From IMG/VR virus record IMGVR_UViG_2687453178_000004: 64,000 nucleotides of DNA. One strand, written 5' to 3'. Position 1 is the stretch's first letter. Every line of letters begins with the position of its first letter. Below are positions 1 to 64,000 of the stretch, one piece after another. Position numbers and translations under genes: made by a program. The notes under the pieces were generated by a model, which was not told the DNA's origin, did not search any database, and saw only the letters and a program-made list of their open reading frames with translations. This DNA comes from an uncultured virus (IMG/VR IMGVR_UViG_2687453178_000004). Taxonomy: Duplodnaviria > Heunggongvirae > Uroviricota > Caudoviricetes.

Positions 1-372
1 TTATTCACCCTTGTAGATACAACCTGCTGTACAAGTTTCTTTGATCTCTAATTTGCTTAGTAGCGGTAGGTTTGGTTTTAGCTGTTGCCAAATCCATTTT
101 GCTAACACTTCGCTGGTCGGGTTTTCTAGACCTTCGATGTCGTTTAGGTAGTAGTGGTCTAAGCGATTGTAAATTGGTTTAAATGCAGCTTTTATCTCTG
201 CAAAATCCACAACCCAACCTGTATGTGGATCAACTTCACCTTCTACATAAAGACGAACAAGGAAAGAGTGTCCGTGCAAACGACCACACTTGTGACCTTC
301 TGGTACGTGTGGCAAATGGTGTGCCGCTTCGAACATAAACTCTTTGTATATTTCTGACAAATGGGATGGCAA
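1..372 (-). CDS. queD: 6-carboxy-5,6,7,8-tetrahydropterin synthase
   Basis: [35 protein letters not shown] and ETCT motifs. Likely start is TTG at 372 after an AGAGG RBS; the 603 start in the ORF track is probably too long. Confidence 0.93.
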
Positions 373-416
373 CTTGTTAAACCTCTGTTTTATATAGACT
401 TTTACAGCGCTCAAAT

Positions 417-590
417 AGTGTGTATATGAACTCATATACACGCCTATATACACACTGTATTTTTTCGTGCTCCCCGATATACACACAAATCGGCGTGATT
501 TAAGAAAAGGATCGGGCAAACACGAAACGATAATGTGGTCATTATCGTTGGCTGAGAGGCAATGCGCAAGTGAGTAAAACTTATATACAC
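417..590. repeat. Cluster of ATATACAC direct and inverted repeats (candidate integrase arm sites or operator)
   Basis: ATATACAC at 434, 446, 477 and 583; inverted copy GTGTATAT at 420; AGTGTGTATAT (417-427) pairs with ATATACACACT (446-456). Confidence 0.5.
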
Positions 591-616
591 AATATCCAGC
601 CACCAGCTACACACTC

Positions 617-648
617 AAAAAAAGGGAGCACTTTCGCGTTCCCTTTTA
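617..648 (-). terminator. Rho-independent terminator after the LexA-controlled ORF
   Basis: AAAAAAAGGGAGC-loop-GTTCCCTTTT hairpin. Confidence 0.6.
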
Positions 649-672
649 GCTAATAGATTAAAGCTATCCCCA

Positions 673-837
673 TCAAGAATCATCTTTTTTACTAATGTTA
701 GTAAACTTTGCTTCCTCTAGAAGAAGGGCTGCTTTCATTACTGCGCACTGAATGAACTCTTTTGTGGCATCATCAAGAACATCGCATTCCATTAACTTGG
801 CGATAACTCGTAAGTTGATAGTCAACTGCTCCATCAT
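673..837 (-). CDS. Small SOS-regulated protein, putative antirepressor (weakly Tum-like)
   Basis: GAGG RBS before ATGATG at 837; 54 aa; LexA box upstream. Confidence 0.55.
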   Translation of the reverse strand: MMEQLTINLRVIAKLMECDVLDDATKEFIQCAVMKAALLLEEAKFTNISKKDDS

Positions 838-916
838 TAAATCCTCACGCACAACTCTTAGAAACAAGTTATAGCTACATCACGCATTAGTAGCTCACAG
901 CAATATACTACATAGT

Positions 917-936
917 TACTGTATATTTATCCAGTA
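917..936. promoter_or_regulatory. LexA (SOS) box
   Basis: TACTGTATATTTATCCAGTA matches CTGT-N8-(A/C)CAG with an AT-rich spacer. Confidence 0.85.
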
Positions 937-1032
937 TACATAATCAAAAATAAACTTTCGAAAACCAAAATAAACAATCAGATACAAATATGTTTTTCAT
1001 TAAAAACTCAACATGATATGCTACAAAAAAGC

Positions 1033-1062
1033 TTGACTATCACGCCTAACGGTAATTATCCT
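1033..1062 (+). promoter_or_regulatory. Putative sigma70 promoter of c4-rha module 1
   Basis: TTGACT-18 bp-TATCCT (TATTCT in copy 2). Confidence 0.55.
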
Positions 1063-1174
1063 ACTTGGGCAACGGCAAAATCCGTTGTCGGGATTGAGAC
1101 CCCGCAATTGCAAAGGCGTGATAACGCCAGCTTTACGCTGGTTTTTTATTGCGTGATTCAGTGCGCCCAAATTA

Positions 1175-1248
1175 TGGTGGACTGGATGAGGGCGCTTCGG
1201 CGCGCCGTTTCCTTTGTAGCGGTAGTCTCAACCTTGTTCAGTTCACCA
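1175..1248 (+). ncRNA. c4/CI-type antisense RNA, copy 1 (specificity loop GTCTCAA)
   Basis: 17-bp closing stem TGGTGGACTGGATGAGG/CCTTGTTCAGTTCACCA; GCGC-TTCG-GCGC hairpin; loops complementary to TTGAGAC (1094, 1257) and CAAAGG (1111, 1291). Confidence 0.8.
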
Positions 1249-1304
1249 CCAGCAGATTGAGACCTCTTGGTGGTGATTTAAATGTCATTACAAAGGAGGC
1301 GACT

Positions 1305-1913
1305 ATGCCAGCACAAACTACACTCCCAATCGAACAACATCGTCCTGAAGATCTCGTCTTTATCTCTCAAACAAATAAACTTGTCACCGATTCTTTTTTG
1401 ATCGCTAAGTACTTTAACAAACAACATAAAGACGTGATTCGTAAAATCAGAAACTTGGAGTGCTCGCATGGTTTTACAGGGCGCAATTTTACGCTTTGCC
1501 ACAAAAACAATGAGTTACAGAACAACAAGCTCCAACCGTTTTATCAAATGACAAAAGATGGGTTCATATTCTTGGTGATGGGCTTTACCGGAAAGAAAGC
1601 TGCCATAATCAAAGAAGCTTACATCAATGCTTTTAACTTAATGGCTGAGAAGCTAACCAAGCAGAGTGAAAACTCCATCGACTTCAATCCAAACCTCTAC
1701 AAAGACTTCGTTGACTTGAAAGAACATGTAAACTTTAGAGTGTTGATTGACGTGGTTGCTGGACGAGCAAGTGGGCTCCAGTTTGTGCCCGATGACGCTT
1801 TTGTGTGTAATAAAGAGAAGTTTATGCACTACATGAACAACAACCGAATCTTCACCAATCAAGACATTATTAAGATCAACGCTATTGCAGCTAAACGTCT
1901 TAGCTTGATGTAA
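1305..1913 (+). CDS. rha: Rha family phage regulatory protein/antirepressor, copy 1
   Basis: VTDS..IAKYF.K.H.DV.RKI, YQMTKDGFIFLVMGFTGKKA and YINAFN motifs; AAGGAGG RBS before ATG 1305. Confidence 0.88.
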   Translation: MPAQTTLPIEQHRPEDLVFISQTNKLVTDSFLIAKYFNKQHKDVIRKIRNLECSHGFTGRNFTLCHKNNELQNNKLQPFYQMTKDGFIFLVMGFTGKKAAIIKEAYINAFNLMAEKLTKQSENSIDFNPNLYKDFVDLKEHVNFRVLIDVVAGRASGLQFVPDDAFVCNKEKFMHYMNNNRIFTNQDIIKINAIAAKRLSLM

Positions 1914-1919
1914 AACAAA

Positions 1920-1948
1920 ATAAAGCCAGCTATTAGCTGGCTTTATTT
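1920..1948. terminator. Bidirectional terminator
   Basis: ATAAAGCCAGC-TATTA-GCTGGCTTTATTT. Confidence 0.75.
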
Positions 1949-2499
1949 TATCTCGAGGCTATTAATTACATTTAATTCCTTCAGGCAATTTCACTCTATA
2001 TTCATAATCAACAGGTTTATTGAAATCTATACGAGCAATTGTTTCGTATATTAAAAAATTATACAAAAACTCTCGACTACAAGATTGATCAAATGTTGAA
2101 CCTAGAGAAAACAACACCTTCTTGTTGGTATCCAGATCGTAATAATGCAAAGAAAACGAATGATAAACCAGTGTTTCACTTATAGTCGAATAACCTGTCA
2201 CACCAAGAACCTTCTGATTTGTCGTACTACAAGAGGTAGATAATCCCCATCCCGAACAATTTGTAGTGGAATAACCACTATCTACCAGCCCTAAAGTTGG
2301 GGATTCATACGTAAAAGAGTCAAACTCCTCTTCCAATCTAATATATACAGCAGCGCGAGGTGTAATATTATTAGCAGCCGCCTCTCGACTTGAGTAGACG
2401 CTAGAAAAACCTCGCTTTTTGAGAGCGTCAACAACTGTACGTACATAAAATTTAGATGCCAGGTCATCTTCGTCTACGGTAGATACGACAACAGGAGTG

Positions 2500-3759
2500 A
2501 GAAGTGGCCCCCAATTTTCGGACATGACTTTAAGTGGTCGATCTGTTTTGATAGTACCCAACAATACAGGGACAGATTATGACTAGAAAACGTAGAAACC
2601 ACTCTCCTGAGTTTAAAGCTAAGGTGGCTCTCGATGCCGCTAAAGGCGATAAAACCGTCGCTGAGCTAGCTCAGAAATATAACCTGCACGCTAACCAGAT
2701 CTCAACATGGAAAAAGGAGCTGCTTGAAAACGCAGCCATGATTTTTGCCACCGAAAATCACTCAGGAAAAGAGAGTTCCGAAGAAGTGGACAAACTTCAC
2801 GCCAAGATCGGTCAATTGACCATGGAAAATGATTTTTTGGCCAAAGTGCTCGGTCGTTAGACCGAGCCCAGCGAAAGAGTTCGCTGGTTAAATCCACCCC
2901 ATTGCCGATAAAGCGCCAATGTGAGCTGCTCAATATTGCTCGCTCTACCGCTTACTATCAACCCATCGGACTCTCTGCTGAGGAGATCACGTTACGACGA
3001 ATGATTGACGAAATTCATCTGCAGTATCCGTTTATGGGCAGTCGGCGCATTCGAACTGAGCTGGCTAAAAATGGCCATAGCGTTAATCGTAAGCGTGTTG
3101 TTCGACTCATGCGCGATATGGGGATTGGGGCGATTTACCCCAAGCCCAAAACGACGCTGGCGAACAAAGCACACAAGGTGTATCCCTACCTGTTGCGTGA
3201 TATCGAAGTCACTTACCCAAACCAAGCTTGGGCGATTGATATCACATATATCCCAATGGCGAAGGGGTTCCTGTACCTCGTTGCGATTATCGACTGGTAT
3301 AGCCGCAAAGTGCTGGCTTGGCGACTATCCAACACCATGGACACGAGTTTTTGTATCGAAGCGCTTGAGGAAGCGCTGAAGCATTATGGGCCACCTGATA
3401 TCTTTAACTCAGATCAAGGCAGCCAGTTTACCAGCACAGAGTTCACACAGAAGTTAATTGAGCATAACGTACGTATAAGCATGGATGGGAAAGGCCGCTG
3501 GGTTGACAATGTTTTCATTGAGCGATTATGGCGAAGCCTGAAATATGAGGAGGTTTACTTAAAGGCTTATACCACGCCCCGTGAAGCCGAGCTTGAAATC
3601 GGCAACTACATGGTGTTTTATAATGAAGAGCGTAACCATCAAGGACTCAATAACCTCACTCCTGATGAGGCCTACTTCGGTAGGCAAAGATACGCAGCAT
3701 GAGCTGGGTCAACCACTTAAGAAATGAGCTTATGTGTCCAACCGTTGGGGTCCACTTCT
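2500..3759 (+). mobile_element. IS3-family element, copy 1 (1260 bp)
   Basis: Terminal IRs AGAAGTGGCCCCCAA/TTGGGGTCCACTTCT; 3-bp target duplication GTG; orfA and orfB. Confidence 0.95.
2579..3702 (+). CDS. IS3 transposase OrfA (2579-2860) and OrfB (DDE), joined by a probable -1 frameshift
   Basis: HTH Orf[17 protein letters not shown] and DNVFIERLW motifs; OrfB frame open from the T6 run at 2833. Confidence 0.92.
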
Positions 3760-4096
3760 GTGTTTAGGAAAATATAAGCTTCTGGATCAAACACAGCATA
3801 CTGGTTTGCTTTAATTATCGTTTGGCATCCAGACAATACCCATATGGATATTAATACAAACAAATACTTCTTCATCATTAATACGCTTCATGTGTAAATA
3901 ATTAGCATGGCATTTCACGTGCAGCTCTCTGCCGTGTTCAGCAAGATTGGTGCAAGTTCATGCATAGAAATTATGCCGTAAAAGCCTAGAAAATCAAAAA
4001 GCAAACTGCTAATCAACCCCCTCTCTTGCTGGACAGAATTACCCTTAACTGTTATATAGTTATCATCGTTTAAGCGTTACTTTATGGAGGTGCTAC

Positions 4097-4576
4097 ATGG
4101 CTAAAGCATTAAGTGTAGCCAATGAGTTTTTAAAGTTAGCTAAAGAATGCCAAAGAGATATTACAAACATGCAGATACAAAAACTTGTATACACTGCTCA
4201 TGGCTTGTCTTTGGGGTATACCGGAAAGCCGCTACTCGATGAAGAAGTAAACGCATGGAAACACGGCCCAGTAATACCAGTGTTGTATCATAGGTACAAA
4301 AAATACATTAACGGCAATATTGATGTTGACCAAGAGATTTCACCTTGCGACGAACTCACTCTAGAAGAAAAAGAGATCATAGCAGGCGCTTATAAAAACT
4401 TTGGCAAGTTTGATGGTTGGCAATTGCGTGAACTTACACATAAAGAAGGCAGCCCTTGGCATAAGGTTTGGTATGACCATTGTGGAAATGCAACTTATAA
4501 TGCGGTAATGCCAAATGACATAATCCGCACACATTATGAGAAAATCAAGGCTACTGGACAAGCTTCATCATTATGA
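4097..4576 (+). CDS. Panacea (DUF4065/SocA-like) antitoxin domain protein
   Basis: VANEFL, ITNMQIQKLVYTAHG, AWKHGPV..LY and LRELTH.EGSPW motifs. Confidence 0.85.
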   Translation: MAKALSVANEFLKLAKECQRDITNMQIQKLVYTAHGLSLGYTGKPLLDEEVNAWKHGPVIPVLYHRYKKYINGNIDVDQEISPCDELTLEEKEIIAGAYKNFGKFDGWQLRELTHKEGSPWHKVWYDHCGNATYNAVMPNDIIRTHYEKIKATGQASSL

Positions 4577-4953
4577 TTTCAGATATCAGTGTAATTGCGG
4601 ATTTTCAGGAAACATCACTACAAGATGAAAATGAGCTGTCTGATGAGGTTGCTGAGTTAAAGCTTCAACTAGAAATTCAAAAAATGCAGGCAGAAATCGA
4701 CAAACTTCGTGCCAGTATAGATGATACAAAAAACAACACTGTGCTAAGAAGGGAGTTGGCTGGCAAAACCTTCTCATTTATGGAGAAGTTTACTATTTTT
4801 TCTGCCTTGGTATTTTGGTTATACATTGCGTCTTTCTTATACAATGGGAAAGAAATTCCTGCATCCGTGATGATAACGTTCATCACAACAACTCTTGCAA
4901 CTGTGATCGGCTTGATGGTCATAATCTTAAAGGGCATGTTCGGCTCAAAATAG
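4573..4953 (+). CDS. Coiled-coil plus two-TM protein, putative toxin partner
   Basis: ATGA overlap with the Panacea gene; acidic coiled coil followed by two hydrophobic helices. Confidence 0.7.
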   Translation: MISDISVIADFQETSLQDENELSDEVAELKLQLEIQKMQAEIDKLRASIDDTKNNTVLRRELAGKTFSFMEKFTIFSALVFWLYIASFLYNGKEIPASVMITFITTTLATVIGLMVIILKGMFGSK

Positions 4954-5008
4954 TTACCGCACCTAGCAGTCTGTCATTTTGTAAGTGGCGCATAGCGCGC
5001 CACTCAAA

Positions 5009-8000
5009 CTACCAACTCTGTTGCTCTTGCAGCAACTTAATATATTTTTGATTATAGTGCGCACCATTCTGTGATTTACTCGCCATTTTGAAATGTTGCT
5101 TCACCGAACGGCTTAAAACTTCGTTGGTGATCGGGTTTTGTCGGCCCCATTCCGAGCGGTTGAACTCACGGATATTGTTAAGCACGCTTTTACGTCCATC
5201 ATTGTCCTTAGTGCGTACCGCCAGCCAGTAAGCATTCATTAAGCTTTGACGACGGCGAGTAACTTGACGTTCGTAGCCTTTCAATGCGCTGTTTGAGTCG
5301 TACTGCTGAACAAGTCGAGCCGGAGTAAAACCAAGCGCTTGTTGAGCATGTTCAAACAATGTCACATCATCAATGATAATTTCACCATTTCGGTTTGTGA
5401 CAGTGCCACCTTCTGAAGCGTATCGCGCAGTTCTAAACACGTCCTTAATCCATTTTGGAGTCATGTATTCTACGCCGCGCAAATACTGGCCTTCTGTCAT
5501 GTAGTCCAAACCACGCGCCCAAGATACAGCAATACCAAATGATGCACCTGCCGCCTGTTGAAGAATGTTTTCAGCAACACCAACGCTATCTTGTGCGTCT
5601 GATTCTTGTACCCAAAGGCGAAGCAAATCAATGTTGATTCGGCTTGAAACGCTAGGCATTGAACCGTAGTACAAGCCTTTCGCAATATCTTCACCGAACG
5701 TCTTAGCAAGTAGCGATTTTAGCTCTGTCTCTGCATCCCAAGGCTCATTGTCATCACCTGCCACTGCATAGGCCATATTAGCAATTGCCGCGATTGTAGC
5801 GACTGGTAGAGCGTTTAGACCGCCAATGGCAAACGTAACGGCAAATGTGCCAAGCAACTGCTTACGCGCTTCCTTTCTCACCTCTGGCGTTTCGCCCTTA
5901 ATTGAATCAAAGAAACGGCTAAACAAGTAGTAAGTCATGTTTTGGCTGTACTGCTTGAACTGCAATGCTACCGCCGCAACGTCACCTTGCATGAATCGAG
6001 CGCGGTTACGGCTCGAATAGTCAAAGTGACTATCCCAAGTCGCTTTAGTTGCGTAATCAAGTGACTCTTGTTTGCTTAGTCCGTTCTTCTTCGCCATACG
6101 GTAAGCAGTGATAAAACAAACCTCACGGTTCATCACTTCGGCCCAATGGAAAGGCGCACCGATTAGTTGCTGTGCTTTCGCCCATTTACCCGTATAGTTT
6201 GACGACTCTTGCTCTGCCATACCTGTTAAGTCGGCCATTTGAGTTACGTCGATAGCACCAATTTTGATCGCGTGGCGTAACGCCTCTCTCTCTTCTTGGT
6301 TAAGTACGTCTCCCAAAATGCCGTTGGTCATGTCCATATCACCACGCAAGCCAGCTTTTGATTTTTTAGCAACGAACGTCTTAGCAAATAGGCCCGATAG
6401 ACTTGCCATTTCCGCCGCTGTTTCCTTAAAACCAAAACGTGAGCCAATGTAAGGCAAAGCAATCTGCCAGTTTTGGGATAAGTTGATCATCGCTGACGCT
6501 GGTGAAATACCGATTTGCCAGAAGAACCCAAAACCAGTTAGCGCTTGCGCCCATTGTGCGCGTTGTGGGTTCATCATCCATTCGTGACGCTTAACCATTT
6601 CGTTATACAAGCGTGACGCCGAAACGTTATTGCTCTTATCCGTGGCAATCTTCAACTCTTCCATTAGATCGGTGAAGCGCTTCTCTGTTTCTAGTCGCGC
6701 TTGTTGGTTCGCTTGGCGAACACCCTGATCTGCTAGAACACGAGCCGCATCTTCTGAATAACCAGCCACACCTTTACGGTGAATGAATGATTTACGAATT
6801 GAACGATCAGGCATGGTTTGCAAATACATTTGGTAGATTTCATCAGTTAACTGATCTTTCACCTTGTCGTTAGTTTGCGCACCTGAGATCGCCTTAATAA
6901 TATCGCTCACGAATGACGCGCTAGCACCATTTAGGCCGCGACTCTCTTGGATTTTTAGACCAAAGCGCACTTGTCCAACTTCTAAGTTCGCATTCTTATC
7001 ATCCTGAACCTTGTAGCCAGCCGCCTGAAGCTTTTTAACGTCTTTCATCATGGCGTTTTCAGTCTCATACATTTGGAATACACGCTCACCGCTTGGGTCA
7101 ACGGCATCGATCCAGTAGTTACCAAAACGCGCCAACGGAACATAGAAACCAAGGCGTGATTTTTCCATCATGTAACGATGGTAAGTGTTCTCACCTGCTC
7201 GTTTGTTACCAGCCATGGCAAGATCAGTAATGCGCTCTTCTAGCGCCTTATCCATTTCCTCGCGTTGGCTAATGTAGTGATCGCGCACATCGGTAAAGAC
7301 TTTTTGAGCATCTGGCGAAAGCTGTAGGAACTTCTCGCGTAATGCCTTGTGTTTAAGTCTTAGTTTCGGCTCGTTCTTAATCTCACGCTCTAGCGCTTGG
7401 CGTTCTTGCCAAATTTCAGAACCGCGCTTAGTTTGCGAACCGCCGTACTCTTGGTAAAGCTTCGCTAGTGTTTTGAGTAGCACTTTCTTCTCATCAGTTT
7501 GGTCAACATACTCTTTTGACGGGTCAACATCGGCCAACGTCGCATCGTGCAACAAACTAAAGGTAGCTTCGGCGTCTTGTGGCTTATCCTTACGGAACTT
7601 ATTCAAGGCATCAGCTTGTTTGTGAACTTTCTCAATCAAGTCTGTTTTGCGTGTAGTAAACAAATCTTTGTTGTTTACATACGACTCAAGAATGTTGCCA
7701 ACCTCACGGCTTACTCGTTTTCTACCTACTTCAGCCATTTGGCGTAGGTTTAACAACGCCCAACCACCATTTTTAAGCGCATCAAACTGCTTGCTAATAA
7801 ATGGAACGTTGATATTGCCAAGCATTTGCTTGTAGAAACTCTCATTCTTCGCTGCCAACGCATCAGCAATGCTCACAATTGGATCGCCTTGCTGCGCCAA
7901 ATCCTCATCCATGCTTGAGATTGTTTGGCTAAAGCGCACAACGTTAGAAAGCGTGGTCATTCCGTTAGGTTTTCGAAGGTCGCTATCCACGTTGTTGATC

Positions 8001-11000
8001 ATGTTGCGCACTTCTGAAAGCGTGATTTTCTCTGCACTCAAAATGCCAGAACGACGCAATGCACCAAGCACCCAAGACAACACTTTGTCTAAGATTCGTT
8101 GAGAAACGCTAGACTCTGTTTCTGCAATCTTAGCGATCACCTCTTCCGCTTTTACGTCTTCCGGTGCGGTTCGATATGATTTATCAACCTCGGCAAAGAT
8201 GCCTTTCAAAGAGTTAACGTTTCGTAGGCTGTTGACCTTCTTGGTTAACTGCGCTTGTTGAGCAACGTCTAGGTTTGCGTATAGGCCATTGTGAGCAATA
8301 AACTCATGGCGCAAAGTGCGGCGAACGTCAGCAACGTTTTCCAAGTTTTCTGCCACCAGCACAACACGGTTATCACCGGACAACCATGCGCCTTTAACAA
8401 TCGCATTGGATTCAGTTTCAACCAGTTCATGCAGATCGGCCATAGTTGGCACAACCATTACATTCGCACCTTTCAAACCGTCGTATTGGTTAATCCAATC
8501 TTGAGCGGCTTGAGTAACCTTTTCAGGCGATAGGCTGGTGGAAGGCTTTTTGTTGACTTCGCTGGCCTTGCTGAAACGAATATCGTCGTACTGATCGTTC
8601 GCTGGTTTTTCAATGACAATAATCTTTGTTGCTACGTTCGTAGGGTTCAAGCTGTTCTTGAATGCGCCAGCGTCTAGGTTGATCTCTTCTGCACCAACTT
8701 CATCTAGGTAACGACGGAAGTTTTTATTTGTTGTGTTACCACGATTACCAGCCATTGAGCTAGTGATAGCAACCAACTTACCGCCATCTTTTAGCATCGT
8801 TAGCGCATGGTTGATGTGGTGAATATCTGCATCGTTACTAAATGGAGGATTCATAACAATGCGGTCATAGATTTCACCAGCGTTATATTCCAAGAAATCA
8901 CCAGCAACAACGTTGTGCCCCTTCTCTTCAAGTAATTCGCTTAGAGTGAAAGCAAGTTCACCAACATCAAGATCTACGCCATTTAGAGCTGCAATTTGAT
9001 CGGCAATGTGACCCATACCAGCACTTGGCTCTAGCACTTTCATACCTGGTTTAATATCGGCTAAATCAATGAGCTTTTTCACTTCTGCTTCAGGAGTTGG
9101 GAAGAAGTCATTAAACGCATTACGGTTACCGCGTACAGTTTCCTCAATCTTCTCTGTGAGTTTTTGTAAGCGTGTTTTTTCTTTCTGCGTTGACATTTTT
9201 CCGTTGTTCGCTTGCTCATATTCACGCAAGGCTTGGCGCAACGTGATATCGCCTTTAATACCCATGCGAATTAAGCGATCTTGCGACTTGAATAACTCGT
9301 TGATGTGCTCGACACGGTAAACAGTGTTTGATTTGCTACGCGCTAGCTGGCGCAATTTAGGAATAACTTTATCCCAACGCACACCATTCAAGTTAACGCT
9401 CTCGTGCTCCTTCAAGCCTTTAATGTTTGCTCGAATAGATTTAGCCGTCATCTTGTAACCGTCTAGGTTTTCGATTTCTCGCGCAATGTATTCAAGTGAC
9501 GCTGGCGTACTCTTCGGCGCTGGAAAACGAACGTAACGAGCAACCTGATTAAACTTAGTTTCTGGTTTTAAATGCCAGTTGCCTTGCTGATCTCGATACG
9601 CTAGTTTTTCTCGAACATCTTCAGGCATATCCCATTTAACACGGTTCATAACGCTTGTTAGTTCTTCAAGCTGGCTGATATCAGTCAAGTTGCCTAGCAG
9701 TAGGAACTCGCCAGATTCAACGCCATCGGCAATCTTACGCAAGATATTCGCTTGCGCCTCTTGCTTATCTGCTCGTGCCGCTGCGCTTGCTGCCATGGCT
9801 GCGCGACGAGAAGTATTAGTCAAACGCTGTGTGTTGTTTGACTCATCAGCTTTCGCCTGTAGTGATGCCGCTTTTTCGCGTAGAGCTTCAACTTGCTTCT
9901 CTTTTTTCGACTTCGTTTTCTCTTGATCGCGTTGTTTAACTCGTTCGCTTTGATCAACGTTCAAGCCGCCCATTACAGATAGGAAATCATCACGCGCTTG
10001 TTCAGATTTAAAGTCAAAACGAGCTGGCAAGTTTTTAGGTTTGTAAGCTCGTGCGTACCAACCGCCTAGCTGTTTCGCCTTGGCTCTCATATCGTTGAAA
10101 GTATCGCTATCAACTTCGCTAAACGCAGCGCCATAGCGTTGTTCACCTTTAGCTTCGTTGAGAACATCGACCTTGCTCAACTCGATAGTCCCGTCAGTTT
10201 CAACGGCCTTAACTTCAGCTTTTCGCTCTAGTTCGCGCTTTTCTTGCTCTGCTAGTTTGCTTAACTGATTTTCAGTGTATAGACGGTCAAACTCGGCTAG
10301 CTGCTGGTCATTGAAGGCATCAATAGTGCCGCCGTTAGCTCGTGCGTAGGCTTGGAAATCATCAAGTGTTTGAGGATTATCAAGAGCCTTTTTCTTGCGC
10401 TCGGCTTCCTGCTCACGCTCGATTGCTTGTTGTTTTCGTTTCTCAGCAAGCTTGTTGTAGTCAGCATCACTCATTTCAGAAAGAATGTTGCGCATAGCTG
10501 AAGGTGATTTAACTACAAACATTCCACCATCAGACTGAATAGCAGCAAACTGGTTGCCGATATCTTTAACCGCTCGCTTAACTAGATCGTCTTTACGCAA
10601 GCTTGTATCAATCCATTGGCCCATTTGAGCAAAGAAATTGCCGATAGCTGGCTTCGTGAATTGGCTAAATTCTTCCTCTAAAGCCGGAACATCATCAATG
10701 TAGTTATCAATCAGCTCAATTGCCTCTTCCTTGGTGTACTCGCCACTTTGAAGCGCGTTGATAGCTTTTAGATATTCACGCGCTCCACTTGGGCGAGAAC
10801 GGCCTTTTTTAGCTTTAGACGCATCAGTTTCGTTGCTGGTGGCCTTGCTAGCTTTTGGTTGCGTAGGCTCTGGCTTGTCGTCACTCAGATCGCTCTTTGT
10901 CAAGTCGATTGCTTTTTGGCGTTCTGATTTCACTCGTTCAGATAAGTGGCGATCAGCATACTCACGTAGATACTTATCAAACTCTTTATGCTGTGAAGAA

Positions 11001-13363
11001 GTTAGATCAGCGCTCATTTTCATTCCGTTCTCATCTCGGAAATCCGCAATACGATGAGTGATCCAAGACATATAGCCAGCATTGCTATTGATAGCTTCAA
11101 GCTCTTCCGATTCCAAAGTATCTAGGTACGCTTGATAACGTGGGTTATCTGCCTTACCTGTTTTTGCTTTAGCAAAGCGTTCTTTTGCAACTGACTGATT
11201 TAACTCTTTAGTTTTCAACGTGTGTTCAACTTGTGGCGCATCATAAACTCGTTGATTCTCGATACCCGTTGCTAACGGAGTAACGTCACGCTCACCGTTT
11301 GGTTGATGTCCACCAGCAAACGAGTTGGTTTGAGCTTGTTGTCTCATACCTTGAAGAACACGCGCCTGATTACGTTGAAACTCTGGCGTTTCCTCAACGT
11401 TTGGTTGATAGCCATTGGTTCGAATGCCGCGATTCTCTAGTTGCTGTTGAGCATTGCGCTCTTGAGCTTGCTGATCACGCAGAAAACTCTCTTCATCAGT
11501 TGGGCGTAACTGATCGACTTGTTTTAGCTCTTCGGAGTTAATGACACGCTGCAAAGCGCTGATCGCTTGCTCTTGGCTCATGCTTCCGTCACGACGCGCT
11601 TTTGCAGTCTGAAGCACTGCTGCTGGTGAGATTTCCATGGCGCGTTGCAAGCCTTGTTTAAAGTTTTCGTCTTGCGCTGCAATTTCATCGACAAAACCAA
11701 GCTCACCACGTTGAATTGATTGGCTCAATTCAAACTTATCTCGTTGAGCATCTTGAGAATGGTATAGCTCTGAATCTGCCATTACTTCGCCAGTTTCAGG
11801 ATCAAACATTTCTGCTTGAGCAACTTCATTATCAACTGGTGATTTTTGTTTCTGTCCAATAGCACTCAAGAACTCATTGTAAATTGAATTCATTGAACGC
11901 TGCGCCGCTTGACGTTCTTCAATGGATAGATCTGTATTAAGAGTTGCCAAGTAACGGCTCATGTCTTGACGCAATTGCTTCGCGTAATCATTGCCTCGGT
12001 CTTGTTTTTCCCAAGTTTTGATTGCGCTGACAGCTTGCTGGCCGTCACGGATTAGATCGGCATGATTGTCTGAAGAGAACAGATTAACAGGCGCTTGCTC
12101 TTGCTGTTTTGCAGCTTCAGAAATTGGTTGTTGTGGTTGCGCTTGCTGTGGCTGTACTGGTTCCGGCTGTTGTGGCTCAACACTTTGTTGTGCTTCCGCT
12201 TGATCTTCCGTTGCGTGACGCTCTGCTGCTGGCGGCACTTTACCCATTGCAGCACCTAACGCTTGATGTGCTAAAGCCGTAGATTCGTTAGCATCAAAGC
12301 CCATAGAAAGAGCGCGGTTCTCAATCTTCGGTCTTAGAAGAGCCTCAATCTCTTGATCTGTTTTACCAACCGAGCGCAATTGCGAAATCACTTCTGGATT
12401 GATCGCTTGTTCAATCTTGCTTTCAAAGTTACGACGACGGTAACGACCAGCCACACCACTAGGCGCACCAAAACCACCACCGATCAAACCACCGACTAAA
12501 CCAGACTCAAGCGCAGCCGCGCCAACGCCTTCGGAGTTGTCGCCTTCAACGTCCATCTTTTCGTTGGTATGAACGTTAGAGCGGTATTGTTCAACGCCAC
12601 CTTGTACGGCCTCGGTGCCACCTTCAGCAAGTACACCTTTACCAATAGCACCTTTGATTGTTTTGCCTAAACTACCTTTTAGCAGTTTAACCATTGCCTG
12701 ATCACCTACCGTTTCACCGATCAGGTTGACCATGCCTAGAGTAAGGTCGGTTTTAATTGAATCTCCAACCTCTTGGGCCAATCGAGTACGAGCGTTGTTT
12801 AGCGCCTCTTCATCAGAGATATTCTTATCCGCTTCTTCGGCCACATAACGCTTGAACTGTGGAGAATCCATTAATTCGTGATAAGGAATGTTCTCGATTT
12901 CTCGTTGAACACTTAAGGCTTGACCACCGTTACCAGCCGCCAAGTTTAGAAGTGCGTTAGTACCGACATTGGCACCTTGGGACACCGCAGCGCTTCGACC
13001 TGCCATTGACGCTGCTTTACCTGCTGCGCCGGCTGGCAACATGGTTACGGCCATACCACCAAGCACATTAGACGCAGTACCTAACCATGTACGCCAATCT
13101 TTAGCACCTTCGCCAAAGCTCATATCATCATTGATGATATCTTTCGCCATGGCTTCACGCATTTCAGGCGATAAGGTTTCGTATTGCTCATTAGCCCAAT
13201 TCTCTAATGAACTTGCTGCCTTTTCTGCACCAACGAAATTCGCAGCACCAGCCAAAGTTTGCAAAGCGCCTTGTTGAGCCATATCAACAACGTCACCAAA
13301 CGTTGATGTGTTTCGATTACGCTCTCTTTCTGCTACTCGACGTCTCGCCTCTATGAAATCCAT
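5009..13363 (-). CDS. Giant (2784 aa) virion ejection/polyvalent protein with adenine methyltransferase, HExxxH and PLxRFG regions
   Basis: VLEPSAGMG and IVMNPPF MTase motifs; RTLRHEFIAH; FYVPLARFG; Gly/Ala-rich N-terminus; last gene of the morphogenesis cluster. Confidence 0.85.
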   Translation of the reverse strand: MDFIEARRRVAERERNRNTSTFGDVVDMAQQGALQTLAGAANFVGAEKAASSLENWANEQYETLSPEMREAMAKDIINDDMSFGEGAKDWRTWLGTASNVLGGMAVTMLPAGAAGKAASMAGRSAAVSQGANVGTNALLNLAAGNGGQALSVQREIENIPYHELMDSPQFKRYVAEEADKNISDEEALNNARTRLAQEVGDSIKTDLTLGMVNLIGETVGDQAMVKLLKGSLGKTIKGAIGKGVLAEGGTEAVQGGVEQYRSNVHTNEKMDVEGDNSEGVGAAALESGLVGGLIGGGFGAPSGVAGRYRRRNFESKIEQAINPEVISQLRSVGKTDQEIEALLRPKIENRALSMGFDANESTALAHQALGAAMGKVPPAAERHATEDQAEAQQSVEPQQPEPVQPQQAQPQQPISEAAKQQEQAPVNLFSSDNHADLIRDGQQAVSAIKTWEKQDRGNDYAKQLRQDMSRYLATLNTDLSIEERQAAQRSMNSIYNEFLSAIGQKQKSPVDNEVAQAEMFDPETGEVMADSELYHSQDAQRDKFELSQSIQRGELGFVDEIAAQDENFKQGLQRAMEISPAAVLQTAKARRDGSMSQEQAISALQRVINSEELKQVDQLRPTDEESFLRDQQAQERNAQQQLENRGIRTNGYQPNVEETPEFQRNQARVLQGMRQQAQTNSFAGGHQPNGERDVTPLATGIENQRVYDAPQVEHTLKTKELNQSVAKERFAKAKTGKADNPRYQAYLDTLESEELEAINSNAGYMSWITHRIADFRDENGMKMSADLTSSQHKEFDKYLREYADRHLSERVKSERQKAIDLTKSDLSDDKPEPTQPKASKATSNETDASKAKKGRSRPSGAREYLKAINALQSGEYTKEEAIELIDNYIDDVPALEEEFSQFTKPAIGNFFAQMGQWIDTSLRKDDLVKRAVKDIGNQFAAIQSDGGMFVVKSPSAMRNILSEMSDADYNKLAEKRKQQAIEREQEAERKKKALDNPQTLDDFQAYARANGGTIDAFNDQQLAEFDRLYTENQLSKLAEQEKRELERKAEVKAVETDGTIELSKVDVLNEAKGEQRYGAAFSEVDSDTFNDMRAKAKQLGGWYARAYKPKNLPARFDFKSEQARDDFLSVMGGLNVDQSERVKQRDQEKTKSKKEKQVEALREKAASLQAKADESNNTQRLTNTSRRAAMAASAAARADKQEAQANILRKIADGVESGEFLLLGNLTDISQLEELTSVMNRVKWDMPEDVREKLAYRDQQGNWHLKPETKFNQVARYVRFPAPKSTPASLEYIAREIENLDGYKMTAKSIRANIKGLKEHESVNLNGVRWDKVIPKLRQLARSKSNTVYRVEHINELFKSQDRLIRMGIKGDITLRQALREYEQANNGKMSTQKEKTRLQKLTEKIEETVRGNRNAFNDFFPTPEAEVKKLIDLADIKPGMKVLEPSAGMGHIADQIAALNGVDLDVGELAFTLSELLEEKGHNVVAGDFLEYNAGEIYDRIVMNPPFSNDADIHHINHALTMLKDGGKLVAITSSMAGNRGNTTNKNFRRYLDEVGAEEINLDAGAFKNSLNPTNVATKIIVIEKPANDQYDDIRFSKASEVNKKPSTSLSPEKVTQAAQDWINQYDGLKGANVMVVPTMADLHELVETESNAIVKGAWLSGDNRVVLVAENLENVADVRRTLRHEFIAHNGLYANLDVAQQAQLTKKVNSLRNVNSLKGIFAEVDKSYRTAPEDVKAEEVIAKIAETESSVSQRILDKVLSWVLGALRRSGILSAEKITLSEVRNMINNVDSDLRKPNGMTTLSNVVRFSQTISSMDEDLAQQGDPIVSIADALAAKNESFYKQMLGNINVPFISKQFDALKNGGWALLNLRQMAEVGRKRVSREVGNILESYVNNKDLFTTRKTDLIEKVHKQADALNKFRKDKPQDAEATFSLLHDATLADVDPSKEYVDQTDEKKVLLKTLAKLYQEYGGSQTKRGSEIWQERQALEREIKNEPKLRLKHKALREKFLQLSPDAQKVFTDVRDHYISQREEMDKALEERITDLAMAGNKRAGENTYHRYMMEKSRLGFYVPLARFGNYWIDAVDPSGERVFQMYETENAMMKDVKKLQAAGYKVQDDKNANLEVGQVRFGLKIQESRGLNGASASFVSDIIKAISGAQTNDKVKDQLTDEIYQMYLQTMPDRSIRKSFIHRKGVAGYSEDAARVLADQGVRQANQQARLETEKRFTDLMEELKIATDKSNNVSASRLYNEMVKRHEWMMNPQRAQWAQALTGFGFFWQIGISPASAMINLSQNWQIALPYIGSRFGFKETAAEMASLSGLFAKTFVAKKSKAGLRGDMDMTNGILGDVLNQEEREALRHAIKIGAIDVTQMADLTGMAEQESSNYTGKWAKAQQLIGAPFHWAEVMNREVCFITAYRMAKKNGLSKQESLDYATKATWDSHFDYSSRNRARFMQGDVAAVALQFKQYSQNMTYYLFSRFFDSIKGETPEVRKEARKQLLGTFAVTFAIGGLNALPVATIAAIANMAYAVAGDDNEPWDAETELKSLLAKTFGEDIAKGLYYGSMPSVSSRINIDLLRLWVQESDAQDSVGVAENILQQAAGASFGIAVSWARGLDYMTEGQYLRGVEYMTPKWIKDVFRTARYASEGGTVTNRNGEIIIDDVTLFEHAQQALGFTPARLVQQYDSNSALKGYERQVTRRRQSLMNAYWLAVRTKDNDGRKSVLNNIREFNRSEWGRQNPITNEVLSRSVKQHFKMASKSQNGAHYNQKYIKLLQEQQSW

Positions 13364-13644
13364 CGGTATCCCCTCTAAATACTAAATAGGAAATAGACGA
13401 TGAAATTATATCTTTAAAAAGTATCGATTGATTACATTTATCACCGAAAGAAAACAAAATAGTTTTTCATTTGAAATTCAAAATGATATGCTACAAAAAA
13501 GCTTGACTATCACGCCTAACGGTAATTATTCTACTCGGGCAACGGCAAAATCCGTTGTCGGGATTAGTACCCCGCAATTGCAAAGGCGTGATAACGCCAG
13601 CTTTACGCTGGTTTTTTATTGCGTGATTCAGTGCGCCCAAATTA

Positions 13645-13718
13645 TGGTGGACTGGATAAGGGCGCTTCGGCGCGCCGTTTCCTTTGTAGCGGTAGTACTA
13701 ACCTTGTTCAGTTCACCA
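13645..13718 (+). ncRNA. c4/CI-type antisense RNA, copy 2 (specificity loop GTACTAA)
   Basis: Same fold as copy 1; loop complementary to TTAGTAC at 13564 and 13727. Confidence 0.8.
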
Positions 13719-13774
13719 CCAGCAGATTAGTACCTCTTGGTGGTGATTTAAATGTCATTACAAAGGAGGCGACT

Positions 13775-14383
13775 ATGCCAGCACAAACTACACTCCCAAT
13801 CGAACAACATCGTCCAGAAGATCTCGTCTTTATCTCTCAAACAAATAAACTTGTCACCGATTCTTTTTTGGTCGCTAAGTACTTTGGAAAGCGTCACGAC
13901 GACGTGCTTAGAAAGATAAGAAACCTAAATTGCTCGTATACCTTTACAAACCGCAATTTTACGGTTTGCCATAAAAACAATGAGTTACAGAACAACAAGC
14001 TCCAACCGTTTTATCAAATGACAAAAGATGGGTTCATATTCTTGGTGATGGGCTTTACCGGAAAGAAAGCTGCCATAATCAAAGAAGCTTACATCAATGC
14101 TTTTAACTTAATGGCTGAGAAGCTAACCAAGCAGAGTGAAAACTCCATCGACTTCAATCCAAATCTCTACAAAGACTTCGTTGACTTGAAAGAGCATGTA
14201 AACTTTAGAGTGTTGATTGACGTGGTTGCTGGACGAGCAAGTGGGCTCCAGTTTGTGCCCGATGACGCTTTTGTGTGTAATAAAGAGAAGTTTATGCACT
14301 ACATGAACAACAACCGAATCTTCACCAATCAAGACATTATTAAGATCAACACTATTGCAGCTAAACGTCTTAGCTTGATGTAA
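13775..14383 (+). CDS. rha: Rha family phage regulatory protein/antirepressor, copy 2
   Basis: Same motifs as copy 1; differs mainly in one N-terminal patch. Confidence 0.88.
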   Translation: MPAQTTLPIEQHRPEDLVFISQTNKLVTDSFLVAKYFGKRHDDVLRKIRNLNCSYTFTNRNFTVCHKNNELQNNKLQPFYQMTKDGFIFLVMGFTGKKAAIIKEAYINAFNLMAEKLTKQSENSIDFNPNLYKDFVDLKEHVNFRVLIDVVAGRASGLQFVPDDAFVCNKEKFMHYMNNNRIFTNQDIIKINTIAAKRLSLM

Positions 14384-14419
14384 AACAAAATAAAGCCAGC
14401 TATTAGCTGGCTTTATTTT

Positions 14420-14697
14420 GCCTCGACTGCAAAGTCTCCGGTATTGGCCCTAAAGAAAAACACTATTTCCTTTTGACCTCCTCTTTAAATACTGAAACTG
14501 ACAATTCCTTACTCACACATACACACCTCGGATTGAATGATAAAAATGTTGTCGCTACGTTAATGCCTGTTCAGGACATGGAGGCCAGCATTAACAAGAC
14601 ACTGCTCCTTAAATATAAAAGTTCAGATAAGCACGACCTAATCTGCCATCAACAGGCGGATGTATTCATAGAAAAATTGTCATTACATTTAGCATAA
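14420..14697 (+). pseudogene. Possible 3' remnant of a gene truncated at the repeat boundary
   Basis: Frame is open from the repeat edge to a TAA overlapping the EamA ATG; no good start or RBS. Confidence 0.35.
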
Positions 14698-15650
14698 TGA
14701 GTATTAATATGTCTAAAAACAAGCTAACAATATTGTTATTTTTTTCGGTTTGCATAATTTGGGGGACAACCTGGTTTGCAATGGAAGTAGCAGTGTCGAC
14801 GATCCCCCCTTTATTTGCTACAGGTATGCGCTTTCTCATTGCTTCTACCATTTTGATTTTCTTGGCAAAAGCATTCAATCAACCATTGTTATTTCCACGA
14901 GGTAAAGGGCACTGGTTTGTTGTAGTCTCTATTTTTTATTTTGCTATCCCATTTACCTTAATGATTACAGGTGAGATGTTTATCTCATCAGGATTAGCTT
15001 CCATTATTTTTGCCAACATGCCTATTGCGGTCATGATGGCATCAACGATCTTCCTTGGACTTCGTTTAGCTGCACACCAAATATTGGGTGTATTTACTGC
15101 CGTCGCGAGCTTGTGTGTGATTTTATCAAATGAACTTGATATCGGAGGAGAAGCGATCTTTATTGGTTCGGCCGCCCTGAGTATTGCGGTACTGATCCAT
15201 GCTGTTATGTATGTTTTAGTACAAAAATACTGCACTGAAATCCAAGTCATTACCTACAACGTAATGCCAAGTTTTCTTGCTTCGCTACTGCTTTTAATTG
15301 GTTCATTCCTATTTGAAAAACCAAATATTTTAGCATTTTCACCTCAATCTATAATGGCTGTTGCTTATCTTGGCATATTTGCTAGTGTGGGAGGTATAGT
15401 GGCCTACTTTAAACTAGGAAATATATCTTCTCCGTTTGTCGCTTCACTTTGTTTTATGATATTTCCCCTAATAGCACTTTCTATCAATGCATATATAAGC
15501 GGCAATGTAATATCGTTCCAATCTTTATTTATGTTAATCCCTCTACTCATCGGTGTTCTATTCGCAAAATTGGATTTAAGGGGGAAAATTTTGAATTGCA
15601 ATTTAAATAGCCAGATGAAGAAAAAATATTTTTCTTTATCTGAAAAATAA
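14697..15650 (+). CDS. EamA/DMT family transporter
   Basis: IIWGTTW, IPPLFATGMRF and ISSGLASII motifs; about 10 TM helices; AT-rich moron. Confidence 0.88.
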   Translation: MSINMSKNKLTILLFFSVCIIWGTTWFAMEVAVSTIPPLFATGMRFLIASTILIFLAKAFNQPLLFPRGKGHWFVVVSIFYFAIPFTLMITGEMFISSGLASIIFANMPIAVMMASTIFLGLRLAAHQILGVFTAVASLCVILSNELDIGGEAIFIGSAALSIAVLIHAVMYVLVQKYCTEIQVITYNVMPSFLASLLLLIGSFLFEKPNILAFSPQSIMAVAYLGIFASVGGIVAYFKLGNISSPFVASLCFMIFPLIALSINAYISGNVISFQSLFMLIPLLIGVLFAKLDLRGKILNCNLNSQMKKKYFSLSEK

Positions 15651-15674
15651 GGCCAGCCACTAGCTGGCCTTATT
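15649..15674. terminator. Bidirectional terminator between convergent genes
   Basis: AAGGCCAGC-CACTA-GCTGGCCTTATT. Confidence 0.7.
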
Positions 15675-16250
15675 TTAAATATTAAATGGCCTACACAATG
15701 CGTTAATTAATCGGGTCGGCACTCTTGGAAATAGTTCTTTCATTTCTTCTGCCGAAATACCAGACAAACGCCCAAAGCGAGACATAATCTTTTTTACAGC
15801 ATCAGGATCATATCTTAATAACCTTCTGACTCTATTGCCTGCTACGTCGTATTTTTTTTCACCACTATTAGGCCAATCTATACTGCATTTACGCAACAAA
15901 AAATCATGAGAAAACTTGACGGCAACGCCTTCCTCCAACCAACTTACTTCTTCATATTTTACTGGGCTTAGAGTATGAATAGCTTCATGAGCAAGTTGAT
16001 AGTGAGCTCGGTCGCGATCATGTTTACATTCTTTGTTAATGAACACTCCTATTGACTCTGTACGTGATGTATCTGTAAAAGGCTGTAGATGCGTAAATTC
16101 TACAGGCCGTAATATTCTGCCGTGTCGAGAACTACCAATCTCAACTTCCGCATCCTCTATTGCAAGTTTAAGAATTTTATCCATCCTCAACGGCTAGGGT
16201 ACTCCCTGCGAAAGAGCAGGGAGGGGAATAGCCAAAGGTGCGATAGCGCC

Positions 16251-16661
16251 TTAATGCGGTCTATCCTGTTGCTCGATGTACTGACGAATAACAGTTAGTG
16301 GCGCACCTCCACATGTTCCAGCAAAGTAAGACCGACTCCAAAGCACATTCTTACCAAACGCTCCTGCTACATCATTAAATTCCCTGCGAATCCTGCGTGA
16401 ACTGGTTGCTTTTAACGAGTTCACCAATTTTGCAACGCTAGGTGTATTCGGAGATGTTGATATTAGCAAATGAACATGGTCAGGCTCTCCGTTAAATTCC
16501 TTTAGCTCTGCATCAAAGCCCAAACAAAGCTCCCTGAAAGTCGCCTCAAGACTTTGTAGATGCAAATCTCCAAACACTTTCTTTCTGTATTTTGTCACGA
16601 AAACGATATGTAAATGCAGTGAATAACAACTATGCCTACCCTTATTAAAACTACCGCACAC
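16251..16661 (-). CDS. tnpA: IS200/IS605 HUH (Y1) transposase
   Basis: HIVFVTKYR, EPDHVHLL, LWSRSYF and RQYIEQQ motifs. Confidence 0.93.
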   Translation of the reverse strand: MCGSFNKGRHSCYSLHLHIVFVTKYRKKVFGDLHLQSLEATFRELCLGFDAELKEFNGEPDHVHLLISTSPNTPSVAKLVNSLKATSSRRIRREFNDVAGAFGKNVLWSRSYFAGTCGGAPLTVIRQYIEQQDRPH

Positions 16662-16724
16662 TGATATTGCCTTTAGATATAAGTTGATAATATAAATACA
16701 TTATCAAGATTCACACTGACTGTC

Positions 16725-17903
16725 ATGTTAATACGCAAAGCATACAAATTTCGGTTAGAGCCTACCGCTACCCAAGCGGCTAGACTTGCTGTGCTTTGCG
16801 GTCATGCTCGATTTGTGTGGAATCAAGGCTTGCGCCACTGCTTAAACAAGTTGGACTCTGGCGAGAAAATACCAAGCGCATTCGAGCTTAATAAGCTGAT
16901 AACTCAGTGGAAGAAGCAAGACGATTTATCGTGGCTCAAAGAGGCATACACTGACAATCTACAACAAAAGCTCAAAGACCTTCATACGGCTTGGATGCGA
17001 TGCTTCGACAAGTCATTAGCTGCTGATAAGCCTAGATTTAAAAAGAAAGGTAAAAACCAAGATTCAGTGCGCTTTGTTAACTTTAACAAATACTGCGAAC
17101 TAGATGGTAAGCGTGTAAAGCTACCGAGCAAGCTTGGCTGGCTGAAGTTTCGCAAATCACAAGAAGTGCAAGGCAACATTAAGAACTGTACTGTTAGTTT
17201 TAAGTCTGGTCACTGGTATATATCGTTCCAAGTTGAGCAAGAAATTGATGAACCTAAGCATACCTCTAGCTCTGCCGTTGGTATTGATATGGGTGTTGCC
17301 AAGTTCGTCACATTGTCTGACGGCTCATATCTAAAGCCGCTTAACGCATTCCGTAAGCATGAAAAGCGCTTAGCTGTTGAACAGCGCAAGCTATCAAGAA
17401 AAGTTAAGTTTTCTGCTAACTGGCAGAAACAGAAAGCCAAAATTCAAAAGCTACACACTCTCATTGCGAATTGTCGCAAGGACTACTTACATAAAGCCTC
17501 ACATCAAATCAGCAAGAACCACGCGATGATAGTGATTGAGGACTTACGTGTATCAAACATGTCTAAGTCAGCAAAAGGCAATGCAGAAAAGCACGGTAAA
17601 AATGTGAAAGCTAAGTCAGGGTTGAACAAATCAATACTTGATCAGGGTTGGTATGAGTTCAGAAGACAACTAGAGTACAAGCAATTATGGAATGGTGGTT
17701 TAGTTGTCGCTGTGCCAGCGCAATACACAAGCCAAACCTGCCCTTGTTGCAGTCATGTATCGAAAGATAACCGTAAAACTCAATCTCATTTTGAGTGTAT
17801 TAAGTGTGGTTACACCAACAATGCAGATATTGTTGGCGCATTAAATATTTTAGAGCGGGGACACCGCTTGTTAGCCTGTGGAGAGTCGGCGTTAGCCGCT
17901 TGA
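16725..17903 (+). CDS. tnpB: RNA-guided endonuclease TnpB
   Basis: AYKFRL, RuvC GIDMG/VIEDL/NADIVGALNI, zinc finger CPCC..CIKC. Confidence 0.93.
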   Translation: MLIRKAYKFRLEPTATQAARLAVLCGHARFVWNQGLRHCLNKLDSGEKIPSAFELNKLITQWKKQDDLSWLKEAYTDNLQQKLKDLHTAWMRCFDKSLAADKPRFKKKGKNQDSVRFVNFNKYCELDGKRVKLPSKLGWLKFRKSQEVQGNIKNCTVSFKSGHWYISFQVEQEIDEPKHTSSSAVGIDMGVAKFVTLSDGSYLKPLNAFRKHEKRLAVEQRKLSRKVKFSANWQKQKAKIQKLHTLIANCRKDYLHKASHQISKNHAMIVIEDLRVSNMSKSAKGNAEKHGKNVKAKSGLNKSILDQGWYEFRRQLEYKQLWNGGLVVAVPAQYTSQTCPCCSHVSKDNRKTQSHFECIKCGYTNNADIVGALNILERGHRLLACGESALAA

Positions 17904-18049
17904 TGAATCAGGAACTTGCACCTAAAGCAATTTAGCGTGCGCCCATGTAATGGGAATCCCCTAGCGAATTAGCTAGGGGAGGATGTCAAGGTAAAAAGCT
18001 AATAATGCCGTAACTAATAATTCTAGCTTGAGCTCTTCTGTATAGTACA

Positions 18050-19759
18050 TTACAGATCTCCTAGACCTAACGCCATGTATCGTGCGACTGGTGACGCATT
18101 TTTACGCTGCTCTTCTACTCGTTGAGTCTGAGTTTTTAAGTTATCTCTAGCATTACTTGTTAGCTTGTCAGTGGCGTTATAAAAACCACTATAGTTAAGC
18201 CAGTCCATTGCCTGCCGTTGATCTTCAGGACTCAAATTCGCCGCCTTAATTGCTGCTAGCTTTTCCTGATAAGTTCCATCTGAGTTTATGATTTTTTCCC
18301 TCAGTGATTCCAATTTTCCTCGTCTGGAGGGCTCCTCCATTTTCTGTCCAGCAGCTTTCTTCTCATCATCCACAAACTCTTGAGACTTACTTATCAGTGT
18401 TTCATTCGGTGGTATTTTCGTAACATGTTTACCCTCCTTAATCATGCCTTGAATAGTTTCGTTTATCTCACTAGGCTTTGCGGTTGGATTTTTCAACAGA
18501 TCAGTCTGAATTTTTGATCTAGCATATTCTGAAAACTCATAACCTGGATACGACTCAACAAACTCTTGCGTTCGTTCTCTTACCTTACTTTGCGCTTGCT
18601 CTCTGGCTAAGCCTTGAGGGTCATAACCGGTGAGTGACAAGTACATCATTGTATGACGATCTAGCGCCCTCTCCCTTTCTCGGTTCAAGCGATCAATTTC
18701 ATTCAGATAATCTTCTTCATTGCCGAACATACTGCGGTCAAGCTTGGCAATCTGTTCATCATACTTACTATTAATTCCGTTTTGTTCAGATAGCTGTTGC
18801 TTCGCTAATTGAGTCATTGAAGAAGATGGCCCACTAGAGCTAGATCGACTAGAACGGCCACCAGATACAACATTGCCATTTTCATCGAAGTTCAGAGATC
18901 GACCTGTTTGAAGTTGACGCCAGTTGTTCAACTCTTCACGGTTTAAATGTTGACGAGTATCAATAATGGTTTTCATTCGATTACTAAACTCCGACAACGG
19001 CACAACTAAGATATTGTCATCAGGTTTGCTTGTTCGGTTTTGAGTGACCGGAACAGTGACAGTTTTTCCATTATCAAGCGTTAAATCTTGCTCAATAACT
19101 GCCCCACCGCCTTGAATGATTTGAACCGACGAAACTTTTCTCTCAACTATTTGATGTTGCTTACCATCCTTATCCGTGTAGATCGTAGGTAAACCTTTTG
19201 CCTTGGTGATTTCAGGCATCAATGTTTCCACTGCATTGATCAGCATTGGGTCATTTTCCGCTGGCATTTCACCTTGTGCCATCTTGTTGAACAAAGTTGC
19301 TGCTTCGCCCAAAGCCTTGCCAGTATTACTACCAAGAATATTGTTCAAATCGAATTGGGGATTTTTAGCTACATATTCGGTAAATTCAGGCGTTTCCATT
19401 AATGAAAAATCACCGCTGACAATCGCCTTATCAATCGCTGGAAGGAAAATGTTTTTCAAACCTTCTTCACGCTCCATAAGCGTTTTCTTGTGGTTGTATT
19501 CTTCCTGCTGTTGCTTAAATATTTGCGCTTCCCTATCCCAGTTTACTTCCGCTTGCTTACGAGATTTGTCTAACCATGCAAGTTCGCTTTCGAGCCTCTT
19601 CATTCGAAGGTCTTGCTCTTTAATACCTCTTTCGAACTGAATATCTTCTCGTTGTTGCAAAACTTTCTGACGTTCACGATCTTGTTGTCGGTTATACAAA
19701 TCGACCAAACCGGCACCAGAGCGAACACCCTCGTTAAAACTGCCAATAACGTTTGCCAT
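18050..19759 (-). CDS. Putative internal virion (ejection) protein
   Basis: Charged, helical 569-aa protein in the ejection-protein cluster. Confidence 0.65.
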   Translation of the reverse strand: MANVIGSFNEGVRSGAGLVDLYNRQQDRERQKVLQQREDIQFERGIKEQDLRMKRLESELAWLDKSRKQAEVNWDREAQIFKQQQEEYNHKKTLMEREEGLKNIFLPAIDKAIVSGDFSLMETPEFTEYVAKNPQFDLNNILGSNTGKALGEAATLFNKMAQGEMPAENDPMLINAVETLMPEITKAKGLPTIYTDKDGKQHQIVERKVSSVQIIQGGGAVIEQDLTLDNGKTVTVPVTQNRTSKPDDNILVVPLSEFSNRMKTIIDTRQHLNREELNNWRQLQTGRSLNFDENGNVVSGGRSSRSSSSGPSSSMTQLAKQQLSEQNGINSKYDEQIAKLDRSMFGNEEDYLNEIDRLNRERERALDRHTMMYLSLTGYDPQGLAREQAQSKVRERTQEFVESYPGYEFSEYARSKIQTDLLKNPTAKPSEINETIQGMIKEGKHVTKIPPNETLISKSQEFVDDEKKAAGQKMEEPSRRGKLESLREKIINSDGTYQEKLAAIKAANLSPEDQRQAMDWLNYSGFYNATDKLTSNARDNLKTQTQRVEEQRKNASPVARYMALGLGDL

Positions 19760-19771
19760 AACAATCCCCCA

Positions 19772-20011
19772 TTAAAACAATGATGCAGCTAGACCACCGA
19801 CAACCGCACCAATACCAGCACCAATTGGGCCGCCTACACTAAGGCCAATCGCTGCACCAGTACCGATACCTGACGCGATGCCTTTCTTATATTGCTGATC
19901 TAGTTCTTCATTCACTTGCTTGCGTTTCTGCTCCTGATTTGCAAGGTTGCGATATGTATCAAGAGAGTTTCTTGCACTGTTTCGACCAATATCAATTAGA
20001 CCGTATCCCAT
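19772..20011 (-). CDS. Small Gly-rich putative virion/pilot protein
   Basis: C-terminal glycine zipper GIGTGAAIG...GPIGAGIGAVVGG; operon context. Confidence 0.65.
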   Translation of the reverse strand: MGYGLIDIGRNSARNSLDTYRNLANQEQKRKQVNEELDQQYKKGIASGIGTGAAIGLSVGGPIGAGIGAVVGGLAASLF

Positions 20012-20012
20012 G

Positions 20013-20519
20013 TTAACCCCCTATACCTCCAACTGAGTTAATCAAGTTTTTGCTACCAGACGAAACACCAGTCATCAATCCAACTTGCAGATCACCAATG
20101 GCTTGACGAGTGTTGTTATTGGTCGAAGCTAACGCTAATGCGTTGTTCATTTCTAAGTTGCGCTTTTGTTGATTAGTTCGCAGATCTCCAAGACCGTACT
20201 TTTTAGTTGCATTTGCTGCATTGATATTGGCTTGCTCTAAGTTTTTAGTTGCGTTCTCGGCGTTACGTTCCAATTGGTTGTTTAGCAGCTTATCGCTCAT
20301 AGCAAAGTCAATAAGCTGGTTCTCATACTTTTGGAATCGGTTTAGGTAATCTTCATACTGCTTTCTAGTAAGGTTTGCGTATATATATTCAGGATCACCA
20401 CCAGCGCTTACAGTCATGTTCTTAGCGACATTGCTCTCACTTGTTCTCGCTACAGGAGTTTGCAATGCCGCTGTTCCTGTGTTTGGATTGTAATAACCTA
20501 ATCCACCCTCTTGAGGCAT
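20013..20519 (-). CDS. Putative internal virion protein
   Basis: N/Q/A-rich helical protein; GGGAG RBS; operon context. Confidence 0.6.
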   Translation of the reverse strand: MPQEGGLGYYNPNTGTAALQTPVARTSESNVAKNMTVSAGGDPEYIYANLTRKQYEDYLNRFQKYENQLIDFAMSDKLLNNQLERNAENATKNLEQANINAANATKKYGLGDLRTNQQKRNLEMNNALALASTNNNTRQAIGDLQVGLMTGVSSGSKNLINSVGGIGG

Positions 20520-20540
20520 GATTATCTCCCCCCTTGCCGT

Positions 20541-21218
20541 TTAACTTAAACCGTATGAACTAGCATCGCCCATTGGCGAAAAACCATCATTTGACTGCAT
20601 GTTTTTGTAAGTATTTGGCTTGAAGTAATCACTTAATCCCTGTTTTTCACTGGATAACAATTCTTCATCTTCTTTAGTGCCAGTAAGTAGTGAAGTACCA
20701 GCTCCAACAACCGCCGCTGGAATAGACACGGCGTTAGCTTCGTTTATTGCAGCTTGGTTTGCCTTGTGAGCGGAAGCTGCTGCAATGTCGTTAAGCCCTG
20801 CGGTTGCTTGAGTCGCCTGACCTCTCCCCATTGCAACAACGTTTTGAAGGTTGCCAGTAAAACGCTCTGTTACGTTATGCTGACCCTGCGCGGCAGTTTG
20901 CACTTCATTGGCATTTGAGCCAGAAATAATGTCACTCGTTGCGCTAGATGCTTTACCAGAACTTGGATTAAATCCAGATGCAGACAATTGTTTTTGAGTC
21001 TGATTGACGGCTGAACTCGTTGCGCTGTTCGCCGTTGTGTTGGCCGCTCCTGCTATTCTTTCGTAGTTAGCCTCATCACCCATTGTTTGAGTGATATGAG
21101 CGTATTCATTTTCTACTGGAACAAATACATCTTGATATCTATTCCACTCTTTCGCCGCAACTTGAGCCGCCGCAATCTGATCGGCAGTTGGTTTTACTTC
21201 TTCTGCCCCTTTACTCAT
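20541..21218 (-). CDS. Putative internal virion protein
   Basis: Ala/Ser/Gln-rich with an MSKG start, as is typical of podovirus ejection proteins. Confidence 0.6.
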   Translation of the reverse strand: MSKGAEEVKPTADQIAAAQVAAKEWNRYQDVFVPVENEYAHITQTMGDEANYERIAGAANTTANSATSSAVNQTQKQLSASGFNPSSGKASSATSDIISGSNANEVQTAAQGQHNVTERFTGNLQNVVAMGRGQATQATAGLNDIAAASAHKANQAAINEANAVSIPAAVVGAGTSLLTGTKEDEELLSSEKQGLSDYFKPNTYKNMQSNDGFSPMGDASSYGLS

Positions 21219-21633
21219 TATTCACCAGCCTTTTCTCAAACCTGATTAAACCTTGCTCATTGTACCCCACTTTTTTAAATCCGTGAGCACGCCAAAGCCT
21301 GTACACACCTGCTCTTCGAGCTAATGATACGATCCTTTTTGCCCCCACATCTTTAGCAAGCCGATAGTACGCATTAATGTAATCTGATATACCATGGCCG
21401 TTATCAGACCAACCGAAAACCACATACATAACGATCTCGTTATCTTCGTGATCCACCTCCAAAACCGCACCACAACGCTCCCCTATAAACAAGTGAGCTT
21501 TCCCCCTGTCCAACTTGCTGATCACCTCTTTTGGCAAATCTGGCAAATCATCACGACTAGCTACATATACAAGCTTTCGAACAAGCATATAGATGTAGTC
21601 ATTGTGATTAGCTTTTGTAAACTTCATAGCCAA
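21211..21633 (-). CDS. Phage protein, possible GNAT-like virion assembly factor
   Basis: Lies between tail and ejection genes; LAKDVGAKRI..RRAG..RLWRAHGF pattern. Confidence 0.55.
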   Translation of the reverse strand: MAMKFTKANHNDYIYMLVRKLVYVASRDDLPDLPKEVISKLDRGKAHLFIGERCGAVLEVDHEDNEIVMYVVFGWSDNGHGISDYINAYYRLAKDVGAKRIVSLARRAGVYRLWRAHGFKKVGYNEQGLIRFEKRLVNNE

Positions 21634-21645
21634 TTACTCACTGCA

Positions 21646-24141
21646 TTACTCAACAACAAAGGCTCGTTTTTTATAGACTGACATTTCCATGGTTTGCTTA
21701 TAGAACGAGATAGTGCCGCTCGTGGTTGAACCGGAAACTGATCCAGTCATATACACGTTAAAAACGGTACTTCCCGTCAGATTACTTTCTGGTAGATCGA
21801 TGTAAGTATATTTGCCAGCATTCGAAGAAATATCTTTAAGCAAAGTGACTCGTTGCAAAGTTCCATACTTGTCCTGATATTCAACATATACAGCCACACC
21901 AACACCAACGGCACTACTGTAGCCAACCGGAGCAATTCTTAGTTCTCGTGCGATTTTTGCGTTTTCAACGCTAAATGACCCAACTTTCCAAGCCGCGCCG
22001 TTATTTGATCGCGTCACGGTTTCCTGCTGTACGTTTTGCTTTTCCATTGTTATTTGAGTAAATACGTCGCCAATAATTTGGTTTACGTACAAACGGCCAT
22101 TGATAGTACAAGTGTCCGCAATTGTGACGTTGTTTAGAACACCAGATGTCGCGGTAATTTTCCCCGAAACATCGGCACCAACCATTTTTGCCACACCAGC
22201 CGCGCTCACATAGAACTTGCTGTTCGGGTCATTAATCGTTGACGCTCGTAGCGTTACGTTTGCGATCACTGTATTTGCTTGCACGCTTGTTGCCACTACA
22301 TCACCAGCAACCAGATCTCTAATGTCTGCAACCTTGATTGATGCAGTGTCTATTGCGAGTACGTATTTTGGCGGAGCTGTACCAACTTGGCCGCCGTTAA
22401 CCCAATCCTGATAGGCTGGGTTTTTGATAGTGCCAAAAACCGGAACGATGCTGTTGCTACCTGTACCACCAGTATTCTTGTCGTAAGCGACCTTAAACCC
22501 TGCGTTCTTAACAACAAATTCTGCGTTTGCTGTGCTCGTATCAGTGGAAGACTTGGCTATAAGAGCAACACTAGCCGTCATTCCACCTATGCTTGTTTTA
22601 ACGCCCCACAACGCAGAATAGCCATCATCAAGATCGGCCAATGCTTCACTAATCTGTGTGACTGAAGATGAAACGCCGTTAACCGTTGCATTAACTTTTC
22701 CAATCTCGGTACTAATCGCCTGATTGGTTTGCGTCTTTGTGTAGTAGTTCTTGGATAGATTCGAGCTAACACCGTCAATTGATGATTGCAGCGTCAAAGC
22801 AGATTTAGCAATGGCCTGATCGGTTTGCGCTTCAGTGTAATAGTTGTTGGCTAAGTTACTCTCAACCTCTCCAATTTTTGAAGACAATGAATTGGTTGCA
22901 ATATTGATCGCCTTTTCAGTATCAACCCACGTTTTATAGTTGGTTGATAGATTGCTCTCAACTCCTTCAATTGACGCTGACAACGACGTATTTAATTGAG
23001 AAATTGCTGACGTTAGCTTGGCGTTCGTCGCGTAGTTTTGCTCAATGCCTGAAATCGAATCACCTAACTGAGTTTCGAGATCTAACTTGGCTGTAGATAT
23101 AGCCTTATCAAGCTCAACTTGAGTCGCAAACTCTTGGCCTACCTGCGCAAGAATTGACTCCCCATTAGACTGAATTTCTGACTTAACAGACTCTCTTAAT
23201 GCCGATAACGCGCTATCAACTTCAACCTTCGTTGCGTACTCTCGTTTGATCTGAGCAAGAATTGATGTCTCGTTTTCCTCGATCTGAGAAGTAACCGACT
23301 CTCTTAAAACCGCCATTGCCTTATCGGTTTCAACTGCTGTGTAGTAGTTGGTTTCAATCTCGGCCCTTAATGTCCGGTTCTCTTCTCTGCGAAATGCGCT
23401 TTCCTTATCAACGGTTACAGCGTTTTGCATAGCTGCTTCCGCTAATAATACGTCGATATTCTCAATAGTTTCTGCGTCTGGAATGGATGAAAAATCAATG
23501 CCTTCTAATGCCTCCGGTAAAGGAATTAGTTCGGGATGTTCTTCCATCTCCTTAATGATCAGGTCAAGATAATATTGAGGGTCAACAACGCTCTTTGCAT
23601 GAGTACCATTAATTGAGTTAATCGCTGAACGTTCGCCTTTTAGGTTTACGAACTTGATCCAATAGTAATAATCACCTGTAGGCTCAATCGGCAATGACGC
23701 AACGCTAGACGGAGTTGTTTGCACCACAATAGCATTTGCAAATACGTTATCTCTTGCTTGATAAATTTCGGTGTAAGCATGGCCTTTATATGGCGCGGTA
23801 TCCCACGAAAGCAGTGCGATACCAAAGCCAGATTTAACCACTAAGTTTTGTGGTGTAGTTGGCGTCTGAACTTCCTCACCAACAATCGGATCACCACTAC
23901 CGCCGTCCGAACTTGGGATATTAATTGTGCTCTGTAATTTGCCGTTTCTGTAGTCAGCAAAACCAAGCTTTTTCATATCTTCCCAAAGGACGGCTTTTTT
24001 GCCGCCCTCGCCACGCATACCGATCAACTGTTCCAAGTTGTCGGCAACTGCATCCATTACAGCGTCACTTCCTTTCTTGTGGGGAATAGATTGGAATTTA
24101 CCCTTTAGCTTTTTGCCGCCTTGTAATGTACGAACTGCCAT
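21646..24141 (-). CDS. Tail tip/fibre-like structural protein
   Basis: FN3-like N-terminal region (YYYWIKFVN), about 30-aa NYYT repeats, TipJ-like C-terminal region (ITATSGVLNNVTI). Confidence 0.7.
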   Translation of the reverse strand: MAVRTLQGGKKLKGKFQSIPHKKGSDAVMDAVADNLEQLIGMRGEGGKKAVLWEDMKKLGFADYRNGKLQSTINIPSSDGGSGDPIVGEEVQTPTTPQNLVVKSGFGIALLSWDTAPYKGHAYTEIYQARDNVFANAIVVQTTPSSVASLPIEPTGDYYYWIKFVNLKGERSAINSINGTHAKSVVDPQYYLDLIIKEMEEHPELIPLPEALEGIDFSSIPDAETIENIDVLLAEAAMQNAVTVDKESAFRREENRTLRAEIETNYYTAVETDKAMAVLRESVTSQIEENETSILAQIKREYATKVEVDSALSALRESVKSEIQSNGESILAQVGQEFATQVELDKAISTAKLDLETQLGDSISGIEQNYATNAKLTSAISQLNTSLSASIEGVESNLSTNYKTWVDTEKAINIATNSLSSKIGEVESNLANNYYTEAQTDQAIAKSALTLQSSIDGVSSNLSKNYYTKTQTNQAISTEIGKVNATVNGVSSSVTQISEALADLDDGYSALWGVKTSIGGMTASVALIAKSSTDTSTANAEFVVKNAGFKVAYDKNTGGTGSNSIVPVFGTIKNPAYQDWVNGGQVGTAPPKYVLAIDTASIKVADIRDLVAGDVVATSVQANTVIANVTLRASTINDPNSKFYVSAAGVAKMVGADVSGKITATSGVLNNVTIADTCTINGRLYVNQIIGDVFTQITMEKQNVQQETVTRSNNGAAWKVGSFSVENAKIARELRIAPVGYSSAVGVGVAVYVEYQDKYGTLQRVTLLKDISSNAGKYTYIDLPESNLTGSTVFNVYMTGSVSGSTTSGTISFYKQTMEMSVYKKRAFVVE

Positions 24142-25752
24142 TTACCCGTAAACCTCTGCCATACTAGAAGCAATGATCACCTCTTCTAATATTCCAGTGC
24201 CATAAACTTCAAATTGCCATGAGTTGCCCCTTGCTGGTGGAATACGTATAGGTCGATCAGTTAACGTACCTATCTCGTAATCTTTGATGACGACTCCATC
24301 AACGATAATTTTCATTCCAACCAATGTCGGATCTTCCGCTCGGATATACAGCGTACTAAGTGTTGGATACATGGCGTAATACTCTTTAGAACGCCAAACA
24401 TACGCTTTAGGTTGGCCCTTGTTCCATTCAGCCAATTTTGTTCCATCTTCGCTTCGAACATAAAGCGTACCTGTCACTAAGTCAGTAAATCCAAGGTTTG
24501 AACCTAGAGAATGGAACGTAATTCCACCCGTTTTAGGGTCGAATATGAACGACTTATCAAGCGTCTTTCCGTAAAAAGCCAAATACTTTCCATCGTAGTA
24601 GTAAGCTTCAATGGTTTCTGGCTCCAATGCTTCCCACTGCTTAGAGTCAATAATATCTTTGGTAATTAGCTCAACGTCTTGACCAGTGAACGCACAAAGG
24701 CCATGAGGAGACGCATAGATAATTAGGTTGTCGATATTTCTCATAGAGCGCTTGGAAACACACGCTTGCATAGACTCAAGCTTTCGCCCACTGATCGCAT
24801 CACTGGTGATACCTTGGAACACCCAAGGGTAACCTTTCGTGCCAACCAATAGCATATTGCTCACTGATTCCATTGCTACGATTTCGTGCTCTGTTGTGAG
24901 CTGATAATCTACAGGCCATGCGTGAAGTAAATACGGCTCACTAAAACAAACAGTTCGGTCATAGCCACCAGCCATAATTCCGTTAGGCATTAGGGTTAAA
25001 AACCGTAGCTTTTTGTTAGGCATTTCGTATTTTTCACTTTCCAACGGGAACCCAAGATCATCGGCTGACTTATCATCCACAAACGTATTTTGTGAAATCG
25101 GAATTTCCCCAACCAGATAGAAGTCAGAAACACCACCCTCTGTTGACGTTCTATAGATTCGACGTTTAGTGATATTGCCGGATAAAGCACCTTCACTTTG
25201 AAATGTCAGAGTAACCGTACTCTCTGGGAACTTAATTTCAGCTTGATTGCTGATCGGAGATTGCGCCCCTTCCTCTTCTTGTTCGCTAACAAGCGTGTAG
25301 ACATAAAAACGAGTTTCGTCGTCGGTTGCCTGATCCTCTTCAGGTAGCGGATCTGGTTCATTGACCTCGGCAGTTATGGCATGTTCTGGCGCTGGCACTC
25401 CCAACGGATAAGAACCAACGGGAAGATCACCAACACCATTAAATATCTGGTTATTGGTAACGCGAACTCCAGTATCACTTGTAAAATAAACACGGTTCCA
25501 AGGGTCACCAACAATTGGTGACACAACCACATCAACATCAGTTGACCACTTAAACCACCAATCCAAGAATTTATATACAGTCTTGTGATTTGCTTTTAAG
25601 CTTTCAGTAGTGTCCTTCAAGCCAAGGTAAGGTTGAAGGTTTCCAACCGGAAACTGACAATCTACCGCTTTTGTGGCGTATTCATTTGGTAGGAGTCTCG
25701 GCGTCTGTTTTGGCCGTTCTCCAAAGAAAGTAGCGACGTTAATTCTAGGCAT
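24142..25752 (-). CDS. Tail nozzle/stabilisation protein
   Basis: Beta-rich 536-aa protein with PRLLP, FSEPYLLHAWP and YVWRSK motifs. Confidence 0.65.
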   Translation of the reverse strand: MPRINVATFFGERPKQTPRLLPNEYATKAVDCQFPVGNLQPYLGLKDTTESLKANHKTVYKFLDWWFKWSTDVDVVVSPIVGDPWNRVYFTSDTGVRVTNNQIFNGVGDLPVGSYPLGVPAPEHAITAEVNEPDPLPEEDQATDDETRFYVYTLVSEQEEEGAQSPISNQAEIKFPESTVTLTFQSEGALSGNITKRRIYRTSTEGGVSDFYLVGEIPISQNTFVDDKSADDLGFPLESEKYEMPNKKLRFLTLMPNGIMAGGYDRTVCFSEPYLLHAWPVDYQLTTEHEIVAMESVSNMLLVGTKGYPWVFQGITSDAISGRKLESMQACVSKRSMRNIDNLIIYASPHGLCAFTGQDVELITKDIIDSKQWEALEPETIEAYYYDGKYLAFYGKTLDKSFIFDPKTGGITFHSLGSNLGFTDLVTGTLYVRSEDGTKLAEWNKGQPKAYVWRSKEYYAMYPTLSTLYIRAEDPTLVGMKIIVDGVVIKDYEIGTLTDRPIRIPPARGNSWQFEVYGTGILEEVIIASSMAEVYG

Positions 25753-25976
25753 TATTTACCTGCTCTCTCTTTGTAATCAGCAACGGCTTTCAATCCGGCA
25801 ACATCAGCCTGTAGAGCGCTGATATCTTGGCGAATATCTTTTACATCAGTGCCAATGTTTTGCTGAGTCGTCTCGATACTGTTCAAGCGATAATTCATCA
25901 CATAGCCAGTCCCAACTATCGAAGCACACAACATCACAACGCCTAGTGGATTGTTGTTTAGTAACTTCTCTAACAT
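25752..25976 (-). CDS. Small TM plus coiled-coil phage protein
   Basis: Start MLEKLL after GAAGGGG; one hydrophobic segment followed by heptads. Confidence 0.5.
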   Translation of the reverse strand: MLEKLLNNNPLGVVMLCASIVGTGYVMNYRLNSIETTQQNIGTDVKDIRQDISALQADVAGLKAVADYKERAGK

Positions 25977-26097
25977 CTTTCGCCCCTTCCAATTCGGGGC
26001 ACTTTCGCACCCCGTCATAAACTGCAATGCTTGACCAATAATAACTCGGAACAAAAACACTTTCTCGATTGAAAACAAAAATCACCAATCGAGAATC

Positions 26098-26958
26098 TTA
26101 GGCTTCTAAAAATTCGAATGGAGTTTGCATATCCCCCTCTGTCCAAGTGGCGTATTGATTAAATAGCTTTTCCAATCGAATAGCATAAGCATCTTTAATT
26201 TGCTGGATCTGATTGTACGTCAGTCTTACAGGTTCATTATTTGCTGCAATCCAGACCGTCTCTTTATCCAGCATATTATTGCGCTCTGCATACCATAGCG
26301 TTTCATCCATGTTGTTCCGGTCAACTTGGCGAACTTGGAACTCATATCCATGAATAAAGATGTTTGATAGTTTTATTTCATCTCGCAAAGCTTGCGCCTT
26401 GTTCCGATGAAACTCCGCGATCACATTGTCAGGTTTTCTCTCGACAACTGGCGTCTTGGTAACGGTAAATTCTTCGTCATTGACCAAATAATCGTATTCA
26501 CCATTATGAGTGTAATAATTAGCGTCGTATGGCACTTCAATCACTTCATAAACGGCGCGGCGATTTTGCATATCGATCACTGGCCGCGCTGGTGGCAACG
26601 TGGCAACTTCTTCACCATCTTCGCCAATAGTGATTTCAGGAACAAAGTTCTCTACATCCACCAGCCATTGAAGATATTGATCGTGGTTTACTTGAAAATC
26701 TTCCCAAGCAATTGCTCGTTCAAGCTCTGGCTTAACAACTTGCTCCCAAGACTTACGCTCACCGCGTCTTTGGTTTACATCATGAAAAGTAATCTCTTCA
26801 GGCTTATTAAGAACAATGACCGTGTATTGCTCGGTTATAGGGGAAGGTTCCTCCCCCTCTGTGTAGCCAATCACTCGTTCTCGAATATGTTCAGCATAGT
26901 AATGCCGGATATTCTCATCAATATCGGTTAAGGCCGTGTAGTCGGTATCAATGATCAT
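26098..26958 (-). CDS. Tail fibre assembly/chaperone-like protein (DUF4376-like C-terminus)
   Basis: Overlaps the tail fibre stop; FQVRQVDRNN..WIAANNEPVRLT motif. Confidence 0.6.
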   Translation of the reverse strand: MIIDTDYTALTDIDENIRHYYAEHIRERVIGYTEGEEPSPITEQYTVIVLNKPEEITFHDVNQRRGERKSWEQVVKPELERAIAWEDFQVNHDQYLQWLVDVENFVPEITIGEDGEEVATLPPARPVIDMQNRRAVYEVIEVPYDANYYTHNGEYDYLVNDEEFTVTKTPVVERKPDNVIAEFHRNKAQALRDEIKLSNIFIHGYEFQVRQVDRNNMDETLWYAERNNMLDKETVWIAANNEPVRLTYNQIQQIKDAYAIRLEKLFNQYATWTEGDMQTPFEFLEA

Positions 26959-29348
26959 AAATCCACCCCACTGACTTGAGAACCAGCACGAGCTTTATTC
27001 TTTGTGTAACCGTATGGAATTGCCAGCTCATGCGTACCATATAGACAAGTATCGCCATTGAGGTTTATGAATGTTCCAATACCGTCAATGATTCGAACTG
27101 TTGAATCGTCGCCCCAACCGTCACCTGTATATAGTTGAATTGTACTTACTGCATTTGAAGACTTACTTTTTATCACATTGTTTGCGTCAACATAGTAAGC
27201 GGTATAGTCCACTGGAATACTAGCCTCATTACCATTCCAAATAACGAGTCTGCCATTCAATGCACTTCCAGCAACGTTAACAAGATAAATAGCACCACGC
27301 TTACGAAGCATTTGAGCACCAGTGTCAACAATTGGATTGGTGAACGGCTTGTAAACTAACTCATTCCAAGCAAAGTTCAATGAACACTGCTGGTTATCAG
27401 CAGTTTGATACCATAGAGCTTTAACAGCAGGACTGTTATTACTTGGTGCAGGCATTGTAATTGGTGAATGTACTGTTGGGTCATTAACTGAAGTTGCTAA
27501 ACGTTGAGCACCACGTTCCCAACCTAAACGAGTGATAGGATGGAAAGCACCACCAGTACTTGCAGCACTACTTGTACATACTTTACCCATCAATGATTCA
27601 GCAAGTTTTACACTCCACCATAAATGGGAGTGACAAATCTCAGTAACTAAACCAAGACCTTCATGCTGATTTAGTACTACTTTATTGGTACTTACCTTAG
27701 TCTGTTTAGCAAATGCTGTGTAGTTATAAACATTTATTCTATTTACTGGTAAAGAGGAAGTAAAACTGTTAGTTGTTATATTGTAGTTGGTAGCGGTAGA
27801 AAACCATGTAACACCGTTATCTGTGGTGTACTGAGTAGTACCTTGTTCTAAACCCTTACGAGTAAGTTTACACTCTTTACTCGTACCATCAGGGATAACC
27901 GGAATCCAACCACCTAACCAACCATTGGCCAATGCAGGAGTAGCAAGAATCTTAGCAGGAGAACCAACTACATCTACTTGAGTGAAGTCACCTGATACAG
28001 GGATGTTGGTAGTAATATGTTGTACAAAGTACATTGGTTTATTACTGACAATATCTTGAACAACTCCATTAGGCTTAGTATTTTCCCATGCACTTTGCCC
28101 ACAGTAGATTTGTGTAGTGCTTGAACCAGATGCTTGGAATAGGTACGTAACAGGAAATACCTTAGACTCTTGAACCAACCAACCAATAATAGGGGCAGAT
28201 GCACCAGACGTACCTAATGCACCATCGCTAATTACAAAGTCAGCAGCAGAGGCATTCCACTTATACATCCCAGACACAACACCTTGATATGTTGCACCTT
28301 GAGTACTACCAAATACTTTAGTCTTAGTAAGTAATTCTTCACCACGATAAGTACCATTAACTACTTTCTGGAAGATCTTAGAAGCTTCTTCCTTGCTACC
28401 CATATCGCAAGCAGATAGACGGTAGTCAATTACACCACCTTGACCTGAAGCATAGATAGCGTCATAGAACTTACCATCCGGTCTACCACAGAATTTATCT
28501 CCTGCGGCTATAGACCCACTAAGTGTTGAACTTGATGCAGTAGAGCCTACAACTTTACCAACTAAATATGGGTAAGAAGTACGATTTGCACCAGTAAAGT
28601 CAAAGCAATCTGCTGTATTTTTTAAAGGTACTGCATCGACTGCATACCATTTTCTTGACCAATCTCTACCAGTTGTTTCTAGTACAGAAGCTGAACCCAT
28701 AGGGTTAAAGCTAGGATGGTAAGCACCTTGGTTCAGTCTAGGAACTACACCACATACGTGGAAGTAACAATGACCATCAACAGAAATAGTTGTGTCATCA
28801 GTAAGTTCCCACACACCTAACTGTTTATGGTTAGCAGAGTTGTGTGTAATACCTACAAAAGTTCTAGCCCAAGACGGAGTTAAAATTGAATCACTGGAAC
28901 CCTGTGCTTGAACACAATCATTTAAGATAGGGCTTGTACTATACAAAGTAGCATTACCAGTAACTAAAGATAGATCAGCCCACTTACCATTACCCGCACC
29001 TGCAATAGTACGTTGACGCACACGCCATTGAACAAGTCGGCCATCATCAAGTAAATAAATGTTGTGATCAGGATTAGAGACTAAAGCTCTCTTTTGAGCA
29101 TCAGTTGCAGCCCAAAAATCAACGCCTTTACCCTTCGAAGTTGTATCTCCATCGAATACCGAATAGTAGGTAATAGGACGATTCGATTCTTTTGTTGCAA
29201 TCCCTTCGATGCTTGTTAGTTTTGACTGAATACAACCATAAGGGTAAACAAATGGATTGGCCTTGCTGATTTCTTCTAAGAAGTACTCAAAACCAAACAA
29301 ATCTACACGGTTGATTACTACTTCTTCGGTAGCGAGAGAAACTGATAC

Positions 29349-30608
29349 AGAAGTGGACCCCAACGGTTGGACACATAAGCTCATTTCTTAAGTGGTTGAC
29401 CCAGCTCATGCTGCGTATCTTTGCCTACCGAAGTAGGCCTCATCAGGAGTGAGGTTATTGAGTCCTTGATGGTTACGCTCTTCATTATAAAACACCATGT
29501 AGTTGCCGATTTCAAGCTCGGCTTCACGGGGCGTGGTATAAGCCTTTAAGTAAACCTCCTCATATTTCAGGCTTCGCCATAATCGCTCAATGAAAACATT
29601 GTCAACCCAGCGGCCTTTCCCATCCATGCTTATACGTACGTTATGCTCAATTAACTTCTGTGTGAACTCTGTGCTGGTAAACTGGCTGCCTTGATCTGAG
29701 TTAAAGATATCAGGTGGCCCATAATGCTTCAGCGCTTCCTCAAGCGCTTCGATACAAAAACTCGTGTCCATGGTGTTGGATAGTCGCCAAGCCAGCACTT
29801 TGCGGCTATACCAGTCGATAATCGCAACGAGGTACAGGAACCCCTTCGCCATTGGGATATATGTGATATCAATCGCCCAAGCTTGGTTTGGGTAAGTGAC
29901 TTCGATATCACGCAACAGGTAGGGATACACCTTGTGTGCTTTGTTCGCCAGCGTCGTTTTGGGCTTGGGGTAAATCGCCCCAATCCCCATATCGCGCATG
30001 AGTCGAACAACACGCTTACGATTAACGCTATGGCCATTTTTAGCCAGCTCAGTTCGAATGCGCCGACTGCCCATAAACGGATACTGCAGATGAATTTCGT
30101 CAATCATTCGTCGTAACGTGATCTCCTCAGCAGAGAGTCCGATGGGTTGATAGTAAGCGGTAGAGCGAGCAATATTGAGCAGCTCACATTGGCGCTTTAT
30201 CGGCAATGGGGTGGATTTAACCAGCGAACTCTTTCGCTGGGCTCGGTCTAACGACCGAGCACTTTGGCCAAAAAATCATTTTCCATGGTCAATTGACCGA
30301 TCTTGGCGTGAAGTTTGTCCACTTCTTCGGAACTCTCTTTTCCTGAGTGATTTTCGGTGGCAAAAATCATGGCTGCGTTTTCAAGCAGCTCCTTTTTCCA
30401 TGTTGAGATCTGGTTAGCGTGCAGGTTATATTTCTGAGCTAGCTCAGCGACGGTTTTATCGCCTTTAGCGGCATCGAGAGCCACCTTAGCTTTAAACTCA
30501 GGAGAGTGGTTTCTACGTTTTCTAGTCATAATCTGTCCCTGTATTGTTGGGTACTATCAAAACAGATCGACCACTTAAAGTCATGTCCGAAAATTGGGGG
30601 CCACTTCT
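29349..30608 (-). mobile_element. IS3-family element, copy 2 (orfA 30248-30529, orfB ending at 29406)
   Basis: Same ORF translations and ends as copy 1. Confidence 0.95.
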
Positions 30609-31281
30609 TTATTGAACCACGCTGAGCACGCGGATGCCGTGACAGGGAGTATCCTTCCTCATCAAACGAATCATCGTTAGTCTCCGTGGGTTGGGGAAAC
30701 GTTCATATCATTTCTCCTTGAATAAAGTTCTTCAAATTATCTTGCAACGGGAGACCAGCTAGAAGTCAGCTCGCTTTCGCGCCAGATAACAACCTGTATC
30801 CGCATCATTACAACACGGCTTTCGCTTTTTCTAGCCTCCTTTACCTGCACCACTATCGGCGGTCTTTGCAGACCGCTTTCCCAAAGGGAGAAGTACAGGC
30901 TTACCCTGTTCCGTATGTCGCGCAACGTCGGGTTAGATGCCCACTATAATGCGGAGAGCGTCTTGATCACGAAAGAGCACTGTCCAATCTCTTTCCTACT
31001 CTCATGCCTTTTGGCCACAGCGTATTAACCACTTCCGCTGATCCACGTATAACGCATCTTAAATGGATTCACTTACGTTCATCATACCAACACCCTAGCA
31101 CTCACCCAATTGTGGTTATCAGGAGGAACGTCCTCTCACGAATTCATTCCCGCTCAGCAAAGGCTGAACTTCGTTACATTGTCGGGTTCGCTGCTTTATT
31201 CAGAACCCTAGGGTCATCTGGTGATACAGATGGTTCACACTTGTTGCGGTGAACAGCACTTCATACGACTTCAGGTCGCAC
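30609..31281 (-). mobile_element. 5' fragment of a group II intron, truncated by IS; no RT ORF or domain V seen
   Basis: Begins GTGCGACCTGAAGTCG at 31281; contains GAACGTAAGTGAA and GGAACAGGGTAAGCCTG segments typical of domain I; non-coding and higher in GC than its neighbours. Confidence 0.7.
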
Positions 31282-31646
31282 GGACAAAAGTGTGTCATCG
31301 CTTTTGCTAAATTAGCAAATTACGGATTAGGTAAAATTGGGGGGCGTTGCCCCCGCCTCCGTTCTGTTATCAAACTCCTTTACAGCCCTTTTCTAGAAGG
31401 ACTTTAACTAATGACACCAAGGAGTACAGCAATGGCTATTGACGCACTGAGGGGCAAAGAAGCCCATAATAAACTTTTCCACATCAATCAAAAAGTCAGA
31501 TGTGGAATAGTTTAAGTTAAGTTGGATCATCTCAGCTATATAATATAATTAATACAAAAACGTCTAAAGCGTTGCTGCCATTAATCCCCAACAACTATAC
31601 CCTTCAGTGTTCGCTTTATTTCCGCACCAACATCTTTTACATAACC

Positions 31647-32555
31647 TTAGGGGTGACCATGTTCTTCATGCTCATCGCGACAAGTTTCTTGGGGAAACTC
31701 AAACTCAATGGTTGTATGAGATAAATTAAAGGAAGATAGCTTCATAGCCACTTGTTGTTTTAGCCCAATTAATTTATCGACTTCAAAATTATGGGCTAAC
31801 TCTAAGTGAGCTGTTAATACGTGACTTTCCCCGTCAAGTGACCAAAAATGAATATGATGGATACCGTTAACTTCAGGTAATTCGTTTAGTAATTGCTTTA
31901 TACTTTCTTGAGTCTCATCATCTGGAGCGGCTTGTAGAAATAAGACGAGTGTTGATTTCAGGTTTCTGAAAACATTAAATAAAATGAATAACGTGAAGCC
32001 AATCGATAGTAGAGGATCTAATATGGGTAACTCTACAAAAAGTAGCACGATAGAAACGATGAGTACGGTAACCCAACCGAGTACATCTTCAAGAAGGTGC
32101 CATGTCAGCACTTTTTCATTTAATGTTTCACCCGCTTTTAATTTAAATACCGCATATCCGTTAACGACAACACCGAGTATAGCTAGCCCTAACATCCCCT
32201 CGACCGCTGGCATTTCAGGGTTGGATAACCTTGGTATGGCTTCAAATAAAACCCAAATAGAACCAATGATTAAAACAATACTGTTTACTAATGCACCAAA
32301 CAGTGTAAGGCGACGATAACCATAGCTAAATCTATCTGACGATTCTTTATCTGAAAAACGACTTAAAATCCACGCAAAACCTATTGAAAGACTATCACCA
32401 AGATCGTGAACGGCATCTGCCATTATCGCCGTACTGTTTGTGAGCCATCCTCCAATAAACTCGATAATAGTGAATGTCACATTCAGAAAGAACGCCCAAC
32501 CAATGCGGTTGTCTTTTCCATGAGTGTGGGTATGACTGTGGTTATGGCTGTGCAT
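31647..32555 (-). CDS. czcD: Cation diffusion facilitator (CzcD/ZitB-like Zn/Co/Cd efflux)
   Basis: His-rich N-terminus; ADAVHDLGD, FSYGYRR, HLLEDVLGW and HTTIEFE motifs. Confidence 0.9.
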   Translation of the reverse strand: MHSHNHSHTHTHGKDNRIGWAFFLNVTFTIIEFIGGWLTNSTAIMADAVHDLGDSLSIGFAWILSRFSDKESSDRFSYGYRRLTLFGALVNSIVLIIGSIWVLFEAIPRLSNPEMPAVEGMLGLAILGVVVNGYAVFKLKAGETLNEKVLTWHLLEDVLGWVTVLIVSIVLLFVELPILDPLLSIGFTLFILFNVFRNLKSTLVLFLQAAPDDETQESIKQLLNELPEVNGIHHIHFWSLDGESHVLTAHLELAHNFEVDKLIGLKQQVAMKLSSFNLSHTTIEFEFPQETCRDEHEEHGHP

Positions 32556-32773
32556 TTTGTACCTCCGGCACTTTAAAGTTTCTTAGATTGGTTACGTTAA
32601 AATTGATCAGGTGACGGATCACTCGTTGATACATCCAACGTTTAATTCCCGACAAGTTAGTCCCTTTTTCGCGATAGAACTCATCTGGAGAGTCATAAAG
32701 TCCAAAATCATCATTAATGCCTTCTTTTTGTATATAAGTATCGGTTCCACGCCAATCTGTATCAGGTGAAGAG
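32542..32773 (-). pseudogene. C-terminal remnant of an upstream gene (possibly transglutaminase-like), cut by IS copy 3
   Basis: Open frame runs into the IS end and overlaps the czcD start. Confidence 0.5.
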
Positions 32774-34033
32774 AGAAGTGGACCCCAACGGTTGGACACA
32801 TAAGCTCATTTCTTAAGTGGTTGACCCAGCTCATGCTGCGTATCTTTGCCTACCGAAGTAGGCCTCATCAGGAGTGAGGTTATTGAGTCCTTGATGGTTA
32901 CGCTCTTCATTATAAAACACCATGTAGTTGCCGATTTCAAGCTCGGCTTCACGGGGCGTGGTATAAGCCTTTAAGTAAACCTCCTCATATTTCAGGCTTC
33001 GCCATAATCGCTCAATGAAAACATTGTCAACCCAGCGGCCTTTCCCATCCATGCTTATACGTACGTTATGCTCAATTAACTTCTGTGTGAACTCTGTGCT
33101 GGTAAACTGGCTGCCTTGATCTGAGTTAAAGATATCAGGTGGCCCATAATGCTTCAGCGCTTCCTCAAGCGCTTCGATACAAAAACTCGTGTCCATGGTG
33201 TTGGATAGTCGCCAAGCCAGCACTTTGCGGCTATACCAGTCGATAATCGCAACGAGGTACAGGAACCCCTTCGCCATTGGGATATATGTGATATCAATCG
33301 CCCAAGCTTGGTTTGGGTAAGTGACTTCGATATCACGCAACAGGTAGGGATACACCTTGTGTGCTTTGTTCGCCAGCGTCGTTTTGGGCTTGGGGTAAAT
33401 CGCCCCAATCCCCATATCGCGCATGAGTCGAACAACACGCTTACGATTAACGCTATGGCCATTTTTAGCCAGCTCAGTTCGAATGCGCCGACTGCCCATA
33501 AACGGATACTGCAGATGAATTTCGTCAATCATTCGTCGTAACGTGATCTCCTCAGCAGAGAGTCCGATGGGTTGATAGTAAGCGGTAGAGCGAGCAATAT
33601 TGAGCAGCTCACATTGGCGCTTTATCGGCAATGGGGTGGATTTAACCAGCGAACTCTTTCGCTGGGCTCGGTCTAACGACCGAGCACTTTGGCCAAAAAA
33701 TCATTTTCCATGGTCAATTGACCGATCTTGGCGTGAAGTTTGTCCACTTCTTCGGAACTCTCTTTTCCTGAGTGATTTTCGGTGGCAAAAATCATGGCTG
33801 CGTTTTCAAGCAGCTCCTTTTTCCATGTTGAGATCTGGTTAGCGTGCAGGTTATATTTCTGAGCTAGCTCAGCGACGGTTTTATCGCCTTTAGCGGCATC
33901 GAGAGCCACCTTAGCTTTAAACTCAGGAGAGTGGTTTCTACGTTTTCTAGTCATAATCTGTCCCTGTATTGTTGGGTACTATCAAAACAGATCGACCACT
34001 TAAAGTCATGTCCGAAAATTGGGGGCCACTTCT
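32774..34033 (-). mobile_element. IS3-family element, copy 3 (orfA 33673-33954, orfB ending at 32831)
   Basis: Same ORF translations and ends as copies 1 and 2. Confidence 0.95.
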
Positions 34034-36086
34034 TACTTCGTGAACTAAGATACTTGAACCAGTAGCATTGCCTTTAGGTTGGATAATAAAAGAAGTTAAA
34101 CCTGTAAAATCAGCAGTAAATTCATTAACCCCTTCATAGAGTCTTTGAGATACATATGCACTAGACCCAAGTTTATACTGCCATACAGGAGCAGCACCGC
34201 CTTTAAGATCACTAATAACAATACGTATTTTATTCACACCTGCGCGAGGCCCGAAACCTTGAGGGAATAATTGACCATTAACAGAACCGTTAGTAGTAAG
34301 ACGTAAAGCACCATTCTCCATAACCATAGTTGCTGAGTTACTTACACCCCAGCTAACAGTATTATCACGGAAGTCACCATTCTTAATTTGACCCTCAAAA
34401 GCTCTACCAACTGCTTCATTAACATCAGCAGCAACATTCCCATACTTAGGATCTACATCCTTAGTTAGGTCTAGGGTAGCTTTGCCTGAACCACGACAAT
34501 TACCAGTGGAGTCATAAACAACTGTACCGTTAGGAGCTTCAGGGAATTTGATAGCAAAACTATTAGCACCCTGTGCTGTAGTTACACCTAACAATTTAGA
34601 AATAAAACCAGCAATGTGAGTAACAGGAAAATCTGTTTTACTTGAACCACGTTTATTACCGCCAAGCTCACCCATCAAAAGCTGACCTGCTTGTGAGTAA
34701 AATTCTGCACCATCATTGGTAAACATACCTTCATTAATGGGAGTGAATGAAGCTGTATCAGCTACGTGCTTACCATAATGAACAAAACCACTAGCCGCAA
34801 ACTGTTCACTAGCTAGCATTCGTGCAGCTTTCATGTTTGCTTCGCTTTGGCAATAGATTTGCCAACCAACATAACTACCGGATTTAATCTCTTCCGCTAC
34901 TTGCTTTGTTTCATTCGCTAAGGCTTCAGTTTGCGTTTTCAGGGCTTGAGAATCAGTCTTGCTTTGTGCTGCGCTTGTAGCTGAAGCAGCCGCTTGAGTA
35001 GCCTTTTGTGTTGCCGTTGATGCTGCTTGTTCGGCGCTCTGTTTTAGTGAAGTCATTTCACTAATTGCTGCGGTTGATTGCTGCGAAATGGCTGCTTTTT
35101 CTGTGGTAGCTAGATCCGTGATTTCGGTTTTGCTTGCACTAACTAAGGTGTTAATTGCACCCTTGCTCGTATCGGTAAGTGACGTAATGCTATTAGTGCC
35201 ACCAGCAACTAGCTCTGAAATTTCACTCTTACTCGTTGTAGTAAGAGTTGTAATATCTTTTTTGCTCTGAGTGGCAAGCGCAGTGATCTCCTGCTTGCTA
35301 GTGCTCGTTAAAGCTGTGATTTCACCCTTAACGGTAGTCGCTTGCGTATCAATAGCCTCACTAATAGCAGTAGCCTTAGCATCAATTTCAGTTTTTGATG
35401 TACTTACAAACTGCTCAATATCTGTTTTGGTTTGCTGAACTTGAGAGGCTTTTAAATCCACATCGCTTTTTGCTTTGTTCACTAAAGCCAACGTGTCCGC
35501 AGCATCAGCCGCATAGCTCTTCGCTGAATACTTGCCTGGTTCAACTTCGACACCTTGCGCAGCATTAGAGTATTGACGAACAAGATCTAGAGCTGCCTGT
35601 GTATTAGCTAGATCATTTTTAATACTTTCAGACTGAGCGATCAGATTTGTGATATCTGACACCAGTGTTTGAAGTGGCACAACCTCAATAGTTGAGCCGT
35701 CATCGGTGTGAATAAAAACTTTGTCAGCCGTTGATGTGTAATAACCTCGAAGGTCATCAAGCAACACTTGTTTTGAGTTGATAGCCGCCGCGACCATTGC
35801 GGCCACACGAGTTGCAATAGTTACTGAAGTATTTCGAATGATCGCATACTCACCATTTGCTGGCGGAACGCCAGTAAATGGTCTGAACAGTGACAAATGT
35901 TCGTTATCGGTGATCGATTCGACCTCATAAATACTGCCAGCTATGAACATGATATCGCCAGCTAGCGGTTTATTTCCGGCATCAACCCATAACGTACCAA
36001 CGCCTACAACCTCTTTTGAGCCGTCGGTTACAGTTACCGTACCTCTTCGATACCAGCTACTACTCATTGTGCTCTACTCCAATTAA

Positions 36087-36758
36087 TTAGCGTGGTTGGT
36101 TTTTGATATCAGCGCTCTTTTGTTGAACGATGCTATCTGCTTGGCTCTTGTCGCCTAGCATTGTTCTAAAGGCGTTTAATGCTGTGGTTGCACGAGCGGC
36201 GTTAGCGGTAAACTCCGCATCCTCACTAAATGCGCGGTAGACAAGCCACTCAATGATCGCGTTGTCGTACATCGGGTTTAGTTCGCATTTGGTTTCAGAG
36301 TCGTAATCGCTTTCAGTTATTGGCGTAGGCACTTTTGCAAATACGCACTCAATGGTTGTTCCAGAAACAACCGGAGGATACATATAGAACGTGGTTGGAT
36401 TTCGGTCATCGTAAAGCCATGCCTTAGCCGCGCTAGCAAGAGGCTCTGAACGCCATTCAGGGCGATAATCATCAAGCATCTTCAAATCCACATTGCCAGA
36501 AATGGCCGCGCCGCCTTTGTTTCGCAGAACATCAACAACAAAACGGGCACCTACTGGAATTGTCTGAGTTGAACCCTCAACACAAACAAAGTCCTCATTG
36601 GCCGTTAGCGCATCAGATCGAATTGCTAGGATTGCTCGAACTGCCGAGTTGAACGCATCAACCCAAAACGCTTTATCCCAACGGATCATGTTTTTATCGA
36701 CAACGAGACGAGCTGCCTCATCGATCAAGTGTTTGACCGGAGTGTTATTAGCAGACAT
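36087..36758 (-). CDS. Head-tail adaptor/tail tubular protein
   Basis: RW, LDDYRPEW, FYMYPP and WLVYRAFSEDAE motifs; position after the capsid genes. Confidence 0.65.
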   Translation of the reverse strand: MSANNTPVKHLIDEAARLVVDKNMIRWDKAFWVDAFNSAVRAILAIRSDALTANEDFVCVEGSTQTIPVGARFVVDVLRNKGGAAISGNVDLKMLDDYRPEWRSEPLASAAKAWLYDDRNPTTFYMYPPVVSGTTIECVFAKVPTPITESDYDSETKCELNPMYDNAIIEWLVYRAFSEDAEFTANAARATTALNAFRTMLGDKSQADSIVQQKSADIKNQPR

Positions 36759-36766
36759 ACACACCT

Positions 36767-37345
36767 CTAGTAGAAATTGTGCTTACGCACTTTGTTTTTG
36801 AATGAGTTGAAGTTGTCTTTGCTTAGTCGGTAAGCACGGCGATAACCCTCGATAAATTCACGCTCGTACATCAACGCGAGATCAGGGTTAAACCAATTTG
36901 TGCCAACCTGTAGTCGGAGTCGGTAAGCAGCGCCAGCCGCTAGAGCCTCGCCGTAGTTTTCAACTAGGTATGAATTAAGGTTGTTCTCATCGAAATTTAG
37001 CTTTGGTTTTAGTACCGCCGTAACGGTCACCGCATCAAAGTCATTCGTGAATGTGAACTCGTTGGTTACAGGATCAAAAACGTAGTCGTCATTGACGTAA
37101 AGCGGAGAACCGCAATTACTCACTACGCTGTCAATTTTTAGAATTGCTGAATCGGTAGGAATGCCAGCAACCGGAATTTGCACACCAGACACAACGGCGG
37201 TCAATTTGACCTTTGTTTTTAGGAACTCTGATTTCTCGCAAAACTCGCGGTAAGAGTCGCGCAAGGCGTCATCCATCATGATATCGACAACGCCAGCGCA
37301 ACGCTGGCGCACTAACCGATATAAATCAGATAGTGCGCTCACCAT
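36767..37345 (-). CDS. Adaptor-like virion protein
   Basis: ALRDSYREFCEKS and LAAGAAYRL..WFNP motifs; synteny. Confidence 0.6.
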   Translation of the reverse strand: MVSALSDLYRLVRQRCAGVVDIMMDDALRDSYREFCEKSEFLKTKVKLTAVVSGVQIPVAGIPTDSAILKIDSVVSNCGSPLYVNDDYVFDPVTNEFTFTNDFDAVTVTAVLKPKLNFDENNLNSYLVENYGEALAAGAAYRLRLQVGTNWFNPDLALMYEREFIEGYRRAYRLSKDNFNSFKNKVRKHNFY

Positions 37346-37809
37346 TAAGCCTCTGGAATACCGTGTTTAGCGTGTAGCTTGTCACGCACTGCCATGCGTA
37401 GAGCTGACGCATGTGTTTCGCCTTCTGGAACTTCCAACGCTAGCGGATCAATTGGAAGCTCTTCTGCTAGGATAACGGTTTCAAGTTTCGCCTTGGTGTA
37501 TTTGGAAATGTTGACGACTTCACCATCAACCATAACTAGCCAAGTGTTTGCTTTGTCTTCTTCAGCTTTTAGTTGCGCCGCTCGTTCCGCTAGTTGCTGA
37601 CGCTTTTGCTCTTCAGCTTGTAGGCTCTCGATTAGAGACTGAGCACTTTCAGGAGTAGCAAAACAAGATTTGATTTGCAGTAATCGGTGCGCCACTTGTT
37701 CCGGTACGCTGGTTGGTTCGCCACGGTTAAAGTAGTAGTCGCGGCCAAGCGTGTTTACTTTTTTAATTGGTTTTTCACCGATCCAAACAATTTTCTTTTC
37801 TGCTGTCAT
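37345..37809 (-). CDS. Phage structural-region protein
   Basis: Start MTAEKK after AAGGG; 154 aa; synteny. Confidence 0.6.
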   Translation of the reverse strand: MTAEKKIVWIGEKPIKKVNTLGRDYYFNRGEPTSVPEQVAHRLLQIKSCFATPESAQSLIESLQAEEQKRQQLAERAAQLKAEEDKANTWLVMVDGEVVNISKYTKAKLETVILAEELPIDPLALEVPEGETHASALRMAVRDKLHAKHGIPEA

Positions 37810-37922
37810 AGTCAATACCCTTATGTGTATTCGATGTGTTGAGCTGCGGCCATTGCCACGGAACATATAAAAAAGGCCAGCCAATTATCTGACTGGCCTG
37901 TTTTTCAACAGAGTGGACTATC

Positions 37923-38369
37923 TTAGATAGTGCCGACTGAAGTGGTGTAAATCGCTAGACGGATCTTGTCTGCTGGAACTTTGGCACCTGCGAAAGTAAG
38001 AACTAGACACTTATCTTTTTCAGCAACATCTTCTGACGGGAAGTAACCAGCCGCATCCGAAGACAATACGCCAGCCGGAACCGCTGTAGCCGTGCCGATC
38101 ACATCTTCTAACTTGGTGCCAACTTGAGGCTCGTGAATACCATCACCTAACAAGGCTTCGTTCAGAGTAGCCTTAGCAGTTAAGCTTGCTACTGCTTCGC
38201 CGTTGGTAAGGATCTTCACTTCCACCAGCTTCACGCCAGCCTCTAGGCTTGCCGCGATAACTGAATCATTGATTTCTGCCGCTGGAACTTCAGCGAACAT
38301 CACTGAAAGGTTACCGTGAGTACCGTTATAGACGTTTTGCTTAACGGCTGGTGATACTTTAACTGCCAT
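37923..38369 (-). CDS. Putative capsid decoration protein
   Basis: Directly after the capsid gene; GTHGNLSV motif; AAGGAG RBS. Confidence 0.6.
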   Translation of the reverse strand: MAVKVSPAVKQNVYNGTHGNLSVMFAEVPAAEINDSVIAASLEAGVKLVEVKILTNGEAVASLTAKATLNEALLGDGIHEPQVGTKLEDVIGTATAVPAGVLSSDAAGYFPSEDVAEKDKCLVLTFAGAKVPADKIRLAIYTTSVGTI

Positions 38370-38428
38370 TGCAATTCTCCTTTGATTCCGATGAATAAAG
38401 GCTGGCTAGATAGCCAGCCAGTCACTTA

Positions 38429-39652
38429 TTACTTAGATAAACCGCCAACGGCTGTATCTAGCACCATTACGCCGTAGTCATTGATTCGGCCATTCTTCTC
38501 TTGGAAGCGAACTTTCTTAACGCCGCTCATCCAAGCGATAGACGTTTCACGACCGTTGCCGTGGTCAACCTTCTCGGTGTGCATAGAGAACTGAGCACCG
38601 CTTGAAGATTTACCGTAAGCCACTGCTAGCGCTTGGCCGCCAAGTAGGATTGCGCGGTCAATTACGGTAGTTGCTTCAACTTCAGTTTCAGTACCGTTGC
38701 CGCTTGCTGCGCCAACTTTCACTTTAGAGCCAGCATTGAAACGTACTGGTTTGCGGTATTGACGAACCAAGATGTTGCGCCACATTAGGCGGTCACCTTG
38801 GAATAGTGGATGCTTAAAGCCTTGCGAACGGTTAACCGCGTTCGCGATCAGCTCTTGCACTTTGCCAGCGCCTTGAACGTCAGCCCATAAGTCAGCCCAT
38901 TGGCGTGGAGTAACAAATAGGACGTAGAAAGGCGATTCACCGTAAAGCTCATCTGCTTCGAAGCGGATAGGCTTGATTGGATGTGCCATTTCTTCTAGGT
39001 AAAGCGCAATTTCATCGATCTTCGCTAGGGTTAGCGTGTCGGCTGCCACGATTTCCGCAATACCTGTTGCGTCACCACCGAAGAAGTGACGATCCGCTGT
39101 AGGAGCGGTAACAGGGTTAACCATGATTTCACCAAACATTGGATGATCCGCAGTTGGAACAATCATATCGGAAGGCATGAAGTCACCACGCGCACCAGCT
39201 ACGTGATACGTTGCGATTTCATCTTGCAGATCGTTGAAGTAGTTACCAAGCATTGTACGAGCTACTTGAAGTAGGTTTTGCTTGGTGCGTTGTTGAGCCA
39301 TCTTACCGCCTGAATCGACGTTATGACGACCTTGGTTAATGACTAATTCAAACTCAACTTTTGATAGAGACTCGCCACGACCTCCGATTTTTTTATCGCC
39401 CATCGTTGGCATACCGCCCAAGTTGTGGAACAAATCCATTTCAACTGTGTCACCAGCCTGTTTTGTAAGGTCGGTGATCATTACAACTGGCGCACCAGCT
39501 TCAGTTTGAGTTTTGTTTCGGTTGCGGTCTGCTGGCACTGCCTTTGGAGCTTTACCAGTTAGCATGTTTACAAAAGTGTTTTGGCGGCGCGTATGAGTAA
39601 ACAGCGCGGCACCAAACGCTTTAGCAGCTTGAGCTTTAGTGATAGTAGTCAT
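38429..39652 (-). CDS. Major capsid protein (N4-gp56/DUF4043 type)
   Basis: DLTKQAGDTV, GGKMAQQRT, HPLFQG, DRAILLGGQALA and DYGVMVLDTAV motifs. Confidence 0.9.
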   Translation of the reverse strand: MTTITKAQAAKAFGAALFTHTRRQNTFVNMLTGKAPKAVPADRNRNKTQTEAGAPVVMITDLTKQAGDTVEMDLFHNLGGMPTMGDKKIGGRGESLSKVEFELVINQGRHNVDSGGKMAQQRTKQNLLQVARTMLGNYFNDLQDEIATYHVAGARGDFMPSDMIVPTADHPMFGEIMVNPVTAPTADRHFFGGDATGIAEIVAADTLTLAKIDEIALYLEEMAHPIKPIRFEADELYGESPFYVLFVTPRQWADLWADVQGAGKVQELIANAVNRSQGFKHPLFQGDRLMWRNILVRQYRKPVRFNAGSKVKVGAASGNGTETEVEATTVIDRAILLGGQALAVAYGKSSSGAQFSMHTEKVDHGNGRETSIAWMSGVKKVRFQEKNGRINDYGVMVLDTAVGGLSK

Positions 39653-39666
39653 TATGAAATCCTCGA

Positions 39667-40779
39667 CTAATCTAGAGCTATCACCGCTTGAGCTAGGAAC
39701 TCTTCAACCTTCTCTGGCGACATATTGGCAAGTGATTGCTCAAGCGCTAGTGCGTCTTGATTCAACAATGCCTGATTGGCTGCCGCCGTAGTGTCCAGTG
39801 AAGAACCACCTAGACTAGACGGTGAATTAGGTACAACGGTTTGTTTTTCTGCCGTTTGTTGAGGTTGCTGCTGGCCTTGCTCGGCTTGTTTCTGTGCCTT
39901 TTCAGCATCAATTGACGCTTGAACCGGATCACCGAAAGCGGCCTTCACTCGGCGTTGCACTTCTGCAAAGCGTTCTTTTAGTGGCATGGCTTGGAACGCT
40001 GGATCATTCTTGAGCTTGTTGTCGATAACTAGGGCCATATCCCAACGGTCACGGTCACTCGATTCCCAAGTGCGAAGTTCTGTTAGTTCGTCAGCGTTTA
40101 GCGCGTTAGTAACTTCGTTAACTCCGTCATTGGCTTCTTGTTGAGTGGTCGCAGCCTTACTTTGAAAACGCTTAACTAGCGCCGTTAGTAAATTTGCTGC
40201 CGTTTCTGGCAACTCATCACGCAGCGCATTGAGCGCATTTTCATCGTTCAGCAATTCTTCAGGTAGCTTTTCAGGCGTAATGCCAGCTTCTTCTAATTGC
40301 TTGGTGTATAGCTGTAGTTTTTCCTTGGCGGTTGTAGCTTCACTTAACTGTTGCTCTAGCTCCTGCATACGGCTTGACGCTTCGCTCGCCTGATTGCGAG
40401 CCTTTTCTAGAACTGCATAAGGAATCGTATGTTTACCGTCCTTACTTGCTACCGCTGCATTGTCTGGATCAACTTCAATGTAGAGCTTGCCGTCAATCTC
40501 TCGAACCCCAATGCTATCTTTGGCCGCATTCGTTTTAGGCTCTTGGCCCTGTTCTGATTTATCTAGGTTGGCGTCACCTTTTGGCTGAGTAGTGTCAATA
40601 ACACTTGGTAGTGCCTCATCTTCCTCGCCTACGCCCATTTCGTTATCAGTCGAATGGTTGTCTTGGTCATTTTCACCGCTGAGAACGCCCAAATCGTCAT
40701 CTAGGTCAATTTCATCTAGCAGTGCGTCAATGTCTTCGACGTTGCCAGTTAATAGTGCTTGGTCAAGTTCTATAGTCAT
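39667..40779 (-). CDS. Scaffolding protein
   Basis: Acidic coiled coil with SKDGKHTIPY; lies before the capsid gene; GAGGGG RBS before ATG 40779. Confidence 0.75.
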   Translation of the reverse strand: MTIELDQALLTGNVEDIDALLDEIDLDDDLGVLSGENDQDNHSTDNEMGVGEEDEALPSVIDTTQPKGDANLDKSEQGQEPKTNAAKDSIGVREIDGKLYIEVDPDNAAVASKDGKHTIPYAVLEKARNQASEASSRMQELEQQLSEATTAKEKLQLYTKQLEEAGITPEKLPEELLNDENALNALRDELPETAANLLTALVKRFQSKAATTQQEANDGVNEVTNALNADELTELRTWESSDRDRWDMALVIDNKLKNDPAFQAMPLKERFAEVQRRVKAAFGDPVQASIDAEKAQKQAEQGQQQPQQTAEKQTVVPNSPSSLGGSSLDTTAAANQALLNQDALALEQSLANMSPEKVEEFLAQAVIALD

Positions 40780-40986
40780 AATCCCCTCATGTGCGCTTAT
40801 CGCTGCGCTTGCGTTTGGTTTGTGCTTATCGCCGCACTTGCGAACAAGAAAGCCAGCTAACGCAATCGCGCTAACTGGCTTTTTTATGTTCTCGTGTTGC
40901 GTTAGTTTTTCGCCGCACACTCAATTTGCTGATAAATGTACCACAAATTTACGAATGCAAACTAAAAATTAACGCTCGATGATTAT

Positions 40987-41472
40987 CTAGGCGTAACGAG
41001 TCTCACCTGATTTAGTAAACAACAGGATTGCATTCTCTGGTGCATCTTCTGGTAAGTTGAACACATCCAAGTGCAACCAGCTCACACCTTCTTCCATTCT
41101 CGTTAGATAAGGGAATCGGTCTTTGTGTTTAATAATCAAATCACGCAACTCTTGAGCCGTGTAATGATTACTAATCAAATCAACAGCTTGCCCTCTGCCA
41201 TGCGCAGAGAATGGAGTGAAATGTTTGTCACTCGCAAGTCGCAAACCTGAGTAACCACGAGATCCACCAGCTTTCCAGTTGTTACAGATAAGCGCCGCTT
41301 TCTTCGGATCGATTTCACTAAGCAGCGTTCGCAGCTCATCAATAGTGATCAGCAATCGAGCATCCATACCAAGCATGGCCTTTTCACCACGGGCCTGATA
41401 AGCAGCTTTGCTCACAAGTTCCCAAGTCTTGAACCATTTAGGTTGATAGCTTCTTAGTCGTTTGTCATACAT
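40987..41472 (-). CDS. Endolysin, peptidase M15-like
   Basis: SGLR, SAHGRGQAVD and WLHLD zinc-ligand motifs. Confidence 0.75.
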   Translation of the reverse strand: MYDKRLRSYQPKWFKTWELVSKAAYQARGEKAMLGMDARLLITIDELRTLLSEIDPKKAALICNNWKAGGSRGYSGLRLASDKHFTPFSAHGRGQAVDLISNHYTAQELRDLIIKHKDRFPYLTRMEEGVSWLHLDVFNLPEDAPENAILLFTKSGETRYA

Positions 41473-41498
41473 GGCTTTTCTCTCCAAACAATTACGTC

Positions 41499-41816
41499 TT
41501 ATGCGCTCATCTTTCTGTAAGCTTCTAGCTTGTAGATCTCTTCGAATGTGTTGTTAAAACTCACTTGTCGGCCAATCTGGTCACGCCAGTTTTCAGGGTC
41601 TATACAAGTTGCTGGTTTACCAACAACAACAAAGCCGCCTTTCATCTTGATACCGCAATACATGAATTTATTACCTGCAAGCGTGACGGTTTGAAAATCA
41701 ATCTCTTCAATTCGATCAACAATGTCTTGAGGCTTTACACGTTTGCCAGTGCAACCTAGCACTTCCATCATTTCTTGAATTTCAGTATTCGGCTTAAACT
41801 CGGCTGGTAATTTCAT
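41499..41816 (-). CDS. Gp49-family phage protein
   Basis: GFVVVG..TCIDPENW...IGR and YKLEAY motifs. Confidence 0.7.
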   Translation of the reverse strand: MKLPAEFKPNTEIQEMMEVLGCTGKRVKPQDIVDRIEEIDFQTVTLAGNKFMYCGIKMKGGFVVVGKPATCIDPENWRDQIGRQVSFNNTFEEIYKLEAYRKMSA

Positions 41817-41820
41817 TTAC

Positions 41821-42333
41821 TTACTTCCCCCACTTCATAAACTTCATTGGTTGCTTTGTTCGACCTAAGCACTGCATCATCGTTGAGCCTAGCCAAAACA
41901 CGATAGCCGTTGAGAACGCGCCCATTACCTGACCTGCGATCATGATAATTAGTTGCTCGTATGATTTTGGAACCGTCCACCAAAACAATGAGCAAAACAT
42001 ACCTGACACCATGACACACAAGATCAGAGTTAACGCTGAAGGCATCCAGTGATCGCCGTGTGCGTCTCTCGCGTCTTGTGTGTCTGTTAGCTGCATAGAT
42101 AACTGGTTAAGCGCCATTTCTTGCAACTTAACTGCGTGTTGATTCTGAAACTCAATAATCTTTGTTAGAGCTTCAGGGTTTTCTATCAGCTCTTTGATAA
42201 CGGCGTCCGGTGTATCTTTGACACCAAGAACGCCAGCGATCAGAGTACCTATTGTTTTACCAGTGGCACCGCCAAGTAATGAACCAACCAAAGGGGCGGA
42301 TTCGCCCACAATGTTTTTAACTTGTTCCCACAC
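41821..42333 (-). CDS. Putative holin (3TM type)
   Basis: APLVGSLLGG, DTQDARD, two C-terminal TM helices, FWLGS. Confidence 0.7.
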   Translation of the reverse strand: MWEQVKNIVGESAPLVGSLLGGATGKTIGTLIAGVLGVKDTPDAVIKELIENPEALTKIIEFQNQHAVKLQEMALNQLSMQLTDTQDARDAHGDHWMPSALTLILCVMVSGMFCSLFWWTVPKSYEQLIIMIAGQVMGAFSTAIVFWLGSTMMQCLGRTKQPMKFMKWGK

Positions 42334-42352
42334 TTCTAGTTACCTCTTACAT

Positions 42353-44458
42353 TTAGATTTGAAGGTTTAGCAATTGCTGGTCGATGTTCGCTAATATTGC
42401 ATTAACTGTGCTATCTGCTTGTGCTTTGACTTCTGCGACCTCCTGTAAAACTTTCGCAGTTTCGGCCTCAACCTTGTTGTCTTTAACGTCTTGGCTTTCT
42501 GCGTCACGTTGTAGTTTGGCAATCTTGGCCTGCAGTTCTTCAACCTTGGCCGCGCCTAAAGCAACCTCGTTTTGTAGCTGCTGCATTTGAATTTCAGCCA
42601 TTTCTTGCTGCTTGCGTTGTTCTTCCTGCATAGCTGCTTGTTCTTCTGGCGTCATATCTTCCGGCGCTTTTGGAATGTTTAGAGTTTGTCTGATACGGTT
42701 CAGGATCTCTTGCTTGTTAGGTACATCCATTAACTCGATAACCATATCTAGCGTTGCCATTTGAATTTGTGGTGGCAACTGAGCAACTAGCGCGGTTAGT
42801 TGTTGAGCCATTTGAGCGCGGAATGTAGCAGTTTGCTGGATTGGAGCTTGAGCAATATGACCTTTCCAACGCTTAACGTCGTTGGTCACTGTGCCGTCGT
42901 CATTGGTCACGTTTAGGTGAATGACTTTGCGCTTATGAGCGTCTTGCTTGTTGACCGTTACAGCGATATTGCTTTGCTTCGCTAGGTCTTCGATTAGGTA
43001 GGCCATCAACAGATCAGCCACTCGTGTTCTCGAATAGTGATAGTTGTCATTGATCTCTGCTAGCGTAGTCGCGCCTTGTTCTACTAGCGAGTTAATAGCA
43101 ACTCCGCTGGTGGCTGAAGAGTCTTGGCCCAACATTGCATTGTAGATACCAGCAACGTCTTGGATTTGCTTCATTGAGTCCTGCATAACAGTAAACTGCT
43201 GACTCGCAATATTGAAATCTTGCTGAATCTGGATAGCTTCGCTTATTGATTTCTTGTTCTTGCGATCAGGGTTTAACTCAATGTAACCGTCTGCGCGTTC
43301 GACCTCTTCTAGCAAGTCCTCGCGGCTCATATTGGTTGCGTCTTGGTCTGCAATGACACGTTTAGCTTGTAGCAACCACGTAAGCTTCATACGACGATAG
43401 TTGATCTCATCTTGAGCACTAATCATTCGGCTTACAACGCCGTAAGGTTGGCCGGATTTATCCATTCGATAACCGAAGAACGGAACAATTGGAAAGTATC
43501 CGTTCGGTGCAACAGATTTACGATCAACAATTCTATGGATACCAACAAACCACGCTTCGCGTACTGCTGACCATGTAGCAATTCGTGGTTTAAATGTACC
43601 CATTTTTACGCCAACGGCTTGAGCGATATTATTTGGGTTGTATTCAACTGTTCGGCCATTCTTTAGGTCGATGACATAACCACGTCTAAATGTGCGGTAG
43701 TAGATTACCTGTAAGCAAATACGGCCACGCGCCTGATCTAACCATTCAGACGTATTTCGATCCCAACTCTCAAATTCATGGTAAGCAGCAAGCAAATCTT
43801 GGTCTTGCTCTTCGTAGCTTTCAAGGTTTGCAAAGTCTTCCCAATTATTCATTGCTTGGCGAATGATTTCGGCGTGTTCAGGGAAATGAGCAATAGCTTC
43901 GTCCACATCCACCCAACGTTTACGCAGCAACCATCGAGCATCAGACAAGTCAGCCTCTTGAGCGTTCCAGTCCCACCACATTTCCTGACGACGAACTGGC
44001 TTGATGTTGTAGCTACCGCCATAGAAAGGATCGTCATTTCTGGTAACTTCTACCCAACCAATACCAGCTTTGATTTGTGAAGCGTAAGCGTCGGCGTTGG
44101 CGCGATCAGCTCGTGCAAGTCGCCACGCATCTTTAAATTTCTCCTGAAGCGCGTCGCGTAGCTCTTCGCCGTCATCGTCATCGGCTGCAAGCACAAGATC
44201 AGTTCGTGTTCTTGCTTCCATACCTAAAACGGCATCAATAGCTGGCGCTATTAGGTTATTGATAATGACCGGCTGTCCACGTTCTTCGTAGACTTGTTTT
44301 ACTTCCGGCGCTAGTTGGTTGTTGTCGTAGTAATCACAACACTTTTGCGCTAGGTCGCGCCAGTTTGGTTGTGCTTCCACGTTTGAGACTAATCGGCGTA
44401 ATTGAGCAAGGTTAAAGCCCTTGCCGTCATGCTCCGCATGGTCTTCATTCCAAGCCAT
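42353..44458 (-). CDS. Portal protein
   Basis: RGQPVIINNLIAPAIDAVLG, GIGWVEV, FPIVPF..PYGVV and QDEINYR motifs; Q-rich barrel. Confidence 0.9.
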   Translation of the reverse strand: MAWNEDHAEHDGKGFNLAQLRRLVSNVEAQPNWRDLAQKCCDYYDNNQLAPEVKQVYEERGQPVIINNLIAPAIDAVLGMEARTRTDLVLAADDDDGEELRDALQEKFKDAWRLARADRANADAYASQIKAGIGWVEVTRNDDPFYGGSYNIKPVRRQEMWWDWNAQEADLSDARWLLRKRWVDVDEAIAHFPEHAEIIRQAMNNWEDFANLESYEEQDQDLLAAYHEFESWDRNTSEWLDQARGRICLQVIYYRTFRRGYVIDLKNGRTVEYNPNNIAQAVGVKMGTFKPRIATWSAVREAWFVGIHRIVDRKSVAPNGYFPIVPFFGYRMDKSGQPYGVVSRMISAQDEINYRRMKLTWLLQAKRVIADQDATNMSREDLLEEVERADGYIELNPDRKNKKSISEAIQIQQDFNIASQQFTVMQDSMKQIQDVAGIYNAMLGQDSSATSGVAINSLVEQGATTLAEINDNYHYSRTRVADLLMAYLIEDLAKQSNIAVTVNKQDAHKRKVIHLNVTNDDGTVTNDVKRWKGHIAQAPIQQTATFRAQMAQQLTALVAQLPPQIQMATLDMVIELMDVPNKQEILNRIRQTLNIPKAPEDMTPEEQAAMQEEQRKQQEMAEIQMQQLQNEVALGAAKVEELQAKIAKLQRDAESQDVKDNKVEAETAKVLQEVAEVKAQADSTVNAILANIDQQLLNLQI

Positions 44459-44469
44459 AAATTCTCCCC

Positions 44470-46263
44470 TCACTTAGTACGCCAATCGCTTGATCGCTTG
44501 GTGCGTGGCTGTAACTTGGTCATGGTTCTAGGCATTCGAACAACCATTTCTAGCGCAATCGCATAGCTCATCACTTGGTCATCAAATGCGCCTTCAATTG
44601 CGTTCATGCTTCCTTTGGAGTCATAAACGTAGGTATTCAGCTCTGTAACTGTCCCGATCCATCGAATGCCCGACGTATTATTGCGCAATTGCTCATTTAA
44701 GTTTGAAATAATTATCGGCTTGGATTTACGAGTGGTAAGCCAGCCTAATCGCCCTGTTTCTTCGTCCTCATCTTCCTTGTCATGGTGTTCTTCTTGGTAG
44801 ATTCTGGATATTGGATAGATATCGCGTAGAACGTTTAAAACGGCGTGGCCGTGGTTGTTTCGTTCTGGCGCAGCGTAGGCCGCTCTACCGTTTTTACCTG
44901 CGTACATCTTGCCAATGATTGCGATAATCTTTGCAAACTGATCTGTGTCGATATGACCAAACCAATGAGCGACTTGATTGCCAGTTTCGTCCAGCACATC
45001 AATTGAACCTCTGTCCCCATGTTCCAGACCTTCCGCAACGTCAGCGCCAAGGGCGTAATCCTTTTCTGGATCAGGCAATTCCCAAATAAGCAAATAGCCC
45101 TGTAGTCCGTTCTGCATGTTCTCGCTTTTACCTTCACGGTTTACGCTATCTCGAACATCAAACATTGCGCCTGTCTCTGGATTAACGTCATAGACAAGCA
45201 ACGGCTTGGAGCAAGCTGACTCCGCAGCCATACAGGAAGGAGCGCTAAATACACGACGGCCTGACGTTAAGAACGCCTCTTGTGGTGTACTTGGATACTC
45301 TTGTTTTGTGTACTCTTCGTAGTGGTTATAGGTTTCGACATACCACTGCTTTTGCTCATCCGTTAACGGTCTACCCAAGTGACGGCTCACGAATGGCTCA
45401 ATCGACTTAAAGTATTCAATAAAGTATTTGGATAGCTTCAATCCGCCTAATGGCAATGGTGAGTAATATCTAGGATGAGTGAACCAAGGAATGAATCTAA
45501 AGTGAAAGTCTTTAGCACCCAACTTCACTCCGCTATGTGCTCGTTCCTCGGCTTTCTTACACAACTCAAAAAAGAGTCCTGCCGCGCCTTCTGCCGTCGA
45601 TTCAATAAAGAGTTTGCAACCTTCGTGAACAGTAGGCATCGAACCTGTTTGGATCTCTTTGGCCTTTTGTGGGTAACCTGCACAAATACGGCCCAACTCT
45701 GAAATATGTAGAAACTGCAACGTACCGGAACGGAATGACGTTGCAACACGGATTCGTGAACCATTGGAAAAACTGAGTCGGCCACCGTTAGCGCCACCCG
45801 CTCGTTGAACTACACGAATGCGAGAACGCAAGTAATTAGGCAAATTGTTATATGGAAAGACAACCTTTGTCTGGAAGATAGCGCCAGCACTTTCCAAATC
45901 CTGCGCGATAATACCTGCGGCATAGTTCTTATTGAATAAACACGAGTCCAGCGCGTACAAGTCGATAAAGGTACTAAAGCCCAACTGACGCGCTTTGAGA
46001 ATCAATTCAAAGGTATGGGCTGTTTCAAAGAGATCTCTCTGAGCGTCACGCATTCGAAACGTGACAACGCGACCTTTATCATTCTCTATCTTGTAAAGGT
46101 TGTTTAAGCGCCATTCCTTACAGGTCATATAGTTCCTGAAGTAACGGCGCTTCTCTGGCCGTGAAAGCGCTTTGAATTGCTGATCGGTAAGCGCTGGCAT
46201 AACTAGGTTTATGCCACGGCCATTAATAGAATCCTTATACGGCTGAATACCATCATTCATCAT
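44470..46263 (-). CDS. terL: Terminase large subunit
   Basis: ILKARQLGFST, LHISE, IESTAEG, LGADVAEG and FDDQVMSYAIA motifs. Confidence 0.92.
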   Translation of the reverse strand: MMNDGIQPYKDSINGRGINLVMPALTDQQFKALSRPEKRRYFRNYMTCKEWRLNNLYKIENDKGRVVTFRMRDAQRDLFETAHTFELILKARQLGFSTFIDLYALDSCLFNKNYAAGIIAQDLESAGAIFQTKVVFPYNNLPNYLRSRIRVVQRAGGANGGRLSFSNGSRIRVATSFRSGTLQFLHISELGRICAGYPQKAKEIQTGSMPTVHEGCKLFIESTAEGAAGLFFELCKKAEERAHSGVKLGAKDFHFRFIPWFTHPRYYSPLPLGGLKLSKYFIEYFKSIEPFVSRHLGRPLTDEQKQWYVETYNHYEEYTKQEYPSTPQEAFLTSGRRVFSAPSCMAAESACSKPLLVYDVNPETGAMFDVRDSVNREGKSENMQNGLQGYLLIWELPDPEKDYALGADVAEGLEHGDRGSIDVLDETGNQVAHWFGHIDTDQFAKIIAIIGKMYAGKNGRAAYAAPERNNHGHAVLNVLRDIYPISRIYQEEHHDKEDEDEETGRLGWLTTRKSKPIIISNLNEQLRNNTSGIRWIGTVTELNTYVYDSKGSMNAIEGAFDDQVMSYAIALEMVVRMPRTMTKLQPRTKRSSDWRTK

Positions 46264-47170
46264 CGTTCAACACTCCACCTTTATCTTTGAAGCGCTGAAT
46301 GATTTCATCGTCATCCAAATCTTGAACTTCATCTAGCAACATACCTAGGTCATCATCGTCGCCTAGACCTTCACGTTGTTTCTGGTCGAGATCATGACGA
46401 GCAAGCGCAGCTTGAGCCTTAGCCTTGTCAGTATTCGCTTCGGCCAACGCAATGCCTTTGCGTTTAAGGTTGGTATCAACTTCGACTTGTGTGGTTTGAG
46501 CGATAACCTTGCTTATTGCTCGATTGGTTAATCGACGGTTCGCCATTTGGCCCTCTAAATACTCAAGCTTTCCGGTGTGGTGGCAAACCATGCCAAAACT
46601 CGACTCGATTCGTTTCTCAAGTCGGTCAATAAACTCCTGCTCTAGTTCTGTAGGTTTATCGCCACGTTCTTCCAGCTCTTTGAGGAAGTCAGCTAATTCA
46701 TCTTTGTATTGCGTGTAGCACTCAAGCGCCTGAAGAGCGGCAAGCTTATGCACTTCTAACTTAAATTCGTCATCGACTTGATGAGAGTATTTAACTAGGT
46801 TGCCAAATGCTTTAGTCATCAAGCCATGCACGAAAGCGTTGCTATTTCCCTTTGGAGCGCCAGCGCCAGCTCGACGGCCACCGTGTCCATTTTTGGCACT
46901 TGATTGATTCGCGGTTTTCTTGCGTTTGATTTTGGTTTTGGGCGGAGTGATCCCTTTGGGTTGTAATTTTTCGCCCTGAACTTCTTCGTTGTTCGCGTTC
47001 TGTTCGCTTGGTTTGTTCTCTTTTCTCTGTAACAGTTTGTTATTTAAGTATTTTCTTGCTGTGGAGTAGACTAAACCATTGCGAACACAAAACGTCTTAA
47101 CGTCAACGCCAGTTTCTTCGTATTCGCTAAGGTATTGTTTTTTAATGCGTTCCCAATTAATTCTCGCCAC
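46253..47170 (-). CDS. terS: Terminase small subunit
   Basis: N-terminal HTH; GAPKGNSNAFVHG; directly upstream of terL. Confidence 0.8.
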   Translation of the reverse strand: MARINWERIKKQYLSEYEETGVDVKTFCVRNGLVYSTARKYLNNKLLQRKENKPSEQNANNEEVQGEKLQPKGITPPKTKIKRKKTANQSSAKNGHGGRRAGAGAPKGNSNAFVHGLMTKAFGNLVKYSHQVDDEFKLEVHKLAALQALECYTQYKDELADFLKELEERGDKPTELEQEFIDRLEKRIESSFGMVCHHTGKLEYLEGQMANRRLTNRAISKVIAQTTQVEVDTNLKRKGIALAEANTDKAKAQAALARHDLDQKQREGLGDDDDLGMLLDEVQDLDDDEIIQRFKDKGGVLNDDE

Positions 47171-47208
47171 TTCTCTAACTCCGAGTGTTCAATTGCGTCA
47201 ACATATTA

Positions 47209-47643
47209 TCACTGTTCAGTGTTCATTGTTTTCGTTCGAGGATCAAAGGCACGTTCTAACCAGCCTCTAAGCTGGCCTAAGTTGTCCGATGCAATCTCAA
47301 TAACAATCCAGCCTAAAAGCTGCGCTTCGTTCATCTTCTCTCTGTCGTTTGCAAAGCCAACGCCGCGAGTGTGACGCCCATTTGAATGAGTACCGCCGTG
47401 AACCTCCAAGGCAATCTTTAAGTCGGGCCAAGCGTAATCCATTCGCCATTTGCGAGTCGGATGAAATAGAACTTCAGTTTGATATGGTGGCAAGCCGATA
47501 AGGTTGCGCTGAACACGCGCATGTAGCTTCTGGTAAGCCTTGCTAATGTCCCTTTGCTGTTTGGTCGGTGTTTTGGCTTGGCTTTCGATAAAAGCCTTTC
47601 CTAAGTGTCTGACGGGGATATAAACGGCCATATCTGTTCTCAC
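47209..47643 (-). CDS. PD-(D/E)XK endonuclease (DUF559/Vsr-like)
   Basis: FHPTRKWRMDYAWP..KIALEVHGG and DREKMNEAQLLGW motifs. Confidence 0.75.
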   Translation of the reverse strand: MRTDMAVYIPVRHLGKAFIESQAKTPTKQQRDISKAYQKLHARVQRNLIGLPPYQTEVLFHPTRKWRMDYAWPDLKIALEVHGGTHSNGRHTRGVGFANDREKMNEAQLLGWIVIEIASDNLGQLRGWLERAFDPRTKTMNTEQ

Positions 47644-47672
47644 TTGTGAACTTTATGACACGAATGATAACA

Positions 47673-47701
47673 AAAAAGCCAGCATTAAAGCTGGCTTGTT
47701 T
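47673..47701 (-). terminator. Rho-independent terminator
   Basis: AAAAAAGCCAGC-ATTAAA-GCTGGCTT. Confidence 0.65.
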
Positions 47702-47723
47702 AGTTTAAATATATTTTCGAGGA

Positions 47724-47849
47724 TTATTTTTTATCTTTAAATACACCTCGTTTACGAGCGATGAATGCACCCATAAAAAGAATGGCAAAGTATTCCACGG
47801 CTATTAAGATGCAATTGAACATTTCTTGAGTCATTGCTTCAGCGTTCAT
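47724..47849 (-). CDS. 41-aa single-TM protein (not in ORF track)
   Basis: GGAGG RBS; MNAEAMTQEMFNCILIAVEYFAILFMGAFIARKRGVFKDKK. Confidence 0.6.
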   Translation of the reverse strand: MNAEAMTQEMFNCILIAVEYFAILFMGAFIARKRGVFKDKK

Positions 47850-47873
47850 GCTAACAACCTCCCGAACAAATAA

Positions 47874-48464
47874 TTACTCTACATCTACATGGTTCATGTG
47901 GAACTCAATCAGATATTCCTCATCTTCTTGGTAGAACTGCAAAGAGTAGTCTGAGCGTTCGATACATTTGAATTTGCTGTTCTCTTCCATATCCGGCGCG
48001 TAAAAGTCGTATTTCTTGTTTAGGAATGCTTTCACTCTTTCTTTGCTAGAGAAGTAATTAGTATGCGTTGATAGCGGTTCACCTCGCTTAGTAGAAACGC
48101 GCACCACTTCATAGATAGTAATGCCTTGGCGGTATTCTGGACGCTCACACTCAAACACTTCTAGGCGGTTTTGCTTCCAAGCAAGGGCTTTGATTGCGTT
48201 ACCCTTAACGGCTTCCAATGCTTCACGCGCTTCGTTCTCTGAATCCCAAGAACCACACCAGCAGTAAGCAATGTCTAAGCAATCTTGTTGGATTGGTGAC
48301 GCTTCGTTGTAGAAGTTACAAACGGCCTTTGCAGTTGCCTCAACGCCAGATTTAGAAAGATTCATTAGTAGATTGCCTGTTTGCGCCACCAGCTCTTTAA
48401 GATCAGCAATAGCAGCAGTAGCCAGTTTGATTTGTTTTTCTTTTAAGTTGGTCATTTTGGTCAT
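47874..48464 (-). CDS. Hypothetical phage protein
   Basis: GAGG RBS before MTKMTNLK. Confidence 0.6.
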   Translation of the reverse strand: MTKMTNLKEKQIKLATAAIADLKELVAQTGNLLMNLSKSGVEATAKAVCNFYNEASPIQQDCLDIAYCWCGSWDSENEAREALEAVKGNAIKALAWKQNRLEVFECERPEYRQGITIYEVVRVSTKRGEPLSTHTNYFSSKERVKAFLNKKYDFYAPDMEENSKFKCIERSDYSLQFYQEDEEYLIEFHMNHVDVE

Positions 48465-48602
48465 CCTCGTGTCGAAAGGTGCAATTTTGTTTGCATGTAA
48501 AATATAGCTCCGTTGTTTTCGTTTGTAAACAAAAGACACGAACGAAAACAAAATATTTTTTGAGGATGATCAAAAAAGGCCGCTATTGCGACCTTTAGGC
48601 AT

Positions 48603-48630
48603 AAAAAAACCGCCTCGAAAGGCGGCTTTT
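48603..48630. terminator. Terminator of the TA operon
   Basis: AAAAAAACCGCC-TCGAA-AGGCGGCTTTT. Confidence 0.7.
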
Positions 48631-48641
48631 AATCATCAGTT

Positions 48642-48977
48642 TTATAAGAACCGGATGCAGTAGTCCACTAGGGTTTTCTGCAAATCTTGCTTATCACTAA
48701 TCAAAACCATGGCGTAAACCGTATCTGTCGCATCGTCGTATTGATAGATAAGTTTGAACCCATCAAAACTAAACTGACGAAAGTGATACACTCCAAGCTG
48801 AGTTAGCTCATAACAAGCCGGATATATGGCCGGATTGCTCTCAACGTTCTGCTCGAACGTCTCAATCAAAGTTTCAATTCTCTCTACTACGCTAGTGGAA
48901 TCATTCCATTGTGAGTAGTAGTCAATACGTTCTTCTGCTGTGTTAGCGAACGTTTCCGTATAAACAACATTGGCCAT
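48642..48977 (-). CDS. RelE/ParE family toxin
   Basis: VVYTETF and FRQ...GFKLIY motifs; downstream of an antitoxin. Confidence 0.75.
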   Translation of the reverse strand: MANVVYTETFANTAEERIDYYSQWNDSTSVVERIETLIETFEQNVESNPAIYPACYELTQLGVYHFRQFSFDGFKLIYQYDDATDTVYAMVLISDKQDLQKTLVDYCIRFL

Positions 48978-48989
48978 CTTATGGTCACC

Positions 48990-49232
48990 TTATGATTTCT
49001 TGGCGGCCAACCTCTCCTTAAACGAACTCGATGACATTGTGCGACCTTGGGCTACGTCCTTGCTACTGATAGTAACAAGCTTCATCAAGGCTACTGCTTG
49101 ATCGCGCTTTAGTCGTTCTTCGTATGATTCCACCACATAAATCGGCTTACCGTTTTGTGTGATCGTCATCGCTTCATCTAGCGGGAGATCGGCTGCATTT
49201 TTCTTTAAGTAGCTTACCGTCTCAGTGCGCAT
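48990..49232 (-). CDS. Phd/YefM family antitoxin
   Basis: ETVSYLKKNAADL and ITQNGKPIYVVESYE motifs. Confidence 0.88.
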   Translation of the reverse strand: MRTETVSYLKKNAADLPLDEAMTITQNGKPIYVVESYEERLKRDQAVALMKLVTISSKDVAQGRTMSSSSFKERLAAKKS

Positions 49233-49712
49233 GGTTCTTCCTTCGGTATAAGGGCGAGTAAACCAGCTAAATTTAAAAATTAGTCTGGGATCATTTGTTT
49301 GCGTTACTAACTATACACCAAAACCGAGATTAGTCCAAATTTAAACTAAATTTAGTTTACGCCCAACTCGGATTGTTCGATTAAGCGCTCTTTATGCTTA
49401 TTAACCATAAAAACGACTACTTGAAAGAGCTTTTGCAATAGGCATTGCAAACTCATTTATGCCCCATTGTTGGTTATCACTGAAGCGAATTAACTTCATC
49501 TGGATGAAAGTCTCCCTTGCCGACAGCTATCCAAGGTAGTCGAAGTAAGCTTTTTAAACTATCCGTCATTTTGCAATTCAATATCCATCACCTCTCATTA
49601 ACCTATTGATTATCAATTGAACTGTAATTGGAAAGATTGCATGATAGGAGTATGGAAGGCGGCTAAAATCCGTATAGAAAGCGTTAGCTTAAATCATTAA
49701 CAAGGATGTGTA

Positions 49713-50054
49713 ATGAGAAATAGAAAATGGATATTTGCAGCTATTTTGCTCATTGGTGGACCTTCACTATTGCCATTTAGTTTGGAAGTGATATCCCTAA
49801 TTGAGTTACTAGGCTTTTTGGGGTTATGGACAATTTATTCATCCTACGCTGAATACTTGGTGAATCACCCTAGATTCAAAAGAGGTCTGCGTTTAGCCAC
49901 TAGTTGGGATTTTCAGCCGCAAATGCTGTTCTCTCCGAGTGAACTTAAGGAATGTCCCCAGTTAGTTTTTCATATGCTTCCAGTTCAGAGTGTAATAGTT
50001 TGGACTTTGAATATTCTGTTTTGGGGTGGTCTGGCTTGGTGCTACATAATTTAA
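49713..50054 (+). CDS. Cassette 1: membrane protein of unknown function
   Basis: AAGGA RBS; three hydrophobic segments; stop codon abuts AGCTAAC. Confidence 0.75.
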   Translation: MRNRKWIFAAILLIGGPSLLPFSLEVISLIELLGFLGLWTIYSSYAEYLVNHPRFKRGLRLATSWDFQPQMLFSPSELKECPQLVFHMLPVQSVIVWTLNILFWGGLAWCYII

Positions 50055-50179
50055 GCTAACAAATTGTTCAAGAGGGATTCGCAACGCGTGGCATTTTTAC
50101 TATGCGTTGGTTTTAGTGATTAAGGTGGCTTGCGGCGGCATCGGTATTGCGTTGCTCACCCCTTAACAAGGCGTTATGC
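50054..50179 (+). repeat. attC site 1
   Basis: AGCTAAC...TTGTTCAAG...GCAACGC...GCGTTGC...CTTAACAA..GTTATGC. Confidence 0.92.
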
Positions 50180-50267
50180 ATTTTGAGGCGAAGGATGTAT
50201 GGAAATAGATTTGCATCATCCCATTCTGTATAATGCAGCTTTCATTTAACTTTCTAGTTAAGTAACC

Positions 50268-50690
50268 ATGAAAACTGATGACATTACTGAAGTATCTTTA
50301 TCATTTGAGCTATATAACGAGATGAAACAATGGTGTAGTAAACAGAAATTGTTTACTACATCATATAACCATGGTTGGAAACCTTTTAAAGACGGTCAAG
50401 AAATTTTAGTCGACCGTACTTATACCATTAACTTTTGTTTTCAAAGTACAACTATTGCAGATAAACATGGACGTCAAAATACCTTCTATAAAATAAAGCG
50501 AGGTGGTAGACCTACTACTCGATATGGGCAAAACAGCAGTCCTGAAGATAAGGAGCGTCTGCGTTCAGAAACTCCTTCGTACGAAGCTATGATTTATCCT
50601 GCCTTAACACGTTGTCAATCTCAAATCAGAAAAGTTAAACGAGGTTTAACTTTAGAAGCTTTGAATGATCCTTCAAATATAGCGTTTTAA
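50268..50690 (+). CDS. Cassette 2: hypothetical protein
   Basis: 140-aa ORF filling the cassette; TATAAT upstream at 50229. Confidence 0.7.
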   Translation: MKTDDITEVSLSFELYNEMKQWCSKQKLFTTSYNHGWKPFKDGQEILVDRTYTINFCFQSTTIADKHGRQNTFYKIKRGGRPTTRYGQNSSPEDKERLRSETPSYEAMIYPALTRCQSQIRKVKRGLTLEALNDPSNIAF

Positions 50691-50724
50691 GCAGTTAATA
50701 CTGATATGTCTAACCCCAGAAAAT

Positions 50725-50850
50725 GCATAACAAACAATTTAAGAGCGATTCAGCACGCTTGGCATTTTTGGTTTGAGTTTAGTTTAGTGTTTACGGTGGT
50801 CAAATTAGGTGTTGTGGTCGCGTGCTTCACACCTTAACAGGGCGTTATGC
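50725..50850 (+). repeat. attC site 2
   Basis: GCATAAC...TTTAAG...AGCACGC...GCGTGCT...CTTAA...GTTATGC. Confidence 0.92.
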
Positions 50851-50894
50851 CACATATTTAGTTTGCCGAGATAGAAAATTAATTAGGTTGTAAA

Positions 50895-52139
50895 ATGAGC
50901 AAAGATGACAAGAAAACAGATTTTATCGGCAAGGAAGAAAACAATTTAAAGACTTTCTTTGATTTAAATCACATAAAATCGAAATCTGAAAGTGAGTACA
51001 CGAAAAGGGTTTGGAAAAGCCTTAGCAGCGATAGAGATGATGGAAAGTTTGACGATATTTTCTCTGATGTGTTTGAAAGTGTATTTAAAAATATTTCTGC
51101 TAAAGTTTCTGATTCAGTAATAAAAGCAGTCGACGATGAGGCAAGTCGTAAGAAAGTAATCCGAGAGCTGAAGAATCATTACAATAATGAAAGCCTCACA
51201 TTGATCTTGGGGGCAGGGGTTTCAATGGATCTTGGTTTACCATCATGGGACGAATTGCTGCGTAGATTGTTAGCAAAAACGCTTGATAGTGCGGATAAAG
51301 AAAGTACTGTGATGGCAGCGATGTTTAATTCAGTTTTTGGTCCAAGTAGCTTAATAGCGGCGCGCTACTTGAAACTTCACTTTGAGAAAGAGAAGCATGA
51401 AAAAAATGGGAGGAAGTTCCCTTTTGAAACTGAAGTTCGCAAAGCTCTATACGAGAACTTTAATGAGGTAGAAACGCCTATCTATAAAGCGATTGTACAA
51501 CTATGTGTATCTCCAGGAAAGAATCCAAGTTTGGATTCTGTTATCACTTACAACTACGATGATATTTTGGAAGAAAAGCTTAAAGCGTTGGACTTGGGGA
51601 TCAAATATAAAAGTATTTACACCTTGGGGATGAATCCGAGAAAAGATGAGCTTCCAATCTATCATGTACATGGTTATCTTCCTCGTTCTGGAAACGTCAC
51701 GGATAAGCATGCCGTTATCCTTTCTGATGATAGTTATCATAAGCAGTATATGGACCTCTATCACTGGAGTAATTTGGTTCAGATAAACAAGTTTAAGGAC
51801 TCTAATTGTTTGTTTATTGGGCACTCTTTTTCAGATCCAAATTTAAGACGTCTTTTAGATGTAGCAAAATCTCAACGTGGGCATGATAAAACCCAACATT
51901 ATGTAATAAAACGTAGATACAACGTCGATAAAGTAAAAGAGACTCTTAAAGAATTACTAGTAAAGGAAAAATTAGTAGATGTACTTAATCATTCAGATGA
52001 ATTAGATGCAGTTGCATCTGGTTTAGTAAAGACAGTGCATAAATTCGAAGAGAATGATGCGATATCTTTTGGTGCCGAGATAATTTGGGTTAACGAATTT
52101 TCAGAAATATCAGATATTATCGAGAGCATTCCAAAGTAG
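50895..52139 (+). CDS. Cassette 3: SIR2-family (SIR2_2) protein, putative anti-phage NADase
   Basis: [26 protein letters not shown] and [12 protein letters not shown] motifs. Confidence 0.88.
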
Positions 52140-52266
52140 CATAACAAAGCATTTAAGACGGATTCCCAACGCTCGGCATTTTCGGTTTGCTTTGAATTTA
52201 GTGTTTACGGCACAATACTTTAAGTGTGGTGGTCTGCGTTGCTCACACGTTAACACTGCGTGATGT
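52139..52266 (+). repeat. attC site 3, degenerate 3' end
   Basis: GCATAAC...ATTTAAG...CAACGC...GCGTTG, but ends GTTAACACTGCGTGATGT without a GTT core at the expected position. Confidence 0.8.
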
Positions 52267-52490
52267 TATTGGAAGGCCGTGGTGGAACATCAGTTTAAAT
52301 TTCGCATCGGAAGTCGGCTCACTTGATGTCCAGTATTAATGGTTACACAGTGTGACCATAGACTCGCTAAGTCTTCAGGGAAAGAACAGCGTACACACAC
52401 GTATACACGGTATGTACGCTCTACATGCATTCTTTCACACGCAAATAGACATGGTTTTTACTGAATACTCAATCTCGGTGGCTGATATTA

Positions 52491-52700
52491 CTATCGTTCC
52501 AACATGGAAAGTTTGTTTTCGATATCTTTGGCTATGACTTGCAGCTTGCTAGAAAGCCGTGATCGAATGATGCACATAAGAATCTGCTTATCTTTTTTGT
52601 ACCAAGTGTAAAGCGTATTACGGCCTCGCCCCGACTCGTCCTCAAGGTCGGCAACTGTTAAACCAAACTGCTTTAAATACTCTGCTAGATCGTATCCCAT
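52491..52700 (-). CDS. Small HTH DNA-binding protein
   Basis: LTVADLEDESGRGRNTLYTW. Confidence 0.7.
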   Translation of the reverse strand: MGYDLAEYLKQFGLTVADLEDESGRGRNTLYTWYKKDKQILMCIIRSRLSSKLQVIAKDIENKLSMLER

Positions 52701-52704
52701 AGGC

Positions 52705-52989
52705 TCACACCGTCTTTAGATGCTCATTACACTCTTTAATAACGTCCACCAGCTTATCTATCGTTAAAGAGCTGGCCGAACGCCCCTCAAATTCAGCAAA
52801 TAACTCATGCAATACCATGCACTTTGTTTGCTGCTTTAGAAACTTTGCTTCGTCTAGCATTCGGGTAAGGCGCTTGATTGCCTCTGCCTTGCGAATAACT
52901 AACTGAACCGCACTTAACTTAGGCGCACTCAAATAACCGATCACGGCACCTAAATCGCGCTCTAATTGCTTAATCTCACTCACGCTCAT
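52705..52989 (-). CDS. Hypothetical phage protein
   Basis: Start MSVSEIK after GAGG; operon packing. Confidence 0.6.
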   Translation of the reverse strand: MSVSEIKQLERDLGAVIGYLSAPKLSAVQLVIRKAEAIKRLTRMLDEAKFLKQQTKCMVLHELFAEFEGRSASSLTIDKLVDVIKECNEHLKTV

Positions 52990-53476
52990 CGGTTTTTGCC
53001 TCTTCTTCGATATATTCCGAAACAGTCTCGTTAAAGAACACCGTGAAATCCGCACGAAAATCACTAGGAACGTCGCAACCAAGCTCCATAACGTATTCGC
53101 AAGCTTCCGAGAACTTAGGGCAATCTGGATACATTAGAATGATTTTAGCCAGTTCAAAACACGTAATTTCTGCGTTTTTTTGACTGACGGCATGATTAAC
53201 AAGCGATTGCCAAGCAATGTGATTCATCACTGAGTAATTGCAAAACTGCGGCTTAGTTTGAATGGCCGCTTTAACTAGAGTCGGCAACGTTCCGGTGCGC
53301 TCTGCAATTACGTTCGCCAGAATGGTTTTCATTGATTCGCAATTTAAGTCAAACCATAGAGCATCAAGTTCCGCTTGGTCGCTGTAGGCTAGTTGGACGT
53401 AAGCGCTTGCAAATTCTGGATTATCAAAACCAAGTACGTCTTGAAAAACAATGGTCGCTGCGTCAATGGTATTCAC
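52976..53476 (-). CDS. Hypothetical phage protein
   Basis: AGGAG RBS; operon packing. Confidence 0.65.
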   Translation of the reverse strand: MNTIDAATIVFQDVLGFDNPEFASAYVQLAYSDQAELDALWFDLNCESMKTILANVIAERTGTLPTLVKAAIQTKPQFCNYSVMNHIAWQSLVNHAVSQKNAEITCFELAKIILMYPDCPKFSEACEYVMELGCDVPSDFRADFTVFFNETVSEYIEEEAKTDERE

Positions 53477-53486
53477 TACTTTCTCC

Positions 53487-53879
53487 TTAGCTGTCTTGCT
53501 TACTAACTTCGCCTAGTTCGGCCTCTTCCGGTGTAACTGCGTCGATAACAGTTATCTGGCCGGACTCTTCAAGCAACTTACTGAGTCGGGCCACTTCTTC
53601 TTGTAGTTCTTTGATTTGGCTTTCTTGTTGCTTGGTTCGGAGTAAGTAGTAATTCGAGTTAGCGATACCAAAAGAAATGTTTTCCATAACGATGTTCGAT
53701 ACATCCTCATGGTCATGTAGAAGAGCCAAGGCTTTAGCCGCTGCTAAGGAACAAAGCTCACTAACGCTAACAGGTTGCAGCGTGTTGGCTTCCATCTGTT
53801 TAAGTAGTGATCTTGATTTCGAAAGAATCCCCTCTGCTAGTAGCTGTTCTTGCGTTGACAGTACAATCTCGCGTGTCAT
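53487..53879 (-). CDS. Hypothetical phage protein
   Basis: GAGG RBS; C-terminal coiled coil. Confidence 0.6.
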   Translation of the reverse strand: MTREIVLSTQEQLLAEGILSKSRSLLKQMEANTLQPVSVSELCSLAAAKALALLHDHEDVSNIVMENISFGIANSNYYLLRTKQQESQIKELQEEVARLSKLLEESGQITVIDAVTPEEAELGEVSKQDS

Positions 53880-53983
53880 AGCTGGATATTTCCTCGTTGT
53901 TCTCGTAGATAGTGACAGACTTGTACGAACCGACTAGCTTGGCTAGCCGGATCATAAACTCATCAAGGTTTAAGCGTTTCGCA

Positions 53984-54412
53984 TCAGTGAATACGATTTG
54001 ACGAGCTTGAAGTAATTCGGATCTTTTCTGCTCCGTCGTCTTTTGATTCGTCGCTTTCATTGTGGTGTTCAGAATCCTTGTATTGGCAATCTTCACAATC
54101 GCACTCTGTAAGTTTCACGCTGCTCAAATCCACACCTGCCATCTTTGCAAGAGCAATAGCTGTTACCTTTGGAAGAAGTTGAGGCATAAGCTCTTTGATC
54201 ACCTCGCTCAAAGCACAACCGATGTGATCAGCGAGATTATTGTTAACCGTAGGAAACTGTTCGTGTTTAATGCCTAGACCTACTCTTCCATCATCCTGAA
54301 TCTCTGGATTAATGGTTAAGGCGATTTTAAAACCGTCCCTTTGCACAAACTCTTCAAGAAAGTTCATTAGTTCTGGTCGTGTTTTGCTGTTTAGCACTTT
54401 TTGGTCGGTCAT
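53984..54412 (-). CDS. Hypothetical phage protein
   Basis: ATGA overlap with the upstream gene; ECDCEDC motif. Confidence 0.6.
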   Translation of the reverse strand: MTDQKVLNSKTRPELMNFLEEFVQRDGFKIALTINPEIQDDGRVGLGIKHEQFPTVNNNLADHIGCALSEVIKELMPQLLPKVTAIALAKMAGVDLSSVKLTECDCEDCQYKDSEHHNESDESKDDGAEKIRITSSSSNRIH

Positions 54413-54615
54413 TTGTTCATACCTATTTGTTGAATTAGCCACAAAGGGCTTAGAAGAAAGCCGCTCGTCATAAGCAGCGTTCCAATCAAAAAAATTATGG
54501 TCGATGTCTTACTTGTTAACTTTCGATTCATAGAATCATAGAACGACAACACCGAAATCATAAAAAGAGCGTGACCAACAGAGAAGATCACGAATCCAAA
54601 CAAAACAACAATCAA
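54409..54615 (-). CDS. Small two-TM membrane protein
   Basis: Two hydrophobic helices. Confidence 0.5.
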   Translation of the reverse strand: MIVVLFGFVIFSVGHALFMISVLSFYDSMNRKLTSKTSTIIFLIGTLLMTSGFLLSPLWLIQQIGMNK

Positions 54616-54654
54616 GCCTATTTTCCCCTGTGTTTTGTCTGGTAATACCTTGCG

Positions 54655-54969
54655 TCACTTTGTGTTGCGCCATTGTGCCATAGCAATAATTTCTTTTGTT
54701 GGCGCTAGCTGGTGGCGGCCAAATGGGATTTTGTTTTGTCGCATTATCTCGATGACTTTAGGAACTAAGTGGATACTTAGCCCTACTACTCGGTAATGCT
54801 CAATCTGTGGGATTGCTCGGCCTAGCTCGAACGCTAGGTACTCAACTGCATCTTGCTCTGAGCAATGTCTATGGATAGAAAGGAGACGAATAGCTGCGTT
54901 AAATCCTATTGCCGCGATTTCATCTCTCGGTGAAACTTTGTTTTTGGTCATATCAGTCATACCTTGCAA
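54655..54969 (-). CDS. Hypothetical phage protein (possible DNA-binding)
   Basis: ORF in the early leftward operon; exact start uncertain. Confidence 0.55.
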   Translation of the reverse strand: MQGMTDMTKNKVSPRDEIAAIGFNAAIRLLSIHRHCSEQDAVEYLAFELGRAIPQIEHYRVVGLSIHLVPKVIEIMRQNKIPFGRHQLAPTKEIIAMAQWRNTK

Positions 54970-55020
54970 TATTCATTGAACAAAAATAATTGTATCCGTT
55001 CGATGATTATACAAACAAAC

Positions 55021-55479
55021 CTAAATATTGGAATTTATATTTTCAAAAATGTTGCGTTGCTTCGCGTCCTCTCGCACCAACTCTTCAAAGCTCCATATTC
55101 CGGTAAGCTCTCCAATCTGATCGAGCGCTACTAGTGGCAATTTAGACCACGCATATTCCACCAGCTCTAAATCTGTACCAACCTTGTTGAAGAATAATTG
55201 CTTGCGACTACCTAGCGGATCGTGTCGTACTGGTTCGCCTTCTGGTATTGGGTTGCCGCCAGTTGCGCCTCGATGGTGAACGGGACAAAGGCCATAACCA
55301 AAAAAGTGAGCTAGTGGCTTAACCGCACCTTTCTCACTCGAATGATGAAACTCAACGTATTCCAACGGTTCAGGCCAATCATTCGGGTGACCAAGCTTAT
55401 CGCAAGCTATACAACCACAACGTTGAATCACGGCCTGTCCATAGATCTGTTCTGCCTTTGTCGGTTTGCGACCTTTCAT
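55021..55479 (-). CDS. Ref-like HNH recombination enhancement nuclease
   Basis: GCIAC, EFHH and GLCPVHHR motifs; AGGAG RBS before MKGRKPT. Confidence 0.7.
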   Translation of the reverse strand: MKGRKPTKAEQIYGQAVIQRCGCIACDKLGHPNDWPEPLEYVEFHHSSEKGAVKPLAHFFGYGLCPVHHRGATGGNPIPEGEPVRHDPLGSRKQLFFNKVGTDLELVEYAWSKLPLVALDQIGELTGIWSFEELVREDAKQRNIFENINSNI

Positions 55480-55556
55480 TGCTCTTCTCCTGTTTTCTAG
55501 GCACAAAAAAAGCGCTGCATTCACTGAATGCAACGCTCTAACTCAAAAGCGATACT

Positions 55557-55829
55557 CTAAAGCGTCACTGTTAACGTCTCGGCTTGTTCTTTTAGATCTT
55601 CAATCATGGCTCTTGGATAGGAACCAAGCTCCTGAATGTTGATAGGCAGTAACGTATCTGCGTCAACTCCTAAGTGATCGGCTATAGCGGCCATTATTTT
55701 CTTAGTTGAGTAAGGCTTCATTCTCTGGCTCAGAGCAACTTGCTGATAGCCAGCTTGCGCAAACACGCCTTTTTTGTAGTAGTGATAAGTGATCAGGTAG
55801 TAGGTTAATACTTGGTTCGGATTACTCAT
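55557..55829 (-). CDS. Hypothetical phage protein
   Basis: Operon packing. Confidence 0.55.
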   Translation of the reverse strand: MSNPNQVLTYYLITYHYYKKGVFAQAGYQQVALSQRMKPYSTKKIMAAIADHLGVDADTLLPINIQELGSYPRAMIEDLKEQAETLTVTL

Positions 55830-55842
55830 CTAATGCGTTCCC

Positions 55843-56655
55843 CTAAATAACTGCTAATGTCTCTTGGTATTTTTTGAATAGTTCTAACACTCGCCCTTTG
55901 GCCGCAAATCGCCCTAACTGTCCACCAGCAAACCATAATCCGGTATCTGATAGTGAGAGAAGTTGAATTTCTTTCTTGAGCGCGGCTTTAAAGTCCTCAA
56001 TGAGCACCATCTTAGTGAGAACGGGGAACGTCCCACTATTCACTGTGATTGGTCTAGTTGGAACGTCATAAGCTTCCACTAGCTCTTTAGCCTTTTGATT
56101 GGATAGCCCGTAGTGAATACCCAAACCAGAAACAATCGCATATCCAGCCGGAATAAAATTGCGCTCTAACTCGTCAATTCGTCGATGAGCGTCGTTGGCC
56201 GTTTCAATGGCCTGTTTGGTCTGCTTCTCCTGTTCAACTAGAGCCTTTGCTTGCTCAAGTAACCATTCCGCGCTTGTTCGCGGCTGTTCGGTCAATGAAT
56301 AGGAGCCATGCTTTCGAATGTTTGGTAACACTTCGTGAGTGATCCAACGCTGAAACGGCTTACCCTTTGGCGCTTGGCTGGAAAGAATCAAGTCATACAT
56401 ACCAGCCTCGTTTATTACCGTAAGCCGTTGATTTAACTCTAACGTCGAGCAGCTCGACGTTGGAAATTCGGCCATTAATTGCTTTAGCGGCTTCTTATCT
56501 TGTTCTGAAACATACCGATTAACCGCATCACGAGCGTTCACAAGGCCAAGCATTGCGCCGACCTCGTTCCCGATAAACCAAGGATCGTTATCCATATCAA
56601 TGATGACGGTCAGATCCCCAAAAATAGGTTTGTTGAATTTGGTTATGTTCATCAA
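55843..56655 (-). CDS. BRO-N domain antirepressor-like protein
   Basis: PWFIGNEV, INEAGMYDLILSS and FQRWITHEVLPNIRKHGSY motifs. Confidence 0.88.
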   Translation of the reverse strand: MMNITKFNKPIFGDLTVIIDMDNDPWFIGNEVGAMLGLVNARDAVNRYVSEQDKKPLKQLMAEFPTSSCSTLELNQRLTVINEAGMYDLILSSQAPKGKPFQRWITHEVLPNIRKHGSYSLTEQPRTSAEWLLEQAKALVEQEKQTKQAIETANDAHRRIDELERNFIPAGYAIVSGLGIHYGLSNQKAKELVEAYDVPTRPITVNSGTFPVLTKMVLIEDFKAALKKEIQLLSLSDTGLWFAGGQLGRFAAKGRVLELFKKYQETLAVI

Positions 56656-56695
56656 CGTAATTCCTTAAAACATGGTTCTTTTGGTCATACCCTGC

Positions 56696-56887
56696 TTACA
56701 CACGAACACGCACTATTGGCTTAACTTCAGTCATGCAATGAATATCAATAGAGTCGCCTTGCGGCGGCTCATAACACACGACTTTGAAATCATTCGGATC
56801 TACTGGCTTTTTAGGTCTAATGAATTGACTATATCTCTTCCCGTTAAGCTTGAAATCGTACTGATAAGGCAAGTCTCGTAATTTCAT
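56696..56887 (-). CDS. Hypothetical phage protein
   Basis: GAGG RBS; 63 aa. Confidence 0.55.
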   Translation of the reverse strand: MKLRDLPYQYDFKLNGKRYSQFIRPKKPVDPNDFKVVCYEPPQGDSIDIHCMTEVKPIVRVRV

Positions 56888-56889
56888 GC

Positions 56890-57039
56890 CTACCTCACCA
56901 ATTTGAGTGATTTCAATCTCGCAACGATTACGCCAGCTAGAAAGTAAATCATCACCGTAAATTCGATGCCGAACTTAGCCAGCATGTAGATCGCTAGTGC
57001 GCCGTGTATCGCTACTAGAACGGTTTCACTAAAACGCAT
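56890..57039 (-). CDS. 49-aa hydrophobic protein (not in ORF track)
   Basis: MRFSETVLVAIHGALAIYMLAKFGIEFTVMIYFLAGVIVARLKSLKLVR fills the operon gap almost exactly. Confidence 0.55.
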   Translation of the reverse strand: MRFSETVLVAIHGALAIYMLAKFGIEFTVMIYFLAGVIVARLKSLKLVR

Positions 57040-57046
57040 AACTCAC

Positions 57047-57352
57047 CTAGAAACGAAAACGATGCTTGATTTGTTGAATGTTGTGGAACACTGGCAAGTG
57101 AAGCTTCTTTGCGTAAGCAACTTCAGCGAATGCGCCAACGCTAGTTTTCCAGTTCGGCAAGCAATAAATCGCGTCAACTTCACGAATCATTGCCATTGCT
57201 ATATCCATGTACCCTTGTTCGCTTAATCCTTCTGGCAACATCAGTGTGTGAACGGGAACGTGACCGATGCACTGAATCTTTAGGGCTGCGCGTTTAAATT
57301 GCGCTTCGCTATCAGGCACATCGGTAACGCCACCAGCGATATAAATCCTCAT
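57047..57352 (-). CDS. DUF4406 (nucleoside deoxyribosyltransferase-like) protein
   Basis: RIYIAGG, YMDIAMAM and DAIYCLPNWKTSVGAFAE motifs. Confidence 0.8.
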   Translation of the reverse strand: MRIYIAGGVTDVPDSEAQFKRAALKIQCIGHVPVHTLMLPEGLSEQGYMDIAMAMIREVDAIYCLPNWKTSVGAFAEVAYAKKLHLPVFHNIQQIKHRFRF

Positions 57353-57750
57353 CCCTTAATGCTCTCCATTTCGCGTCTAAGGGCGTTGATTTTTAGCTCA
57401 ATACGCTCAATTTCTTCGGTACTGGATTCTTTAGTGATTTGATGTTGCAGCTCCGAAATCTCGCGTGGGATCTCTCCTACTCGCCATAGATAAAAATCAA
57501 GCTTTTCGATTTTCTTATGTCGGATAGCTTCTAGCTGGTCTTTGTCTACGAGCTGGTAGATCTGCGCTAGCATGATTTCAACGTCAGCAATTTCTTCCAT
57601 CACTTCAGTGATCGAGCCTTTGCCTTGTCGAAAGTGGTGGTACAGGGCAACGGCCAATTCATTTAGCTCTGAAATGGCTTGTTCAACTTGGCGTCTGCGC
57701 CCCATTGTTAACAATACTTGGCAAGCTTTTTGGTCTGGTAATTTGGTCAT
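57349..57750 (-). CDS. MazG-like nucleotide pyrophosphohydrolase
   Basis: SELNEL...EEIADVEIMLAQ motif. Confidence 0.7.
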   Translation of the reverse strand: MTKLPDQKACQVLLTMGRRRQVEQAISELNELAVALYHHFRQGKGSITEVMEEIADVEIMLAQIYQLVDKDQLEAIRHKKIEKLDFYLWRVGEIPREISELQHQITKESSTEEIERIELKINALRREMESIKG

Positions 57751-57812
57751 TGATTGTTGCCTTTTGTTTTGTTTCGAAAACAAATATATGATCGAAATTA
57801 ACGTTTGTAAAT

Positions 57813-58178
57813 TTAACAGACCGAAAATTTAGATTCTTCTTTTGCGCGGTGAAGAGCCTCTAAAGCAACATCAAACGCTTCAATTTCCATTCGCCCGTAT
57901 GAGTTACACGTATTGCCGATCATGCTAGCCATGCCAGCTAGTGTTTTTAAGTCCTGTTCTAAGTTCTCACTCAATACTTTGAAGTCTCTTTGCTTCGCTA
58001 GCTTGTGAAGGCGAGATACGCTCAAGAATGCGTTGCTGGTGGCTTCTAGGTAATTCACTAGCGCTTTAGCAAACTCCTGATCCATTGCTGGCACATCGTT
58101 GTTGATTGCGATTTCTTCAAAGCCGTACTCGTGCATTTTGGCGATCAAAATCTTCATTTGCTGCTTGATATCGTTCAT
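57813..58178 (-). CDS. Hypothetical phage protein
   Basis: ATGA overlap with the upstream gene. Confidence 0.6.
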   Translation of the reverse strand: MNDIKQQMKILIAKMHEYGFEEIAINNDVPAMDQEFAKALVNYLEATSNAFLSVSRLHKLAKQRDFKVLSENLEQDLKTLAGMASMIGNTCNSYGRMEIEAFDVALEALHRAKEESKFSVC

Positions 58179-58864
58179 CGTTTCATGGCCCTTAGTTGGT
58201 CAATTCGATCAGAAAACTCGTGTCGTTCTCCTGAACGTCGATACTCTTCTCGAACCTTGTCACTTACCGAAACTCGACTGTGTACTGGTAGCGCTTTTAG
58301 CTCATCCTCTGCAAGTCTCAAGCGGCCAGCTCGTTCTTTAGCGTCTGCATCCCGTAGATACTTGATGAAAAGTTCTAACTCTCCACCAGCTCTAGCTCGT
58401 TTCAAATCCCAATCACAATTTTGTGCTACCCATTTCTCGGCTCTCCCCATTGGCGCACGATTCAAAAATCGGTCATAGGCTTCGCGGTATTCCGCTTCGG
58501 TTCGCTGGTTAATCTGAGTCATCAACTCACCAAGCGATGGAGGGAAGCGGTTACCGTTGGATAGTCGGTCAAAGCAGATCGCTAGTATCCGGTTAAGTTG
58601 CAAATCATTCAGGGTCGAAAGGAAGTTTCCCCATGCCGTAGTAATCACTGCGCCATTCATCGTGACCCATGTCTTGCCGTACATTTCCGTTAGCGTGTCC
58701 CATAGGGCTGTTAGCTTGGGATTCAATCCATTGGCGCTGTTGTTGTACTCGTGCAAATTTGATTGCTGGCGATTGGTTTGGGTAAATCCGCAACCATTCA
58801 GGGAAGATTGACTGATCGGCATTCTCGCCATAACCGATTCCATTGATTTCAAATTTCTGTCCAT
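58175..58864 (-). CDS. Replication protein P-like (helicase loader position)
   Basis: LWDTLTEMYGKTW...W...L and FPPSLGE motifs; follows the initiator gene. Confidence 0.6.
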   Translation of the reverse strand: MDRNLKSMESVMARMPISQSSLNGCGFTQTNRQQSNLHEYNNSANGLNPKLTALWDTLTEMYGKTWVTMNGAVITTAWGNFLSTLNDLQLNRILAICFDRLSNGNRFPPSLGELMTQINQRTEAEYREAYDRFLNRAPMGRAEKWVAQNCDWDLKRARAGGELELFIKYLRDADAKERAGRLRLAEDELKALPVHSRVSVSDKVREEYRRSGERHEFSDRIDQLRAMKR

Positions 58865-59564
58865 TGTCGATACCTCTTAGATTCGTGTCGTTAAGCAATT
58901 CATCTGTCCAGCGTTCGTACTTGATGTAACGTTCTGGATGTAAGCGATCAAAACCTTGTTGCTGCGCTGCATTGCGTCGCTTTACGTCTTCAGCGAGCAT
59001 TCGTGCAAACTCGTAAGGCTCGGCCTTTAGGCGCTTGATAGCTCGCTTAAACTCATTGAATGCTTGAATCTTCCCAACCTTTCTCATTCCGGCAGTCCAG
59101 AAAATTGCAAACGCATCAGAAAGCAATTGGTCTGAATCGTCAGATTCGGACGAAGTATTTAGATCAGTATTTAGTTTAAGATCAGTATTTAGTAGTGTCG
59201 TATTAGCCGGATCTGGCTTTTCCGTAATACGGCTTTCACGGATTAGGCTTTTTGGATAGTCACTCACTTCATACCAGGTTGAACCGTCAGCCTCTTTGTG
59301 GCGAAGGCAAAAGCCACGCTCAATAAGCTCTTTTAGTATTACGTAAACACCATCACGCCCCGTTTTCTTCATGGTTCCGGTGGTTACTTTCTCTAAGTGG
59401 GACACTTTAACTTCCCAATCATCAGGTTTTGACAACAAGTAACTAAGCAATCCCATAGCTTGAAAACTCAAACAATGGTCTGCATAAACCTCGTTGCAAA
59501 TCATGGTGAAGTTGCGACTTGCACGTTTACGCTTGATCGTTGCGTTCTTATTTGGTTGTGCCAT
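58605..59564 (-). CDS. Phage replication initiator (HTH)
   Basis: NFTMICN, LSFQAMGLLSYLLSKPDDW, FAIFW..RKVGK and HPERYIK.ERWTDE motifs. Confidence 0.8.
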   Translation of the reverse strand: MAQPNKNATIKRKRASRNFTMICNEVYADHCLSFQAMGLLSYLLSKPDDWEVKVSHLEKVTTGTMKKTGRDGVYVILKELIERGFCLRHKEADGSTWYEVSDYPKSLIRESRITEKPDPANTTLLNTDLKLNTDLNTSSESDDSDQLLSDAFAIFWTAGMRKVGKIQAFNEFKRAIKRLKAEPYEFARMLAEDVKRRNAAQQQGFDRLHPERYIKYERWTDELLNDTNLRGIDNGQKFEINGIGYGENADQSIFPEWLRIYPNQSPAIKFARVQQQRQWIESQANSPMGHANGNVRQDMGHDEWRSDYYGMGKLPFDPE

Positions 59565-59638
59565 ATAATTACCTCGTCACAGCACTAACATTTGGTGCAA
59601 ACTTAAAGACCGCCGCCTCACACGGCGGTTTTTTTTAC

Positions 59639-59953
59639 TTAAAATTCACTATTTGTTCGAATGTCTTTGTAGATAGAACTTGCGCGTTCAGCCTGTTCTT
59701 CTTCGTTGTATTCGTCTTTAGGTTCAGTCAAACCACACTTTTCAACTAACGCTTGTCTGAGTGATTCAAGTTTCTCGACTGGCACTCCCAATGCGTTGCT
59801 GAGTTCATCGACATCTTTCCACCAGTTGAAACTTGTCGCGCTCAAAACGCAGTAAGCTCCTAACTCTTCAAGCGTCAAACCACGCTTAAAAATCATCGTT
59901 GGAACGACAGCCATGTTGTTTAGAACGAAAAAGCGATTTTCAGGAATGTTCAT
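59639..59953 (-). CDS. Winged-helix-like early protein
   Basis: GAGG RBS; LTLEELGAY and ELSNALG...LVEKCGL patterns. Confidence 0.6.
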   Translation of the reverse strand: MNIPENRFFVLNNMAVVPTMIFKRGLTLEELGAYCVLSATSFNWWKDVDELSNALGVPVEKLESLRQALVEKCGLTEPKDEYNEEEQAERASSIYKDIRTNSEF

Positions 59954-60244
59954 GGTTACCTCTCAATGTGCTTTGGTTGAGCGTGGCGACACTGAGCTAT
60001 TAGCGCCACAAGTGGGTGGCTGATAGGAAATAGCTCCCACGCTCACCAAAACACACTTTTAGGTTATCTACTGTTGAGTGTCGTCAACATTCGATGAATG
60101 CAATCATTGATCGTAAACAGCGAGGTTGTCAAATAAAAAATTTTCGACCAATAATCGACCAAAAAAAAGAATTAGTTTATACTTGGTGTGTGAATTTCAC
60201 ATACATATACAAGCGTAATATTTAAACATCAAACAGGGGGCATT

Positions 60245-60880
60245 ATGTCTATGTCTGTGCTTGCTCGGAACATTGAGCAAAGGAAACGGGATTTAAACAT
60301 AACCAAAAGCATCGACTTGGCAAAGAGATCTGGTGTAAGTCGAGCGGTGTTAACCAACATCAAATTGAATCCAGAAAAAAGTATCATGCTTGATTCGGCT
60401 ATCAGGCTAGCAGATGCCCTCGATTGCCGTCTTGAGTGGTTAGCTACTGGTGAAGGTTCGCCAACGGCTGACGAATACAAAGAGCTTTCTCGCATTGAAC
60501 TAGGTGCTCCCCTAGTATCATTAAACTCGTTCGTTGACGTTGACCCAGATGAGTTTTTAAAAACGGGCGTTTCAGAGCGCACTCAACGATTCCCTTGCCC
60601 TAGTGGAAACTCAAAGAGTCAATTCGTTGTAAAGGTGAACGACCAAATCAAAAACTATCCTGCTGGTGGCTACTTGTACTTTGACATTGATAAATCACCT
60701 GTGTCTGGTCAATTGGTTGTAGCAAACACTGGTAACAACGTGGAGATCATGGAATACCAATCCGCACACGGTAGGCAGTTTTTGAAATCCATGAATGAAG
60801 AGTTACCTCTTGAATTGCGTCTTGTAGAAATCACTGGTCAGAAATTAATTGGCACTTTCGCTGCGTATGCGATATTCTAA
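60245..60880 (+). CDS. CI-like repressor (XRE HTH plus degenerate S24-like domain)
   Basis: DLAKRSGVSRAVLTNI and LADALDCRLEWLATGEG motifs; divergent from the replication operon. Confidence 0.82.
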   Translation: MSMSVLARNIEQRKRDLNITKSIDLAKRSGVSRAVLTNIKLNPEKSIMLDSAIRLADALDCRLEWLATGEGSPTADEYKELSRIELGAPLVSLNSFVDVDPDEFLKTGVSERTQRFPCPSGNSKSQFVVKVNDQIKNYPAGGYLYFDIDKSPVSGQLVVANTGNNVEIMEYQSAHGRQFLKSMNEELPLELRLVEITGQKLIGTFAAYAIF

Positions 60881-60925
60881 TTTGTGGTGATAGATATCAC
60901 TCACAATCAGCTTTTAAAAGGATTT

Positions 60926-60950
60926 CCCTCGCTATGCGAGGGTTTTTTTT
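60926..60950 (+). terminator. Terminator after the repressor gene
   Basis: CCCTCGC-TAT-GCGAGGG followed by T8. Confidence 0.8.
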
Positions 60951-61203
60951 GTCTAAAATTCCAAATCAATCAAAAACGAAAACAATAATTTCATTTTTTC
61001 TCGTTCTCGATCACTTCCAATATTTTCATCGTTAAGTTAATCTTTGCATCGTTCGGAAACAAACGAACAAAAATAAAACCGCCCATTTCTGAGCGGCTTT
61101 ATTCACAAGGTATGACCAGACCATTTAATGGTATGACCGTGTTGAAGCGGCGACCAAACCGCTACAACGCCGTCATAGTATCACAAAAGATAAGTGAGTA
61201 AAC

Positions 61204-61632
61204 ATGACTATTGACGAAGCAAAAATGACTGGCGAAGGAGCTGCCAAAAAAGACCCTCAAATGGAACGTGTGACTAACTTCCCTGAGTTTATCGAGCGTG
61301 TAGAGGCTGGCTCGATTGCTAACGTTCTTGGTTTAGCCACATCCAACGTGGCGCTAGCCGTATCTAACTCCGGTAAAGCTGGCGAGATCATCTTAAAGCT
61401 AAAACTTTCACCAGCATCTAAAACCGACCCGTCGATTATGAATGTAACCACGGCGATCACGGTTAAAGAACCGAAAGTAAATTACGGCTCGAAAGTCGAA
61501 GACTTCAAATATGAAACCGTGGCGTTTGCTGGCTTCGGTGGCAAGTTGAGTTATGACCGCCCAGCCGTTGGCGTCCACAACCAGCTAGAAATTCCGGCTG
61601 GCATTAGCAAACTAAGCGTTGGTAAATACTAA
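61204..61632 (+). CDS. YfdP-like phage protein
   Basis: TNFPEFI..AG and VALAV...GKAGEI.LKL patterns; precedes the DUF2303 gene. Confidence 0.65.
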   Translation: MTIDEAKMTGEGAAKKDPQMERVTNFPEFIERVEAGSIANVLGLATSNVALAVSNSGKAGEIILKLKLSPASKTDPSIMNVTTAITVKEPKVNYGSKVEDFKYETVAFAGFGGKLSYDRPAVGVHNQLEIPAGISKLSVGKY

Positions 61633-61645
61633 GGAGTAAAGAAGA

Positions 61646-62470
61646 ATGTCATTTACTAAAGAATCAATTCAAGAACTTGTAAATAAGGGTAGCGTTCCTG
61701 AGTTTATTAAAGCTATTGAAGCTAAAAATACGCTTTCCCAACTGATTCTAGTGCCTGACAACTGTTCCCTAAAAGATTTGGAACAGTACCAAGAACACCG
61801 CAATAACTTGCGTGGCGAGTTTAATACAATCTCGATCACTGAGTTTGCGAAGTATGCAAAAGACCACCAGCTAGAAGGCTCAAAGACTTTTATTGATGCT
61901 GATTCAATGAAAGCTAAAACAATCTTTGACGTTGGTACTAACGACAAAGCAGGTCATCAACTTCACAAGGCTTCAGTATCACTAAAACGCACTGCACCAT
62001 TTAAAGCGCTGCTAAACATCGACGGCGAACGCATGGAACAACGCGATATGGCTGAGTTCTTGGAAGATTGGAAAGACTACATTTCTGCGTTTGATTCAAA
62101 CGGCGAACAAATTGAAATGTTCAAGGCGATTGCGGCTGTTCGTGAACTTGATTTTGAACACACTCGTGGCTCAAACCGACAAGTTAGTGATTTCTCTCAA
62201 TCACAAAGCGAATACGAACGTATTGCGACTAAAACTCGTGAAGATCTTGTGCTGCCTGCGGCGTTTGTATTCACTTGCGAACCATACTCTGGTTTAGGTG
62301 ATTTCCGCTTTGAGTTGCGCCTATCAATAATTCGAAATGAGCTTTTAATCCTACGCATTAAACGCATGGAAGAGATTCAAGAGAAAATGGCTGAGAAGTT
62401 CCTTGAAGTCGTTAAAGAAGAGTTCGCAAACCAATCGGTAGCAATGCCGACTTACATCGGTACTTACTAA
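61646..62470 (+). CDS. DUF2303 (YfdQ) family protein
   Basis: FIDADSM, AEFLEDW and FTCEPYSGL motifs. Confidence 0.8.
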   Translation: MSFTKESIQELVNKGSVPEFIKAIEAKNTLSQLILVPDNCSLKDLEQYQEHRNNLRGEFNTISITEFAKYAKDHQLEGSKTFIDADSMKAKTIFDVGTNDKAGHQLHKASVSLKRTAPFKALLNIDGERMEQRDMAEFLEDWKDYISAFDSNGEQIEMFKAIAAVRELDFEHTRGSNRQVSDFSQSQSEYERIATKTREDLVLPAAFVFTCEPYSGLGDFRFELRLSIIRNELLILRIKRMEEIQEKMAEKFLEVVKEEFANQSVAMPTYIGTY

Positions 62471-63660
62471 TGAGTAATGGTTCCCTCACTCACGAGGGAA
62501 CCAAATCAGATAAGTTGTATTCACAAGGTAGACCAATGACCAACCAAACCCAACCTGTAGACGTTGCTGTTAATCACCTTCTAAACATGGTTCAAAACCA
62601 ACTTGGTAACGTCCTTTCTCTTGTTGAAACCCAAGCACAATTAGTTTCTGAATCTCTAAACTACGAAACCGATCAGTACAACGAACTAATTGATCGAATT
62701 GAAAAGGCTGAGTCTGAACGCGACACGCTTGAACTGAAAGTTATTGAGCTGACCAAAGAGAACGAAGCAATTGAACTAGACCACCTAGACAAGCTCAACA
62801 AACTACGCAGCGAATTTAACTTACTAAAAGCAAGAACGGCTGATCTTCCTGCACTAAGAGAAGAAGTTAAGCGTTACCGTGAAATGAATCCAGACGCTTT
62901 AAAGCAACGCCTAGCTAAATCACGCGCAACTGCTGACGAGCGCTTAAACACAATCAACCGTTTAAAGAAAGAATCAAGCGACTACCGCAAAGAAAATATT
63001 CGCTTGAAAAAAGAAGTTACTCAACTAAGCGAAGCGGCATTAGAAGCAACGCACCTATGCGAAGAGTACAAAGCTCGATTGCATTTCATTGATGGTGACG
63101 TAGAAAAGCCATACGTTGGCAAAGACGGTTTAGAGCTATTTATCTACCGTTATGGCTACCCTCTTGCGTTCAAGCCGTTGGTTAAAAATCTAAGCGTAAT
63201 TCGTGACTTAAACTTCCATATTGAATTGCGTTCCAATTGGGCTGTTTGTTGTGTGGTAAGTGTTTCTGACTGGCTGATCCCATTAATCCCAACAGTTCAC
63301 GAGTTTGAAGGCCGTATTCCTACAGAGCTATATACAGACCTTCAAGAAATTTACACAAACGCTGCTGAAGTTAGCCACCAGCATCTAATTGCGCGTGTGG
63401 AGCACTTTAAAGAAGTCACACTTGAATCTGTTTACGACGGTGTAATCACCGAACGAGAATTAAAGCTTCTGAACGATGCAAATTATTTCTCTGTTTACAG
63501 CGTAATGCACCCAACCGATGAACAACTAGCAAAATCAGTTAAGGGCATTAGCGAAGCAAGTGCGTCAAAAATCCGAGCAGCAATTGACGAAAAGATCGTT
63601 CAACCTTGGGAACGCGAGAACTGGACGAAAGAACAAGTAAACGAGGTTCGTCGCAAGTGA
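62470..63660 (+). CDS. Coiled-coil phage protein
   Basis: Long heptad N-terminal half; possible HhH-like C-terminus (VKGISEASASKI); start may be 62536. Confidence 0.65.
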   Translation: MSNGSLTHEGTKSDKLYSQGRPMTNQTQPVDVAVNHLLNMVQNQLGNVLSLVETQAQLVSESLNYETDQYNELIDRIEKAESERDTLELKVIELTKENEAIELDHLDKLNKLRSEFNLLKARTADLPALREEVKRYREMNPDALKQRLAKSRATADERLNTINRLKKESSDYRKENIRLKKEVTQLSEAALEATHLCEEYKARLHFIDGDVEKPYVGKDGLELFIYRYGYPLAFKPLVKNLSVIRDLNFHIELRSNWAVCCVVSVSDWLIPLIPTVHEFEGRIPTELYTDLQEIYTNAAEVSHQHLIARVEHFKEVTLESVYDGVITERELKLLNDANYFSVYSVMHPTDEQLAKSVKGISEASASKIRAAIDEKIVQPWERENWTKEQVNEVRRK

Positions 63661-64000
63661 AATACGATGTGATTTATGCCGATCCACCTTGGCAATTCAG
63701 TTCAAAAAGAACTGGCGGATCAATGAAAAGCGGCGCTTCACAAAAGTATCTAACAATGACGATAGACGACTTAAAGAAAATGCCAGTTGGTGAACTGGCA
63801 TCTGATAACTGTTATCTGATCATGTGGTACGTGAACGCCATGCCTAAAGAGGCGTGTGAGCTTGCTGAAGCGTGGGGATTTACCGTTAAAAACATCAATG
63901 GATTGGTTTGGGGAAAAGAGACTGTTAACGGCTTGCCTTTCTTTGGTCTTGGTTACCACACAAGAGCTGGAACAGAATCGGCACTAATCGCGGTTAAAGG
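63657..64000 (+). CDS. MT-A70 family adenine methyltransferase (runs off the window; not in ORF track)
   Basis: GTG start overlapping the previous stop; KYDVIYADPPW, AEAWGF and GLGYHTRAGTE motifs. Confidence 0.88.
   Translation, partial: MKYDVIYADPPWQFSSKRTGGSMKSGASQKYLTMTIDDLKKMPVGELASDNCYLIMWYVNAMPKEACELAEAWGFTVKNINGLVWGKETVNGLPFFGLGYHTRAGTESALIAVK

Follow-up and report, generated by a model that had tools for sequence, protein, structure and literature searches.

Is the a site by itself enough to determine specificity in C4-type antisense immunity? Phages P1 and P7 leave this question behind, since there both sites differ. It returns in a 64,000-nt stretch of DNA from an uncultured virus of the Caudoviricetes (IMG/VR record IMGVR_UViG_2687453178_000004; the whole stretch is called the window below), where a first-pass annotation described two near-identical c4-like leaders ahead of two rha genes in one prophage. 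Our analysis confirms that description, and the motif positions given for copies 1 and 2 were all correct when the sequence was checked again.

Two complete modules in one prophage

The duplication is larger than first described: the leaders are indeed near-identical, but the annotation understated its extent, as the copied unit is an entire module, with rha and the terminator that follows it. The module measures ~970 nt (~984-1955 versus ~13454-14425) and has 96% column identity in an alignment of the copies; a repeat search returned a direct repeat of 300 nt with copies 12,470 nt apart. Both modules lie on the plus strand and have the order promoter, IsrK-type RNA with sites a1 and b1, C4 RNA with sites a' and b', target sites a2 and b2, rha and terminator (1033-1950 and 13503-14420), and both promoters, both rha reading frames and both terminators are intact. 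The claim that both copies sit inside one provirus is borne out by the nearest record, G001, classed as a 57-kb provirus with an estimated CheckV completeness of 100%; it aligns collinearly with the window starting at base 1 and spans both sites.

Module 1 opens with a sigma-70-like promoter site at 1033-1062 (TTGACT, 18 nt, TATCCT), which ends 6 nt before the Rfam isrK match. The 79-nt IsrK-type leader RNA follows at 1069-1147, assigned by its Rfam match and its fold, with an intrinsic terminator at 1126-1147. The predicted fold places its a1 site, TTGAGAC (1094-1100), in the second IsrK hairpin, within a loop of 8 nt; the b1 site, TGCAAAGG (1109-1116), was missing from the first list of motifs. 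The C4 RNA has a predicted mature length of 75 nt (1176-1250), its ends being placed by homology with the annotated 77-nt P1 c4, and it presents b' (TCCTTTGTA, 1210-1218) in a hairpin loop and a' (GTCTCAA, 1225-1231) in a single-stranded junction. The target sites in the rha1 leader (1257-1297) have the order and spacing of the annotated a2 and b2 of P1: a2 is TTGAGAC at 1257-1263, and b2, TACAAAGGA at 1289-1297, overlaps the Shine-Dalgarno sequence AAGGAGG, 5 nt before the ATG at 1305. The rha1 gene (1305-1913) encodes a 202-aa protein with a Phage_pRha domain (Pfam E 1.1e-26; PHROG 518), and is followed by the 11-bp repeat AAAACAAAATA (1912-1922) and a terminator hairpin (1922-1949).

Module 2 repeats this layout. 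It is bounded on the left by an 11-bp direct repeat at 13451-13461, whose partner lies at 14382-14392, and it contains a sigma-70-like promoter site at 13503-13532 (TTGACT, 18 nt, TATTCT), a 79-nt IsrK-type leader RNA at 13539-13617 with an intrinsic terminator at 13596-13617 and a1 TTAGTAC at 13564-13570, and a C4 RNA with a predicted mature length of 75 nt at 13646-13720, identified by its Rfam score and its fold. Within that RNA, b' (13680-13688) is TCCTTTGTA as in copy 1, and a' is GTACTAA (13695-13701). The target sites in the rha2 leader (13727-13767) comprise a2 TTAGTAC at 13727-13733 and b2 TACAAAGGA at 13759-13767, with the ATG at 13775. The rha2 gene (13775-14383) encodes 202 aa with a Phage_pRha domain, 95% identical to Rha1, and 14382-14419 holds the 11-bp repeat of the right-hand side together with the terminator hairpin of rha2. 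ORF callers misread the leader as protein, as a 254-aa frame from a TTG. Weak matches to the Rfam family Thr_leader at the rha terminators were dismissed as chance likeness to the hairpin.

RNA families, folds and predicted pairing

In an Infernal search with Rfam models, C4 (RF01695) and isrK (RF01394) both exceed their gathering scores at both loci. The C4 matches score 68.6 bits (1170-1253) and 69.6 bits (13640-13723) against a cut-off of 45, and the isrK matches, which end in the intrinsic terminator, score 64.5 bits (1069-1147) and 66.4 bits (13539-13617) against a cut-off of 50. The related c4-a1b1 model (RF03163) also matches the beginning of both leaders, at 41.7 bits (E 8e-8) in leader 1 and 43.8 bits (E 2e-8) in leader 2, but these scores lie below its cut-off of 46.7. 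The C4 regions have minimum free energies (MFEs) of -38.7 kcal/mol (z -5.3) in copy 1 and -39.6 kcal/mol (z -5.8) in copy 2, the MFE structure is identical to the centroid fold, and none of 200 shuffles folds as well. The predicted fold consists of a long closing stem, a GC tetraloop hairpin, the b' hairpin loop and the single-stranded a' junction, and a GGT motif at 1176 occupies the position homologous to the 5' end of P1 c4, an RNA that RNase P processing trims from its precursor to about 77 nt. The Rfam C4 match, the fold and the layout of the P1 annotation thus agree on the identity first proposed for these leaders, that of a c4-type antisense switch.

In both modules, a' and b' are complementary to a2 and b2 downstream at the ribosome-binding site and to a1 and b1 upstream. 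The predicted energies of the cognate a'/a2 duplexes range from -7.0 to -10.1 kcal/mol, and those of the non-cognate ones from -3.2 to -5.7 kcal/mol. The b'/b2 duplex is the same in both modules and, at a predicted -17.1 kcal/mol, is stronger than every a'/a2 pair; the predicted value for b'/b1 is -9.9 kcal/mol. RNAcofold, a program that cannot model loop-loop contacts, returned no intermolecular pairs for mature C4 with its targets or with IsrK. Of two RNA sequencing runs, X15 (which holds 0.23 of the sampled words) yielded 0 contigs and the raw reads of X21 likewise yielded 0; the prophage is perhaps absent from X21.

Concerted change of the a-code

The transcribed leader (1069-1304, 236 nt) differs between the copies at 10 positions. 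Nine of these form the cores of a1, a' and a2, where complementarity is kept throughout, and the tenth is stem base 1188, at which a change from G to A (GATGAGG to GATAAGG) turns a G-U pair of the predicted C4 fold into an A-U pair, as the first-pass annotation had noted. The core of the a-code reads GAG in copy 1 and AGT in copy 2 at a1, a' and a2 alike, so that the earlier observation of a heptamer co-varying at three sites is upheld by the sequence and by the alignment of both copies. The b sites are common to both modules, which differ in their codes at a only. Differences affect 9 of the 21 code positions versus 1 of the 215 other leader positions (Fisher p = 5e-10), a clustering far beyond chance.

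Relation to known phage RNA switches

Both modules are of the P1 c4/Salmonella IsrK type, a long-known phage RNA switch, and neither the kind of switch nor the concerted swap is new. With the immI region of P1 and P7 they share the RNA family RF01695 and the order and spacing of decoys, antisense RNA and ribosome-binding-site targets, the annotated P1 record containing a1, b1, the c4 RNA, a2, b2 and the icd start codon. There are also differences: P1 immI regulates icd-ant, whose antirepressor has an ANT/KilAC domain, whereas the window modules precede a Phage_pRha gene, the window modules have an IsrK-type terminator after a1/b1 unlike P1 immI, and two modules lie in one window prophage, unlike the situation in P1 and P7. 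Moreover, the experimentally heteroimmune pair P1 and P7 differs at a and b (PMC5320573 cites "4 nt" for this heteroimmunity), whereas the window modules differ at a only. In an alignment of P1, P7, D6 and SJ46, P1 and P7 are told apart by two swaps of two bases, one in a and one in b, both of them repeated at all three sites; D6 combines the a of P1 with a third b, and SJ46 combines the a of P7 with that same third b. Taken pairwise, D6 and SJ46 therefore differ at a only and P1 and D6 at b only, and the two sites assort combinatorially. The window modules show this same phenomenon, confined to a.

The CI RNA of the satellite phage P4, with its partners seqA and seqC, works through transcription termination. 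PMC4825925 summarises it as a processed antisense RNA that pairs with complementary sites on either side of it, up- and downstream. That study (Hershko-Shalev et al. 2016) is also the source for a further parallel, the isrK-orf45/STnc1160-anrP region of Salmonella Gifsy-1, in which the short IsrK activates in trans, by base pairing, the translation of a read-through transcript, and a processed RNA of ~80 nt, STnc1160, arises downstream (PMC4825925). The window modules resemble this region in that their leaders match Rfam isrK above the cut-off, and in that a single promoter would yield both a short RNA that stops at a terminator and a longer read-through mRNA, with a processed RNA of ~80 nt downstream and an antirepressor-like regulated gene (PMC4825925). 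The Gifsy-1 study concerns a single module, takes the C4 region for an ORF of 45 codons and makes no mention of P1 (PMC4825925); unlike that study, we treat the C4-homologous region as non-coding.

A model for two switches in one lysogen

Each module is probably an intact switch of the P1-immI/Gifsy-1-IsrK type. The constitutive-looking promoter would drive transcription into the leader, most of it ending at the IsrK terminator, and the read-through transcript would carry C4 together with the rha ribosome-binding region. From this transcript C4 would be excised, by homology, as an RNA of ~75 nt. Its a' would pair with a2, and its b' with b2 over the Shine-Dalgarno sequence, leaving rha untranslated, and the short IsrK with its decoys a1 and b1 would titrate C4 and so release rha, as in Gifsy-1. 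A lysogen would then express two RNA specificities at once. Because the a-codes differ (GAG versus AGT), each C4 should prefer its own leader; we regard dual specificity as plausible and think it likely that the a-code discriminates strongly between the modules, in which case the two switches would be orthogonal. However, the common b'/b2 pairing is predicted to be stronger than a'/a2, so cross-repression is possible. That the carriage of two codes has been selected is less likely than strong discrimination by the a-code.

A broader reading that we put forward only tentatively takes the a site alone, beside an invariant anti-Shine-Dalgarno b site, to be a sufficient and rapidly diversifying RNA address. 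The lineage would then stack codes, at least three of them on near-identical modules that move between two insertion sites, and two codes would widen the RNA immunity of the lysogen and give the phage a rha copy that escapes relatives with a single code. If this is true, the excess of changes at code positions over the rest of the leader would be the footprint of an arms race.

It is also possible, though we have doubts, that the second module is a functionally redundant by-product of recombination between related heteroimmune prophages, that either C4 RNA silences the two rha leaders alike by way of the common b'/b2 pairing, and that the difference in a-code is a trace of the parents. The identity of b' and b2 in the two modules, with the strong duplex predicted above, speaks for such redundancy, and the intactness of every part of both modules speaks against it. 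Further evidence on both sides comes from the relatives of this prophage and from other viral loci.

Codes and insertion sites among relatives

Two related genomes carry a single module, at site 1. In G003 this module has the code of copy 2, and in G001 it has a third, 8-nt code, TTAGGAAC/GTTCCTAA (AGGA), changed at all three sites. With the window, the lineage thus holds at least three codes, which means that distinct specificity groups exist, as the first-pass annotation had proposed. Site 2 is empty in both relatives and consists of one 11-bp repeat with the rha terminator directly after it and no module, whereas module 2 of the window has the repeat on both sides (13451-13461 and 14382-14392). 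Module 2 was either lost in the relatives by deletion between the repeats or gained in the window lineage, and the terminator retained at the empty site may favour deletion.

The copy 2 leader is that of G003 save for 2 positions, and copy 2 has its own upstream flank and a diverged rha patch, both of them unique, which makes the modules recombination mosaics. A mosaic of this sort is typical of recombination and, together with the direct repeats that bound module 2 and the empty site in the relatives, it is what a redundant by-product of recombination would be expected to leave.

The variation of the code in other viruses points the other way. Homologous loci were tabulated from a sample of 119 viral contigs with this b' pattern, and a perfect a'/a2 7-mer is found in 100 of the 119, with 26 distinct a-codes. 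Although a1 was not a selection criterion, a perfect a1 lies within 200 nt upstream in 96 of the 100 paired loci. The other 19 loci have no a'/a2 pair, and those inspected by eye mostly resemble chance matches to the pattern. A corresponding pattern scan of contigs from bacterial genomes gave an a'/a2 pair in 20 of 120 loci among the matches listed, which are mostly chance matches. The matched variation of a beside a constant b' argues that a carries specificity, a conclusion that it supports and does not prove, and 26 codes matched in cis, with the third site following in nearly all loci, are hard to explain if a is irrelevant. Relatives with one module carry AGT or AGGA, and we take the code for a specificity determinant that evolves fast and recombines.

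Stacked C4 cassettes in other prophages

The first-pass annotation implied that two differently coded cassettes in one prophage are rare, and this is not supported. No contig is listed twice, by eye, in the viral b'-pattern scan, which can find only second copies with the same b'. We also trained a covariance model on 60 C4 sequences and applied it to 51 viral (IMG/VR) Rha-related loci with 10-kb flanks, and 9 of the 51 contain two C4 sequences; as many of the nine are near-identical prophages, they do not represent nine independent events. The two sequences are 656 nt apart in four loci, ~850-860 nt apart in four more and 5 kb apart in the ninth (L258). In all nine the copies differ in a', b' or both (in L284, in b' only), a regularity that weighs against mere redundancy. 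Three of the loci were checked for the genes downstream, and in all three each cassette is followed by a Phage_pRha gene. The Rfam C4 model confirms two C4 sequences in G007, G008 and G009. A published P1-like phage, MH160767.1, likewise has two C4 sequences by the Rfam model, with a common a code and different b.

Related observations appear in the literature: many C4-like sRNAs, varying mainly in a', are reported from one genome of Acinetobacter baumannii (PMC5320573), and a paper on P1-like plasmids mentions an element that has additional homologues of icd and ant (PMC6906374). A limited literature search found no paper on two differently coded C4 modules in one prophage. Two C4 modules in one prophage are thus not very unusual, and stacked copies recur in other prophages. 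The window modules differ from these loci in their arrangement and in their degree of likeness. Eight of the nine two-C4 loci elsewhere have adjacent, diverged cassettes, whereas the window modules lie 12.5 kb from each other, share 96% identity and are told apart only by the a-code, one stem base and the rha patch.

Rha, cargo and the state of the prophage

Rha1 and Rha2 differ at 11 residues, 10 of which fall within residues 33-64. Their domain is Phage_pRha, while that of P1 Ant1 is ANT (Pfam), and a BLASTP comparison of Rha with P1 Ant1 gave no significant similarity (E 0.065). Rha is therefore not homologous to P1 Ant, and "antirepressor" applies to it only by analogy. The window also contains a CI-type repressor gene, at 60245-60880.

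The cargo between the modules (1962-13363) was annotated with domain and PHROG searches. It contains an IS3-family element (2500-3759), a Panacea-domain gene pair of the toxin-antitoxin kind (4097-4953), a DarB-like gene of 2784 aa on the minus strand (5009-13363) and an ORF of 200 aa, also on the minus strand. One might suppose that the stretch with this ORF, the toxin-antitoxin pair and DarB is a separate island or satellite with a switch of its own, since in all three genomes (the window, G001 and G003) it has direct 11-bp repeats and a terminator hairpin at its flanks. We consider this very improbable. The domain and PHROG searches found no integrase or replication gene in 1962-13363, the stretch is also present in G001 and G003, which have one module only, and G001 is classed as one complete provirus over both sites.

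The window prophage holds three identical 1260-bp IS copies and an IS200/IS605 pair, and a 4.7-kb insertion splits a large virion gene; the relatives lack every one of these elements. This copy of the prophage is probably defective, and given its IS load and the split virion gene, the question of its infecting another lysogen may be moot.

The second module in independent sequencing runs

The second module is also seen in other strains. Fourteen DNA runs from 7 studies each hold at least 0.67 of the words sampled from 13200-14600, and contigs were examined for two of them, X1 and X12. A 10.5-kb contig of X1 and a 10.3-kb contig of X12 each lead from the module 1 terminator through the cargo, which lacks the IS there, and enter module 2; they extend beyond the junction by 228 nt in X1 and by 51 nt in X12. 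Several base differences set each strain apart from the window, so both are independent of it.

The code-bearing piece of X1 has the depth of a single copy (103 versus 104), in keeping with two different codes. The C4 piece of X12 has the third code (AGGA) at a depth of 75 versus 38 for the unique flanks, or about twice, and both modules of the X12 strain may share one code. Such a strain, carrying the same code twice, would agree with redundancy of the modules.

That the second copy is an assembly artefact, a concern because a repeat of ~1 kb at 96% identity can, at that size, mislead a short-read assembly, is next to impossible given that the flanks, codes and rha patches differ between the copies, that contigs from two strains unlike the window enter module 2 and that runs from seven studies hold most of the sampled words.

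Implications for prophage immunity

What the locus offers is a near-isogenic natural allelic series in which specificity set by the a site only can be tested. The two modules form a natural minimal pair, with the same promoter, scaffold and b site and nearly the same protein, between which a 3-nt a-code is swapped at three sites, and a close relative adds a third allele of 8 nt. Should the a-code discriminate as strongly as we think probable, a lysogen with both modules may benefit from two RNA specificities. In practice, any comparison of prophage immunity groups should include a table of their RNA codes.

The rha leader

In both modules, the near-identical promoter-IsrK-C4-rha copies, a TTG-start frame of 254 aa runs uninterrupted across C4 into rha (1149-1913 and 13619-14383), and gene callers would probably take the C4 RNA region for extra N-terminal residues of the Rha protein. 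When the leader is folded alone (1264-1299 and 13734-13769), the CCTCTT beside a2, a pairing site on the rha leader, is predicted to pair with the Shine-Dalgarno sequence AAGGAGG, and an alternative predicted hairpin in the same intervals, CACCACC with GGTGGTG, holds a2 in its loop. These competing predicted folds resemble the structures named A and B in the work on Gifsy-1.

Genes and insertions around the modules

The space between the two rha modules holds an IS3-family element (2500-3759), a Panacea-domain (SocA-like) gene (4097-4576) and a 126-aa ORF that overlaps it (4573-4953). A gene for a DarB-like polyvalent protein of 2784 aa (5009-13363, minus strand), with a methyltransferase, a helicase-like region and LPD39, also lies between the modules and neighbours this gene and ORF. 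At the left edge of the window, a QueD-like 6-pyruvoyl-tetrahydropterin synthase gene (1-603, minus strand) is a hint that this prophage carries genes for modifying DNA with 7-deazaguanine.

The IS3-family element between the modules is missing in the related provirus G003 and in the contigs of two other sequencing runs, X1 and X12, and is 100% identical to the two 1260-bp copies that form, in inverted orientation, the edges of a 4,685-nt insertion at 29349-34033. This insertion splits a large virion gene, both halves of which match phrog_14489 (26955-29384 and 33947-36067), contains part of a group II intron (RF02012, 31098-31233) as well as a cation-efflux gene (31647-32555), and is absent from a second related provirus, G001. 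An IS200/IS605 pair (16185-17986), consisting of a Y1 transposase (16251-16661) and an OrfB/TnpB-like gene (16725-17903), is missing in both G001 and G003.

Code assortment and module number

The C4 piece of run X12, which lies on window positions 13569-13870, carries the third code, AGGA, at about twice the depth of its unique flanks, and the rha terminator of this run is seen in three different right-hand contexts. Because of these three contexts and the roughly doubled C4 depth, the X12 strain may have either two or three modules, of which two share a code.

The published record of a P1-like phage, MH160767.1, holds two C4-icd leaders 39 kb apart (L309, 391-476, and L311), neither of which is annotated there as an RNA; the a code is common to both, as in P7, and the b codes differ. 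Among P1-like phages, P1, P7, D6 and SJ46 (L304-L307) show combinatorial assortment of a and b alleles, D6 joining the a of P1 to a third b allele and SJ46 joining the a of P7 to that same third b allele.

Follow-up and report, generated by a model that had tools for sequence, protein, structure and literature searches.

This locus raises the question of how a run of integron cassettes comes to lie inside a prophage that encodes no integron integrase, and whether the run was captured once or is still being loaded. The window, the whole stretch of DNA analyzed (64,000 nucleotides), comprises the initial 64 kb of an IMG/VR record 66,553 bp long (IMGVR_UViG_2687453178_000004), a contig classed as a complete provirus. 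The comparisons described here make it highly probable that the prophage acts as a stand-alone integron platform, with the chromosomal integrase of the host likely inserting superintegron cassettes at a single G/TT junction (the slash marking the point of crossover).

The genes of the contig are those of a temperate short-tailed phage and include a P22-like portal, capsid, terminase, a 2,784-aa protein, a replication initiator, antirepressors and a repressor. The array has terminase, portal and capsid genes on its left and genes for replication, antirepressors and repressor on its right, in agreement with an earlier note on this DNA that had placed the array between the early and packaging regions and had described its genes (plus strand) as opposed to the flanking phage genes (minus strand), which they are. 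The last ORF of the contig (387 aa) is read as a phage tyrosine integrase from its motifs. Since the named members of the repressor and toxin protein clusters come from V. parahaemolyticus and V. alginolyticus, the host likely belongs to that group. The prophage is common, judged by the presence of its small terminase sequence on 512 contigs, and no copy of the right flank of the phage was found in 285 genus genomes. Segments 33947-36067 and 26955-29384 match consecutive parts of a single PHROG, so that a large structural gene is apparently split; within the split region (26955-36067) two identical IS3 copies flank a cation-efflux gene and a group II intron fragment (31098-31233). Because of this IS3-bounded insert the window's copy of the phage may be defective and possibly unable to form particles, which counts against its mobility. 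A QueD-like gene and an EamA transporter lie within or at the edge of the prophage (1-603 and 14697-15650), and an IS200/IS605 element lies at 16251-17903. The features of the array and its left border are as follows.

48642..49232, minus strand: Phd/ParE toxin-antitoxin pair (Pfam ParE_toxin, PhdYeFM)
49460..49686, plus strand: solo integron platform module, ~225 bp, no intI, conserved in plasmid, phage and chromosomal copies
49617..49645, plus strand: predicted cassette promoter (TTGAAC, 17 bp, CATGAT), of a motif class present in solo copies
49631..49689, plus strand: attI homologue, crossover G/TT at 49683/49684, three GAAAG-type repeats ~23 bp apart
49684..50173, plus strand: cassette 1, ORF 49713-50054 (113 aa, hydrophobic), attC1 at 50054-50179
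50174..50844, plus strand: cassette 2, ORF 50268-50690 (140 aa, no family), attC2 at 50725-50850
50845..52260, plus strand: cassette 3, ORF 50895-52139 (414 aa, stand-alone SIR2_2 protein)
52139..52266, plus strand: attC3, terminal and degenerate (R' GTG, L-box mismatch, fold probability ~1e-7)
52261..52340, plus strand: short stretch common only to array-bearing phages, aligned in the window, L010 and L012

Three complete cassettes with matching core and inverse-core pairs had been proposed. All six boxes were found at their coordinates (GTTAGCT at 49683 with AGCTAAC at 50054, GTTATGC at 50173 with GCATAAC at 50725, and GTTATGC at 50844 with GCATAAC at 52139), and completeness holds as far as the core pairs go but fails for the third cassette, which has no intact exit site. 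The three attC-type repeats correspond to direct-repeat families D1 and D2, and cassettes 1 and 2 have complementary ends of 15 nt and 12 nt. An attC profile gave three matches in the 66,553-bp contig, all within the array (E 1e-36, 7e-30 and 9e-29, values that are partly circular as the profile was seeded with two of these same sites). The integron-integrase family TIGR02249 had no match anywhere in the 66,553-bp contig, as expected from the reported absence of an integrase. The locus is thus a CALIN, with three clustered attC matches (two with canonical boxes) and no integron integrase in the contig; of the further features of a complete integron, it has an attI heading the array, by homology and junction comparison, and lacks an intI beside it. 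The GC content of the array is 0.37 vs 0.44-0.45 in the flanks, and Rfam had no match inside the array.

When the attC bottom strands were folded without constraints, only attC2 took up the canonical hairpin; constrained folding was used for the probabilities of the recombinogenic fold, which were 0.18 for attC1, 0.02 for attC2 and ~1e-7 for attC3. The last site ends in G/TGATGT (52260) where G/TT is expected and has a G:G mismatch in its L box (52157/52249); given this degeneracy (R' GTG, L' mismatch), cassette 3 is probably fixed in place. The right end of attC3 (G before TTAA, xAC spacer, R' GTG) is common to the related phage L010, which has a different type of left arm; the damaged right half is partly common to the relative L012. 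The three right-end oddities occur 0, 1 and 0 times among 297 attC sites of long arrays, the attC3 spacer is found in 0 of the 91 long-array sites having its left arm, and attC3 is probably a hybrid site. The adjoining stretch 52261..52340 is absent from relatives L017, L018, L020 and L021 and is likely the stump of a former cassette.

An attI-like landing site had been suggested at 49600-49690, and the stretch 49631-49689 proved homologous to attI sites that lie next to intI. The 16-mer at 49670-49685 is identical to 13 intI-adjacent sites. Among 201 genus genomes, 28 contain it, at 40 places in total (the reversed control was found at 1 place); 30 of these places were fetched, 13 lying ~215 bp from the start of intI and 17 having no intI. 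Within the window the 16-mer is the sole match, allowing up to 3 mismatches. The last 30 nt of the window's site are identical at 26/30 and 23/30 positions to the attI of two genomes that carry cassette 1, and the V. anguillarum attI in phage record MK672802 has nearly identical terminal letters. An IntIA gene query against the plasmid collection gave no match. Matches to a 19-mer on five of eight matched genome contigs (L040-42, L044, L047) and on L045 were rejected as chance, nothing wider being matched there.

Upstream of the attI stretch, identity to an intI-attI spacer is ~50% over 150 nt. LexA-like boxes lie upstream of 10/14 intI-adjacent sites vs 1/55 solo copies, and none is present in the upstream DNA of the window's module. 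From the low upstream identity and the rarity of LexA-like boxes in solo copies, the module is not a broken-off integron head; an intI remnant upstream of the array was sought and not found, and the locus is not a continuous intI-attI-array fragment captured by the prophage. A promoter-like motif class is found in 46/57 solo copies (36 at the same offset) vs 0/14 intI-adjacent sites, a count that excludes 29 loci with other types of intI and in which the solo copies, being related, are not independent. The window's predicted promoter (49617..49645) matches 8/12 consensus positions and is not listed by the promoter scan; the RNA runs each contained at most 0.07 of the stretch.

The same slot was compared in 15 IMG/VR contigs bearing the left-flank protein at 93-99%, of which 4 carry the module, 7 carry other cargo and 4 end before the slot. 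The four module-bearing relatives hold three distinct arrays, because L008, over the length it covers, has the same array as L012. The sequences of the window, L010, L012 and L019 are alike as far as GAAAGCG/TTA and diverge immediately afterwards, with no common match over 150 nt. Their arrays contain 3, 4, 4 and at least 3 cassettes, respectively, the three complete ones (window, L010 and L012) measure 2,582, 2,683 and 2,429 bp, and the first core pairs with the first inverse core at 7/7, 6/7, 7/7 and 7/7 positions.

Sequencing runs extended this comparison and supplied its strongest evidence: 24 were listed, 6 contained at least half of the stretch and five were compared (X3, X4, X6, X9 and X12), X1 being set aside as a possible source of the window. 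Over 49000-49686, X3, X4, X6 and X12 (from 3 studies) differ from the window at 9, 9, 9 and 28 positions, all at or before 49386, so that the 300 bp at 49387-49686 are identical to the window; after the junction each goes on with a different sequence starting TTA. Cassette 1 is missing from X3 and X4, in which cassettes 2 and 3 and the right flank are kept (one X4 contig spans 50149-53200 with 10 differences from the window), while X12 keeps cassette 2 and lacks cassette 3, and X6 was compared over the left part only. Together, the four assembled arrays and four run starts place eight different first cassettes at the same G/TT in this phage family, as had been predicted for related prophages. 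Integrase insertion at attI yields an array with a variable front and a constant rear, which would account for the constant rear and variable front observed in these lysogens. The X4 contig breaks off 24 letters beyond the junction, as would be expected, with 31-letter assembly words, if the genome had another copy of that cassette elsewhere, behind an attC; the X4 cassette start was found behind an attC in a chromosomal stretch of 28 attC.

The cassettes had been expected in Vibrio superintegrons, and cassette 1 was located in chromosomal arrays and cassette 3 in a run free of the phage. Cassette 1 with its attC is present at 86-97% identity in 5/285 genus genomes, and its start was found behind an attC in five arrays and in a partial sixth match, at up to 98% identity. 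Four of the five genomes were fetched and in each the cassette stands behind an attC within long arrays; the array of G214 has 112 attC in 80 kb, and that of G129 has 58 attC in 39.5 kb and continues to intI. The 285 genus genomes include one with an 81% relative of cassette 3 and none in which cassette 2 was found. In run X9, which has no phage flanks, cassette 3 follows another attC and differs from the window at 2 of 1,339 bases. The landing-site reading of the earlier note thus draws support from the cassettes of relatives, from attI homology and from the superintegron origin of cassettes.

The upstream module is not confined to this phage. It was found in 50 records of the plasmid collection (70 places; 43 records from Vibrio, at least one chromosome-sized), in 29/301 Vibrionaceae genomes and on two unrelated viral contigs, and was absent from 50,697 GenBank phage records. 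Most of the module matches stop at the same G/TT, and no IntI match was found beside the plasmid, phage or chromosomal copies. Of 50 solo copies with at least 1 kb of downstream DNA, 27 have an attC match within 2.5 kb, with core pairing of at least 6/7 in 22 of these; the remaining 23 gave no downstream attC match, mostly in 1.5 kb of DNA searched, and many solo copies may therefore be decayed. Two pairs of copies (L036/L056 and L052/L161) have identical 150-nt modules and different first cassettes within each pair. A phage-like plasmid family (rep_cluster_803 in named records) bears the module with varying first cassettes (copies at L036:6829-7071, reverse, L056:5001-5249 and L161:5001-5203) and is likely a second case. 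One genome has seven exact copies of the core, of which four were fetched, one lying beside intI and three heading runs of 12-19 attC (modules at L191:6467-6632, L192:10689-10836 and L193:8868-9015). In a tree of 55 module copies, the four from this phage lie on one side of a branch (98/70 support, resting on 150 nt and below the strict support level of the tool), a pattern compatible with a single acquisition and later turnover in situ.

An alignment of 13 module copies contained no transposon-like ends, and a minus-strand GTT motif is present at the left edge of some copies only. Four distant solo sites (L133, L135, L134 and L150) have the attI core and a 17-bp-spaced promoter-like motif and are otherwise unlike the module in sequence, and in the filamentous phage vB_Vipa36 a single attC follows a small ORF (L049:5001-5122). 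On balance, we favor the view that the module defines a Vibrionaceae family of non-autonomous integrons, in which ~225 bp of promoter and attIA mimic would tap the host superintegron through its SOS-induced integrase, and which selection would maintain on temperate phages, on plasmids, phage-like ones included, and on chromosomal islands.

Other histories of the array were weighed against loading by the host integrase. Whole arrays might be swapped by homologous recombination, with module and attC as arms and no integrase acting on the phage, and this would suit the wide distribution of the module on plasmids and chromosomes, the hybrid look of the terminal attC, the mosaic slot and the lower identity of the module among the four assembled phages (92-98%) relative to the flanks (97-99%). 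It is nevertheless improbable, as the phage copies form a group of their own, as identity to the non-phage module copies compared reaches at most 88% in 150 nt, and as X3, X4, X6 and X12 have different first cassettes behind an identical 300 bp, two of them with the same distal cassettes retained.

That an ancestor once captured a long piece of superintegron, from which each lineage then lost different parts, has precedent in published captures of superintegron pieces by Vibrio prophages (in the accessible text of PMC9892861), and the common end of the terminal attC points to one ancestor. That ancestor would need at least 18 cassettes (14 plus 4 further starts), whereas the complete arrays are only 2.4-2.7 kb; moreover, the upstream DNA has the low identity to the intI-attI spacer and the absent LexA box described above, and deletions ending exactly at G/TT would need an integrase anyway, which makes this account very unlikely. 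Hardly credible is the view of the junction as a common secondary site of the attG type that was used by chance, with the array as neutral baggage. IntI does insert cassettes at many genomic sites (bioRxiv 2022.09.11.507474, in part) and most of the cassette genes have no known function, but the junction matches attI over 30-50 bp and has been reused eight times, and the window has no other match to the 16-mer.

The content of the cassettes bears on what the platform might do for the lysogen. The cassette 1 protein had no Pfam, PADLOC or NCBIfam match and belongs to a cluster of 146 members, the named ones from V. vulnificus, V. parahaemolyticus and V. alginolyticus; the cluster of the cassette 2 protein has 11 members, none named, and Atlas searches with cassettes 1 and 2 gave sub-threshold leads only. 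The cassette 3 protein matches Pfam SIR2_2 (E 1e-19), the ThsA profile (E 5e-22) and ThsA in the PDB (E 5e-8), its GAGxS, TYNYD and HVHG motifs are invariant in 11/11 homologues, and it is likely an NAD-degrading defense effector. It has the same SIR2_2 domain with conserved catalytic motifs as Thoeris ThsA and other SIR2 defense effectors. Unlike Thoeris, it is a single gene with no TIR-domain ThsB, and the match of its 414 aa is confined to the SIR2 part; the neighboring ORFs gave no family match, and assignment to Thoeris was rejected.

The locus had also been called a swappable defense slot. In module-less relatives the same slot holds a DRT4 reverse transcriptase (E 2e-235) or a NERD-UvrD gene (E 3e-66), at L015:1011-2678 and L017:4211-5932, and the slot is therefore used for defense; as for the cassettes, only 1 of the 14 genes in the four assembled arrays has a PADLOC profile match, none of the 11 cassette proteins from relatives having matched, and most cassette genes lack a known function. 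A defensive role of the cassette array itself is thus only partly supported. The Phd/ParE pair was rejected as part of the module and is a neighbor, being present also in module-less L014, L017, L018 and L022; a palindrome at 49337-49361, upstream of the pair and conserved in relatives retaining it, is likely its operator.

With respect to timing, a LexA-like box (14/16) lies at 919-934, ahead of an isrK/C4/Rha unit; a second viral contig also has this box. Two copies of the unit, 95% identical, are present (986-1956 and 13457-14426), and a third Rha-like gene lies beyond the end of the window. Units of the isrK/C4/Rha type may trigger prophage induction. The repressor (60245-60880) has no clear self-cleavage motif by eye in its C-terminal part, which would fit antirepressor-driven induction. 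Cassette loading may coincide with SOS induction of the phage, as the earlier note had supposed, the one basis for this being the LexA-like boxes.

The proposed mechanism is as follows. Host IntIA would act in trans on the phage attI homologue, probably under SOS, and new cassettes would enter at the front of the array, where they could be expressed from the predicted promoter built into the module. The far end of the array would be pinned by the dead attC3, and old cassettes would be lost by recombination between an inner attC and the terminal attC, which would keep the array at a length close to 2.5 kb. Some cassettes, a minority that includes the SIR2 gene, would probably protect the lysogen against other phages.

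Superintegrons contain hundreds of mostly silent cassettes, many of them anti-phage. If the above is true, an attI-bearing prophage would be a route for superintegron cassettes, which would be captured in the lysogen, expressed from the front position of a short array and transferred by the phage. A real module family would amount to a natural shuttle that moves superintegron cassettes between strains and switches them on, many short CALINs would be active recipients instead of remnants, and front cassettes would form a filtered candidate set for defense screens. The module would provide a short signature for sorting CALINs into active receivers and relics, current tools missing such attI (PMC9024848, in its accessible text).

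Published work was consulted in the portions accessible. Cury 2016 (PMC4889954) and Neron 2022 (PMC9024848) describe attI as unknown or undetected for most integrons and CALINs as likely degraded, and mobilization in trans is mentioned in PMC11389934 and PMC13515816. In PMC12614218 the loading of attIA by IntIA takes place where expected; bioRxiv 2026.03.17.712381 describes an engineered attI platform that takes up superintegron cassettes; and defense cassettes were shown by Darracq (bioRxiv 2024.07.02.601686), in the accessible text of which no mention of SIR2 was found. Phage CALINs are already published; no report of a solo attI family, actively loaded, or of phage cassette turnover was found in the literature search, which lay outside subscription papers and preprint supplements.

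Among known systems, the nearest are the 17 phage CALINs of Qi et al. 2023 (PMC9892861, in part), for which illegitimate capture was suggested. They share with the window an intI-less attC cluster inside a phage, but appear in that text as single static examples arising by illegitimate or off-target recombination, whereas the window's phage has turnover at one site in population data. The cryptic Shewanella prophage M16-3 of the same paper resembles the window in its CALIN headed by attI and differs in having its own intI. CALINs regarded as degraded integrons or hitchers (PMC4889954, PMC11389934, in part) depend in the same way on an integrase in trans; they are presented mainly as donors arising from integrase loss, translocation or secondary-site insertion, with attI not searchable, whereas the phage platform acts as a recipient headed by a module that recurs elsewhere. 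Insertion at attG secondary sites and SALINs, described by Loot et al. (bioRxiv 2022.09.11.507474, in part), likewise put IntI-placed cassettes outside an integron, and the window's site differs as a dedicated, reused attI homologue. With the sedentary chromosomal integron of Vibrio (IntIA, attIA, Pc and attC array) the window has in common the attI core, the attC type, the cassette pool and the order, with new cassettes in front and older ones behind. Unlike that integron, the platform is phage-borne, lacks intI and the LexA box, holds 3-4 cassettes before a dead terminal attC, and has another upstream region with a promoter-like motif inside the attI stretch.
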